From: Eledone cirrhosa
Taxonomy: Eukaryota
Reading direction: 5' to 3'
Assembly: GCA_964016885.1 (NCBI GenBank)
Contig: OZ024741.1
Coordinates: 60,202,001-60,266,000, forward strand
Length of the DNA stretch: 64,000 nt
A program made the position numbers and the translations under genes. Of the stretch, positions 1-64,000 are shown in pieces; position 1 is the first letter of the stretch; each line of letters starts with the position of its first letter. The notes under the pieces were generated by a model that searched no databases, was not told the DNA's origin, and saw nothing but the letters and a program-made list of their open reading frames with translations.

Positions 1-25
1 ATGCATACACACATGCATCGGTAAT

Positions 26-128
26 ATTGTTTCTACTATTGGCACAAGGTCAGCAATTACACCAGTGCATTACTGGTGCTTTATTTTATCGACCTCGTAA
101 GGATGAAATGCAAAGTTAACCTCGGCGG
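26..128 (-). mobile_element. tRNA-derived SINE family A, 3' half only
   Basis: Matches the 3' half of the copies at 10077, 16348 and 59801 (ttgtttctact..ggcacaagg..ttattttatcgacc..ggatgaaa..caaagttaacctcggcgg). Confidence 0.85.
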
Positions 129-334
129 TAATAGTGACGTAAAATCATGTACCCATTTATATTTATTAAAGAGGGAGTTCGGCATGAGATTATTCTTCTA
201 AATTAAGATGGCTTTGTTCTATCTGTCTTCGAGCTGTTATTCATATGTGTGATATATAATTGTTCTTCTTACCGACAAATAGACACATCTGTCAGGCAGA
301 CAAACAGATAAATAAAGGTTGGCTGCTAGACTGA

Positions 335-630
<296 letters not shown>

Positions 631-632
<2 letters not shown>

Positions 633-1138
633 GAATGTAAGTATAGTATATTTGGCAATATTAAATTAAAAACATTTTGAAGACCTTGCGCTATCATTTT
701 AAAGTAATGACTATATCCCTTACTTCTTTGTTTTTCAGCAAAGAAGGGAGTGCAGCTGACAGATTCTGCTTGACACTGTTGGTGTTCCTCACAGCAACGT
801 ACTCCCTGCCTTGCCGAACATTTTCGAGGCTGGATTCTCATAGAATTCCAGTAATAATTAGCAACTGATTACACAGAGCGATTGCCGGTCCAGCAAAAAT
901 TGAAAATGTTTTTAATTAAACATACGGTATATTGCCAAATATACTATACATACATTCATGTATACATCGTTATTTCAGCGAACCATTCCTAATTTTCAAT
1001 TTTTGCTGGACCGGCAATCGCTATGTATAATCAGTTCCTGGTTATTACTGGAATTCTATAAGAATCCAGCCTCTATAATTTTCGGCAAGGGAGGGAGTGC
1101 GTTGCTCTGAGGAACAGCAACAGTGTGAAACAGAATCT
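631..1138. repeat. Nested fold-back repeat (inverted pLTR-like) upstream of a Penelope-like element
   Basis: 631-678 is the imperfect reverse complement of 903-960, and 761-907 is the imperfect reverse complement of 993-1138. Confidence 0.85.
1097..1138 (+). ncRNA. Hammerhead ribozyme motif (type I, truncated before cleavage site)
   Basis: gct-CTGAGGA-aca(gcaacag)tgt-GAAA-cagaatct; the inverted copy at ~750-800 supplies the missing gtc-agc (GUC site and stem I). Confidence 0.6.
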
Positions 1139-4100
1139 CAAGATACTTTAGAGAATATCAATAGATATCCCGACAAGATTGACGGTATAAATATGGCCGA
1201 CATCTCATTAACAGATGAATTCAACAACAACAACACAAATATATACGGCAACACTACGGTCGACTCTGATGAACTATCCATATTACAACTACCACCTAAG
1301 TATGCCACATTTAATAAGGTAAATATGATTAAATGCTTGTCAGAAATAGAAAAATCATTTACAAAATTACGTTGGAGCCCAAAAACAAAAACAAAAACAA
1401 AAATAGCAACATTCGCACACACACACATATATACAACACACATCTCAACAACAACAGACACACAGACACAAACAACAATAACAACAACCCACACATCAAC
1501 AATAATAACATACTCAGAAACAACAACAACAGACACGCAGACACAAACAACAATAACAACACACACAACAATAATAACATACACGGAGACAACAACAACA
1601 ACACACATCAACAACAGCACACATTAACAACAACAACAACAACAACAACAAACACACACACATATTCAATGCCTCTCACCACCACCACAATCTTAACAAA
1701 CACACAGACACAGAAAACATGTAATGACAGTAGCACAGAAATAAGGGAAGGTAATAGGATTGAAAGGAGCAGGGAGACAATGGACAGTGAAAATAACCAG
1801 GACGAACAAACAGACACACAAAATAGAGTATATAATAACAATGAGCCAGAGGAAAGAGACAGGAGTAATAATGAGAGACATAGAAACAACCATGAGGCTG
1901 TTGGTGGAAATAGAAATAGAAACAACACAACTAACAATAATAATAGCACTAGTACACATAAAGCAGCAGCCTGGAACTCTACTTTTTATAATCCCTCCGA
2001 TAAGTCGTTCGACCTGCGACGAGTCCACGCCAAGACTTTAGCTTTTAACAAACGCACGCAATTGCCGTCGCAGGTCGATGAACAAACAGAAGCACAATTT
2101 AGTATAGCTAGATCTAAACTTAGAAATATTATAGAACAGTATAGCAAGAAGCATAATAGAATGGAGGCCCAGCAACTGGGAGAAAAATCTGCAAATGTCT
2201 TGCGTAAGCTCATGCAGCGCACGCGTAATGGAGAGATAGCAAGCTTTCCAACAGACAAGTCTGTCAGAATGTCGGTTGACAGTCTGCCAAACTACATCCA
2301 GGGAATGCAACCCCACATCACTAACACAAGAGAAGTAACACCACAAGAGCATGAGGATAGAGAAAAAGCCCTCAATGCCCATATGATGATGTGGACAAAT
2401 ATAATTCAGCCCAACAAAAGGACTGCCAACAACTTCCACGCCTGGAACAATGACGTGCCAGCGTTGTATGGGCTTCGAAAAGACCATAAAACGAGCAGTG
2501 ACCCTGTCACAGGACCACCTACACAGCCAGTCTGTGGAGCTAACATTGCTAGTAACTACAGACTGTCCTACTTCCTCTCCATGATCATACGCCCCATCAT
2601 TGAAATGTCCCCAGATGTATGTGACAGAACGGAGGACCTGCTCAGCAGAATCGACGAGCGTAACCGATCTAGGGACTTAAAAAATTGCATAAAAATAGCA
2701 TAATAATAATGGATGTTGTGTCCCTGTATCCATCTATTGACGTGGATTTTGCTGTGGAGAAATGCGTAGAAATGATCAGTGAGAGCAACGTTGAATTCCG
2801 TGGGATTGATACCAGTGAGCTGGGACTCCTACTTAAACTTACCTATAGTAATAATTACCTAGATACATATGACCTTAGGAACCTGTGCCCTAAAAGACCA
2901 GCAAGAGGCAGACCACCTACCATTACCTCAATGGCCAAGAAAACCCACACAGATAGATGGAACGGGTGGACCATTGTCATACGGACCCCCGAAAACCACG
3001 ATAAACTAAAGAAAATAATTGCACATGCGGTGGGGGCCAGCATAAAATTAACCCTTAAGGAACATAAGTTCAAATTTAATGGAAAAACATATGCCCAAGA
3101 GGAGAGAGCAGCCATTGATATTAGCATTGCAGGCGACATAGCGAACCTATTTATGGTATGGTGGGACAGTAGACTTAAACTTAAAGAAAAATTAGAAGAC
3201 CCGTCAACCCTGATCATGTACTCCCGCTACGTTGATGATATAAACATCGTAGTTAAAAGACCCCTACTAGAGAACAGTCAGGAATTAGAGAAAAACACAA
3301 TGGAAAGCATCCAGCAAATAGCTAACTCCATCCACCAGAGTATTAGAGTTACTATAGACTACCCAAGCAAACACCCCAACCATCAATTACCTGTACTAGA
3401 CATAGAGCTCTGGTTAGATGCCATTAATAACAAAAAACAAATCCTCCATTCCCATTATGCCAAACCCATGACTTCCAAATATCTGATCGACCGAAACTCA
3501 GCTGTTTCGGACCATACCAAAATCAAAATACTGATTGCGGATTTGGTACGAGTGATGAGAAACGTGTCCCGCATATGCAACCCCAAAGTACTAGAGAGAC
3601 ACATACAACACTTCATCCACCGTATGCAGTTCTCTGGTTACAATCAGAGAGATAAAATCAGAGTATATAGAGGAGCCAGAACCAAATGGGAAAAAATGGT
3701 AAATAATGACACAAATGGGACCTGCCCCTTGTATAGGAGCACATTTTGGAATAGAATAGAAAGAACTAGGAATAAGGCTAATAGAATAAACTCAAGGTAT
3801 GATAGCAATAAATACCAGAGTGTAATGTTCATCGATACAACCCCTAGAGGTGAATTAGCTTACAAATTTAGAATGGCCCTAGATAAATATAAACTCAATA
3901 TTAAGATAGTAGAAAACCAGGTACCTCCATAAAAACACTTATTAGCAAGACATACCTTTTCAAAGACCTCCATGTATAGATAAGAAATGTATAATCTGTA
4001 AATTAAGCCCCCATATTACTGTAAAACTAGAAATGTAGTATATAGCATAAGATGTACTGAAGGACAATGTAGAGATAAAAATATAGTGTACATAGGTGAG

Positions 4101-4600
4101 ACAGCTCGTACTATAGGGGAACGGATAAATGAACACTGGCGAGACCTTCAAGATAGTAAAGAATCACCTGTACTCTACCAATATGCTAAAATAGAGCATA
4201 AGGGTAAATTAGAGAACATAGAAATAAAAATAGAATCTACACACAGAAAAGACGCAACGTTTAGACAAATCACAGAGGCAATAAACATAAATTAACTCCA
4301 ACCAAAATTAAATAGCAAACACGAGTGCAACAGCAACATCACAACTTACAATTAAGGACAAAATGAAAACACACACACGCACATAGAACAAACAACCAAC
4401 CAGTAACATGTAAATAAACAAATAAGTAAACGAATATAAACACACACGGACACCCGGATATAACACATGCGCAAACTAAGCACACAACACACACAAAAAC
4501 AAGATGGCGTAGGACAGAACAAAGGAGAGGCACAAAAACAAAGAAAAGAATCCCCAGTCACTGAAGAGGTCACATAATGTGTGACGAAATAACTTTGACA
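1139..4600 (+). mobile_element. Penelope-like element (RT plus C-terminal GIY-YIG), 5'-truncated and frameshifted
   Basis: ORFs 1333-2703 (FPTDKS, LYGLRKDHK), 2685-3932 (DVVSLYPSID, RYVDD, LPVLD) and 4086-4295 (YIGETARTIGERINEH, preceded by a Cys cluster and NVVYSIRC); hammerhead motif in the 3' end. Confidence 0.92.
4557..4600 (+). ncRNA. Minimal hammerhead ribozyme in PLE 3' end
   Basis: gtca-CTGAAGA-g-gtcaca(taatg)tgtgac-GAAA-taactt-tgac; stem I gtca/tgac, minimal stem III as known for PLE hammerheads. Confidence 0.7.
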
Positions 4601-5112
4601 ATATATAAACAACCATCTGGTTGTGGAACCAACCAACCAACCGGAAATTTATAAATTCCTAAATTTATAAATTTATTATAATAAATTGAAGTGAAAGGAA
4701 CTGGTGCGTGTGTTTCTTATTGGCAACATGACCCTCCCAAAGTATAACAATATCGGTTTCAACACACGTTTTCAGATAAAGAATCTTGCTAAACAAATTC
4801 AGAAACGAAATATATATATATATATATATATTATACAACGATGTGAGACTCCTTTTTCTAATAACCAATGTTTCACTATCTTATTAATTTGTTTCAGACA
4901 CGTTGGCTGAGAGCTTATGACGGGAGCGGAAATATTTGTTTTCTAATGTCCTGCCATCACGTAAATTTGTAAATCGGTGGCCGATCGAGGGACAGCATTG
5001 TATCAGATTCCAATTTCTAATCACTTTACTGTGACGGCCGTCACAAGCAGCCATAGCCGGCATGGATTGGAGTTGAATTCTGTCGATCGATTGGTAATTG
5101 ATTAGGCTATAC

Positions 5113-5221
5113 CCGCTGATGAAGTCACATGCACCGATTATGCATTGTTGCATAATATATGCAGACAGAGGGTGCGGTGCACCCTACTGCTGCATTAAGT
5201 GTGGCCGAAACCCCAGTTCGG
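5113..5221 (+). ncRNA. Type I hammerhead ribozyme with long branched stem II
   Basis: ccg-CTGATGA-a-gtcaca...tgtggc-c-GAA-ac(ccca)gt-t-cgg; ~84 nt stem II region contains hairpins ttatgca/tgcataa and agggtgc/gcaccct. Confidence 0.65.
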
Positions 5222-5596
5222 CAACTACTATAGGTTCCCGTTTACGTGTGTTGTATTGAAGCGAATAACTATGTGTATACTCTGGGAGTGTATTTTACAT
5301 TACCTATTGAGTACGTTGAGATGCAACCGGTCCTAGCATTGATACATATGCTGGGTCCGTCAACTTATTATTATATATATATATATTTATATATATATAT
5401 ATGTATGTACGTATGTGTGGTGTGTATGTGTATGTATATATATATATATCAAGTAAGAATATTTTCGAAACAGCGAGTTGGTTTGAAATTATTAGAAATG
5501 TAAGCTATCGCCGTATTTTGACTAAAGAAATTAAATAAATTATTTAGCCTGATAGTGGGGTTAAGAACCCTCGGAGAAATGGAAAAAGATGAGTAT

Positions 5597-5661
5597 TGAT
5601 GTACATGGGAGTCGAACCCACATCTTTGGTTATCCGGACCACTGTGCTACCATTTACACAT
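5597..5661 (-). other. tRNA-like cloverleaf (Pol III A/B box module), not a bona fide tRNA
   Basis: Minus strand: D arm tgtgt(aaatggta)gcaca, anticodon arm tggt(ccggata)acca, T arm gtggg(ttcgact)cccat, T5 run at 5583-5587; the 5' acceptor strand is missing. Confidence 0.6.
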
Positions 5662-6260
5662 GTGGCTTCATCAGCAGGTATCGCCTAATCAATTACCAAT
5701 CGATCAACAGAATTCGACTCCAGTCCATGCCGGCTATGACTGCTTGTGACGGCCGTCACAGTAAAGTAATTAGCAACTGGAATCTGATACAATGCTGTCC
5801 CTCGATCGGCCACCGATTTACAAATTATATATATATATATATATATTAGCAATGCTGGCTGTTAGTTTTTGCCAGCGATTTCAAGAAGTTAAAAAGTTCA
5901 ATAGCAATTTGTTAGTTTGTGGTACAGGAGATCCAATCTAAAGACATAAATTGATTTGATATCCATAACAGTATAAGAATACTTTTATCGAATTTGGCGC
6001 CATAAATAAATAATAACACATCATAGATAATATCTGACAATGATTTCCCTACACAATATTGAGATAAAGTTTTCTTTATATTTCCAAATGACAATATATA
6101 TTATACACTTTATAGAATCTGTCAAATATAATTCCGATTTGTATCAGGAGAAACTTTATATTAAATCTATCCTTACGTATATCGTAAAATCTGGATCCAA
6201 CTGTTCTTTTTTATTTTTATCTATAGTTCTTTCGTGTGTACCCCCCCCCCCCCACACACA

Positions 6261-6292
<32 letters not shown>

Positions 6293-6404
6293 GGTCAATA
6301 TTGAAATCCAGCGGAAAAATTTCATGCAATCCATATCTATTATATTTATTTTGGTAACGGAAAAATTCCAAAATTTTAGTCTAATATTTATGGTTGATGT
6401 GAAG

Positions 6405-6697
6405 GTATCTGGCTTAAATGTTAGGCTGCTAGGCTCTAGATCCTAATATCATCAGTTCGATTCATGGTGGCACAATGTTTCTTTACACTTCGTTTCACAT
6501 TGCTTCTCTTCACAAATGGAAATCATATCAGTATTTCGAAGGACCAGCTTTGTCACACACTCTACCACACTGAATCTCCAAAGTAACTGCGTTAACTCTG
6601 CCTGTATCTGTAGGATTCACAGCTACTTGGACGTTAGTTTCACGCACAGTTTGTTGTCTTCATCAAATCAACTGAAACACGCATCGTCCGAACCGAG
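6405..6697 (+). mobile_element. Degenerate tRNA-derived SINE (family B)
   Basis: A-box-like tggcttaaatgttag, B-box-like agttcgattc; body (ccagctttgtcacac..ctgaatctcc..cgttagtttcacg) resembles an octopus SINE as recalled, and is partly shared with 49900-49926. Confidence 0.5.
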
Positions 6698-6899
6698 AGA
6701 TCTCCAACACACATTTCTGGTTGCTAATATGGCTGCGCTTCAAAGAATTCTATTTTCCGCCATGGAGGAAATAAACAGTCTTGGAGAAGAACTGAAGTAA
6801 ACATGATTTCTACACATTTAGTAGATACAAGTACGTATGATTCTAACCATATCTGCTTCACGTTCATTTCAGCTCAGAATTCTTTTATTTTTTAAATTT

Positions 6900-7030
6900 A
6901 TTCAGTTATGAGACTACGGCCATGCAGAGGAACTGCTTTGATTTTGTCGTTCATATCGACCCCAGTACGCATGTCTTTAATTCTGGTATTTATTTTATAA
7001 TCCATTTTTTGCTGGACCGCTAAACAGACA
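6900..7030. mobile_element. Degenerate SINE-like fragment
   Basis: ttcagttatgagactacggccatgc..atcgaccccagtac..tttttgctggaccgctaa resembles a common octopus repeat (from memory only). Confidence 0.4.
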
Positions 7031-7189
7031 AACAGACACACACATATTCCACTCACAAGGGAAATTCTTAACCACAGTTATGCCCTCGTATATGTTCTTC
7101 TCTATGTGATGACTTTTGTTTGTGCAGATGTTCATAAATGAGTTGTAACTTTATTCCCTTAGGAGTAGTCAACTCTATCTGTAGATATA

Positions 7190-7330
7190 AGATTGCCGAA
7201 TGGTTAAGAAGTTCGCTTTGCAATAATTTAGTCCTGGATCGATCTCATTCTGTAACATCTTGGCGAAGTGTCATTTACAAAAACCTCGTGTCGATCATGT
7301 CTAGTTAGACGAAACCTGTTTGGACGCCCA
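7190..7330 (+). mobile_element. Degenerate tRNA-derived SINE (family C)
   Basis: A-box-like gccgaatggttaaga; shares gtcctg..gatctca and gacgaaa..gccc with the copy at 49730. Confidence 0.5.
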
Positions 7331-8174
7331 CTGATACTAATGGGGTTGATAACTTAGATTAATAGATGTATTTCTATAAAATAAAAACACAAACAGAATC
7401 AGCACCTCAAGCGCGCCTGGAAATAGCCTTGAAATTAACCATGCAGGATTTCCAACATATCACAGGAGCTAGAACATTTGGGAGCATTGTGGTGCTCTTC
7501 AAGAGTTAAGCTCTGTCCATAAAACAGTTTGTAGTCCCCTAGAAAACGGATCACTATATATTCTTTCCATGTTATTAGCATTTCTGGTGGAGCCTGGCAT
7601 GCGTTGTCCCGGTATTTAGCAACCCACCCTCCTGGAGATAAAAAGAATTGTGAGGAAAACTGGTCTGGGATCCGTTTGGAGATATTGGGCGATATTTCTT
7701 CACCTAATTCACCTTCCTACATGTGATCGATGAGAGCAAAATGCATCCGAGTCATACCCGAAAAATACAGACACAGAATAAGCAACTGATCACATAAGCA
7801 TCAATTTTGTGCCAGTGAGGAGATCAAAGTTTACAAAATCATGACCCTCATAGCGCAGAAGAAAAATATAGAAACAGACGGAAAACGTTTCAGTACCGGC
7901 ACAGTGATGGTGCCACAAAATCTCAAAATAGTCTCATTAGAAACATAACATTTCAAGGAGGATCATTGTTATGAAATTGGAGCCTCGAGTGTCAAGGCCA
8001 CCAGCAGGATTAAAAAGAGCTACCCAAAGGAAGCTGAAACAGACATGGCGATCAAACAACCAAATCTCCAAAAGCACCAAGAAGGTCAAACTGCAAAAGA
8101 TTATATAATGATATCCCGATGGAGGTACACACAATTATCCAGATCTACGGATCAAACGTCCTTCAGTCACACTA

Positions 8175-9050
8175 AAAAGCTAAGTGACCCTTCCCATCAT
8201 TTCCCCCTCTTTGTTAAACGTGGTTTTATTCACTCAGAATAGGCTGTATAAATTCACGTGGCTTTGATTCGTGTTGGGAGCAGGGCCATTTGCTCAACAA
8301 CCTCGGATCAGTGAACATAAATGTGATAGCTAACTGTGGAACCAGAATTCCCGAGGCACGAGCCTTTGCACTCATTGTTGGCGGCGATAAGGTGTATGCA
8401 TTCCCAAGTCGTCCACAATCTGGAGGTGAAATCGCTGTAATGTTTCGGAAAGGTTTGAAATCTCACAATACGAACCATCGTCCATGACCCAGAACGTTGA
8501 TTGTGTTGGACGTGACCAGCAACGGAGGGTGGGGGGTATGCATTCAAGCTAGCGGCTGTCTGTGAACCGACAGAGGCAGGACAGCATGATATCTTAAGGA
8601 TCTTGGTGAACCTTCTTAGAACGTCTCGCTCTTTGTGAAAGACTCTTAGTGGAAGACTGAAATGGCAAATTTGACCTACGCTGGGTATATCTGGGATAGG
8701 AGAGGAGGGTTTTAAAAAATTGCAAATCTGCATAGACAGTTCTATAGCTCTGTGAGGTACCGACTGAATGTACCAATTTCGACATGGTCAAACCGTATCT
8801 AGTCATCCAGATGATATCTAGAGAGAGTATTCGATGGGGAAGTAGATATCGCTATCATTGGGTGTCCACATTTCAATGTAGTCGACTATACAGACTACAA
8901 ATCTGTGATCTGTATAGTCAAATTAAGCTTCGTTTATAGGGAACCAGTTACTGGAAGGTGAATGCATTGTTTCCAGCTCGCAAATATTACAATCACCAGA
9001 TTAGCGAATTACTTAAGGCGGGTGTAGACAATCAATCGTCAACAACGTTA
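8175..9050 (+). mobile_element. Old degenerate Tx1/L1 fragment (APE endonuclease region)
   Basis: ORF 8290-8487 (LNNLGSVNINVIANCGTRIPEARAF..SRPQSGGEIAVMFRKGL) aligns with ORF2 N-terminus at 13549-13974; similarity continues to caatcgtcaacaac near 9045. Confidence 0.85.
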
Positions 9051-9059
9051 TCCCTAATG

Positions 9060-9860
9060 CTGACAAGGCCAAGAAATTCTGGAATTGGATATAGGGAAAA
9101 ATAGGAGGCATTGAAAGGATGCAAAGTGGATAGACACCATGAAGACAGAATTGCGAGGAGGAAATATACAAAACGATATTACAATAAGCACACTCAATGT
9201 GAAGGATCAAGTGGTCAAGATATCAAACTAGAAAGCCCCTAGACAAGAGAGGACCACGGTTTGTGGTTGAAGAGATGCAGTGCAATACACGAAAGGCTGG
9301 CAACACAATTGAATGGTTGTGTCCAGAGAGATGCAGTCCTCACCCGGATGGTTAGAGAGAGAACAACGCTTCTGATAGAAGTCTGGGGAATGCTGTGAGA
9401 AACTACCACTCTATAGCATGTCTACACATAATATAGAATATTCTCACTGAGATATTTGCGGGGAAGACATATGCCTTTCTGTTACAGGAAGGAATTCTAC
9501 CAAAGGAACACAAAGGATGTAGGAAGAAACCCCAGAGTACCAAAGATCACCTGGTTATTGGTAAAACAATTTGGAGGCATTGTAAAAAACACCACGCTAA
9601 CATGTCTATGGCATGGATTGACTTTAAGAAGGCATATGATATGGTGCCCCATTTTGGATTAGTGAATGTTTGCGAATGTTTGGTATTGCTGACACCCTCA
9701 CAACGTTTATGCTGAATAGTATACCGGGGGGGGGGGCACATTTTATACTAAGGCAACGTCTCTCTGGGAGAATTAAAAATTAAAAGAGGTCTCCTCCAAG
9801 GAATTAATTCCCACCGTTACTATTTGTTAGATTACGGATACCTATAACACTCACACTTCG
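9060..9860 (+). mobile_element. Degenerate R4/Dong-type RT fragment
   Basis: Remnants of KFW, EHKGCR, AWIDFKKAYDMVPH and IKRGLLQG, collinear with ORF 24056-26113. Confidence 0.75.
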
Positions 9861-10076
9861 AAAAACAAATATAGTTGCAGCACGCTCTTGCTACCAATTC
9901 GCTGAAATATAACAGCTACACAACTTTTGACAACCAAAAATACAACCTCTGTGAAAAGGAAGTCGAAAATGGAGCTCACTTGGTAAGTGGATATGAGATC
10001 ATTGCGCCAAAGGAGGAGGCCGAAAAGGAGGCAGAAGACGAAGGAAGATGCGGAGAAGGAGGAGGAATAATAATAA

Positions 10077-10261
10077 TTGTTTCTACTTTTGGCACAAGGC
10101 TGCAATAACCCAGTGCATTGCTGGTACTTTATTTTATCGACCCGGTAAGGATGAAAGGCAAAGTTAACCTCGGCGGGATATAAACTCAGACCGTAAAGGG
10201 ACGTAACTATGCTGGAAAGCATGGTGTCCGACCCTCTACCGATAAGGCCAATTCACCGCCC

Positions 10262-10262
<1 letters not shown>
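10077..10262 (-). mobile_element. tRNA-derived SINE family A, full length
   Basis: Sense ggcggtgaattggccttatcggtag (A box)..gagtttatatc (B box variant)..ccttgtgccaaaagtagaaacaattattatt. Confidence 0.9.
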
Positions 10263-10295
<33 letters not shown>

Positions 10296-10554
10296 TTTCT
10301 TTATTAACCACAAGGGTTTACATAAAGTAGACATTAAGAACAGTGCAGGACAATGCAGGACGGTACAAATGGGCATTTCTGCGTGTAAAAAACAAAAACA
10401 GAGGATGTAACAAAAATAACAATGAAAATAACAATGAAAAATTCCCCAATAGGGGGGAGACTTCGGAGGGACATTTGTGGAGAAAGCCCAGTAAAAAGCC
10501 ACAATGACCCTGACCACCAAGGCAAGTGCCCTCTCCCAGTTTTCCACCTTTAAT

Positions 10555-13500
10555 TTACAGATATATACTCAGAGTAGGCCCATTCACTCGGGCCATTCTT
10601 GCTTCTCTCACCCATCTTTCAACAAAATGCTGGGAAGAGAGCACTTCCCTCTCTACTCTGATTTTCCTTTTCAAATGAAATTTGAAAAAGTCAATCAGAG
10701 CATCACCGAAGAGGTAAGTGCTCGTCTTCAGCCCTTTCAAACGTGTCCACCATACTATCTGTTTCGCCATGGCCACCAGACAGATAAAAACTTCCTGCCC
10801 TTCCCGGCTAAAGGAGGTGGGCGGGGCAATCCTCACGATGGACTCAGATGATAGCCGGATCCGTCCTAAACGCGACAGCAGGTGTTCGACATAAACCCAC
10901 AAGTCAGCAATTTTCGGAAACTGGACGAGTGCGTGCAGGACGGTTTCGTCGCCCTGCGCGCATCTCGGACATGCCCGGCTGACGGCACCTCCATGCCTGT
11001 AGAGTTTATCACGAACTGGCAAGGCTCCACGGTAGCACTGCCAGGCCAGAGATTTCTGGAAGTTGTCCATAGGCCCTGGCCCGAAAGTTCTTCCGAAGAG
11101 ATTGGCTAGTTGATTTTCCTCGACGCCTAGAGTTTCCCCAAGTACGTCGTCGCTCTTCCCCTCCACTAATCCTCTATAGAACGCCGAGGTGGAGTTTCCA
11201 CCGATCACATTGCCCGATTGGTCGAGGGCTGTGAGCGCCTGAAGACATTCCAGTCTCCAGGCGCTCCCTCTCGGTCTTCGCTTGACCCAGGACTGCAGCT
11301 CCGTCAAGGAAACGAGCTGGGGAAAAACGCGTCTAGCAAACGGCGACCACACCTGATCATCGTCGAGGAAGAGGTGGAGATGTCGTAGCCTGAGCGCGTG
11401 CCTGCGCATCATCATCCACGGCATGCCCAGCCCTCCACGTAGCGGGTGTTGACAACAGATGGACCGCCTGACCATCGGAGCACGTCCCTTCCACAAAAAG
11501 CGAAAGAGCAAACGCTCCAGCGCAGTCAGGCGAGGCTTAGGACAAGGTACGACGGTTAGGCGGTAGCAGATGACAGACGCGATGTACGCGTTAGCCACCT
11601 CCGCTCGACCTTTCAGGGATAGCTTCCTCTCCGCCCATTTCTGGGTGAGAGAAGCCACCCTGCTCGTCACCTCGTCCCAGTTTTTGTCCGTCTGGAGGTC
11701 CGGACCGAACCAGACCCCTAGCAATTTAACCGGTCCGTCCGTCCAGGGCCCGACGACGCTGTTGGACGGCATGGACCTGCCTCTCCAGGTGCCGAGCTGC
11801 AGGCCCACCGACTTTTCCTGGTTGATCATTGCTCCTGTCACCGCTTCGTATTCTCTTAGTGTAGTGCCGATCGCCTCGATGTGTTTGGCGTTCGACACCA
11901 CTACGGTGACATCGTCCGCATATGCTGACACGGATCTTCCACATCCTAGTTCGCGCGGGACTCCCCTCAACGTCTCCAGTTTGTGCAGTAATGGCTCGAG
12001 AGTCAATACGTACAAGAGGGACGAGAGGGGACATCCTTGGCGGACCGAGCGCATGATGTTGAACGGTTCCGACAGGTGACCGTTCACTCTCACCACAGAG
12101 CAGATGTCGCTGTGCATGGCAGCGATCCAGCCTCTGAAGACGGGCCCAAAGACAGCCGCCCTCAGGACGGCCGCTAGGTAACGATGGCCGACCCTATCGA
12201 AAGCTTTCGACTGATCTAAATTGATCAAGGACCCACCCGTGCCAGGTTCCTTAGCTACCCTCTCTATGATGTATCACATGAGGTGGAGGTTGTCGTGGAT
12301 GGATCTGTCGGGAATGGCGCATGTCTGCGCCTCTCCCACCAGACCACCAACGACAAGCGCCAACCTCTTTGCTAGCACCTTGGCCAAAATCTTGAACTCT
12401 GTGTTTAGCAGAGTTATGGGCCGGAAATTGTCTATGTTATCCCCCTTGTTCGGATCCTTTCTCAGCAGTGCCACCGCTCCTCGGCTCACAGAACTGGGAA
12501 TTCTCCCGTTCTGTTGCCAGTTGCAGTAGACGTCCGCCAAGAGGCCTCCGAACAAGTCTGGCATCGGTACGTAAAGTTCATAGTGCAGACCATCCAAACC
12601 AGGCGATTTACCCCTTGTGCAGCCAGTCATTGCCTCCCTTACTTCAGCGGCTGATATCGGCTTTTTGCAACACCTCGCCTCAGTGGCCGAGAGCCGCGGC
12701 AGTCCGTCGAGGTAGACACTAAAGTCCATCCCTCTACCCGGCCCACCGCTGCCCCCGAACAGCTGAGCGAAGTGTCGCTGAAAAGCTTCACACATTTGCC
12801 CGGGATCGAGTAGCATGCGCCCGTCGTGGTCCTCCAAAGACCGGATCGTGGGTTTGTTGCCACGACGCGCCTCCGCCACTCGGGCCCATTGAACGGCTTT
12901 CGTCCCCTCGTGTCTGAGAGCACGCACCCTAGCTCTGACAACGCAGCCTTCGTGCTTTGCATCGAAGAATTGGTCAAGGGCCAATTTCGCCGCAAGTACG
13001 TCGGTCGCGATGCCTTTGCTAAGCGCCTCGTTTAATTTTCTATTTAGTTCTCCCTCTGCTCTATTTTTCTCTATTGCTAAAGCCTTACTAAACCTAATGG
13101 ACTCTATTCTAATCGCTCTTTTCAGAGATAACCACCAATTGTTGTTGACGATGGCCCCCGTCAACGCCCGCTTAACTTGTTTGATAATCCGGTCTTTGTA
13201 GGCCTTGCGCGCTGGTAAGGACGCGTTTAGCTTCCAGTAGCCGGGTCCTCGTCTATGAAGCCTATCTAAGTCAAACACACAGATCACGAATTTATGGTCC
13301 GTGTAGCTGACTATCTTGAATTGTGGACAGCCGATGCTAGACCTATATATTTCCCTACAAAATACTTTATCTAGATATGATCTGGATGACCCGAAGCGAT
13401 TTGTCAAAGTCCACATTGGCACATTCGGGAAATCCAATCGGTACCTCTCAGACAGTTCAAAACGCCTGAGCAGGTTGGTGAGGCTCTTACACCCTCCTCC

Positions 13501-13974
13501 CCTATCCTCTAATCCCACACAGTCCCAGCGTGTATCCAAGATCCCGTTCTAGTCGCCCACTAACACTAAAGAGCGGGACGTTCCAAGAAAGATTTCCAGA
13601 CGCCGGAAGAAATCAGGCCGCCCTGCTCCTGTCGGGGCATAGATGCCCACTAGCCTGAAAGCTTTCCCGTCTCCGCTGGTCACGTCTAGCACCACCAAAT
13701 TACCTTCTGGGTTCAGGAAGATGGCCCGTATGGTGAGATCCAAACCTCTCCGAAAAAGCACAGCAACTCCTCCACCCGATCCAGGACGTCTGGGAGATGC
13801 GTACACATCGTAGCCGCGGAAGATCGGTGCGAAGGCCCGTGCTTCGGAGATTCTGGTCTCGCTGATGGCCACTACATCTATGTTTAGTGACCTGAGGTCG
13901 TTGAGCAGGTGACCCTGCTTCCATGACGACCCCAAGCCACGCGCATTTATGCTGCCTATTCTGAGTGAGGTCAT
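10555..13974 (-). pseudogene. Tx1 ORF2 (APE endonuclease plus RT), two in-frame stops
   Basis: Three same-frame ORFs: SINARGL/AISET/LVGD, KSPGLDG/FRPITLLN, DQSKAFDRV/VRQGCPLS/AYADD, CPRC..ETVLHAL; stops at 13549 and 12274. Confidence 0.93.
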
Positions 13975-14009
13975 GTTTAAAATAGAGTGGAAAAGATGGG
14001 AAAGACCAC

Positions 14010-16107
14010 TTACCGTACTTTTGGTAGAGGAGGGATGGTTTTTACATCCCTTTTCACTTGATCGTCTGGTAAAGGGACCGTTGAATCGTCCCTTCGGCTG
14101 GTCGTCGGCTCTTCTAAGAGAATGTCTGAGTATACTCTTCGATTGATGGTTCCTCCTAGGTCCCTGAAATCACCAACTGCGTTGGGGAATTTCGTTTTAA
14201 TGTTTGTGTATTGTTTCTGTGCTATTTTTAGCAGTCTTATGTTAGTTGGCGTTTTGATTGGTGCTGGTATTATGTAGTCCTGTTGTGAAATGTCTGTGTG
14301 TTCAATTATGTAAGTCATTAGTTTCTTGTTGTGTGTATTTATTGCCGTGCATTTGTTTTTCTGGGGGTGGGGTGTGGTTCTGCTATTTTCTTGTCGTTGT
14401 TGCTGGGTGTGTGTGTTTTGTTGTTGTGTTTGCGATGTTGGTGCTTGTGGTGGTGGTGTTAAAGGTGTTGTTGGCGGTGGGGTTGTCGCCGGTGGTGATG
14501 GTGGTGCTAGTGTGGGTGGTGATGGTGTTGGTGTTGTTGCTGCTGTGGGTCTCTTTGCAGTAGACTTTACCCTTTTCTCATTTCTTTCCTCCCTTTTCAA
14601 AGGCGACGATGCGCTGCTTCTGCGTTTGTGCCTTCTTACGACCTTTTGCCATCCCTCTCCCACCTCACACTCCATGTCTGATTCTGTGAGGTCGGGTAGG
14701 GGTACCAGCTCCACTCTTTCACTTGTTGTTGTTGGTGATGTTTGCACTGGAGTCTCTGTTGCAGCTGCATTTGGTATTGCTGTTGTTGTTGTTAATATTT
14801 CCACTGCTGCTGCTGTTTTTGATTTCCGTGGAGTGGGTATGGGTGCCACGGACCTATCGTTCCTGGTTGCCGCTTGTCCTGTTGCTGGTAGCCGTGGAGC
14901 CGGATTCGGAAGGAGGGGGGTTTTCTCCTTTCTCAGGGTCTTCTCGTTGCAGAAGGCCCTGAGGTGAGTCTTCGATCCACAGCGAAAGCATTTCGGGCGT
15001 TTGCCCTCAACACTTATGGGCAGTTGAGTGCCGTTATCGAAGTCTATCACATCCGGGATAGCTTCGATGCACTCCTGGTTGGTTTGGATTAGCATCTCAA
15101 TGGAGGAGCCGACCCAATCTTCTCTTACTTTTTTCTGTACATGCAGTACAGTTGTTTTGTCCTCGATTCCGACGAGGACAGACGCTGCCAGCCAAGAAGG
15201 GGTCATTCCGGGGGGGGACGTGGGTCAGTTTGACCCTCACAATTTTTTGCCCGCAGTAGGAGGGCACCAACACCATTTCCTCGCTCCTTAGGGTCACTAC
15301 TGATTGGGCCTTTGCCTCCTGGGGTGTGGCAAAAAGTTCGTCTACGGTGGCATATTTTTTGCCTCGGGTGATGTGCGTTTTCCGCTGCCAAACAGACCCC
15401 AAGGCTTTTTGTATTTGGGCCTCTGTGGCTCTTTCCACCCTACGGGATTTTGTACTTACTGTACGGTACGTGACCGTACAGTGCTCTTGGGCTTCGAAAA
15501 ATTTTTCCGCTGCCTTGCAGATTTCTCGGTGTCCTTTCTTTGTCACCATCTTCTTCGCTTCCTCTAATTCCTCATTTGTTATGAGGATTGTTTCCAAGTT
15601 TTTCGCAATACCTGCAAATGAGATTGGTTTTTCTCTGCTGTTGTTGTTGTCGTCAGAGCTGCTGGTACTTTTGTTGTTGCTGCAGGTACTACGACTACTG
15701 CCTCCGCCGCTGTTGCTGTGGTTGTTGTTGGTGTTGCTGCTGCTAATGCTGTTGTTGTTTATGCTGCTGGTGATGCTGTTGCGGCTGCTACTGTTGTTTT
15801 CATTGTCACTGTTGCTGTTGTTATTACGGCTGCTACTGCTATTATTCCTGACGTCAGACGAATGAACTGGGTTTTCGTATTTCCCGCACACCTGTTTCGT
15901 CGCTGTCGTCGTAGTCGTGGAGAAACCTTGCACGCTTTGCACGAGACTTTTCTTTTCTTTCGTCACTTGCGAAAGAGAAGGGAGGGAGAGAGACACATTT
16001 AAAGAAGGGAGGGAGAGAGACAATCTTCTCTCTGCTGTAGTGATGATTGAGGAAGAAGAAGACGGAATGAGTGGGAGTGACGTATGAAATTTCTTTTTCG
16101 TAGCCAT
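14010..16107 (-). pseudogene. Tx1 ORF1 (Gag-like, CCHC zinc knuckle), one frameshift
   Basis: ORFs 15097-16107 and 14010-15206 joined at the G-run 15209-15218; CFRCGSKTHLRAFC; Asn/Ser and Thr/Pro-rich tracts. Confidence 0.88.
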
Positions 16108-16347
16108 GTTGTTTTTTGTTTAAAATGAAATTTTGGGTACAAAACCCCAATAACTGGTTATTTAACCCCGAAGGGCCAAATAACGGACAGAAAGACCCCT
16201 CTCACGAGGAGGAGGGTGTCTTTATCAACAATTTGATTCAAGTTTTAAACAATTTACAATTGTTTTAACGGTTAAAAATTACTATACCTTACAGAGCCGA
16301 GCCTCCGTCAACCATGGCATTCAATAATAATAATAATAATAATAATA

Positions 16348-16533
16348 ATTGTTTCTACTTTTGGCACAAGGCCAGCAATTATCCCAGTGCATTACTGGTA
16401 CTTTATTTTATCGACCCGTAAGGATGAAAGGCAAAGTTAACCTAGGCGGGATTTGAACTCAGAATAACAAGGGCCGTAACTCTATGCATCAAAGCATGGC
16501 GTCCAACCCTCTACCGATACTGCCAATTCACCA
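16348..16533 (-). mobile_element. tRNA-derived SINE family A, full length
   Basis: Same family; B box gagttcaaatc; (ATT)n tail at 16323-16348. Confidence 0.9.
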
Positions 16534-16560
16534 ATATTAATAATAATAATAATAATTATT

Positions 16561-17272
16561 ATGCCGTGTATGTAAAAAACAACCAGAGACCATTGATCAT
16601 ATAATTTCAATGTGCAGTCCTATAGCTCCAACCGAATACCTAAACAGGCATGACAGAGCTGCACAATACATACATTGGATAATGTGTAAGCATTTTGACC
16701 TGCCCCATCAAAAGAATTGGTGGGAGCATCAACCACCTCCCATACTTGAAAAAGATGACATCTCAATCTTGTGGAACGTTAGCATCCAAACAGACGGAAA
16801 AATAGATGCAAATAGACCTGATATAATACTGAAGGACTTTAAAAAGAGGGTATGCCTGCTAATTGATATGTCCGTTCCAATAGACAAGAATGTATCTATA
16901 AAAACATTTGAAAAATTGAGAAAGTATAAGGACCTGGAGATAGAAATTGGAAAAATGTGGAAATTGAGAACTAAAAAAATACCAGTGGTTGTAGGCGCTC
17001 TAGGAATGATACCTAAGGGGTCTAATGATTACTTATCGCAAATGCCAGGAAACCCGCGTATAGGAGAAATACAAAAAATAGTACTAATGGGAACTGCCCA
17101 TATACTAAGGAAGATTCTGTCAATATAAGTACATCACAAGTCTAAATACCTAAAGATGCATGTGTGTGTATGTATGTTCTTTCTTGAACAAGGCAGACCT
17201 TGTTGTCTCTTGAGGTCACTGGTTGTGACTTGGTGATAACTCGTATGAACATAAAGCAAGACAAATGCAATA
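16561..17272 (+). mobile_element. 5'-truncated R4/Dong-type LINE (CCHC plus restriction-like endonuclease)
   Basis: CRVC..ETIDHIISMC, RHD, RPD, LIDMSVP, KYKDL, VVGALG in ORF 16610-17128; 3' UTR followed by (AAT)n. Confidence 0.9.
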
Positions 17273-17286
17273 GTAATAATAATAAT

Positions 17287-20200
17287 TATTTCTTTATTTA
17301 CCACAAGGGTTTACATAAAGTAGACATTAAGGACAGTACAGGACAATACAGGACGGTACAAATTGACATTTCTGCGTGTAAAAAACAAAAACAGAGGATG
17401 TAACAAAAAAAAATAACAATGAAAAATTCCCCAATACGGGGGGAGACTTCCGAGGTACATTCGTGAAGAAAGCCCATTAAAAAGCAACAGTGACCCTGAC
17501 CACCAGGGCAAGTGCCGTCTCCCAGTTTTCCACCTTTAATTTACAGACACATACTCAGAGTAGGCCCATTCACTCGGGCCATACTTGCTTCGTTCACCCA
17601 TCTTTCAACAAAATGCTGGGAAGAGACGACTTCCCTCTCTACGCTAATTTTCCTTTTCAAATGAAATTTGAAAAGGTTAATCAGGCCATCACCGAAGAGG
17701 TAAGTGCTCGTCTTCAGCCCTTTCAAACGTGGCCACCATATTATCTCTTTCGCCATGGCCACCAGACAGATAAAAGCTTCCTGCCCTTCCCGGCTAAAGG
17801 AAGAGGGCGGGGCAATCCTCACGATTGACTCAGCTTATAGCTGGATCCGTCCTACACGTGACAGCAGGTGTTCGACATAAACCCACAAGTCAGCAATGCT
17901 CGGACACTGGACGAGTGCGTGCAGGACGGTTTCGTCGCCCTGCGCGCATCTTCGACATGCCCGACTGACGGCACCTCCTTGCTTGTAGAGTTTATGCCCA
18001 ACTGGCAAAGCTCCTCGGTAGCACTGACAGGCCAGGGATTTCTGGAAGTTGTCCATAGGCCCCGGCCCGAAAGTTCTTCCGAAGAGATTGGCTAGTTGAT
18101 TTTCGTCGATGCCTAGAGTTTCCCCAAGTATGTCGTCGCTCTTCCTCTCCACTAATTCTTTATATAACGCCAAGGTGGAGTTTCCGCCGATCACATTGCC
18201 AGATCGGTCGAGGGCTGTGAGCGCCTGAAGACATTCCAGTCTCCAAGCGCTCCTTCTCGGTCTTCGCTTGACCCAGGACTGCAGCTCCGTCAGGGAGACG
18301 AGCTGGTGAAAGACGCGTCTAGCAAACGGCGACCACACCTGATCACCGTCGAGGAAGAGGTGGAGATGTCGCAGCTTGAGTGCGTGTCTCCGCATCATCA
18401 GCCACGGCATGCCTAGCCCTCGACGTAGCGAGTGTTGACAGTAGATGGAACGCCTGACCATCGGAGCGCGTCCCGTCCACAAAAAGCGAAAGAGCAAACG
18501 CTCCAGCGCAGTCAGGCGGTAGTAGATGACGGACGTGATGTACGCGTTAGCCACCTCCGCTCGACCTTACAGGGATAGCTTCCGCTCCGCCCATTTCTGG
18601 ATGAGAGAAGCCACCCTGCTGGCAGCTCGTCACAGTTTTTGTCCGTCTGGAAGTCCGTACCGAACCAGACACCTAGCAATTTAACCGGTCCGTCCAGCGC
18701 CCCACGACGCTCTTAGACGGCATGGGCCTGCCTCTCCAGGTGCCGAGCTGCAGGCCTACTGACTTATCCTGGTTGATCATTGCTCCTGTCACCGCTTCGT
18801 ATTCTTTTAGTGTAGTGCCGATCGCCTCAATGTGTTTGGCGTTCGACACCACTACGGTGACATCGTCGGCATATGCTGACACGGATCTTCCGCATCCTAG
18901 TTCGCGCGGAACCCTTCTTAACGTCTCCAGTTTGTACAGTAATGTCTCGAGAGACAATACGTACAAGAGAGGACATCCTTGGCGGACAGAGCGCATGATG
19001 TTGAACGGTTCCAAAAGCTGACCGTTCACTCTCACCAGAGAGCAGATGTCGCTGTGCATGTCTGCGCTTCTCCCATCAGACCACCAACGACAAGCGGCAA
19101 CCTCTTTGCTAGCACCTTGGCCAAAATCTTGAACACTGTGCTTAACAGAGGTATGGGCCTGAAATTATCTATGTAATCCCCCTTGTTCGGATCATTTCTC
19201 AGCAGTGCCACCGCTCCTCGGCTCACAGAGCTGGAAATTCTCCCGTTCTGTTGCCAGTTGCAGTAGACGTCCGCCAAGAGGCCTCTGAACAAGTCTGGCA
19301 TCTGTACGTAAAGTTCATAGGGCAGACCATCCAAACCAGGCGATTTACCCCTTGTGCAGCCAGTCATTGCCTCCCGTACTTCAGCGGCTGTTATCGGCTT
19401 TTCGCAGCACTCCGCCTCAGTGGCCGAGAGACGCGGCAGTCCGTCGAGGTAGAGACTAAAGTCCGTCCCTCAAACTGGCCCGCCGCTGCCCCCGAACAGC
19501 TGAGCGAAGTGTCGCTGAAAAGCTTAACACCTTTTCCCGGGAAAGTAGCCTTACTAAACCTAATGGACTCTATTCTAATCGCTCTCTTTTCAGAGCAAAC
19601 CACCACTTGTTGTTGACGATGACCCTCGTCAACGCCCGCTAAACTAGTTCGCTAATCCGGTCTCTGTAGGCCTTGCGCGCTGGTAAGGATGCGTTTAGCT
19701 TCCAGTAGTCGGGTCCTCGTCTATGAAGCCTATCTAAATCAAGCACTCAGATCACGAATTTGTGGTCCGTCTAGCTGACCATCTTGAATTGTGGACAGCC
19801 TATGCTAGACCTATCTCTTTCCCTACAAAATACTCTATCTAGATATGATCTGGATGACCCTATGCGATTTGTCCAAGTCCACATTGGCACATTCGAGAAA
19901 TGCAATCGGTACCTGTCAGACAGTTCAAAACGCCTGAGCAGGTTGGTGAGGCTCTTGCACCCTCCTCCCTATCCGCTAATCCCACACAGTCCCCATTCCA
20001 GTCGCCTACCAACACTAAAGAGCGGGGCGTTCCAATAAAGGTCTCCAGACGCCGGAAGAAATCAGGTAGCCCTGCTTCTGTCGGGGCATAGACGGCTACT
20101 AGCCTGAAAGCTTCCCCGTCTCCGCTGGGCACGTCCAGCACCACCAACTTACCTTCTGGGTCCAGGAAGATGGCCCGTATGGCGAGATCCAAACCTCTCC

Positions 20201-22610
20201 TAAAAAGCACAGCAACTCCCCACCCCGATCCAGGACGGCTAGGAGATGCGTACACACCGTAGCCGCCGAAGATCGGTGCGAAGGCCCGTGCTTCGGAGAT
20301 TCTGGTCTCGCTGATCGTCACTATATCTATGTTTAGTGATCTGAGGTCGTTGAGCAGGTGGCCCTGCTTCCATGACAGACCCCAATCCACGCGCATTTAT
20401 GCTGCCTATTCTGAGTGAGGTCATGTTGAAATGGAATGGAAAAGATGGGAAAGACCACTTACCTTACTTCTCGTAGAGGAAGGATGGTTTCTCCATCCTT
20501 TTCACTGCTTGTGGCCACCTCCGGAAGGATGTCCTTATAAATCCTACTGTAGAGTGATTGTCGGAAGTCTCCTATGTCTTTGGGGAATTTTCGTTTTAGT
20601 GTCGTGTACGTTTTCTCTGTGATGCGAGTGATTTGTATGTGTGGAGGTGGTGTGAACTTTTGGGGTGTTGTGTAGTAATTTCCTGTGATGCTGGTGTTGT
20701 GTTGGATGTAGTGTAATAATTGGTTGGTGTTCAAATTTAATGGTGTGCAATGTGTATCGTTTTGGTTGTTTTGTTTTGTTTGCGTTTGTTGAGGGTTTGT
20801 TTCTGTTTCGCTTTTTGGTGACTTTTGTGGTGTTGATGATGGTGGTGTTGGGGTTAATGATGGTGATGGTGTTGGTTTTTGTGGTGATGGGGTTGGTGAT
20901 GCTGGTGTGGATGGTGGCATAGCTGTCCTAACCTTTTTGTTTGATAGTTTATTTGTTTCCCTCTGTATTTTGTTTTTGGAGGGGGAAGGAAGAGCATTTT
21001 TTTCTTTTTGGGCTTCTTTTTCTTTTTTTCTTTTTTCCTGATACAGTTTCCCACTCCTCGTTGTCACAATCTGTCTCCACTTGCGATACGTCGGGGAGTA
21101 GAAAATCCTCCACAGGCGTTGGTTTTGGTTGTGGCGTGGTGGATGGTGGAGGCGCTGGTGCTAGTTCTGGCGCGATGAGTGGTGGTGGTGATGGTTTTGC
21201 TACTGTTGCTGGGGTTGTTGCTGCTACAGTTGCTTCTGTTGTAGCTGCTACAGTTGTTGCTGCCAGATGGTTGAGTCACTAGAATAGGTAAGGGAGGTGG
21301 CCTCAACTGTTTAGCCTGAGGGCAGAAAGCCTTTAGGTGGGTTCCTTCACCACAAACGGCACACCCAGGCCTTCTACCCCCGACGATTACGGTGAGGGGG
21401 CTGCCGTTAGTGAGGTCTATTACCTCTGGGATTTACTCAACTTTTTATTGGTCCGCTTGGATCAGGAGCTCCATCCCAGATCCGGACCAGTTCTCCTGCT
21501 TTTCTTTTGATATTTCAATTATTTTGGTGTTAGCCTCGATGCCGGCGAGGACGGCAGCTATTAGCCAGGGATTTTCGTTGGCCGGTGGAACGTGGGTCAC
21601 CCTGATCTTCACGAGTCTCTGGCCAAAAAAGCTTAGGACGAGTGTGAAGTCATCGCTTCTTAATGGGGATATGGAGTGCTCTCTGGTCTCCTGTGGTGTT
21701 CCAAAGAACACCTTCACGGTTCCATATTTCTGCCCACGTCTGATGTGGGTTTTTTTCGCCAACACATGTCCCAAAGCTTTTGGGATTTGGGACTCGGATG
21801 TCCGTTCCACTCGGCGCGATTTTCTGTTAATCGTCCGATAAGACACGGTGCATAGGCGCCGATGCTCCATTTTATTATGCGTTGGGGTGAGTCTGACCTT
21901 GTACCCATCTTTCTTTACCATTCTCTTGGCTTTATTTAATTTCTCCTGAGTTACCTCGATTGTTTCGCATTTTTTGGCTGCTTTGGCAAACGACACATTT
22001 GCGGTGGTGTTGGTGTTTTTGTTGTTATTCTCATTGTTGTTGTTGCTGTTGTTTTTATTGTTATTTTTGTTATTGTTATTTTTAGTTTCAGTTGTTGTTC
22101 AGTGATGTTCGGTGTGGAAGAATCGATTCTGGGTGAATCCATTTCGATGTCACGAGATAATTTAATTTTTTCTTTTGTTTCTGTTGTCGCTGTAGTGGTG
22201 GTGCGGGTGGCAGCTTTAACACCTACAGTGTTTGGTAATGGCGGGAAATGAATGTCTGCATGAGACAAATTTAAATTAATGCTACTGCTTATATTTTTAG
22301 TGTTGGCAAGCGTAGTAATATTTACAATGGTGGTTTTGGTGTGAGTGTTAGTTTGTGAGGAAAGCTGTCAGCCTTGTGTGGCTGTGAGTCGTCCATGATT
22401 TTTTCAAATAAATTTTTGGTTTGATAATTATAAAAGTTTAAATTTTGGGCTCAAGGCCCCAATCTTTTTGAGTGTCCTTTTCCGAAAATAATATATGTGA
22501 ACTTATAAACACTTAACAACAAAAATGTTCGATAAATGGCAATTTGAAACAACTGAAAATAACAAAACTTTGCGGAGCTCACGATAATACGATTTTCTAC
22601 GTAGGTCGCC
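17287..22610 (-). mobile_element. Tx1/L1-clade LINE copy 2, internally deleted, divergent ORF1
   Basis: 3' UTR and ORF2 closely match 10293-13974; deletions near 18515, 19058 and 19542; ORF1 fragments 20459-22268; (AAT)n at both ends. Confidence 0.93.
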
Positions 22611-22647
22611 AATAATATTAATAATAATAATAATATTAATAATAATA

Positions 22648-22895
22648 AATGATTACTTATCGCAAATCCCAGGGAACCCGCGTATAGGAGAAATACAAAA
22701 GATAGTACTAATGGGAACTGCCCATATACTAAGGAGGATTCTGTCAATATAAGTACATCACAAGTCTAAACACTAAAGAGGCATGTGTGAGTATGTATGT
22801 TCTTTCTTGAACATGGCGGACCTTGTTGTCTCTTGAGGTCACTTGTTGTGGCTTGGTGATAACTCGTATGAACATAAAGCAAGATAAATGCAACT

Positions 22896-22897
<2 letters not shown>
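22648..22897 (+). mobile_element. Second 3' fragment of the Dong-type family at 16561
   Basis: Near copy of 17025-17272, followed by (AAT)n 22897-22967. Confidence 0.9.
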
Positions 22898-22946
<49 letters not shown>

Positions 22947-22984
22947 TTAATAATAATAATAATAATACACTATATAGAACAGCC

Positions 22985-23520
22985 AAACTCACCAACACCA
23001 GAAACTAGATACACCACCCACCCCATCACCTGTGTACACTAAACCACCACTGCTCACTACGGCCATCATTACAACCATTATCCCATCACTGCCGCCACCA
23101 CTCCTTCACTCCTTCACTGCTACCACCGCTACAGCACCATCACTACAGTAATACGGTCACATCGCCGCCACCACTGCCTCGGTATCGACATCACCACCAC
23201 CACTGTCTCAGTATCGCTACCGCCGCCAGTCTCCCACTTCCTTTAGCTGGCTGCTGCCACCACATTATAGAATCCCTACTGCTAAAAAAGAGGAAGGCAT
23301 CAAAATATATAGATAGACTCAAAAGAAAAAAGAAAAAACAAACAACAAAACCAAAGCAGCACAGCAACAACAGCAAAAAACGAGAAAAACAAACAGAGAA
23401 AAACAAAAACAAAAAAAAAAAAACCCCAAAAAACGTAAAGAAAATAAGAATGAAGAGAGAAGCAGGCGGACGGACAGAGAAGAGGGGGGAAAAACTAAAA
23501 CTTAAAAAACAAAAACTAAG
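22985..23520. repeat. Low-complexity (ACC)-rich then A-rich tract
   Basis: Degenerate cac/acc triplets followed by caaaa/gaaaa runs. Confidence 0.7.
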
Positions 23521-23549
23521 TCAGACATTCGAACACTACATTACAATGA

Positions 23550-26500
23550 AACTTATGCTTATTCATTTTTGGGGCCCTTTCTGCCTGTGTGTTTGTTTGT
23601 TTATGTGTGTTCGTATACAGCGTGGTGATAATGCCACACAAGGGCCAAGTGGAATGGCGGATCCACAGATGGATATGTAACCATACATTCGCCAATCCTC
23701 GATAAGAGTGTTTAAATATCGAACATAAACAGTTCGAATAACGGTGAAATGGAGACTAGAACGTCATGTGACAGACTCTCACCCAACAGGTGCCCCCTGG
23801 CTCAGCAGCAGGAACCTGACTGTCAACCAAATACTGCTGATGTTGGAGGAAGGAGAAGAAGGAAAGGGGCCAGAACCAACTGGACGAAAGAATTGAATAG
23901 AACTGTTATGCAATGTTACCTGAAAAGTAACCCCAAGGAGAGGGGCTACAGGAGACGGATGCATAACATCTGGAACGAGATTGGTTTATTTAAATTAGAT
24001 GAACAAAAATTGGCCGGGCAGGCTCGGGTAATAAGAACTAATGGATGGATAACTAATGGAGGAACTGAGCAGAGAGAATGGCTTGGAGATAGCGGGTGTA
24101 GTATGCCAGACAAGCGAGCCAGTGGGAAATGAAGGTGAAGAGGTCCTGAGAACGGAGGAACTACCCGAAGCAGACAATGATCTGAATACTGAGATAAATA
24201 ATACCTGGAACAGAGATACGGCCACTGAGGAGATGAATGCTGACGGGCTAGGACAAGATTCGGTTGACATCCTAAATTTAGTGGTAGATGAATTGAACAA
24301 TGATAGTGGGAGACCTATGAACCTAAGATTTGTAGACAGGAAAAAGTTAACAGAAACAACAGCTAAGGTAAACAAAGTCATCCCATACCTTGAGGCGAGG
24401 AGCCTTCACCAGTGCAACAATATCCTCAAAGCAACAGCAAATACGGTGAGGAAACTACTTGGTATAAAAGCGAGAGGAAACAACAGACAAGAAAGAGCAG
24501 AGCCGTGGTGGAAGAAGCGACTGAGTGGGCAAATCGGGGAAATGAGAAATGACATAGGAAAGCTTGAGTCACTACTGAATGGGACACTAAAAAACATAGG
24601 CACTAAAAATAGGCTGGAAATAAAATACAAAACTAAGAGGAAAAAGCTAAATATTATCATAGAGGAACTGAAGCAACGCATTGTAGCAAAGAGTGCAAAA
24701 ATCAGGCGATACGAGAACAGAGTCAGTCAGTATAAACAGAACCGCATGTTCGACAACAACCAGAAGATGCTGTTTGGACAGCTTGAGGGGAAAGAAAGAG
24801 GCAACAACTTGATCCCTGGGGTGGAGCAAACTAAAACATTCTGGAGAGGAATATGGGAGCAGGGTGTTAGACACAATGCCCAGGCAGGGTGGATTGAGAC
24901 AGTACAGAGGGAGATCGGTGAGCAGGCACAACAACAAACTGATTTGAGTATCACAGTTGAAACTCTTAAGGGGCAGGCCAAAAAACTAACCAACTGGAAA
25001 TCACCAGGCCCAGATGGTGTGCAGGGGTATTGGATTAAACATTTAACATCCCTCCACCCGAAGCTGACGGCCATGTTCAATGACTGCTTGGTGTCGGGTG
25101 AGGTGCCAGAGTGGTTGACAAAAGGTACCACAGTTCTGATAATGAAAGACCGAATTAAGGGTAATGATGTTACCAACTATAGACCTATCACATGTCTGTC
25201 CGTAATGTGGAAACTGTTGACGAGCATTGTGTCTGAGGAAATCTACCATCACCTCTACACAAACAACTTGTTACCGGACGAACAGAAAGGATGCCGAAAG
25301 AAGTCACGTGGTACAAAGGACCAGTTACTTATTGATAAGATGGTCATGGGGAACTGCAGGAGGAGACACACTGATCTTGCCATGGGATGGATAGACTACA
25401 GAAAGGCATTTGACATGGTGCCTCATTCCTGGATCACCAAAAGCCTGGAGATCTTCAGGGTGGCAAATAACATCAGACAGTTGCTAGGCAGGAGTATGGG
25501 GTCCTGGGAGACAGAGTTGACATCAACTGGAGTATCCTTGGGAAGCGTGAAGATCAAGAGAGGTATCTTCCAGGGAGATAGCCTGTCCCCTCTGTTGTTT
25601 GTCCTTGCCCTGATGCCCTTGACCATTATGCTGCGAAAAGTGAGAGCAGGATACAAGTTGGGAAGGGGAGAGCTTACCATCAATCACCTCCTCTTCATGG
25701 ACGATCTTAAGCTCTTCGGGAAAAGTGAGAAGGAGTTGGATGTGCTTGTTGACACTGTCCGTATTTTCAGCAGTGATATATGTATGCAGTTTGGTATTGG
25801 TAAATGTGGAGTCATTGTGATGAAGAGGGGTAGGTTTAGCAGAAGTAACGGGATCCAGATACCAACAGGTGAGATGATAAAGGAAATTGACTCTGAGGAA
25901 GGATACAAGTATTTGGGCGTTCTGGAGGCTGATGGCATAAAGAACAAAAAAATGAAGGAATTGTTAAGAACTGAATACATTCGGAGAGTAAGGAGCGTAT
26001 TGAAGTCACATCTGAACAGCAGAAATGCCATAAGCGCAGTAAATTCCCGAGCTGTGTCTATTATTAGGTACAGTGCGGGAATTCTGAGATGGAATGTTGC
26101 TGAACAAAAATAAATGGATAGGAAGACTAGGAAGCTATTGACTATCTACAACATGTTCCACAAGAGGAGTGATGTCGATAGACTCTACCTAAGGAGATCT
26201 GAGGGTGGAAGAGGTCTTATCAGCATAGAGGACTGTGTTCAGATGGAGAAAAACAACCTATACAAATACGTGGCCTATAGTAAGGAGCCAATGCTCAGAA
26301 CTGTACTGAAGGAGGGGACAGTAGGCCAGGGGATGTCCAAGGAGGAAATAACATCAAGGAGGAAGAGCAGCCTTAAGGGAAAATCCCTTCATAGTACCTT
26401 CTTTGAGAAAACTGAATTTAGAGATCCACAGACATGGAACTGGTTGAGAAGAGGAGACCTCAAAAAGGCTACAGAAGGAATGCTAATGGCTGCGCAGGAG

Positions 26501-27209
26501 CAGGCCCTCAAAACGAAGTGGTTGAAGCACCATATCTACAAGGAGGAGGCTAGCCCACTGTGCAGGATCTGTGGAGAGAGAGAGGAGACTGTGGCTCACA
26601 TTGTGTCCGAGTGTAAACACCTAGCCCAGACCCACTATAAGGGCTGGAGACACGATGTGATGGGCAGGGTGATCCACTGGCACCTGTGCAAAGTAAACAA
26701 TTTACCACATTCTGAGAAATGGTATGAGCATAGGCCAGAGGCGGTGATGGAGAACAATCAGGTGAAGGTGCTGTGGGATTTTAGGATACAGACGGACAAA
26801 AAACTGGAACACAATAGACCTGACCTGGTGGTTGTGGACAAAGAAAAAAGATCGTGCCTGATTGTGGATGTGGCCTGCCCATTCGACACGAGAGTGCAAG
26901 AGAAGGAGAGGGAGAAAATTAACCGATACCAGGACTTAAAGTGGGAGGTAAAAAGGATTTGGAACTGCCATGAAGTCAAAGTGATCCCGATTGTCATAGG
27001 CGCACTAGGGACTATCTCAAAAAGTTTCCAGGGATGGTTAAAGAAAATCGGCCCCTTCACGCTTTTTGGAACGCTTCAAAAGGCATGCTTGCTGGGAACA
27101 GCAAGAACCCTCCGATACGTCCTGAATATCTGAGGCTGCAGGTAGTGGCCTGATATTCATTCCAACAAACTTTCCAGTTAACTAACATCAATGACTGAGA
27201 CTCAAGGAG
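23550..27209 (+). mobile_element. Near full-length R4/Dong-type single-ORF LINE (RT plus RLE)
   Basis: ORFs 23749-24132, 24056-26113 (NWKSPGPDG, YRPITCL, WIDYRKAFDMVPH, GIFQGDSLSP, LFMDD) and 26114-27133 (CRIC..H..C, RHD, RPD, DVACPFD, GALG); one frameshift, one stop; (AAT)n tail. 5' boundary approximate. Confidence 0.93.
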
Positions 27210-27216
27210 TAATAAC

Positions 27217-27257
<41 letters not shown>

Positions 27258-27259
<2 letters not shown>

Positions 27260-27600
27260 TGGCCTGCCCGTTCGACACGAGAGTGCAAGAGAAGGAGAGG
27301 GAGAAAATTAACCGATACCAGGACCTAAAGTGGGAGGTGAAAAGGATTTGGAACTGCCATGAAGTCAAAGTGATCCCGATTGTCATAGGCGCACTGGGGA
27401 CTATCTCCAAAGGTTTCCAGGGATGGTTAAAGAAAATCGGCCCCTTCACGCTTTTTGGAACGCTTCAAAAGGCATGCTTGCTTGGAACGGCAAGAACCCT
27501 CCGATACGTCCTGAATATCTGAGGCTGCAGGTAGTGGCTTGATATTCAATCCAACGGACTTTCCAGTTAACCAACATCAATGACTGAGATTCAAGGAATA
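27258..27600 (+). mobile_element. Tandem 5'-truncated copy of the same Dong-type LINE
   Basis: Repeats 26868-27209 with scattered substitutions; sits in the (AAT)n tail and is followed by (AAT)n(AAG)n. Confidence 0.92.
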
Positions 27601-27610
27601 ATAATAATAA

Positions 27611-27641
<31 letters not shown>

Positions 27642-27680
27642 AAGAAGAAGAAGAAGAAGAAGAAGAAAGATGAATGAGCA

Positions 27681-27719
<39 letters not shown>

Positions 27720-27748
27720 CATATATATACACACACATATATATATAT

Positions 27749-27885
27749 ATATTTATTAAAATAACAGATTAAAGTTTAAGCAAAGAATCGCTGCTTTCAC
27801 CCTTAACGGGATCTTCTGAAGATCCCGTTAAGCGTGAAAGCAGCGATTCTTTGCTTAAACTTTAATCTGTTATTTTAATAAATAT
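27749..27885. repeat. Near-perfect ~135 bp palindrome centred on a hammerhead core
   Basis: atatttattaaaataacag..gggatcttc-t-gaagatccc..ctgttattttaataaatat with one mismatch; the right arm reads CTGAAGA-tcccgttaagcgt-GAAA. Confidence 0.9.
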
Positions 27886-27980
27886 TTGCTCTACGGTTCT
27901 TATATATTTGATATATATTTATCCTTATCGAGCCCTCTTTGGATTTTAGTCTTCAAATTTATTATTATTACTATATATAT

Positions 27981-28140
27981 ATATAAAGAAAAAAAGATGA
28001 AATCGAAAATGCAACTGGCGTCTTATTTTTTTGAAAAGCAGAAGAACTGCGAAACCGGTAAAGGAACCAAATAAATATATATATTTTTAAAAAAAGTAAC
28101 TCTCCAGTTGCATTTTCGATTTCATCTTTTTTTCTTTATA
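27981..28140. repeat. Fold-back repeat family X, copy 1
   Basis: Terminal arms tataaagaaaaaaagatgaaatcgaaaatgcaactgg and its reverse complement; core gcagaagaactgcgaaaccggtaaaggaacc shared with 29900 and 47935. Confidence 0.85.
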
Positions 28141-28195
28141 CTTTCACTGGTGTAGGACACCTCGGTTATTTTTCATTTTGTAAAAGAAACCTCAC

Positions 28196-28253
<58 letters not shown>

Positions 28254-28844
28254 TTCCTTCTGATATCAAATACCGTCTGTTCTACAATATAATGTAATAT
28301 ATCAATATTTCTTTTGGAACAAAAATTTTACACAGATTTCTTTCGAATATTTTATCATTCTAGTATTTGTTTTATGTTTTTCCGCCTTAAAGTTAACAAG
28401 TATGTCGCTCTTTCTCTCTCTTTTCCTACCCATCCCTCTTTCTCTGTCTCTCTCTCACATATCTACATATAATATTTATACATACAAACTCACACATGTA
28501 TGTATGTGTGTGCACGTTTGTGTGTATGTGTGTGTACGGGGGTGTACATTTTGTAAATCTCTTAGTATTAATTCAATATTTATTCAAATTATTGAAGTCC
28601 AGTTAATATATGCCACCAAACAGTCATACATTTTGAGCCTGTTACCACTAGACTGCAAAATATATATCAATATCGACACCAGAGCGACTCTTTCATAGCA
28701 ACCCATTGAATGTGTATATATTTTTGTGGTTTTATTCACACTTCTAACTATAGATCATAAACGAAATATAATCAATACGATTACAAAATGCTGCTACTTA
28801 AACAACTCCAATAACAGTGTTAACAACAATCTTCTCTCTATATT

Positions 28845-28943
<99 letters not shown>

Positions 28944-29067
28944 AATGGTAGCTATGATGCTTCCATAGGCAGTATGCCAGTTGAGCACTCTATGTTCTTA
29001 GAGAGCAGAGTGTGATATAATATAAAACGAAAAATCAGTGATGCATCTGGACTCAATTTATTGTGTG

Positions 29068-29150
29068 TTACAATTGTTTCGCCGGCAGATAGCTCGAGAT
29101 ACGATCATTGTATGGATCTGTCTGATTCTAGATCTGCAGGTTCTTCGGAC
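29068..29150 (-). ncRNA. Degenerate hammerhead-like motif with long stem II
   Basis: Minus strand: CCGAAGA-a-cctgcagat...atctgccgg-c-GAAA-caattg; core U4 replaced by C. Confidence 0.4.
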
Positions 29151-29578
29151 ACAGGCAATAATTTCGGAACAAATTTTCTCACAAAGTTTGTTCCGAAAGT
29201 ATTCACTGATTTTTCGTTATATATATATGTATATATATATGACAGCCATAATTTCATTTATAACCAATCAAATTACGTTTATTAAAAAAAAGCCTTCGTG
29301 AGCCCCCTTTTTTTAAGTAAAAAGAAATTCAAACACACTCACACAACACACACACACACACAAGCACACAAATAAATATACATATCTTTGCTTTCTTTAT
29401 TCAATAGAAAATCTGAATTCTGATACCCCAGCGAACTAACCATATACACTGAACCAGAATAATTCTCCCATCCAATTTCTCTTTACCATTATCTTGTGCT
29501 TGTCATAAAATTCTCTAAAAAGGCTTCAGAATAAATTTCCAAATAACGGCGCGAAAATTTAATGAAAACTTGGTCACG

Positions 29579-29999
29579 TGACAGCCATAATTTCATTTAT
29601 AACCAATCAAATTACGTTTATTTTAAAAAAAGCCTTCGAGAGACCCCTTTTTTTAAGTAAAAAGAAATTCAAACACTCATATATGAAAAAACAACCTGTG
29701 ACCCCCCCCCCCCCCCCTTGTTTGAAGAACTTTGTAACGCGAACTGGCGCGAAATTTATTATAATTATTGACCAACCAATCAAATTTCTTCTCGAAAAAC
29801 TTGGCATTTCGAGCCACTTTTTCCATATGAAACAAGTAACATTCAGAGACCAACCAGATGTGAGAAAAACCACAGACCCTCCATCTCAACTCTACTTTTG
29901 AAAGGCAGAAGAACTGCGAAACCGGTAAAGGAACCAAATAAATATATATATTTTAAAATAAATAAGACTCCAGTTGCATTTTCGATTTCATCTTTTTTT

Positions 30000-30006
<7 letters not shown>
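29579..30006 (+). repeat. Repeat family X, longest copy; its 5' ~95 bp also at 29240-29336
   Basis: Shares 29871-30006 with 47906-48038 and the 3' part with 28028-28140; tgacagccataatttc..ttcaaacac occurs twice. Confidence 0.8.
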
Positions 30007-30043
<37 letters not shown>

Positions 30044-30129
30044 GTAGGTCCCGGGTTGAGTCGGGGATAACCACAGTAAGTAAGGTACTAAATACATGGC
30101 AGAGTAAAATATATTTATTGTATAGAAGG

Positions 30130-30180
30130 AGCTTCTACAGGACTAGTACTGTTTCATTCAGATGAAATCTTCAGGAAGCT
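30130..30180 (-). ncRNA. Complete type I hammerhead ribozyme
   Basis: Minus strand: agcttc-CTGAAGA-t-ttca(tc)tgaa-t-GAA-acag(tactagtc)ctgt-A-gaagct; 6 bp stem I, 4 bp stem III, GUA cleavage triplet. Confidence 0.75.
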
Positions 30181-30349
30181 GGGTGTCATATTAAGTTCTG
30201 GTATTTATACATTTAGGTAGTGGTAAGGGAGGGGTGGTGGCTGGGGGGGGATTTTTTGGGGTAGGATGGTATTTAGATACACAGGACCACAACATGGCAC
30301 AGGCCGTTTTTTCTTTGGGGAGTGGTCAATTAGCCAGAGTGCTTTTTGA

Positions 30350-30692
30350 AATAAAAGGAAAAGAAAAAGAAAAAGTAAATAAATAAGTAAATAAATAAAT
30401 AAATAAATAAATGAATAAATAGATAAATGAATAAATAAATAAAAATAAATAAAAATAAATAAAAACCCCAAGAATAGTAATTCAACAGATATATAGTAGG
30501 GAAATTTTTTAGGTGGGTTGGTATTAGAAGATAAACAAGACCGAATCATGGCACAGACTGAGGTGAGTGGTCAAGTTAACATACAAGCTACAGGTGGCCA
30601 GAGTGTTTTTGTAGAATGGAAAGAATAAAATATATTTACATACTCACAACCACATACATAAACACTTACACACACATATATATATGCATACC

Positions 30693-30730
<38 letters not shown>

Positions 30731-31380
30731 TATATATATATACATATATACATATACATACATATAAATATATATACACACAAGAAAAAACACATACACA
30801 CATATATACACACACACACGCATACACATACACACACATATATATGCATACACACATATATATATATACATATACATACATATATATCTACACATGCACA
30901 CGTGCATATACACATATATATATACACACATACATGTATGTATGTCTCTCGGTATAAACTATACATACATATACATACATATGCACACACATACATACAT
31001 ACCCATACATACACACACACAAACACATACATACACACATATACATATATACATATACACACATACATACACATAAACACATATACACATACACGCACTC
31101 GTTCGCACACATACATGTAACTATAATATATTGGGAAAAGGTGGTGGGACAAATTATAAACTGAGCCTGATAGAGGATTAAAATAATTATTATCACTACT
31201 AAGTTATTAATATTATCATCAAGTAATTAATTACTATTTATTATTTACTATTTACCATTCACTAATCATTACCTATCTTTTATCTTTTATCTATTCATTA
31301 CCTAATCATTCACTTATTAATTAATAAATAAATGAGTTAACTAATAAACAAACACACAAACAGATAAACAAATAAACAAA

Positions 31381-31411
<31 letters not shown>

Positions 31412-31500
31412 ATAGATAAATAAATAAATAAATAAATAAAATAACTAAATAAATAAATAAATAAATAAATATACAAATAAATAGATAAATAAATAAATCT
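30350..31500. repeat. Microsatellite block (TAAA)n, (CA)n, (CATA)n, (TA)n
   Basis: Directly visible; contains short unique interruptions. Confidence 0.9.
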
Positions 31501-31638
31501 CGAACGTGTGCGTGCAGCAGTTCATAACTGCACGTATGCAAACATGAGCAGGTATATACGTGAATTTGTGTGTGCGGCCACGGAACCTTACTCAGAGGCA
31601 TACAACACAATATATATGACCTGGAGGGGAGGAAAGAA

Positions 31639-31805
31639 GGTAAACCACGGATGCCGATACTTGGATTTTCAACAAGGAAGTGTGTATTTCTAGTAGATAC
31701 AGCACGTGTTGTTGGCCAGTCGCTGATTTGAACTTGAAGTGTAAACATAGAACGCTGAAACTTCTTCCTTGTTGAAAATCCAAGTATCGGCCTCCGTGGT
31801 TTACC
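31639..31805. repeat. 42 bp inverted repeat with 83 bp spacer
   Basis: ggtaaaccacggatgccgatacttggattttcaacaaggaag (31639-31680) versus its reverse complement at 31764-31805, one mismatch. Confidence 0.9.
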
Positions 31806-32133
31806 ATTCGATTAATTGGTGAAATATATTTCTTTAATGGAATATATACAGGGAAGATTAATCATATTATAAGGTATCTATTTTTGAAGTTCTGGTCAAC
31901 TTTATTTAGTTACCTACCTAGCTATGTGTGCGTACACACTTGTAAAAATTATCTCCTGTGATTATTCATGTTTATTTATATGTTAATCAATTTCTAGTTA
32001 TTATAAAATGCTCAGACCTATTCGTTAGAATCTTAGAGCTTATTTTGCGGGTGATATGGCGCATGTCTTTCTGCCATGACACCGATAATTTTGATTTCGA
32101 TTAAATTCCTTTTGATTTATCTTAATTTTGGAG

Positions 32134-32217
<84 letters not shown>

Positions 32218-32256
32218 ATGTATGTATGTATGTATGTATGTATGTATGTATGTATG

Positions 32257-34675
32257 TTCTTCTGGTTTTATAATTTCACAAAGTTTTACCAATAGAGAGA
32301 GAGTCGGTTTCTAACATAGACACAAGACTCTCTCATTGGAATTTACACAACATCAACTAGGTAGATATGTATGTATGCATGTGTAGATATGGATGTTATT
32401 GTATGTGTGGATGTGGATGTTTTGAGTTGTATGTGTGCATGTGTACATGCTTTGTATCTGTACATGTGTATATGCAGTTATTAGATGCTAAATGTTTGGA
32501 ATGTTTTACATATTGTTACTGTTCCATTAATGGATTGTACTTGTAATTTCCTAACTAGTTGTGTTCTTTCTGTTTCTGTGAAGCCTACCTTCTCAAGATT
32601 TGTATTGAGGCAGTTACTAACATATCCCATTGCCCCAATAGTGTAATCAGGCTGGAGTATCTGCAGATTTCTCATCAGTTCTGCATAAATATTCTCCTTT
32701 TCACTAATCTTTGATATTATATTGGCATCTGCTGTGCAGCTAATTTCCAATACTGTGCATGTTTTTTTCTTCCTGTCCCATATTATAATATGTGGTCTGT
32801 TATGCCTGCATTCTATTGGGGTTTTTACTGGAACATTCCACCAGTACTCTTTCATATTAAGTATATGGATGTCTTCCACATTGTTGTAGCTTTTAATGTG
32901 TTTTTTATCGGGGCTATCTTTTTTACGAACTGCATTGTACAGTGTTTTGGCCACTACATCATGCCTCATAGGTAGATAGTACCGCGATGAGATCTTTGGA
33001 GAGCTGCTGATGACATGGGTGATATCCTCGATGTTAGTTCTGCAGAGTCTGCACTTGTTATCACATCTAGGTGTTTTACCTGCATCCCTATCTCTTTTGT
33101 GAATCAGGTATTTCGTGCTAATGTCCTGTTCCTGGATTGCAAAAGCGTATCCTTCAAAGTGGGAGCCAATATAGCGGTTGTTGGTCCAAGATAGACTGCT
33201 TTCCTTATCTATATTACTCTCACTCTGGAGCTTCCTGGCAACATATCCATGCATGATTTTTTTGCTGATAGGCATGCAGTTTTTCATCCATGGATTCACT
33301 GCGATACTGCTGAGCGACATCCCTGGGTGTGAGTTTTTGATTATCACACAGGGAATATCTCTCAAGCAGTTCCTTCCCAACTCTCATGATCTTATCTGTT
33401 TCATGCAGATAGACATGCTCGAGAAACGGGCTCCTACGCTTCCAGGTTCGTAGATGTTGTCGGAGAGATATGATGCGACATTCAAATGTTGTCTGGACTG
33501 ATGTTAGGCCTCTGCCGCCCTGCTTACGTTTCAAGTAAAGGCGGTTTATGTCACTGTTGATGTGGAAGTTTCCGGTGTTGTTCAGTATTTTTAGAGTTAC
33601 AACATCTACTGCTCGGATTTCGTCTATCGTCCAATTGGGTATTCCAAAGGTTGGTGTTAGGACAGGCACAGCAAACACATTGTGAGCCACTGTTTTGTTT
33701 TGCGCAGAGAGTTCCAATGACCAGATCTTTCTTAATCGGGTGTAGTATTCCCTGGTTACGCGTTCTTTATTACAGATACCATTATAGGATATGTTCCCAT
33801 CTATCCCCAGGTATCTGTAGCAGTCCTCATCAGATATCGGTGAAACAGTTAGACCATTGATGACAATGTTGCTAGATTGGGTTGTTGTTTTCCTCTCTTT
33901 ACAGTCATGTATGAGCATTTATCTTGGCCAAACTCCATTCCTATATCCTTTGAGAATATTGTAACTAGGTCAAGATTTTTCTTCATCCCATCGATGTTCT
34001 TGGCATAGAGTTTCAGATCGTCCACAAAGAAATTATGGGTTAGGTTCGTATTTCTGTCCTCCTGTGAGCCAATGATGTATCCCTCACATTTCTTGATCAG
34101 AAAGGACAAGGGGTTAATGACAAGATGAACAATATCACAGAGAGACTGTCCCCCTGAAATATACCCCTGCAATATTTTATTTTATCAGTGAAAATAGAGT
34201 CCTCCCTCTCTGTCTTTAACATTAGGATAGTAGCCCAAGAAGAAGACAGCCTCTCTATGGCTCTGACAATAATGTCTGGGACTTTAACAAGTTGGAGGGC
34301 CTCTATCATCCAAGAGTGGGGAACAGAATCGAAAGCTTTCCTGTAGTCCAGCCAGACTGTAGTCATATTCCTCCTAAGTTGTCGCACCTCCGACATCGCA
34401 GTTTTGTTGATTAGGAGTTGTTCAGCACATCCCAAAACACTTCTTTCCAGCTGCTTGTTCAACTGTGATGATGTTATTATTTTCACAGTGATCTTGGAGG
34501 AATAGGTTCAGGCAGGCTGTATACATCTTATACATCAGGTTCTGGCATGCAATGGGTCAGTAGTTTTTTGCCAAGTGAGTGTCTTTGTTCTTGGGGACCA
34601 GTAACGTTTGTGCTAATGTCAACCATTCTGGTATAAGTGTATCTCCCTTAAGCACTTGCTGGTAGAGGTCAGTAT
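32257..34675 (-). mobile_element. 5'-truncated RLE-type LINE (R4/Dong-like), distinct family, in (CATA)n
   Basis: GCAEQLLIN, WLDYRKAFDSVPH, GIFQGDSLS, FFVDDLKLYA, YRYLG, CRLC..EDITHVIS, RHD, IGAMG across ORFs 32481-34751; 3' UTR hairpin gagagagtc/gactctctc; (TATG)n on both sides. Confidence 0.9.
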
Positions 34676-34737
34676 GTTTGTATGTATGTATGTATGTATG
34701 TATGTATGTATGTCTGTATGTATGTATGTAAGTATGT

Positions 34738-35305
34738 ACAAACTGTCTCATGGTCGGGTCTTAGGCGACTAAACTACCAACCCCACCAAGGTTTCGTGGT
34801 GAGGAGGGGGACTTTGGACATCCTGCAGGACTAAAAACAAAACCTGTCAAAGGGCAAAGGAGCTCTTAAGAGTCAATGGCCATCCAAAATCACCGGGAGA
34901 GATGGCCCCTTAGCCTTTGTCAAGGCAGAATTCTAGGAGAAGGAAAACTCAGATATAACACCTGCAACCCTGATGGTATCCAATGATGTTGACTTGTTCT
35001 TCCTTTTCGTAAATATCATCTTGGTTAAGAGAGTGGGACTGGCTTTCTGCAGTGCCTTTGCTCACTATAAAAGCTTCACGGCACAGGCATTGCTTTATAT
35101 CTGGAGATCTCTCTTCACTTGTCGTTACATGGTACCATGGGCCCAGCACTATGTGTCAATAATTGTCACAAGTATAGTGTTTGTACCAGAGTTTTCAAGT
35201 CGCTGGCTGGACTAAAAAGTCACACTCGTTCAGCGCATCGGTAAGGGTTCTCCTACATGGATATAAAGTGGTGGCCGTACTCGAAAACGAGTTGGCAGCC
35301 ACCAT
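34738..35305 (+). mobile_element. Bipartite non-autonomous RTE derivative, copy A
   Basis: Middle matches RTE 5' UTR 37170-37393; 3' part matches last zinc finger and terminal hairpin of the RTE (40950-41030, 41320-41353). Confidence 0.85.
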
Positions 35306-35325
35306 GTATGTATGTATGTATATAT

Positions 35326-35842
35326 ATTCTGCCTTGACAAAGGCTAAGGGGTCATCTCTCACCCGGTGATTTTGGATGGCCATTGACTCTTAAGAGCTCC
35401 TTTGCCCTTTGACAGGTTTTGTTTTTAGTTCTGCAGGATGTCCAAAGTCACCCTCCTCACCAAGAAACCTAGGAGAAGGAAAACTCTGATATAACACCTG
35501 CAACCCTGATGGTATTCAATAATGTTGACTTGTTCTTCTTTTGGGTAAATATCATCTTGGTTAACAGAGTGGGACTGGCTTTGTGCAGTGCCTTTGCTCA
35601 CTATAAAAGCTTCACAGCACAGTCATTGCTTTATATCTGGAGATCTCTCTGCACTTGTCGTCACATGGTACCATGGGCCCAACATAATATGTCAATAATT
35701 GTCACAAGTGTAGTGTTTGTACCAGAGTTTTCAAGTCGCTAGCTGGGCTAAAAAGTCACAGTCGTTCAGCGCATCGATAGGGGTTCTCCTTCATGGATAT
35801 AAAGTAGTGGCCGTACTCGAAAACGAGTTGGCAGCCACCATG
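35326..35842 (+). mobile_element. Bipartite RTE derivative, copy B, with 5' inversion
   Basis: 35326-35470 is the reverse complement of the consensus segment ggtttcttgg..ggcagaat; the direct part resumes at ctaggagaagg. Confidence 0.85.
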
Positions 35843-36120
35843 TATGTATATATGTATGTATGTTGGTAGAGGTCGGTATGTATGTATGTATGTATGTATG
35901 TATGTATGTATGTATGTATGTATGTATGTATGTATGTATGTATGTATGTATGTGTATATATGTATATATATGTATATATATATATATATATGTATATATC
36001 TATGTATGTATGTATATATATGTATGTATATAAATATATATGTATGTATATATATGTGCATGTATGTATATATATATATGTATATATATATGTATATGTA
36101 TGTATATATATATGTATATG

Positions 36121-36178
<58 letters not shown>

Positions 36179-36194
36179 TATATACATATGTATG

Positions 36195-36289
<95 letters not shown>

Positions 36290-36321
36290 GTGTATGTATA
36301 TATATATATATATATACATAT
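35843..36321. repeat. (TATG)n/(TA)n microsatellite
   Basis: Directly visible. Confidence 0.95.
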
Positions 36322-36896
36322 GTCAGGTCACCAGTTGGTGCTACTGGTAACATGTATCCCAGTACAACCTGTCTCATGGTCGGGTCGTTGGCGACTAAAC
36401 TGGCAACCCCACCAAGGTTTCTTGGTGAGGAGGGTGACTGGACATCCTGCAGGACTAAAAATAAAACCTGTCAAAGGGCAAAGGAGCTCTTAAGAGTCAA
36501 TGGCCATCCAAAATCACCGGGAGAGATGACTCCTTAGCCTTTGTCAAGGCAGAATTCTAGGAGAAGGAAAACTTTGATGTAACACCTGCAACCCTGATGG
36601 TATCCAATGATTTGACTTGTCCTTCTTTTTGGTAAATATCATCTTGGTTAAGAGAGTGGGACTGGCTTTGTGCAGTGCCTTTGCTCACTATAAAAGATTC
36701 ACAGCACAGGCATTGCTTTGTATCTGGAGATCTCTCTGCACTTGTCATCACATGGTACCATGGGCCCAGCACTATGTGTCAATAATTGTCACAAGTGTAG
36801 TGTCTGTACCAGAGTTTTCAAGTCGCTGGCTGGACTAAAAAGTCACATTCGTTCAGCGTATCGGTAGGGGTCCTCCTACGAGTTGGCAGCCACCAT
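36322..36896 (+). mobile_element. Bipartite RTE derivative, copy C (complete 5' end)
   Basis: Starts gtcaggtcaccagttggtgctactgg as in copy D; small deletion near the 3' end. Confidence 0.88.
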
Positions 36897-37169
36897 ATAC
36901 ATATGTATGTATATATATATATGTGTGTATATATTGGTAAACGGAATAGAAAATGCTGACAAATTGTTCACAGTTGAAAAATGCTTTAATTAGGAATAAA
37001 AGAGTATTAGTGATTGTATGGGTTAGTATTCAGTTGTGGTTTTAAGTTTTTAAGTTTTTACCGGTTGCGCATTTCTAAATGCTTTTTAAAAATAATTTTG
37101 ATATAGAGTGTCCGTGTTGTTTGCTCTGATCTGTTTTTTTTTTTTTTTGCGCGCGATCGCGCACTTAAA

Positions 37170-40100
37170 CCACTGGGAGTGAAGAAACCCTAGCCCTTGT
37201 CAGGGCATTCTTCTAGGAGAAGGCATCTCAGGAAACTGTGTTAACTCCGATATAAAACCTGCGGCTCAGTAGTTACCGATGATGTTGATCTTTTCTTCTT
37301 TTCGGGTTATAGCTACTGTCGCTCAGAGAGTGGGATTGGCTCAGTGCACAGTCTTTCCTCACTTTAAAAATATTCGTCACGCACAGGCATTGCACGAGTC
37401 CATTAATAATTATTAATAGTGTACTATTATTATTGTTACTATCATTATTACTTTTTTTTTTTTTTTTTTTTTTTTCCCAATTCAATGATGTTCCAGAACA
37501 ATGTAAACGAGATAATTGCCAATTTAGGTTCTGGAACAAAAAAGATCATTGGCAATAAGGGCAGGGGCCCCAAGTTATCACAACCTGGGCCCGCCCGTCA
37601 TCGTGCCATTGTAATAGAGCCAAACAGGGCATTTAGTCTTGGCTGCTGGAACGTACGGACGCTGCTTGACAGGAATTCTTTGGAGCGTCCTGAACGAAGG
37701 ACCGCTCTTGTTGCAAAGGAGCTTCGACGTTACGATCTTGACATCGTGGCTTTATCTGAGACGAGGTTAGCTGGAGATGGTCATCTTACGGAATTTTGTG
37801 GAGAATATACATTCTTCTGGAAAGGAAGAGATGAAGGAACCAGAAGAGAGGCTGGGGTAGGATTTGCTGTTAAGACTGTACTTGTGAATAAATTAGAAGA
37901 ATTCCCAGTAGGGATTAGTGAGCGTCTTATGTCCATGAGAGTTCCGCTGGACAAGGGAAGATATGCTACCCTGGTGAGTGTGTATGCTCCAACTATGAAT
38001 TCTGTCGATGAAGAAAAACTGTCCTTTTACCATGCCTTGAAAGGTGTTCTAAGAAATATCCCTCAGGCAGACAAAGTCTTCGTGCTTGGTGACTTTAATG
38101 CTAGAGTGGGTAGGGATTTTAACACATGGAATGTAATCGGAAGGCATGGGGTGGGAAAGTGTAACAGCAATGGTATGCTCTTGCTGCAGATGTGTGAGGA
38201 GCTGGATCTGTGTGTTACCAACACCATGTTCCAACAAAAGAACAAATTCAAGACCACATGGATGCATCCTGCATCTAAGGAATGGCATCTTTTGGACTAC
38301 GTCCTAGTCAGGATGCGTGACAGACAGGATGTGCAGTGTGTTCGTGTTCTTCGTGGAGCTGAGTGCTGGACGGACCACCGCCTGGTACGCGCAAAAGTGA
38401 ATCTAATCACCAAACGTAAAATCCGGGCTCCTGGTGTTACCCTGCCCAAAAGATTGAATGCTGCTCGTCTTAAGGATAAAAATGTGAAGAGGACATTGGA
38501 AGAAGAGATGCAGGCTGCAGATCTTGGTGAGGATTGGCCGACCCTTAAAAAGTCAGTTTATGATGTAGGCAGACGTGTTCTGGGATTGGTGCAGAGAAAA
38601 CATCAGGACTGGTTTAATGAGAATGATGTACATATAGAAGACTTGTTGGCTGATAAGAGGCGTGCTCTGTCACGCTACTTGACGGCAAAACCACAGGAGA
38701 GGAATACGTTGCATGAGGAGCTCAGGGATGTAAAATCACGTGTTAGGCGGAGTCTTTCTCAGATGAAGGATCAGTGGTGGAGTGAGAAGGCTGGTGAGAT
38801 ACAAACTGCGTCTGATTGCAATAACACAAAGCTGTTGTACAGTCTCTTGCGTGAGGTTTATGGACCGTCTTCTTCTCTGGTGACACCGATTCACAGCAAG
38901 GATGGCAAAGAACTTCTTCGTGACTCACAGGGAATTCTACGAAGGTGGCGAGAGCACTTTGATGATCTTTTGAATCAGCCGTCTGTCGTCAGTGAAGATT
39001 TCCTCAATCTCATTCCGGAAAGTCCTGTGAAAGTAGCTCTCGCAGAACCTCCGACGCTTGTGGAGGTTGCAGTGTCTATTTCGAAGCTGAACAGTGGAAG
39101 ATCTCCAGGTATGGATGGCATACATGCTGAGCTCCTACAATATGGTGGTGAGAGACTCCTGCAACATCTTCACTCTTTGTTTGGAAGGATATGGGCTAAT
39201 GAATCCGTGCCTGAGGACTGGAGAGATGCAGTAATGGTGGTCTTGTACAAGGGAAAGGGTAACAGGAATGATTATTGGAACTACAGAGGTATATCATTGC
39301 TTTCTGTCGTAGGGAAAGTTTTATGTAGGGTGCTTCTGGACCGTCTGCTGACACACATTGCAGATTGTGTCCTTCCTGAAAGTCAATCTGGTTTTCGTGC
39401 TGGACGCGGCACTACTGATATGATCTTCTAAGCTAGACAGCTCCAGGAGAATTGCATTGAACAAGGTTTGGATCTGTATCAGGTTTTTGTCGATCTGACA
39501 AAGGCTTTCGATACTGTCAACAGAGATGCATTATGGAAGGTTCTCCAGAAACTTGGTTGCCCTGATAAGTTCCTTGCTTTAGTTAGGTCTTTCCATGACG
39601 ACATGAAGGCTTGGGTTAATGTCGGAGGTAACATGTCGGAGCCTATCTCAGTAAAAAATGGAGTGAAACAGGGGGATATTCCAGCACCGACCCTGTTTGC
39701 CATATACTTTGCAATGGTTTTCTGTATTGCATTCAGGAATTGCGAGCATGGTGTTTCCATCCGATATCGAACCTCAGGCAGCATATTTAACATCAGGCGC
39801 TTTGCTGCGATGACAAAAGTATTTACATCAGTCATAAGAGACCTCTTGTATGCACATGATTGCGATCTTGTAGCGCACACAGAGAGTGATATGCAGCACA
39901 TTTTGAATGCATTTTCTGACGCTTGCACTGCCCTGGGTTTGACTGTCAGTCTCAAGAAAACCGTCGTCATGTACCAACCTGCCCCTAGTAAGCAGTACAC
40001 TGAACCAAACATCTATGTGTATGACAAACGACTTGGAGTGGTTGATCAGTTTGTCTACCTGGGAAGCACTGTCAATCGATACGGCAACCTTGACAGTGAA

Positions 40101-41036
40101 ATCTCACTTAGGATTAGGAAAGCAAGTGATGCTTTCGGAAAGCTAGAAAGGAGACTCTGGGGTCGGCGAGACATATGCAGGAGGACAAAGGTAAAGGTGT
40201 ACAGGGCATGTGTACTCTCTTGTCTTCTTTATGCCTGCGAGACTTGGGTCACATATCGACGCCACCTTAAGCAATTGGAGCGTTTCCATCAGATGTGTCT
40301 CAGACGGATCCATGGCGTTCACTGGAGGGACCACATCAGTGATTTCGAGATTTTGGAAAGCTCTATGAGTGACAGTATAGAAGCTCTTGTGCTTAAGCAA
40401 CGACTCCGTTGGAGTGGTCACCTTGCCAGGATGAAGGATTCTAGAATACCAAAACAACTCTTCTATGGAGAGTTGGTTAAAGGAAAACGACCGCCACATA
40501 AACCAAAAAAGAGGTATAAGGATTCCTTGAAAGCCTCTCTGAAAGACGCTAAAATCTCTGCTGATACATGGGAAAATATTGCTGCTGATCGTAATAAATG
40601 GAGAAAGACTGTATATGAGGGAAAAGTTGCCTTTGAGGCATCTCGAATCGCACACGAGAAAGTAAAGCGGGACGTGAGGAAGGGCATTGCTGTTGCACTT
40701 CCAGACGGCGAGGGTCCTCCTATGGTGCTGACATGCAGCGTCTGTGCGAGACTCTGCCTAAGCAAAGCTGGACTCGAAAGTCATCTTCGCAGTCATAAAG
40801 TAAGACCAGTGGTTGACTACGAGGCTGCTGTTGGAGATGCTACTCATCATGCTTGCCAAACATGTGGTAGAGAATGTAAATCAGCAGGAGGGCTCAAGCG
40901 ACATGCAAAAGTACACGAACTCCAACCACAGCCGACTATTCCCAGTGAATGTTTTGGTTGCCAACTCTGTGCAAGACATTTTAGATCATTGGCTGGGCTA
41001 AAAATCCACATTCGATCGCAGCACTGTTAGTTGCTA

Positions 41037-41076
<40 letters not shown>

Positions 41077-41353
41077 GCTTATGTGCGTGCGTGTGTGTAT
41101 ATATATATGAATATGTATATTATTATTGTTGTTGTCGTTATTATTATTATTGCTATTATTATTGCTATTATTATTATTATTATTATTATTATTGTTATTA
41201 ATGTATGTGTGAGTGTATGTGTATGTATGTGTGTATGTATATATGTATGTATGTATATATATATATATATATATTTCTTTTTTTTTATTATTATTATTAT
41301 TTTTTTTTCTTCTCTTGCAATGGCCATACTCGATAACGAGGGGGCAGCCATCA
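37170..41353 (+). mobile_element. RTE-clade LINE with three C-terminal C2H2 fingers, nearly intact
   Basis: Partial 5' UTR, single long ORF, 3' UTR expanded by microsatellites, terminal ggccatactcgataacgagggggcagccatcat then (CATA/TA)n. Confidence 0.93.
37485..41030 (+). pseudogene. RTE ORF (APE, RT, 3x C2H2) with one in-frame stop and YADD to YAHD
   Basis: GCWNVRTL, VALSETRL, LGDFNARVG, WTDHRLV, YRGISLLS, FVDLTKAFD, GVKQGD, LYAHD; TAA at 39429-39431 separates two same-frame ORFs; fingers CSVC..H..H, CQTC..H..H, CQLC..H..H. Confidence 0.92.
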
Positions 41354-41391
41354 TATACATATGTATATATGTATATATGTATATATGTATA

Positions 41392-41465
<74 letters not shown>

Positions 41466-42290
41466 ATATTAATACAATAACAGAGATAGTTTAAAGCTAA
41501 TCTCTGACTAGTAACCATCTGACTCAACAAACATTAGGTTATATTTTAATATAAACCCAATTTAAGTGTTTGGGGTGCTAACAATATGTATTATGTGGAA
41601 AAGCCAGTTGTATTATTTTATGAGATATAATTAAAGTTAAAATATATCTCTCTTTCCAAACAATTGTTTCATTATAAGTTTTCTACAAATTCGGAGAATA
41701 TTTCCAGTTTATGTAGAAGCCTAATATACGTTCATGTAAGAATATATTTAGGTGGGGTCTTATAAATCATCAGTGGAAGCCCAATAAACTTTGATATAAG
41801 AAAAACATTTCTTACCACAGTTAAAAATCGTGTCCGTTAAGTTGCTCCTTCTCGCATCGAATGACCGACAAATTTGAAATTCCAGCAGTTTTTGACTGAG
41901 GAAGTATTATGGCGTCACTAAGCGGGAAGGGGAGACAACTACGATCCACGAAAGGAGGAAAAAAAAAATATACACGCGGGTTAATCAGTTTTTTTCGAAA
42001 ACATTATCAATCCAACGTGTTAAGAGCTCAATTGAAATTAAAAAAATAAATATATGCGTGTATAAATTAGACACGCATATAGATATTTTCTTAGGCTAAA
42101 AACAGAGGTTGTACCTAAATAAGAAACCGCATCTCGTAACCGTAGTAAATACGGAAAGTTATGCTTTAAAGGGCAAATGGGAATATATATATATATATAT
42201 ATATGTATGTATATATACATATATATATATGTGTATGTATGAATATATATATGTATGTATGTATGTATGTATATATATATATATATATAT

Positions 42291-42885
42291 GTCAGGTTAC
42301 CAGTTGGTGCTACTGGTAAATGTATCTCAGCACAACCTGTCTCATGGTCGGGTCGTTGGGGACTAAACTGGCAACCCCACCAAGGTTTCTTGGTGAGGAG
42401 GGTGACTTTGGACATCCTGCAGGACTAAAAACAAAACCTGTCAAAGGGCAAAGGAGCTGTTAAGAGTCAATGGCCTTCCAAAATCACGGGGAGAGATGAC
42501 CCCTTAGCATTTGTCAACGCAGAATTCTAGAAGGAAAACTCTGATATAACACCTGCAACCCTGATGGTATCCAATGATGTTGACTTGTTATTCTTTTTGG
42601 TAAATATCATCTTGTTTAAGAGTGTGGGACTGGCTTTGTGCAGTGCCTTTGCTCACTATAAAAGCTTAGGCATTGCTTTATATCTGGAGATCTCTCTGCA
42701 CTTGTCGTTACATGATACCATGGGCCCAGCACTATGTGTCAATAATTGTCACAAGTGTAGTGTTTGTACCAGAGTTTTCAAGTCGCTGGCTGGAATAAAA
42801 AGTCACACTCGTTCAGCGCATCGGTAGGGGTTCTCCTACATGGATATAAAGTAGTGGCCGTACTCGAAAACGAGTTGGCAGCCAC

Positions 42886-42888
<3 letters not shown>
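42291..42888 (+). mobile_element. Bipartite RTE derivative, copy D (complete)
   Basis: Same family; ORF 42564-42827 ends [26 protein letters not shown]; flanked by (TA)n. Confidence 0.88.
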
Positions 42889-42949
<61 letters not shown>

Positions 42950-42957
42950 AATATATG

Positions 42958-42988
<31 letters not shown>

Positions 42989-43149
42989 ATATATATGTAT
43001 GTGTATATATATATGTATAATCTTTTTAAAAGAATTTTTTTTAAAATAAATATTCTTATTTTACGTCTTTTATACATATATATATATGTATATATATATA
43101 TACACATATACATGTATGTATATATATATAATATGTATATATGTATATA

Positions 43150-43213
<64 letters not shown>

Positions 43214-43761
43214 CACATATTCACATATATATATGTATATATATATATACATACACATTCACATATATATATATATATGTGTATAAATATTTTCATTGAC
43301 TATTCTCATAATGTTATATAGCTTTAATTATTTATTTAATTCTTTACTCATCGAGCCACACCGTTGAGGGTAGACAACACTCATATATGTATCTGTAACT
43401 ATGTTTAAATATATATGTCCTTATGACTTTATTCTCTACTCCCTTACGGTTGAGTAAAACGTAGGTGGTAACTAACTGCTTCTTCTAGCAATGAACTTAC
43501 TTGGCATCGGCCTACCTTTCACAACAACTCTATCTAGATCGCTAGCCACGTGATGATTTTCATACTATTGGATTCGTTACTAACAGCGATCAATTTAAAA
43601 ATTTCGCTCCTAATTGAGGGAATCTCTTGAAAAGCTCTAAATCTCAATAGATAATACAACAATTAGACATTTCCACCAATTAAGAACAAAACTATCGATA
43701 ATCGGGACTGGGAGAATGTTTAGTAACATTTATCTATTTTTTCTTCAAACTTACATTTTAG

Positions 43762-43959
43762 ACTTAGCTCTGTTTAAATGATTATTTGTCAATTAATTTT
43801 TACGTACTAAGAGGAAAGACTAGGTAAATGTTATCTCACTGTTCCTCATAAAGGAATATTGATAACATATATCTGGTATTTCGTGAAAGTTATATTTTTA
43901 ACTTAACTCCGTTTAAACGATTATTTGTCTAGTTAATTTCTACGGACTAAGAAGAAAAC
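43762..43959 (+). repeat. Imperfect ~58 bp direct repeat (43762-43820, 43901-43959)
   Basis: acttagctctgtttaaatgattatttgtc..actaagaggaaagac versus acttaactccgtttaaacgattatttgtc..actaagaagaaaac. Confidence 0.7.
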
Positions 43960-43999
43960 ATGTGAGACATTTTCACTGACTCTTCTTCAAATTTATAAT

Positions 44000-44080
<81 letters not shown>

Positions 44081-44083
<3 letters not shown>

Positions 44084-45308
44084 AATAGAGACCAAAATCT
44101 TATAGTAGAAGGAGTAAAATCCAGCCAAGCCAAAGTCAGTAGTGATGTCCCGCATGGCACTGTGTTGGACCCACTTCTTTTCATTATCTATATTAATGAG
44201 TAGTGGATTGGCAGTATCAGTAGAGGGTCGGACGCCATGCTTTGCAGCATAGAGTAACAGCCCTCTACGGCCTGATTTCAAATCCCACCGAGTTTAACTT
44301 TGCATTTCATCCTACTTGGTCGATAAAATAAAGCACCAGTAATGCAGTGGGATAATTGCTGGCCTTGTGCCTATAGTAGAAATCATTATCTATATTAATG
44401 ACATTACTGACATCATCAAGCACAGCAGCATAAAAATCTTCGCAGATGATTCCAAGCTCCAGAAGGTCATCAATGTTGTGGGTGACCGGATATACCTCCT
44501 ATCCGATCTACTGGCTCTTATCCAATGGGCGGAAAAGAACAACATGCAGCTGAACGAGGATAAATTTGAGTTAATGCACTCTGGAAAAGAGGATGCCCTG
44601 AAGCTCCTATAATCCCTTACTTCGGGTGACACACGCGTGGCCTCCAACAACATCAGAAACTTGGGATTAGTTATGGACAACAACATAAGCTGTGCTACTC
44701 ATATAAAGAGCAAAGTTGACATGGCCCGCAGAATGTCTTCCTGGATTCTCAGAACACGAAACAAAGTATCAGGAAAATTGAAGCTCCTCAAAGGTCAATC
44801 ACAAAAACGATAGATGGCATGTCAGACTTTGACTATTGGGGTCGACTAGAAAAACTCAAACTTTATTCTCTCCAACGTTCTCGTGAGCGCTGCATTATCT
44901 GCATGATGTGGAAAATATTCCATTAGAATTTCCCAAATGATCTTGGCATTAACTTTAAAGTATACCCAAGGCTTGGGCCCCGTACTATCCGCCCACAGCA
45001 AAAATCACACTCGCATCTCATAACAACAATAGGACAAAATTATTTCAACTTAATTGGCCCCATTCTCTTCAACATTACACCAAAACTCATTAAAACAGAA
45101 ACAAACCCCATATAATTCAATAAAATTTCGACAAATTCCTTCAAGAAATCCCGGATAAACCTCCTACACCCGGATATATCTCCGCAAACAATAACTCCCT
45201 TCTTGGGTGGGCCATGGTGTCCAAATCCTGATTTGAAAGACTTCGCCAGCTGGTGCTATTAAATTAGACATGGTGCGGGCCAATACTGGCCAAAACCTTT
45301 CAAAGTTA
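44081..45308 (+). mobile_element. 5'-truncated CR1-group LINE (RT C-terminal half), degenerate
   Basis: VEGVKSSQAKVSSDVPHGTVLDPLLFIIYIN / DITDIIKHSSIKIFADDSKL..LIQWAEKNNMQLNEDKF; interrupted by a SINE. Confidence 0.85.
44200..44382 (+). mobile_element. SINE family A inserted in the CR1-group RT, 19 bp TSD
   Basis: TSD tcattatctatattaatga at 44181-44199 and 44383-44401. Confidence 0.93.
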
Positions 45309-45320
45309 TACACACACACA

Positions 45321-45359
<39 letters not shown>

Positions 45360-45456
45360 ACACACATACATATATATATATATACTCTTTTTTTTTTTTT
45401 TTTTTTTGTTACCTGTTTCAGCCATCCGGCTGTACATATGTACATGTGCGTGTGTG

Positions 45457-45532
<76 letters not shown>

Positions 45533-45899
45533 CTTTTCAAATATTGTTGTCTTACAGTTTATACGCTGAAGATTATTAATCTTTGAAAAGGAAACAAACA
45601 AGGACTTGTTGTAACAACACCTCATACGCCTGCTACTTTCACTCTTCCAATAACGCCGACATATTGTATTTTGATTTCGTTCAATTTCCCTTCGTTGAGC
45701 AAAGTAAAACGAAATATAAAATATGAATACATAGATTTCCTTTTCCTTTTTCTTAAGTAAATATTGGAAATTTTTAAGCTACTTGTATTTTGGAATGTTC
45801 TTATTTAAGCTTAGCGGAAAATTCTTTAAGATTTGACTTCATATTTGTGTTCATGCGTTAAATTATAGATCGAGAGAAAATAAATAAATATATATATAC

Positions 45900-46028
<129 letters not shown>

Positions 46029-46294
46029 GTTTATATGTGTATCTACACTCATCAGTACTTCACACGTTTAATATAAATATAATTGATCAACTCAAACTTA
46101 TAACAAATAACATCATCAACCACAAACAAACACTCTCTCATTTTTACGATATACATACATGAATATATATATATATATATATAACATATATGTATATATT
46201 TAACATATATATATATATATATATATATATAACATATATGTATATATTTAAATATATATATATATATAACATATATGTATATATATATGTAAAC

Positions 46295-46326
<32 letters not shown>

Positions 46327-47875
46327 TTGTGTGTGTATATACATTATAAATATTTATTCATACATATATAAAATTAGAGAAAATTAACCAAATATATCCA
46401 TCAAATCAACAATATTTATTTTCAACATATGTTTCGATTTGTACAGATAAAAATACGATTACTCATAATTAACATTAAACATTAACGTTAAAAACAATTG
46501 CATTATCGATGTAAACATCAATTTATCAAATTATTTGCACCATCTCTTCGGGAAAACGAAAATCATTAAAATTGATGTCAATTTAAATGGACAGAAAATA
46601 ACAGACAGTCCTCGGATGAATCGGTAGAAACACATTTACTGAAAGTGCAAACAAATTACTTATATTTGAGTAAGTTAAATTAGTAATTTACAAAGTATAA
46701 ATTATAAATTTACCAATTTAGTGAAAACAAATACTAGCATGTATTTATTAATTCCGCTGTATTAGAAATAAAACAGGAATATATCTACATAAGGAGCACC
46801 AGATAAAGACATAATAAACACCCAGAATAAATTATAGTTAACCACGAACCCAAGCAAACATAACCCATATCCCTACAAACGACCACAATCACCATATCCT
46901 TTATGTCCCCCCTTCTGGCAAAGCAAGCAAAGACCTGCAGCAACTAAGTTAATGGGTGTAACGGGTGTCATTAGGCTGCAACATTGTATTACTTAGTTTC
47001 TATATAATGCTAATCTGCAGCCACTACTACACCCTAACGTAATTGACATGGTACACACTCATAAGCAATACAACGCTTCGGAACAACCATCAACCCAAAT
47101 CCCTTACAAACCTGACACGGAGCACAGACATACATCGACTCTAACCCTACGATCACCCACCAGAACTCCATCTGACAACACTCAGAAGAGACCCTGCAAT
47201 CACCATCAATTAATTCAAAAACATGCCCCACTTAACGAACGAATAAACCAGTGAAGGAAAGACACGAAGTCATAAGACCAGCCAATAGATAGCCGAGTTA
47301 ATACGACCACAAAACTTGAGAAACAACTGAGCTTGAACATAAAAAAGGAAATTTATATATATATGTATATATATATATGTATATATGTATAAAATATATA
47401 GATTTACATATACATAAACTAGACAGAGCCATGGATATAGATATATGTCTGTTTTGGCAACCATTCACGGTGTGGATCAATGACGAATTAATTAATCAAA
47501 TAATCAACAATCAGAGCAATATACAAGAAAATACGTTCATAGAATCATTTGATAAAATATATACAGTATTTCCTCTCCCAATCAGCATAATCAATCACAC
47601 AAAAAAATCAATTAAACAAGGCTATAAGTTTAAAAAGCACCTATTAAGAAACAATAGATAAATAAACGATAGCTATTTTATCCGCGATCAACAGCCACAG
47701 AATATTTACCCAGTATTTCTAATAGCCCGTGGAAATCGATTAGATATAACCATACACAATTAGGTACAAAATCAAAGTTGAAGAAAAAATGTATATAAGC
47801 ATACCAAAATTATGTCTCTGCCCCATGAAGTTTCATTCGCCAAAAACTCATAGATATATATATATGGCTCTGTCT

Positions 47876-48135
<260 letters not shown>

Positions 48136-48309
48136 TCACATGCCCACATATCCCACATTTATATGTATATACATATATATATATATATGTGTGCGTGTGT
48201 CTGTGTGTGTGTGTGTGCGTGCGTGTGTGTGAATATATACAACAACATGCTTCTGCATTTTTATGTGAGTTTATATTGACAAACACATCCATAGATATTT
48301 ATATACGAT

Positions 48310-48715
48310 TATATCGCCTTTGATGTCGTCACTCTGATGCGCTTCTGATCTACGTTCGTGTATTTTGGCACCCTTTTGTGGAAATCTTTTTCATGCTCTG
48401 AATGTTGTAGATAATGTGACCAAGTCTTTCGCGGCAAATCCCCAGAGTCACAATTATGACTAGCTAAAATCCGGCGGTCCTCGAGAATCATCACATTCAC
48501 AGCGTCGGTTTTGTTCTCTGTGGTCGTGGAAGCTGGCCGTCATGACCGGGCTTCATCTGTGACCTCAAAATGACAAGCCCGAAACATTGGCACCCAGATT
48601 TTCACTGTGGAGTAAGATGGGCAGCCATCCTTCAATGCTTCGTTCAACTAGCCATGGATTTCCACCGCCTGTTTGCCTTGCACAAAGAGAAATTTATCAT
48701 CACCCGTTTTTCAAT
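48310..48715 (-). pseudogene. Mariner-type transposase N-terminal fragment
   Basis: Minus-strand remnants NFLFVQGKQAVEIH, PSYSTVKIWV..F, DEARS.RP, MILEDRRI, MKKIST, typical of mariner HTH domains up to the WVP region; frameshifted. Confidence 0.75.
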
Positions 48716-48884
48716 TTAAACAAAATCTAACGTAGGATCTGCCACCATGTGAGAGGAAAACATTTCGTGCTTGATTGTATTCACGATCGTATTCTTTCGG
48801 TCATTACCCTAAATTCATAAGACGCTAAATATTACTCACATTTGCAACTCTTGAGTTTAATTTCAGTTTTTTATTATTAGTCAG

Positions 48885-49071
48885 GTAAAGGATTGGCAGT
48901 ATCGGTAGAGGGTCGGACACCATGCTTTGTAGCATATAGTTACGTCCCTTTACAGTCTGAGTTCAAATCCCGCCGAGGTTAACTTTGCCTTGTATCCTAC
49001 GGGGTCGATAAAATAAAGTACCAGTAATACACTGGTATAATTGCTGGCCTTGTGCCAAAAGTAGAAACAAT
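48885..49071 (+). mobile_element. SINE family A, full length
   Basis: A box tggcagtatcggtag, B box gagttcaaatc; imperfect TSD attat(t/c)agtcag. Confidence 0.9.
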
Positions 49072-49729
49072 TATCAGTCAGATAACTAATGTATTTATCA
49101 GTTTGCTTGGCAAGCGAGTGATTATTTCATAGTCAAAACTCTTTCATTACACTTTTGTGATCTTCTCAATTATTATATTAACTCTCTGTGTCTCCTCTTC
49201 GTTTCGATTCTGTTCCAGTTACTCAAACGTTTTTACCTGACTAATGCTAAAAAGCAATGCGAAACTTAACTAGTGCGTGCATTTTATTTGCAACATGGCC
49301 TTTCCAAAATATATCAGTTTCTGTTTCAATACATCAAGAATTTTGCTAAAAAATATGAAATTGAAATTATTTAATTATGTTTCGGCAGTATCGGTAGAGG
49401 CTCACATACCAATGCAAATCTTTGCAATGCAAATCTGTGGTGTAATTTGGTCACCAATTATTATTTTACTCAGCAAACGACACAGCTGTATCATACTTTA
49501 TCTTGCTATTTCATACTATAGATTCTATACATGAATTTTGATATAAATATATCATATTGCAATACAAAAGGAATACAACAGAATAAATTTTGGTATACGA
49601 CACACGTTTATTATCTGGGAGACACTTACTCTTACATCAATGATTTGCATTTAAATGCCTTACTGTTTTCCCGTCAACAAAATTGAACTATTATAGTCAA
49701 ACGTGACACTGTCATCATAGAGAAACATG

Positions 49730-49926
49730 TGGACGCAGCATGGCCGAATATATAAGAGGTTTGGTTCTCAATCATTAAGTCCTGCATTAGATCTCACTGC
49801 GTTTGCATCATGTAGCCTAGTGTTTACATATGCCTGATGAGTGAAATTGGTTGGACGAAAACTGTTCGGAAGCCCGTCGAATGGACTGTACTTATATAAT
49901 TCAAAGACCGGCTTTGTCATTCACTG
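49730..49926 (+). mobile_element. Degenerate tRNA-derived SINE (family C/B related)
   Basis: gcatggccgaat..aagag head; gacgaaaactg..gaagcccgtcg body similar to 7190-7330. Confidence 0.5.
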
Positions 49927-50961
49927 GGGCGACCCGGGACTGTAGTAATGATGCTTAAGATTGAACCTGAAACTTAATAATTACTAGTTGAACCTCTAAC
50001 CATTTGGTCATGCGGCGTCCTCATACCACGAAACAACAGTACATTTTCTTTTAAACTGGTTCCTTGTAATAAACTATTCCGAATAGTCAGAATGAGAATT
50101 AGATTGTAAGTGATTAAATATGATGGCACGTGACGATAATAGTTATTCAGTTGATGTTAAATTTATGTTATACTCTCTGCTTGCTTCTAAGCCGAATAAT
50201 TTTAGTTAATATATTCATCTCACGTGATGAGAAAAGCTTCTGAATATATGTAACGAAGATAATTATAGAAGCAATTATTTTTTTCTTCATATCTTTAATT
50301 TTAATGTTGTATATGTGTTAGAGTATAGAAAATAGCGGGAGAAGTGCAGACAACCCGTCCTAATTAATAATTCTTCAAAAACTATTTACAAATCCATCGA
50401 TTCATATGTGATTAGAAAATCAAGAAACACCTTTTACGGAGTGATATAGAGTAGTAAATTGATGTTTATAAAACAGCGGTCATGTAGATGAGTGCCTTAA
50501 TAAACCATCTGTATAATAACAGAGCTGGTATACTAAACACACACACAAACACACATACACACACGTACACACGCGCGCGCGCGCACTCACTATTTTGGGG
50601 GACATGTTTTCAATAACAATCATGCAGCAGTTGTGTTTCATTTATAAGTAAGGTAAATAATCTATTCATCGGTTGGTGGATATTCAATTGTCAAAGCCCT
50701 CTCGTTACTCATTCTGTATCTTTCGCAATGAATATTTTGGCCGTCACGTACCAGTTGAATTTCACTCCTAAAATTACTATTTTCGCTCTCTTTACCTCAT
50801 CTTCGAATAGAAACGGAGAGTTGAGAGTGGGCCAGAATAGTCATTTCAGACATGAAACTCAACTGGTATGTGTGTGTTTATTGACAGAATGTGCCTCGCA
50901 TTGTATAACAACATTTTCTTTAAAATCTGATTTCACATCTTGCAAAATAAATATCAAAACA

Positions 50962-51092
<131 letters not shown>

Positions 51093-51172
51093 TGGATCTG
51101 TTATGTTTATCTAAACACATGTTTCCAATTTCACCGAGCCCGTCCCTTCAATCTATCTTATTTCTCATTTGT

Positions 51173-51208
51173 TCTTCTGATGAAGGAGTAACGTCCGAAA
51201 CGTTAAGA
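51173..51208 (+). ncRNA. Minimal hammerhead ribozyme (PLE type)
   Basis: tctt-CTGATGA-a-gga(gtaacg)tcc-GAA-acgt-t-aaga; palindromic acgt stem III as described for minimal PLE hammerheads. Confidence 0.7.
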
Positions 51209-52999
51209 CCCTCTTCCTGCTATTTCAAGCGTTAACCAAATATATTCCTTCCATGTATACTGTACCGATTGTGTTGTTATTTTACATACATTTTACATTT
51301 TACATACATATATATATATAGAGAATTCACAAGAATCAAAGCTATGTTTATTCACTTACAATTGTTTCTTCCAAACTTGGGGTCTTCGGAGCAATTTTTA
51401 ATGTTTGTACATATAATTGACCTCCCAGTCAACGCAAGAGACATACAGATACACATCTATATTGACGTACAGTGTGGAGCGGCATATATTATAATATACT
51501 ATATTTGTATAGTAATTCAAATTAAAATCAAAATTAAAATTTAAAATACATGCGAGAGTTAACACAGATAATGCATGAGAGTAGTTCAATAATCAGATCT
51601 AGTATATAGTGTATGCGTTAGTTATACATGGGGCATGCAAATGTGTCTCATTTATATAAGAGTATTCTGTGGCAAGGTATTACATGTAATACAGGCACTT
51701 TAAGCGGGTAAGCAAGAGTATTATGGTGGCTGCAGTGGGGGGGGGGTATTTTTTGTACAGATCGAATTAGTATGTGTGCAGAAAAAGAAAGTTATAGTTT
51801 TCGCAGCCACCAGCATTTTCACATCCAGAAAGAGGAAGTTATAGTTTTCACATTCATCACATATGTTACGATGTATTCGTATTGAATGTTTGTTGTAGTA
51901 AAGGATTGTAACGTATTGAAGCTCAGTGATATATAATCCATATTTATATGCGAGAATTTACAGCGGTTTAATACCCGGAAGTCGGTATGTAATTAAGGGG
52001 AGCTAATGCGTAAGGGGAGGTAACTAGCTGATTCTCATAACTAAATTCACTGTTCCAACATACATTATATGGTGCCTCAATTGAGTTCCTTATATAAAGG
52101 GTTATATATTTATATTTAATTTCAAATACAATCTATTCTCCCATAATGTATTAAAGGTAACTATAGGAAGTTGTTTACTCCTTATTATATAGCGCTATAA
52201 TTGAATTTACCACCCAAATTGTTATATCTATATATCAAATTCACTTTAAAAACAGTCTGGTCTCAAAACATATTACAGGTCCAATTAGATTTTCGTCCAC
52301 CTAACCTTAGGTAAGCTATGGAGCAGCGTACGGTTGTTTGCATGATAAAATTAGATACATCTCTTGAGTAAACAAATGCATCCTCCATATACAATGTCAT
52401 TAATCTATCCATTAAGTTATAAATGCATATATAATTCATATATAATTCATTGTTCCATATTATACATAAGTTAATCAAATCTCTTATGTTAATAAATTAC
52501 TCATATATATACCCAATGTTATTACTCTATACATTTAATTATAAATGCATATACAATTCATTGTTGTATCTAATATTTAAAGTTTATATAAACTGTATTA
52601 TATTTCAATCCCTATATAATTATAAGTAATAAAAAGTAATTATATTAAAAGGTGGTGATTATATGGATATTTCTAAGGTATAAAGATATAGATAGAATGT
52701 TTTGTGTAGAGGAAAGGGTGGATCAGAGAGTGTGCTGTAGTGGTGGAAGACAAGCCCCTGAGGTGCAGTGTTAAAAGTGGTGATGAGTTCAAATCTGACA
52801 TTGTTATATACTAGGTTTAAAGTTTTGGAAAGAGTGTCGGAAGTGGTGTTGGCACACACATATATATATGTATGTGTGTGTGTGTGCGCGCGCGCACGCG
52901 TGTGCGTGTGTGTTTGTGTATTAATATACTACAGCCACCAGACACAATCGAGTATGACATTGTAGTATGTAACATAATTTCACTGTATTTTAGGTACTC

Positions 53000-55900
53000 A
53001 TTCAGTCAGGAGTCCACAACGACTCACTCTCGATACTCGTTTCCATGATGCAGTGTCAGCACGCCAGAGTAGACGGTGTACAGAGTGGGTAAAGGTATGT
53101 CGCCTTGCTTAATACTGTTGACCACTGAAATTGGCTCTGAAAGTGTCCCATTGAATTCACTTTAGCCTTCATATTTTTAGAATATTCCAACAAATTCAGT
53201 AACGAAGGCTTTTGTAAGATCCACAAATACTTGGTAGAGTGGTACTCGCAGCTCACTCTACTCCATAAGCTGGTGAGCTGAGAAAATCAGATCATAGTAC
53301 CCCACCCGGCTCTGAATCCATACGGGGTCTCAGATATGGCAACAGGGCAGATACATTTTATGGGACGATTTAGCAGAACCTTGGATATGACTTTTCCTCT
53401 CGATTCGAGCAAACTTATACAACGACAGTCATCACATTCAGACTTGAATCTGCTACTCTTGTAAAACGACAGAAAAATAATTGCATCTACCTAGTCTTGT
53501 GGGATATGTTCATCACGGTTTACAAATAAAATTAGTCCACAAATGGCCATAACAACATGGTCTCCTGAAAGGCGGATAAACTCTACAGGCATTCCATCCA
53601 AACCTGGAGCTTTACCTATGTTTATCTCTTTGATAGTAGATCTTATCTCGTCAATGTTTAGATCATTCATGATCTCTATCACGGTTTCCTTTTGCAGCAG
53701 TTCATTAATAATTTTCTTATCAACAACAGATGGGTTATCAAACAGATTTCTAAAGTATTCTGTCAATCAACTCATGATTTCCGCTGTATCTATCATGAGG
53801 ACGTTCCAATATTTTGATTTTAATAGTGCGGCCTTTAGGCTTTTAGAAAAGTCCTGCCTTATTGTGCTGTATAATGCTTTCACGTATCTGCAGTTATAAG
53901 CTCTCTGCATCTCTGATGAAACTTCAGACAACCAGTTATTTTTCATGTTTCGAGTTTTGAGATTGCTTATTTGAAGGCATTCGCCAAAATGTTCCTCACT
54001 GGATCCTCTGCAACACTGTAAACCTCTCTTTTAAACTGTTCCCAAGTGTCATCAAAGCGAGGCAATATGAAGAGCCTCGCGTACCTTTAAACTTTATAGT
54101 TTGGATACATCTACACGTTTGACACTTGTACTCCTGTTGCCCTCACCTTTCCTCTGATCTGCACTTTCATCTTACTACGCACAAGTTTGTAATCCCTACC
54201 CCATTCTGCATTACGCATTACTCTTACAGAGCAGATATCCAATTAGTCCCTCTTCCTAGTGATGGTATATTCTAAGATGTCCGTGTTTGGAACTCGAGTA
54301 TATCCATGTTGCGTTGTGGATCTCCTTTTGTTGAAAAAATGTATTGCACATGACCAACTCAAACGCAGTGCATAATTGCAAAAAGAGAAAACCATTGCTA
54401 TTCATCTTGCCCATGCCATGTCCTAAAACACTCCAGATGTAGTCGTTCTTTCTCACACGTGCATTGAAATCTTCAAGAAGCAAAATCTTGTCCAAATGTG
54501 AAATTGATGTGATACACCCTCATATATCTTGGCAAAGAGACATGATTGATTCCTGGTTACTATCCAGGTTAAGGACATAACTGAAATAACAGTCATGAAA
54601 CGTTCCCTTGAAAGAGAAATCCCCTGGTGCGTAATTCAATAACCAGACCCTTGTGGTTGCTCCAGTCGCTTTGTGATCTCCGTCCAGTCAGCGAAACCTA
54701 CTCTTACATTCCGTTTTTCTTCATTTGGTTTTCCTTTTCAGAACTTATAGCCAGCACCCTTCTCTGATAGATGACCTTCAACATGAAGACGGGTTTCAGA
54801 GAGTGCAGCTATATCGATATTATACCTGTTTAATTCTCTGCCAACAATAGCAGTTTTGTGTATTGGATTTGTGGATGATTCCCAGTCAAGAAATATTCTA
54901 ACATTCCATGTGGCAACATTCAATGTAAATCTATTCTTTTCAATGTTTTTCGGAAATTTACTACACTTCTGGGTTTTTCCTGCCGGTATGAACAGATGTC
55001 AGCCGCAGGTACCTGACCAGCTTGATGGTGGAACAGAAAATGTTTGGGTCACCTATTTTTAGACCTTTCCCAAGATTTGGGTAAGTAAGCCATGTTCTCC
55101 TTTGAAAGGGGTCCTCAGTTATAAAAGACTCCGCCCAAGCCAGTTCCTATTCCGAAAACTGGCAACGAAGTTAAGTAAGCTTCAAGCCGTGTAAATTCGC
55201 AACTCTATACCTCCAATTCGTTAGGTGTGTATATGTCACTGCTTCCACATCGTCGCTGGACTTTGAAGAGATGTCTGCACAGGGAGGTCAAAACAGCATG
55301 TACTTATACGATCCATATGCTGTTTTCTAAGTACCAACAACCAGAATCCAATGACTAGCAGATGCTAGATGATTAGTAGCTCTATCAACCGCAGGATTAT
55401 CCAGAGTGTTCTCACAGGAAAAAAAAGATTATTTTTAGCTGCAACAACCGCAGGTTTCTCCAAATAAATGCATAACTAAGAAAAAATGAAATATAAAAGA
55501 AATATTTAAAAGTTTAAAAGTTAAAAAATATACATATTTACAGACCCATACTATATATACATATCTACACGCTATTGGTTGGCTGAGGACTCTCAAGTAT
55601 TCCAACGCCCGTAACGGGTTTTGTTTTTCATCCCACAATGTATCCCAAAATGCCTCTCCTCACTAAGCAAGCTTGGTGGAATTGCTGGGTAACAGAGAAT
55701 GGTGCACCTTTAGTCTACAGCCAACCACACGAACCTATAACAACTCCTGAACAAGCAATGCCTGTGCTTTGATGGGTTTTTTAAGTGGGGAAAGGACTTG
55801 CACTCGACCAATTCCATTCTCTCATCATCGAAAACACTACCTGAAAAGGAGAACTGGTAAACATCATCGGATGTTTCCGAAGCCGCGGGGTTTTTTTCCA
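53000..55900 (-). mobile_element. Degenerate RTE LINE (5' UTR, APE, N-terminal RT)
   Basis: NVATWNVR, AALSETRL, DFNARV, GKAPGLDG in ORFs 54738-54923, 54256-54495, 53491-53766; 55755-55890 is the reverse complement of the RTE 5' UTR motif gcacaggcattgc. Left boundary approximate. Confidence 0.85.
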
Positions 55901-56554
55901 TACATACATACAAACATACATACAAACATACATACAAACATACATACAAACATAAACCACAGGATCATACATACATGATTATCACTGCCATAGCTCCGCC
56001 ATCCCAAAATTAATTTAATGCATGTAAGAACTATGGAGTATTATTAAAATTTTAGACATTTTTTCTGTGTGTGTAAGTATTTGTGTTTTTGGTGTTTGAT
56101 AATTCGAGCAATTTGGCAAGCCATTAAACCTAACAAACAATACACAACAAATATATTCCTGCCATATATAATTAAGGATATCCGCATCTCGCAATGAGGA
56201 GGGGGTGCAACGGCCGTTTTCAACTCTTCGTAGAAGAAAATTAAATCTTTTTATTATCACTTCTATAACTTTGTGAAATAAAACAAAGGACCAGGAAATT
56301 AAAAGACCATTCTGACAATTTTCTATTTTCGCACAAAATATTTTCTTCAGCAAAGATTACTAACAATGAAACGCCTAAATTTTGACACGTTCACCTTATG
56401 ATCAACATTGAAATATGTCTCTTTTATAGTAAGCAGATATTTTATGGCGATTATTTAATTAAAAATTTTCATTAATACGATTTCAAATATTTTCAACTCG
56501 ATTATGCACACACGCACACGCGTGGGCCCACATACATACATAAATATATGTATG

Positions 56555-56630
<76 letters not shown>

Positions 56631-56767
56631 TACTGTAATATATGTACATTTATATATGCATGCACATATTAAATAGATATACACATGCAGGCACATAGAG
56701 ATGCGTGTGTATACAAAAATGTATATATACATATATATAATAAGAATATATATATTTATATATGTTT

Positions 56768-57054
56768 TATACAACTATAAATATGGAGGGTAGTACTAAG
56801 TACTAGCCGGTTACCGGTATGACAAAAGGCTCAATGCAATTTTTCAAGTGTTTTACATAGCTGAGATACAAAGTGTTAAAACTATCTAAATTAGTTTAGA
56901 ACATTTATTTGCTGACAATTGTTTCTTCCAGAGGGAAGTCTGGATTTCATCGGAGCATAGGGAATGTCGAAACATGTAACTAAAATCCTAGTCATTTAGA
57001 ACATTTAGGTAACCGGCTAGTACTTAGTACTACCCTCCATATTTATAATTGTAT
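56768..57054. repeat. Fold-back repeat upstream of the Naiad-type PLE
   Basis: 56768-56815 is the reverse complement of 57008-57054; internal 56866-57009 is the reverse complement of 61127-61270. Confidence 0.88.
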
Positions 57055-57129
57055 CAAACATATATAAATATAAATATTCTTATTACTAATTCTGCTCCTT
57101 CTAGTAGAGTTGACATATATAGAATTACC

Positions 57130-59608
57130 GGTATGTTGATCAAAGACTATCTTCCTTTGTCTCTAAAGAACATGCCTATCCCATCTAGGGGTACATATGA
57201 AAAACTACTGATTAATAGTGTCAACTCTTTTATTAAAAGAGTTAGATGGAGGACTTTCCACTATGATAGGAATCGCGCCGTGAAAGAACAAAATTCACCT
57301 TCGTTTGAAACATACGGATTCAAAACATATAAAAGCCCTCCGCAAAATATCTTACTGGACTCATTTGTCACTTGTTAAAAGGATTAAGTACAGGAAATAC
57401 TACAATAGGAATAACAACTTCCTAAATAACCTAAATTCCACCATAAAAAACTTTAATAAGAATAGGAATATCTTAGTACTAGCTGATAAAACTAAAAATA
57501 TATATAGCCTAGATTACGATACATATAAAGAATTTATATATATAAAGAACTTTATAGGAACTACAAAAATACATCTCATAAAAACCTGGATGACAATATT
57601 GAAGCCCGTATTTTAATGTGTAAATTAGGACTAAAGAGATATACTCAACCGTACACCCCTAATCCCCCACGATTCTCTCTGAAAGACCACAAGGAGGACT
57701 TCAATTCTAACCCCTCAATTAGACTTACTTGCCCATCCAGATCCGATATTGGTATTATTAGTAAAACATTTTTAGATAAAGTAATCCTCCAAATTAAACA
57801 AAAAAATCACTTTAACCTCTGGGGAAACACTAGTGAAGTAATCGAATGGTTTAATGGTATTAATGAAAATAATAATAAGAAATTCATCCAATTCGATATA
57901 AACTCCTACTACATCTCTATTTCACCTATCCTCCTAAATAAAGCATTAATAATGGCCATGAACAATAGTGAACTCATTAGATCCCAGGTAGATATAATCC
58001 TTGCGGCCAAGAAAACAATAATTAAATTTGAAGACCAACTATGGGCCCGCAAGAATACACCCAACAACTTTGATATCACCATAATATCTAGTGACTCGGC
58101 ATAGGTAACCGACTTAGTTGGTCTATTTCTCTTAAACAAAATACATAAGAACCTGACTTACCTTAAAGGATGCCTCTACCGAGACGACGCACTTTTCCTC
58201 TTAGACTTTAAAAAATTCAATATAGAAAGAACCAGAAAACAATTACATAAAATATTTAAAAACTACAACTTTGGTATCACTTTAGATAAAATCACAAAAA
58301 AATGTTAACTTCCTGGACGTCACTCTCTACTTAGACTCTAAAAAATAGACACCTTATCATAAACCTAATGAAAAACTTTTCTATGTTAATACCAACTCTA
58401 ACCACCCTAAATCTGTATTGACCTCAATCATTAAAGGGGTATCTAATAGAATCTCTAGTCATTCTTACAACGAGAATACATTTAATCGTAACTCCCAATA
58501 CTATGATGAAGCCTTAGCCCGTTCGCCACAGAGATAAAATTAAATTTAAACCTAAATCGTCAACCACCCATAGACAACCTAATATAATTTCACACAACAT
58601 GGCCATGAATAAAATTAAATATGATCATAGTATTGGAAAACCCCGACCCCTGTACAGAGGGCATCAAAAAAGTTAAATCACACCACAGCAATAATCCTAA
58701 GAAAAACCACAGAAAGAAAAATAGAGATAAGAAGGAACCTAACACCACACTAAACAGTAGTATGAATAACAACCATAAGAAGAATAGAAGTAACACATGT
58801 TTTAATCCTCCGTTCAACTTAAATGTATCAACAAACATACCTAAAGCTTTCTTCTCTACTCTAGAAAAAACTTCCCAACTAACCATAAATACCACAACCT
58901 ATTTAACAAAAATACAATTAAAATCTCCTACTCCACCACCCCTGACATAGCAGACCATATAGCCAGCACCAACAAGAGAAAGATTAAGAAGTACTTCAAA
59001 TTACACAAAGTAATAATGTCCAGCATAGAAATAACCTGAACAATAACACAGTACCCGGACCATACAGCAAGTCACACTAATAATACCAATAATAATAATA
59101 CTTACCATAATCATAATACTAGAAGTAGAAACAGAAACAACCACTCAAATACATACCCCTTAACCAGTATACTAGTTACCAAAACAATTGACCTAAAAAG
59201 ACATGCCCATTAAATAAGAACTGCCTTATTAAAGACATTATCTACTCCAGTACTGTAACCGCTAATCACATCTCGAAAGTATATATAGGCTCAACATCGA
59301 ATAGCTTTAAGACCAAATATAATTCACACCTTCATTCGTTCAGAATCCCTAAACTTAGAAACGTACCCTCACTATCCACATACATACACTCATTAAAATC
59401 AAGTAATATACCATACACCTTAAAATGGGAAGTGATAGCTAAGGCCCCTTCATATAGACTACCTAACAAATTTTGTAACCTTTGCATCCTCGAGTCTAAA
59501 AGTATTATTCACTCTAACCTTAGCCTGCTAAATAGGAAATCAGACATCTTCTCCACGTGTCCACATTACCATAGATTCTCGTTCGAGTACTTCAAACCTA
59601 GTAACTAA
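57130..59608 (+). mobile_element. Penelope-like element, Naiad-type, degenerate
   Basis: N-terminal SLKNMPIPS..FIKRVRWR..YGFKT, LADKTKNIY, SLKDHKEDF, IQFDINSYY, LYRDD, FNPPFN, then CPLNKNCL..IIY..VYIGSTSNSFK..CNLC..LNRKSDIFSTCPH ending TAA at 59606-59608; many stops and frameshifts. Confidence 0.88.
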
Positions 59609-59800
59609 TATTAATAATAATAAAAATAAAAATAAAGACCAATGTCGGAGATAACAATAGACCACCACCTTTTAATTTATCCAATTAGACATTTACGAAT
59701 ATAGGACTACACCTTAATTAAAAGACCACACTAACCTACATAGAGTCAATAAACCCCTTGTTTGATCTCTTACCTTATACAATTAAAATATTTAAATAAT

Positions 59801-59985
59801 TGTTTCTACTTTAGGCACAAGGCCAGCAATTACCCAGTTCATTACTGGTACTTTATTTTATCGACCCCGTAAGGATGAAAGGCAAAGTCAACCTCGGCGG
59901 GATTTGAACTCAGATCGTAAAGGGACGTAACTATGCTGGAAAGCATGGCGTCCGACCCTCTACCGATACTGCAAATCCACCGCCC
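59801..59985 (-). mobile_element. SINE family A, full length, 18 bp TSD
   Basis: TSD ttaaaatatttaaataat at 59783-59800 and 59986-60003. Confidence 0.93.
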
Positions 59986-60137
59986 TTAAAATATTTAAAT
60001 AATATAGACACGCTAATAAACACTCAATATACAACACCAACTAAATAGCAGACAACTGTGTTTATAACACCAATTACTCCAGCATATATTATGCAACTCA
60101 CTATCCTGTCATAAAAACTTCAACTCTCTCTACACAA

Positions 60138-60207
<70 letters not shown>

Positions 60208-61126
60208 AATATACTTTCTCACATATATATATATACCTTATATTATATATACATATACTAACTATGTAAAAACTACCTAGTTATAATAAAATAATTAAAA
60301 AATGTTTTTAACTCCCTCCACACAAATTTAAAAGATACCAATTATATAACCAATAATATTATATATACTCTATAAAGATTAATTTATAACACTAATACAA
60401 TATTAAAACAACCCTTAATTTATCAACAACTTTAATTACCTCCCTTTGTTATTAACCCCCTTTACAACTTCCTGTGTAAACACATAAAATTAAGCAACCT
60501 AATGGTTTACCAACAGCTTAATAACGGTTAATACAAACCCTAGAAAAGATAATTTGTAGATAAAAAATGCATAAGATAACATACCTACAATAACAACATG
60601 GCCAGTAATTCGTTGGAATTTACATTTAACAAATAAACACCTATTGACTATAAACGACTCAAAATAATCCCATGGTTAATCGCTGTGAGTTACAAACAAC
60701 ATATACACATACATACGAACTACAACACAAAAACACTTGAATGAAAATCACATATCCAAATCTATCACGTGCTTTGCATTACACCTTACATAACAAATAC
60801 TTGCATTATCACCACATGCCTATCTAACACTATCTGAAACATTTATAACAATTATAACATGATTTAACACCCCACACAAAATATGTTTATTTCAACTGCA
60901 TTATAACTCTTTCCTCATACATGCCTTATTGACTGTATTGACTTCTGCATTGTACACCAATTTTCCTTGCTTGTAACTTTTTGCCTGTATATTTTTGCTT
61001 GTGCTTTTCGCTTATACATCTCAAACTTTCAACCAGTGCTGCCTGTAATTGTGTTCTTTCAAGCAGAATATCTTTTAACTCCTGATTCTCCACATGATGC
61101 CTTTGACATTAAATACAATTATGTGC

Positions 61127-61270
61127 CCTAAATGTTCTAAACGACTAGGATTTTAGTTACATGTTTCGACATTCCCTATGCTCCGATCATTCCAGACTTC
61201 CCTCTGGAAGAAACAATTGTCAGCAAATAAATGTTCTAAACTAAAATTTGATCGTTTTAACACTTTGTAT
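61127..61270 (-). repeat. Inverted copy of 56866-57009
   Basis: cctaaatgttctaaa..gtttcgacattccctatgctccgat..ttttaacactttgtat. Confidence 0.88.
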
Positions 61271-61283
61271 ATACATATATGTA

Positions 61284-61341
<58 letters not shown>

Positions 61342-61537
61342 TATATATATACAGACACACCTATATATAAAGACATATATATGCATAAATATATAGACAT
61401 GTATACAAATATATACATATATTCATACATACATACATAAATAGATGCATGCATACATACATACATACATACATACATACATACATACATACATACATAC
61501 ATACATACATACATACATACATACATACATACATGAT

Positions 61538-62040
61538 ATGATGGCTGCAACTCGATTTCGAGTAATGCCATGGGTTGATCTTTAAGCTTAAGAATCACGG
61601 ACGTGGATTTTTAGTCCGGCTAGGGACTTGCCTATGGCCAGCAATGACATGCATCTCAAACAATATCACATCAAGTGATGCCTGTGCTTGAAGCTTTTTT
61701 AAGTGAGGAAAGGCTTTGCACAGTGCCAATCCCATTCTCTGAATGTCGAATGCATTTGCCCCAAAGAAACCAGTTTACATCATTGGATGCAAACGAAGTC
61801 GAAGGGTAAAGTCGAAAGTAATCAGAGTGACCTTCTCCTAGAGAGACGTGTTAATGAAGATAAGGCGCCTCCCGCTCCACAAAAGAAACTTTATTGGATG
61901 GCCGTTGATTCTCCTGAGTTCCTGCACCCTTTGATGGGTTTTGATTTTCATCCTGCAGTGTGTCCCAATTCAAATTTCTCAACAAGCAATCTTAATGGGG
62001 TTCCCGGTTTAATCACCGAAAACCTGACACTGCACACGTT
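61538..62040 (-). mobile_element. Diverged bipartite RTE derivative, copy E
   Basis: gatggctgcaactcgatttcgagtaatgcca, atgcctgtgc, ccttctcctag and ttggatggccgttga are reverse complements of family motifs; (CATA)n adjacent. Confidence 0.7.
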
Positions 62041-62144
62041 GTACTGGATTATTGAAGAGCGACCTGATATGAACATACATACATACATATATACATACAT
62101 ACTTGAACATACATATATACTTACATACATACATACCTCTGCAT

Positions 62145-63595
62145 GTGTGTAGCTCGAATATGATTTTTAGGCCAGCAAGAACCCTACATTTTCTGGCACT
62201 GATGTTACAGCTATGGACTTTGGCATCAGGAATCGGCAGCTGGTTTCCATATACTTTCATGTTTCCATATACTTTCATCCACTTCAAGCCTCCTGCAAAA
62301 GCAGCAGACCTTACCTCAATGATGGCAGATTGTCATACCATACGCACCACTGTAATATACACCAGCCATTTTTGTATGGCTCCTTTTGTGACCCATTAAT
62401 CCATCTTTGCTGAAGTAGAATTTCCTACGCTCGTTGAATGTCAGATCTCGGATCACCCTCACTTCCTGGCGGTTCAACATGCCAGCCCTTCTTCACATAC
62501 CTATTAACCTTTCATAATTTCTTCGGGACGTTTCGAAATGTACTTTCTCTTCACATAGAGCTTCCCTCCATCGAGTTCGATCATTAGCAGCTTATTCCTA
62601 CCCTCTATCGGAGATGCCAGCTTTCCACAAAATGTTTTGACACAGTCCACGAACATCATCTTAGGTTTATGAGGTAGACGTTTGCCTTTTCTATGCTCAC
62701 CAGAAAGGAGTTGTTTGGGTAAATTAGAGTCCTCCATTATCACCAGATGACCTACCAATCGGAGACAGAGTTGCAAGGCAATCGACTCAATACGCTAAAA
62801 GTGACTTCTTTCAAATACCTCAAAATCACTCACATACATACTCGAGTGTAGACCAAAGATTCGACAAAGGCATTGCTGATGAAAGTGCTCTAGCTGTTTT
62901 AGATACGACCCGTAATTAACCCACGTCAAACAAGCTTACAGTGGAGATGATAATACACAAATCATGTAGAACTTAACTCTTTAGTATCACTGGAGATATT
63001 CCGCTGAAACCATAGTCACCTTTGTAACTTTCTGAAGGCATCACTAGCTTTGCTGATTCTTGAGGATATTTCATTGTTAACAGTGTATGGTATACTTAAT
63101 GTACTGCCAAGATAAACAAACTTCTCCACCACCCGGAGATTCTGATCAAACACTCTTATGTCTAGTTCTACGTATGGTGTTCCTGGTGAAGGCTGGTACA
63201 TGGCCATAATCGTTTTAAGTTGATTGATAAAGCAATTGTAAACAACGCATAGTTCATTAGGTGCTGCATATCTTCCCGCGTACGAACTAAATTATCGCAG
63301 TTATCTGCGTATGGAAATTCTCCAAACAGTAAGCACATGACCTTCGTATTGGCACCAAAGCGTCTTATTTTGAAAGGTTTCCCAGATGTATGACGTCTGA
63401 TGTATTTTCTATGTTGACAGTCTTGAAATACCATTAAAAATACCACTGGAAATAACTGGAACAGTGTTGGTGCTATTATGTTTCCCTGTTTGACACATTT
63501 TTACAGGAATAGATTCTGACACACTTCCACCAGACTTTCATGTCATCATGAACTTGATGCAAGATTTCCAAGAATTTTCCGGGCAACCAATATTT
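62145..63595 (-). mobile_element. Degenerate RTE LINE 3' fragment
   Basis: YADNC, FVYLGST, RISKASDAF, LRLVGHL..LPKQLLSGE, and a decayed C2H2 finger (CNISARKCRVLAGLK), collinear with 39560-41030. Confidence 0.85.
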
Positions 63596-64000
63596 CTTTT
63601 TTCATAACATTGAAGTGAACTATAATTTATACTCATAGCTCAAGGTAAAATTGAGATATTATTAGAATATATAAGTTACCCAAGTATTGTGCAATATAGA
63701 TATATTCTTAGAACTCAGTCTGTTTCGACGTCACGTGTCCCTTTTATTTAATCTACAGAGCAGCCTGCTCGTGGCGTGAGGGAGACGGTTCTTGCTGCGG
63801 TTACGAAGGTTGTTCTCGGCAATACCTTCAATATATTGTTCACCATAGGAAGCAGCCAACACGGAAAGGATGCAGATATTGTCTCGCCACATTTTATATT
63901 CATTTATCTATTCATTCCCCTTTTATATTATCTCTGATTATTTGTATATATATATATCTTCGATGAAGCTGGTTTGCCGAATCTTGCAGTGAAGACATGT

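What the first reader, a model, noticed from the sequence alone, without database searches (positions are those of the whole stretch)
10067..22967. 13 kb train of six retroelements in one (AAT)n landing pad with family-specific polarity
Seen order: (AAT)-SINE(-)-(AAT)-Tx1(-)-(AAT)-SINE(-)-(AAT)-Dong(+)-(AAT)-Tx1(-)-(AAT)-Dong(+)-(AAT), with essentially no other DNA between them. Tx1 and SINE always read into (ATT)n, Dong always into (AAT)n. Known: Dong/R4 elements target TAA repeats and some Tx1 families (Kibi, Koshi) target TC/TTC repeats. Inference: an APE-type and an RLE-type enzyme converge on opposite strands of one microsatellite, and every insertion regenerates the target, giving a self-extending array.
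Basis: partly seen in the sequence, partly recalled or inferred. Interest (0 to 1): 0.75.

Follow-up and report, generated by a model that had tools for sequence, protein, structure and literature searches.

The report
Retrotransposon train on shared AAT repeat
Eight jumping-gene copies of two unrelated kinds, plus a short hitch-hiker that likely borrows one kind's enzyme, sit end to end in one AAT repeat facing opposite ways, a genome-wide habit here that likely arises because each kind cuts a different strand and leaves repeat on both sides for the next.

Summary
Targeting is genome-wide. 1,627 of 1,682 full-length Tx1-like 5' ends follow (ATT)4 (background 0.014%). 843 of 1,410 Dong 5' ends follow AATAATA, against 3 after ATTATTA. 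5'-truncated copies keep the same polarity, so the tracts are targets and not only tails.

One correction: the SINE is not a microsatellite specialist. Only 3 of 47 randomly sampled copies sit in tracts, about what any ATTAT site gives (3.3%). It does share a covarying CUUGU hairpin tail with the Tx1 families, so Tx1 likely mobilises it.

Opposite strands of one repeat (SART/TRAS) and APE/RLE convergence (Keno/Utopia) have precedents. An (ATT)n-targeting Tx1, a Tx1-tailed SINE and the LINE-versus-SINE gap in specificity were not in the papers I searched. This scan noted such trains and the shared tail before, on other DNA of this genome. Nick sites are inferred, not assayed. Verdict: new variant of a known kind.

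The parts
10066..10077 (+). (AAT)4, left end of the train, after a purine-rich AGG/AAG stretch
10078..10263 (-). SINE copy 1 (tRNA-like head; 3' hairpin with CUUGU loop as in Tx1)
10264..10293 (+). (AAT)10 tract
10294..16322 (-). Tx1a, full-length 6.03-kb L1/Tx1-type LINE, 98.3% to intact copies. ORF1 16107-14010 is frameshifted; ORF2 13974-10555 (APE, RT, zf-RVT) has nonsense codons at 13549 and 12274
16323..16349 (+). (AAT)9 tract, the 5' flank of Tx1a
16350..16532 (-). SINE copy 2 (87% to copy 1)
16533..16557 (+). interrupted AAT tract
16558..17270 (+). DongA, 5'-truncated (last about 715 of 4,945 bp; endonuclease region and 3' UTR)
17271..17286 (+). short tract with (AAT)4, tail-to-tail junction DongA/Tx1b
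17287..22610 (-). Tx1b, older sister family: own 5' UTR, ORF1 about 50% (N-terminal part) to Tx1a, ORF2 DNA 90-93% to Tx1a, internal deletions
22611..22647 (+). interrupted AAT tract, Tx1b 5' end to DongA junction
22648..22897 (+). DongA, 5'-truncated to 250 bp (98.4% to other copies)
22898..22964 (+). longest tract, about 22 units
22965..27210 (+).
27211..27256 (+). AAT tract with (AAT)14
27257..27596 (+).
27597..27667 (+). (AAT)5 then (AAG)18, right end; likely the rest of the original compound microsatellite (inferred)

Best explanation
This is a chain of eight independent retrotransposon insertions of different ages in one AAT microsatellite, with Tx1-type LINEs always reading into (ATT)n and Dong-type LINEs into (AAT)n, likely because the Tx1 AP endonuclease nicks the (AAT)n strand and the Dong restriction-like endonuclease nicks the (ATT)n strand to prime reverse transcription. 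Shown: order, polarity, genome-wide repeat flanks on both sides, polarity at truncation points, and co-clustering of the two kinds. Inferred: each insertion splits one tract into two, and a target duplication or tail tops them up, so the number of targets grows and later elements land beside earlier ones. The SINE ends in the same small CUUGU hairpin at the same distance from the ATT tail as the Tx1 families, so it is likely copied in trans by Tx1 ORF2. It needs only an ATTAT site (duplications of 6-27 bp) and joins trains as a passenger. The LINE's extra need for a tract of 4 or more units would then come from something beyond the minimal nick, such as a long (AUU)n RNA tail pairing with the primer, ORF1p, or a newer, stricter endonuclease. 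Which of these applies is untested.
For: Tx1a 5' ends: 1,663 of 1,682 follow TATT and 1,627 follow (ATT)4 (the 1,682 leave out copies with T at -3). 30 of 30 taken in genome order have 4-27 perfect units; background 0.014%. Dong 5' ends: 843 matches after AATAATA and 3 after ATTATTA, of 1,410; those 3 sit on long (AAT)n with a short flip; 27 of 30 in genome order have 4 or more AAT units. Truncated 5' junctions: Tx1 13 of 25 on (ATT)3+, 0 on AAT; DongA 33 of 49 and DongB 33 of 45 on (AAT)3+, 0 on ATT. In 790 kb of grid-sampled DNA, 17 of 17 LINE-tract junctions have the predicted polarity. A LINE lies across the tract for 21 of 30 Tx1a ends against 10 of 53 random tracts (p 5e-6). Tx1a-Dong pairs within 20 kb: 26 against 5.6 expected locally, 21 on opposite strands. 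APE catalytic motifs align to human L1 ORF2 (E 4.5e-50). 11 of 19 full-length Tx1a copies have both frames open. Hairpin pair 2 is C-G in 59 of 61 Tx1 ends and G-C in 141 of 152 SINE ends; covariation 0.53 against 0.25 shuffled (0 of 500) and at most 0.16 when slid.
Against: No nick was measured and no orthologous empty site was available. 12 of 25 Tx1 and 28 of 94 Dong truncated junctions lack three perfect units, and that sample was partly found through neighbours and may list a copy twice. The SINE shows no tract preference although it is proposed to use the same enzyme. Tx1a duplications are hidden in repeat and are at most 3-6 bp in 4 of 20 copies. 2 of 26 SINE-tract junctions are in the other orientation, and one Tx1 3' end (L057) runs from a short ATTAT into (AAT)n. 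The hairpin has only 4 pairs, the fourth paired in 55% of SINE ends; my search fixed the loop; the 18 aligned rows were chosen by me and reflect few independent changes. The 53 random tracts include split ones, and two loci supply most LINE junctions. The RT tree does not join Tx1a to the TX1-labelled vertebrate proteins with support.
Confidence: 0.8

Rival explanations
1. The tracts are only 3' tails of the elements, and there is no targeting.
For: All families end in the repeat. For the SINE this is close to true: 44 of 47 random copies lack (ATT)4 upstream.
Against: The 5' ends of 1,627 of 1,682 Tx1a and most Dong copies also abut the repeat, including at arbitrary truncation points and in head-to-head junctions that have no tail.
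Confidence: 0.02
2. The 5' (ATT)n of full-length Tx1a is a leader carried in its own RNA. The enzyme sees only ATTAT, like the SINE, and trains reflect selection for safe regions.
For: The full-length 5' junction is nearly always in exact phase (1,663 of 1,682 end in TATT), while only 13 of 25 truncated Tx1 junctions have the tract. The SINE needs only ATTAT.
Against: None of 20 full-length copies shows a SINE-like duplication of unique sequence outside the tracts (one shares an 8-mer in low-complexity DNA). 52% of truncated junctions on the tract is far above the 4% of ATTAT sites with (ATT)3 upstream. Selection would have to remove almost all insertions of a family about 98.6% identical.
Confidence: 0.1
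3. The train arose by tandem duplication or unequal crossing-over of a few inserted units.
For: Elsewhere, four Tx1a copies 6.15-6.19 kb apart share one non-AAT spacer (L107-L110), and two share an identical Dong-piece flank (L093, L094). 24 of 25 close Tx1a pairs are on the same strand.
Against: In this window the paired members are divergent and differently truncated: Tx1a/Tx1b 90-93% with different 5' halves, SINEs 87%, DongA pieces 94%.
Confidence: 0.04
4. The LINE story holds, but the SINE is moved by another LINE (for example the RTE family that also has ATT in its tail) or by an extinct relaxed Tx1 lineage, not by Tx1a or Tx1b.
For: Different target breadth (6% against 97% in tracts). 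The SINEs are older (79-93% to the window copy). Only 27 bases are shared.
Against: The loop, stem position and spacing match four sampled Tx1 tail types, with compensatory changes. By eye the DongA, DongB and RTE 3' ends lack the motif. Crocodilian SINEU-1 and -2 also show weaker target preference than SINEU-3, with Tx1-Mar the proposed mobiliser (PMC4494074).
Confidence: 0.2

Closest known systems
SART and TRAS of Bombyx mori in (TTAGG)n (PMC7265360, passages read)
   Same: Two LINE families insert into one simple repeat in opposite orientations; three repeat units suffice for SART1; RNA-target annealing is proposed there.
   Different: Both are R1-clade APE elements (recalled) at telomeres. 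Here an APE and an RLE-type element share a dispersed microsatellite, and a SINE joins in.
Kibi (TC)n, Koshi (TTC)n and crocodilian Tx1 (TTCC)n/(TTTC)n (PMC4494074, passages and part 3 of 5 read; PMC3812793, passage read)
   Same: Tx1-type APE LINEs that target a microsatellite.
   Different: The target here is (ATT)n, equal to (TTA)n, one base from Koshi's unit and not listed in these papers. Kinship to Kibi/Koshi could not be tested (no reference sequences).
Dong (Bombyx, Anopheles, Biomphalaria) targeting (TAA)n (PMC3812793, passage read); Dong-R4 listed as recently active in Octopus vulgaris (PMC13282606, parts 1-2 of 3 read)
   Same: TAA/AAT target on the sense strand; single frame with RT and a C-terminal endonuclease.
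   Different: Nothing essential. New families that share the target with Tx1; the octopus paper gives no targets in the parts read.
Keno (APE) and Utopia (RLE) on U2 snRNA genes (PMC4640811, passages read)
   Same: An APE and an RLE element reached the same target in parallel; tandem arrays occur.
   Different: They share the same 3' flank in a low-copy gene. Here they use opposite strands of a repeat that each insertion multiplies.
SINEU with Tx1-Mar in crocodilians (PMC4494074); stringent SINE-LINE pairs with a 3' stem-loop such as UnaL2 and ZfL2 (PMC4176376, passages read)
   Same: A SINE likely moved by Tx1, with weaker target preference in some families; a shared 3' stem-loop marks stringent pairs.
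   Different: In the part read, SINEU is tied to Tx1 by shared target and heads, not by a shared tail hairpin. The stem-loop pairs named there are of the CR1/L2, Tad1 and RTE clades.

Membership tests
Tx1 clade | ORF2 with N-terminal AP endonuclease and RT | tested here: met
   Pfam Exo_endo_phos and RVT_1; human L1 ORF2 E 4.5e-50 with the N, E, Y, D-x-N, D and DH catalytic positions aligned (their catalytic role is recalled)
Tx1 clade | Separate ORF1 with a CCHC knuckle; C-terminal zinc-binding region in ORF2 | tested here: met
   702-aa frame with a CX2CX4HX4C motif; zf-RVT E 9e-6, just under its cut-off, and above it in Tx1b
Tx1 clade | Target-sequence specificity (over 20% of flanks of one type, criterion of PMC4494074) | tested here: met
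   1,627 of 1,682 on (ATT)4
Tx1 clade | RT tree position among reference Tx1 elements | tested here: inconclusive
   RT 40-42% to automatically TX1-labelled proteins, 28% to a plant L1-like protein; tree gives an own clade with an Argonauta protein (100/99) inside an unresolved L1-like group; no curated references on hand
Kibi/Koshi lineage | (TC)n or (TTC)n target | tested here: not met
   Target is (ATT)n; a few copies sit at (CTT)n/(ATT)n borders
Kibi/Koshi lineage | Sister position in the RT tree | not testable with these tools
   No Kibi or Koshi sequence was returned by name
Dong / R4 clade | Single frame, RT followed by CCHC knuckle and PD..D/E-K endonuclease, no APE | tested here: met
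   RVT_1 E 8e-24 and no APE hit; motifs read by eye in DongA and DongB
Dong / R4 clade | (TAA)n target on the sense strand | tested here: met
Dong / R4 clade | RT tree position with Bombyx Dong and R4 | not testable with these tools
   None of the 120 listed relatives (of 2,047) carried an informative name; 'Dong' rests on architecture and target
tRNA-derived SINE | Short, non-coding, high copy, with target-site duplications | tested here: met
   186 bp; 140 hits in 790 kb; duplications in 40 of 47 near-full copies
tRNA-derived SINE | tRNA-like head with A and B boxes | tested here: inconclusive
   Box-like motifs seen by eye against a recalled consensus; ARAGORN and Rfam find no tRNA
Stringent SINE-LINE pair | Shared 3' tail with stem-loop | tested here: met
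   (27-base tail, 4-pair stem)
Stringent SINE-LINE pair | Mobilisation by the partner ORF2 | not testable with these tools
   needs a retrotransposition assay
MetaSINE | 66-bp Meta domain after the head | tested here: inconclusive
   No likeness by eye to the bivalve MetaSINEs in part 1 of 4 of the supplement of PMC4824008; no alignment run

The most novel reading that the evidence does not exclude
Octopod genomes hold a self-propagating 'landing-pad' system in which an active Tx1 lineage and Dong divide the two strands of (AAT)n and build mixed trains genome-wide, while the very abundant SINE is a stringent Tx1 partner through a CUUGU hairpin. The same ORF2 puts its own RNA into tracts 97% of the time and the SINE into single ATTAT sites, so microsatellite specificity is set largely by the RNA or RNP and not by the endonuclease alone.
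Probability: 0.4. Interest if true: 0.7.

Novelty: new variant of a known kind. Interest (0 to 1): 0.5.

Why it matters
It adds a target, (ATT)n, to the Tx1 repertoire in a family with at least 1,682 full-length 5' ends and many intact copies, so the enzyme can be studied directly. The LINE and its likely SINE partner differ sharply in target breadth, which makes an old question testable: how much of repeat targeting comes from the endonuclease and how much from the RNA. It also names a likely driver for one of the most abundant SINE groups in this genome (2.4% of 790 kb sampled) and offers a cause for local piles of transposons. It is not a new class of element, and each ingredient has a precedent.

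Tried and rejected
RNA evidence: no RNA holder was listed. Laying four contig sets gave nothing on transcript ends, splicing or expression, which is no evidence either way. Rfam gave only repeat-driven microRNA hits below threshold; ARAGORN gave none. Naming Dong relatives failed, and the tree could not fix Tx1 membership. The genome-wide SINE ratio (at most 1,793 of 32,961 heads after (ATT)3) is rough: the cores differ in length, the numerator double-counts, and a satellite of SINE heads inflates the denominator, so I rely on the random sample. The far-side neighbour count for Dong (15 of 30 'none') is unreliable because my script often stopped inside long tracts, so it is not used. Ordering the insertions by shared ATT interruptions was dropped because such interruptions recur at many loci. 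No sister genome is held, so no empty site could be compared. No structure or complex was predicted, since the alignment already showed the catalytic motifs. Literature: 8 searches answered; none listed a paper describing an (ATT)n-targeting Tx1 or a Tx1-tailed cephalopod SINE. Kojima and Fujiwara 2004, Repbase entries, the tree figure and supplements of PMC4494074, the supplement of PMC13282606 and most of Table 1 of PMC3747384 were not seen and could hold such a record. Also seen: passages of PMC4758252, PMC3747384, PMC9115989 and PMC4824008.
Full report
What is there. The window lies at G000:C2:60,202,001 in a 3.0-Gb animal genome. The closest named RT relative of the Tx1-like element is an Argonauta protein at 73%, so the host is probably an octopod (inference). 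From 10,066 to 27,611 there are eight elements and nine AAT tracts and nothing else: SINE(-), Tx1a(-), SINE(-), DongA piece(+), Tx1b(-), DongA piece(+), DongB(+), DongB piece(+). The train ends in (AAG)18 and starts after an AGG/AAG-rich stretch, so the original site was likely a compound microsatellite (inference). Nearest-copy identities in my sample run from about 87-92% (Tx1b) to 100% (last Dong piece), which points to insertion over a long time.

The elements. Tx1a is 6,029 bp. The window copy has two nonsense codons in ORF2 and a frameshifted ORF1. 11 of 19 full-length copies examined have both frames open, with median pairwise identity 98.6%; these copies were picked for closeness to the window's 5' end, and one of 20 with a large deletion was left out. 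ORF2 has AP endonuclease, RT and zf-RVT and aligns to human L1 ORF2 at E 4.5e-50. A tree of 25 RT domains places it with the Argonauta protein and unnamed relatives but does not resolve its link to TX1-labelled vertebrate proteins. DongA (4,945 bp) and DongB (4,543 bp) share a 5' end and have RT, a CCHC knuckle and a PD..D-type endonuclease motif. The name Dong rests on this layout and on the target, since no relative was named.

Targeting is genome-wide. Exact-pattern counts give 1,682 Tx1a 5' ends (copies with T three bases upstream not counted), of which 1,663 follow TATT and 1,627 follow (ATT)4. The first 30 in genome order carry 4-27 perfect units. In 400 kb of grid-sampled DNA, (ATT)4 precedes 0.014% of positions. 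Of 1,410 Dong 5' ends, 843 matches follow AATAATA within 2 bases and 3 follow ATTATTA; those 3 lie on long (AAT)n with a short flip, and 27 of the first 30 have 4 or more AAT units when single mismatches and up to 13 bases of slack are allowed. Dong's 5' tracts are longer than Tx1a's (median 18.5 against 9 units, p 0.004).

Targets, not only tails. At 5'-truncation points scattered along the elements, 13 of 25 Tx1 junctions sit on (ATT)3+ and none on AAT; 33 of 49 DongA and 33 of 45 DongB junctions sit on (AAT)3+ and none on ATT. I dropped 27 junctions classed as internal deletions, hits under 100 bp or 85%, and hits near locus edges; many rows were found as neighbours of other elements, so these shares are not unbiased. 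In 790 kb of grid-sampled DNA (79 stretches) there were 53 tracts of 4 or more units, some split. All 17 LINE-tract junctions and 24 of 26 SINE junctions follow the rule.

Trains exceed random tract choice. Across the 5' tract of Tx1a lies another Tx1 or Dong in 21 of 30 cases, against 10 of 53 random tracts (p 5e-6, not corrected for tract length). Among the first 100 listed 5' ends of each kind on C1, 26 Tx1a-Dong pairs lie within 20 kb, against 5.6 after local jitter (maximum 19 in 2,000), and 21 of the 26 are on opposite strands. Longer tracts next to LINEs, regional selection and duplication could all contribute. Duplication is likely for some same-family tandems with identical spacers (L107-L110; L093 and L094) but not for this train.

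The SINE is a passenger. Of 47 near-full copies in the random sample, 3 have (ATT)4 upstream, and 40 have a duplication of 6-27 bp (median 14), most starting with ATTAT. Only 147 of 4,417 ATTAT sites (3.3%) have (ATT)4 upstream, so the SINE shows no clear tract preference. I had noted the shared Tx1-SINE tail motif; the hairpin reading came from an earlier scan note, which I then tested. Around the fixed CUUGU loop, pair 2 is C-G in 59 of 61 Tx1 ends and G-C in 141 of 152 SINE ends; pair 3 is A-U in 57 Tx1 ends and G-C in 4 Tx1 and 133 SINE ends; 18 ends were unclassified. On 18 chosen rows the covariation score is 0.53 against 0.25 shuffled (0 of 500) and at most 0.16 when slid. Two of the five measures (pairs with a double change, further pair types) did not exceed the shuffles. 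The stem is short and the independent changes are few, so the partnership is likely, not shown.

Mechanism. By the established TPRT model the primer is the strand opposite the element's sense, so Tx1 and the SINE would be primed on the (AAT)n strand and Dong on the (ATT)n strand (inferred). SINE duplications starting at ATTAT fit a nick 3' of AATAAT on that strand with the RNA's AUU tail pairing to it. In a tract the duplication is itself repeat, so one target becomes two: 20 of 20 full-length Tx1a have 5 or more units 5' and 16 of 20 have 4 or more perfect units 3'. In 4 of 20 the duplication can be at most 3-6 bp, similar to the 11 of 47 SINEs with 6 bp or none. Why the LINE needs a tract and the SINE does not is open; a long (AUU)n tail, ORF1p, or an older relaxed Tx1 enzyme are the candidates.

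Comparison with what is known. Opposite orientation in one repeat is known from SART and TRAS (PMC7265360, passages). APE/RLE convergence on one target is known from Keno and Utopia (PMC4640811, passages). Dong on TAA and Kibi/Koshi on TC/TTC are listed in PMC3812793 (passage) and crocodilian Tx1 on TTCC/TTTC in PMC4494074 (passages, part 3 of 5), which also proposes Tx1-driven SINEU. Dong-R4 and L1-Tx1 are recently active in Octopus vulgaris, with no targets given in the parts read (PMC13282606, parts 1-2 of 3). Eight searches listed no (ATT)n Tx1 and no Tx1-tailed cephalopod SINE; Repbase and subscription papers were not searchable. Earlier notes of this scan describe 18.5-kb and 32-kb trains and the shared tail elsewhere in this genome; they are leads, not support.

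Verdict. Real, far beyond chance, and general in this genome. It is a new variant of a known kind: new target for a Tx1-type family, shared with Dong on the other strand, plus a likely stringent SINE partner with relaxed targeting. Interest 0.5.

Noticed in passing
window 14002-14016 (-) and about 20455-20469 (-): A splice-donor-like G/GTAAGT overlaps the ORF1 stop codon in Tx1a and is present at the matching place in Tx1b, as earlier scan notes report. No RNA data to test it.
   Followed up: partly
G000:C1:10,316,700-10,355,300: Dozens of SINE-head matches spaced in multiples of about 45 bp over at least 39 kb: a satellite built from the SINE 5' end; a smaller one near C1:1,982,000.
   Followed up: no
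G000:C2:124,761,035-124,779,836 (L107-L110, L134): Four near-identical Tx1a copies 6.15-6.19 kb apart share a roughly 140-bp spacer resembling the two-tract tail of the RTE family (window 41118-41301): duplication or read-through.
   Followed up: partly
window 37410-41300 (+): RTE-like LINE (APE, RT, C-terminal C2H2 fingers, one nonsense codon) with a (GT)n then (ATT)n tail; the same tail flanks several random tracts, so it may seed new landing pads.
   Followed up: partly
window 1333-3932 (+): Two long frames with a YVDD motif and no Pfam hit, Penelope-like by eye; related DNA lies next to trains in L137 and L138.
   Followed up: no
window 8181-9802 (+): Decayed Tx1-like 5' ORF2 piece (68% to Tx1a) on the plus strand joined directly to a decayed Dong-like piece with no AAT tract: another family, outside the train.
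   Followed up: no
L175 (DongA 5' UTR, element positions about 855-920): A SINE 3'-end fragment with the hairpin lies in sense orientation inside this DongA copy's 5' UTR; not checked in other copies.
   Followed up: no
L012, L024, L025 (G000:C17:26,598,360-26,599,400): Five head-to-tail SINE copies separated by the same 20-bp duplication.
   Followed up: no
L124, L140, L144, L148, L153, L085; window 27612-27667: Insertions often sit at (CTT)n/(ATT)n borders; TTC is the Koshi target, one base from TTA.
   Followed up: no
window 32481-34634 (-): A further decayed Dong-like element outside the train.
   Followed up: no
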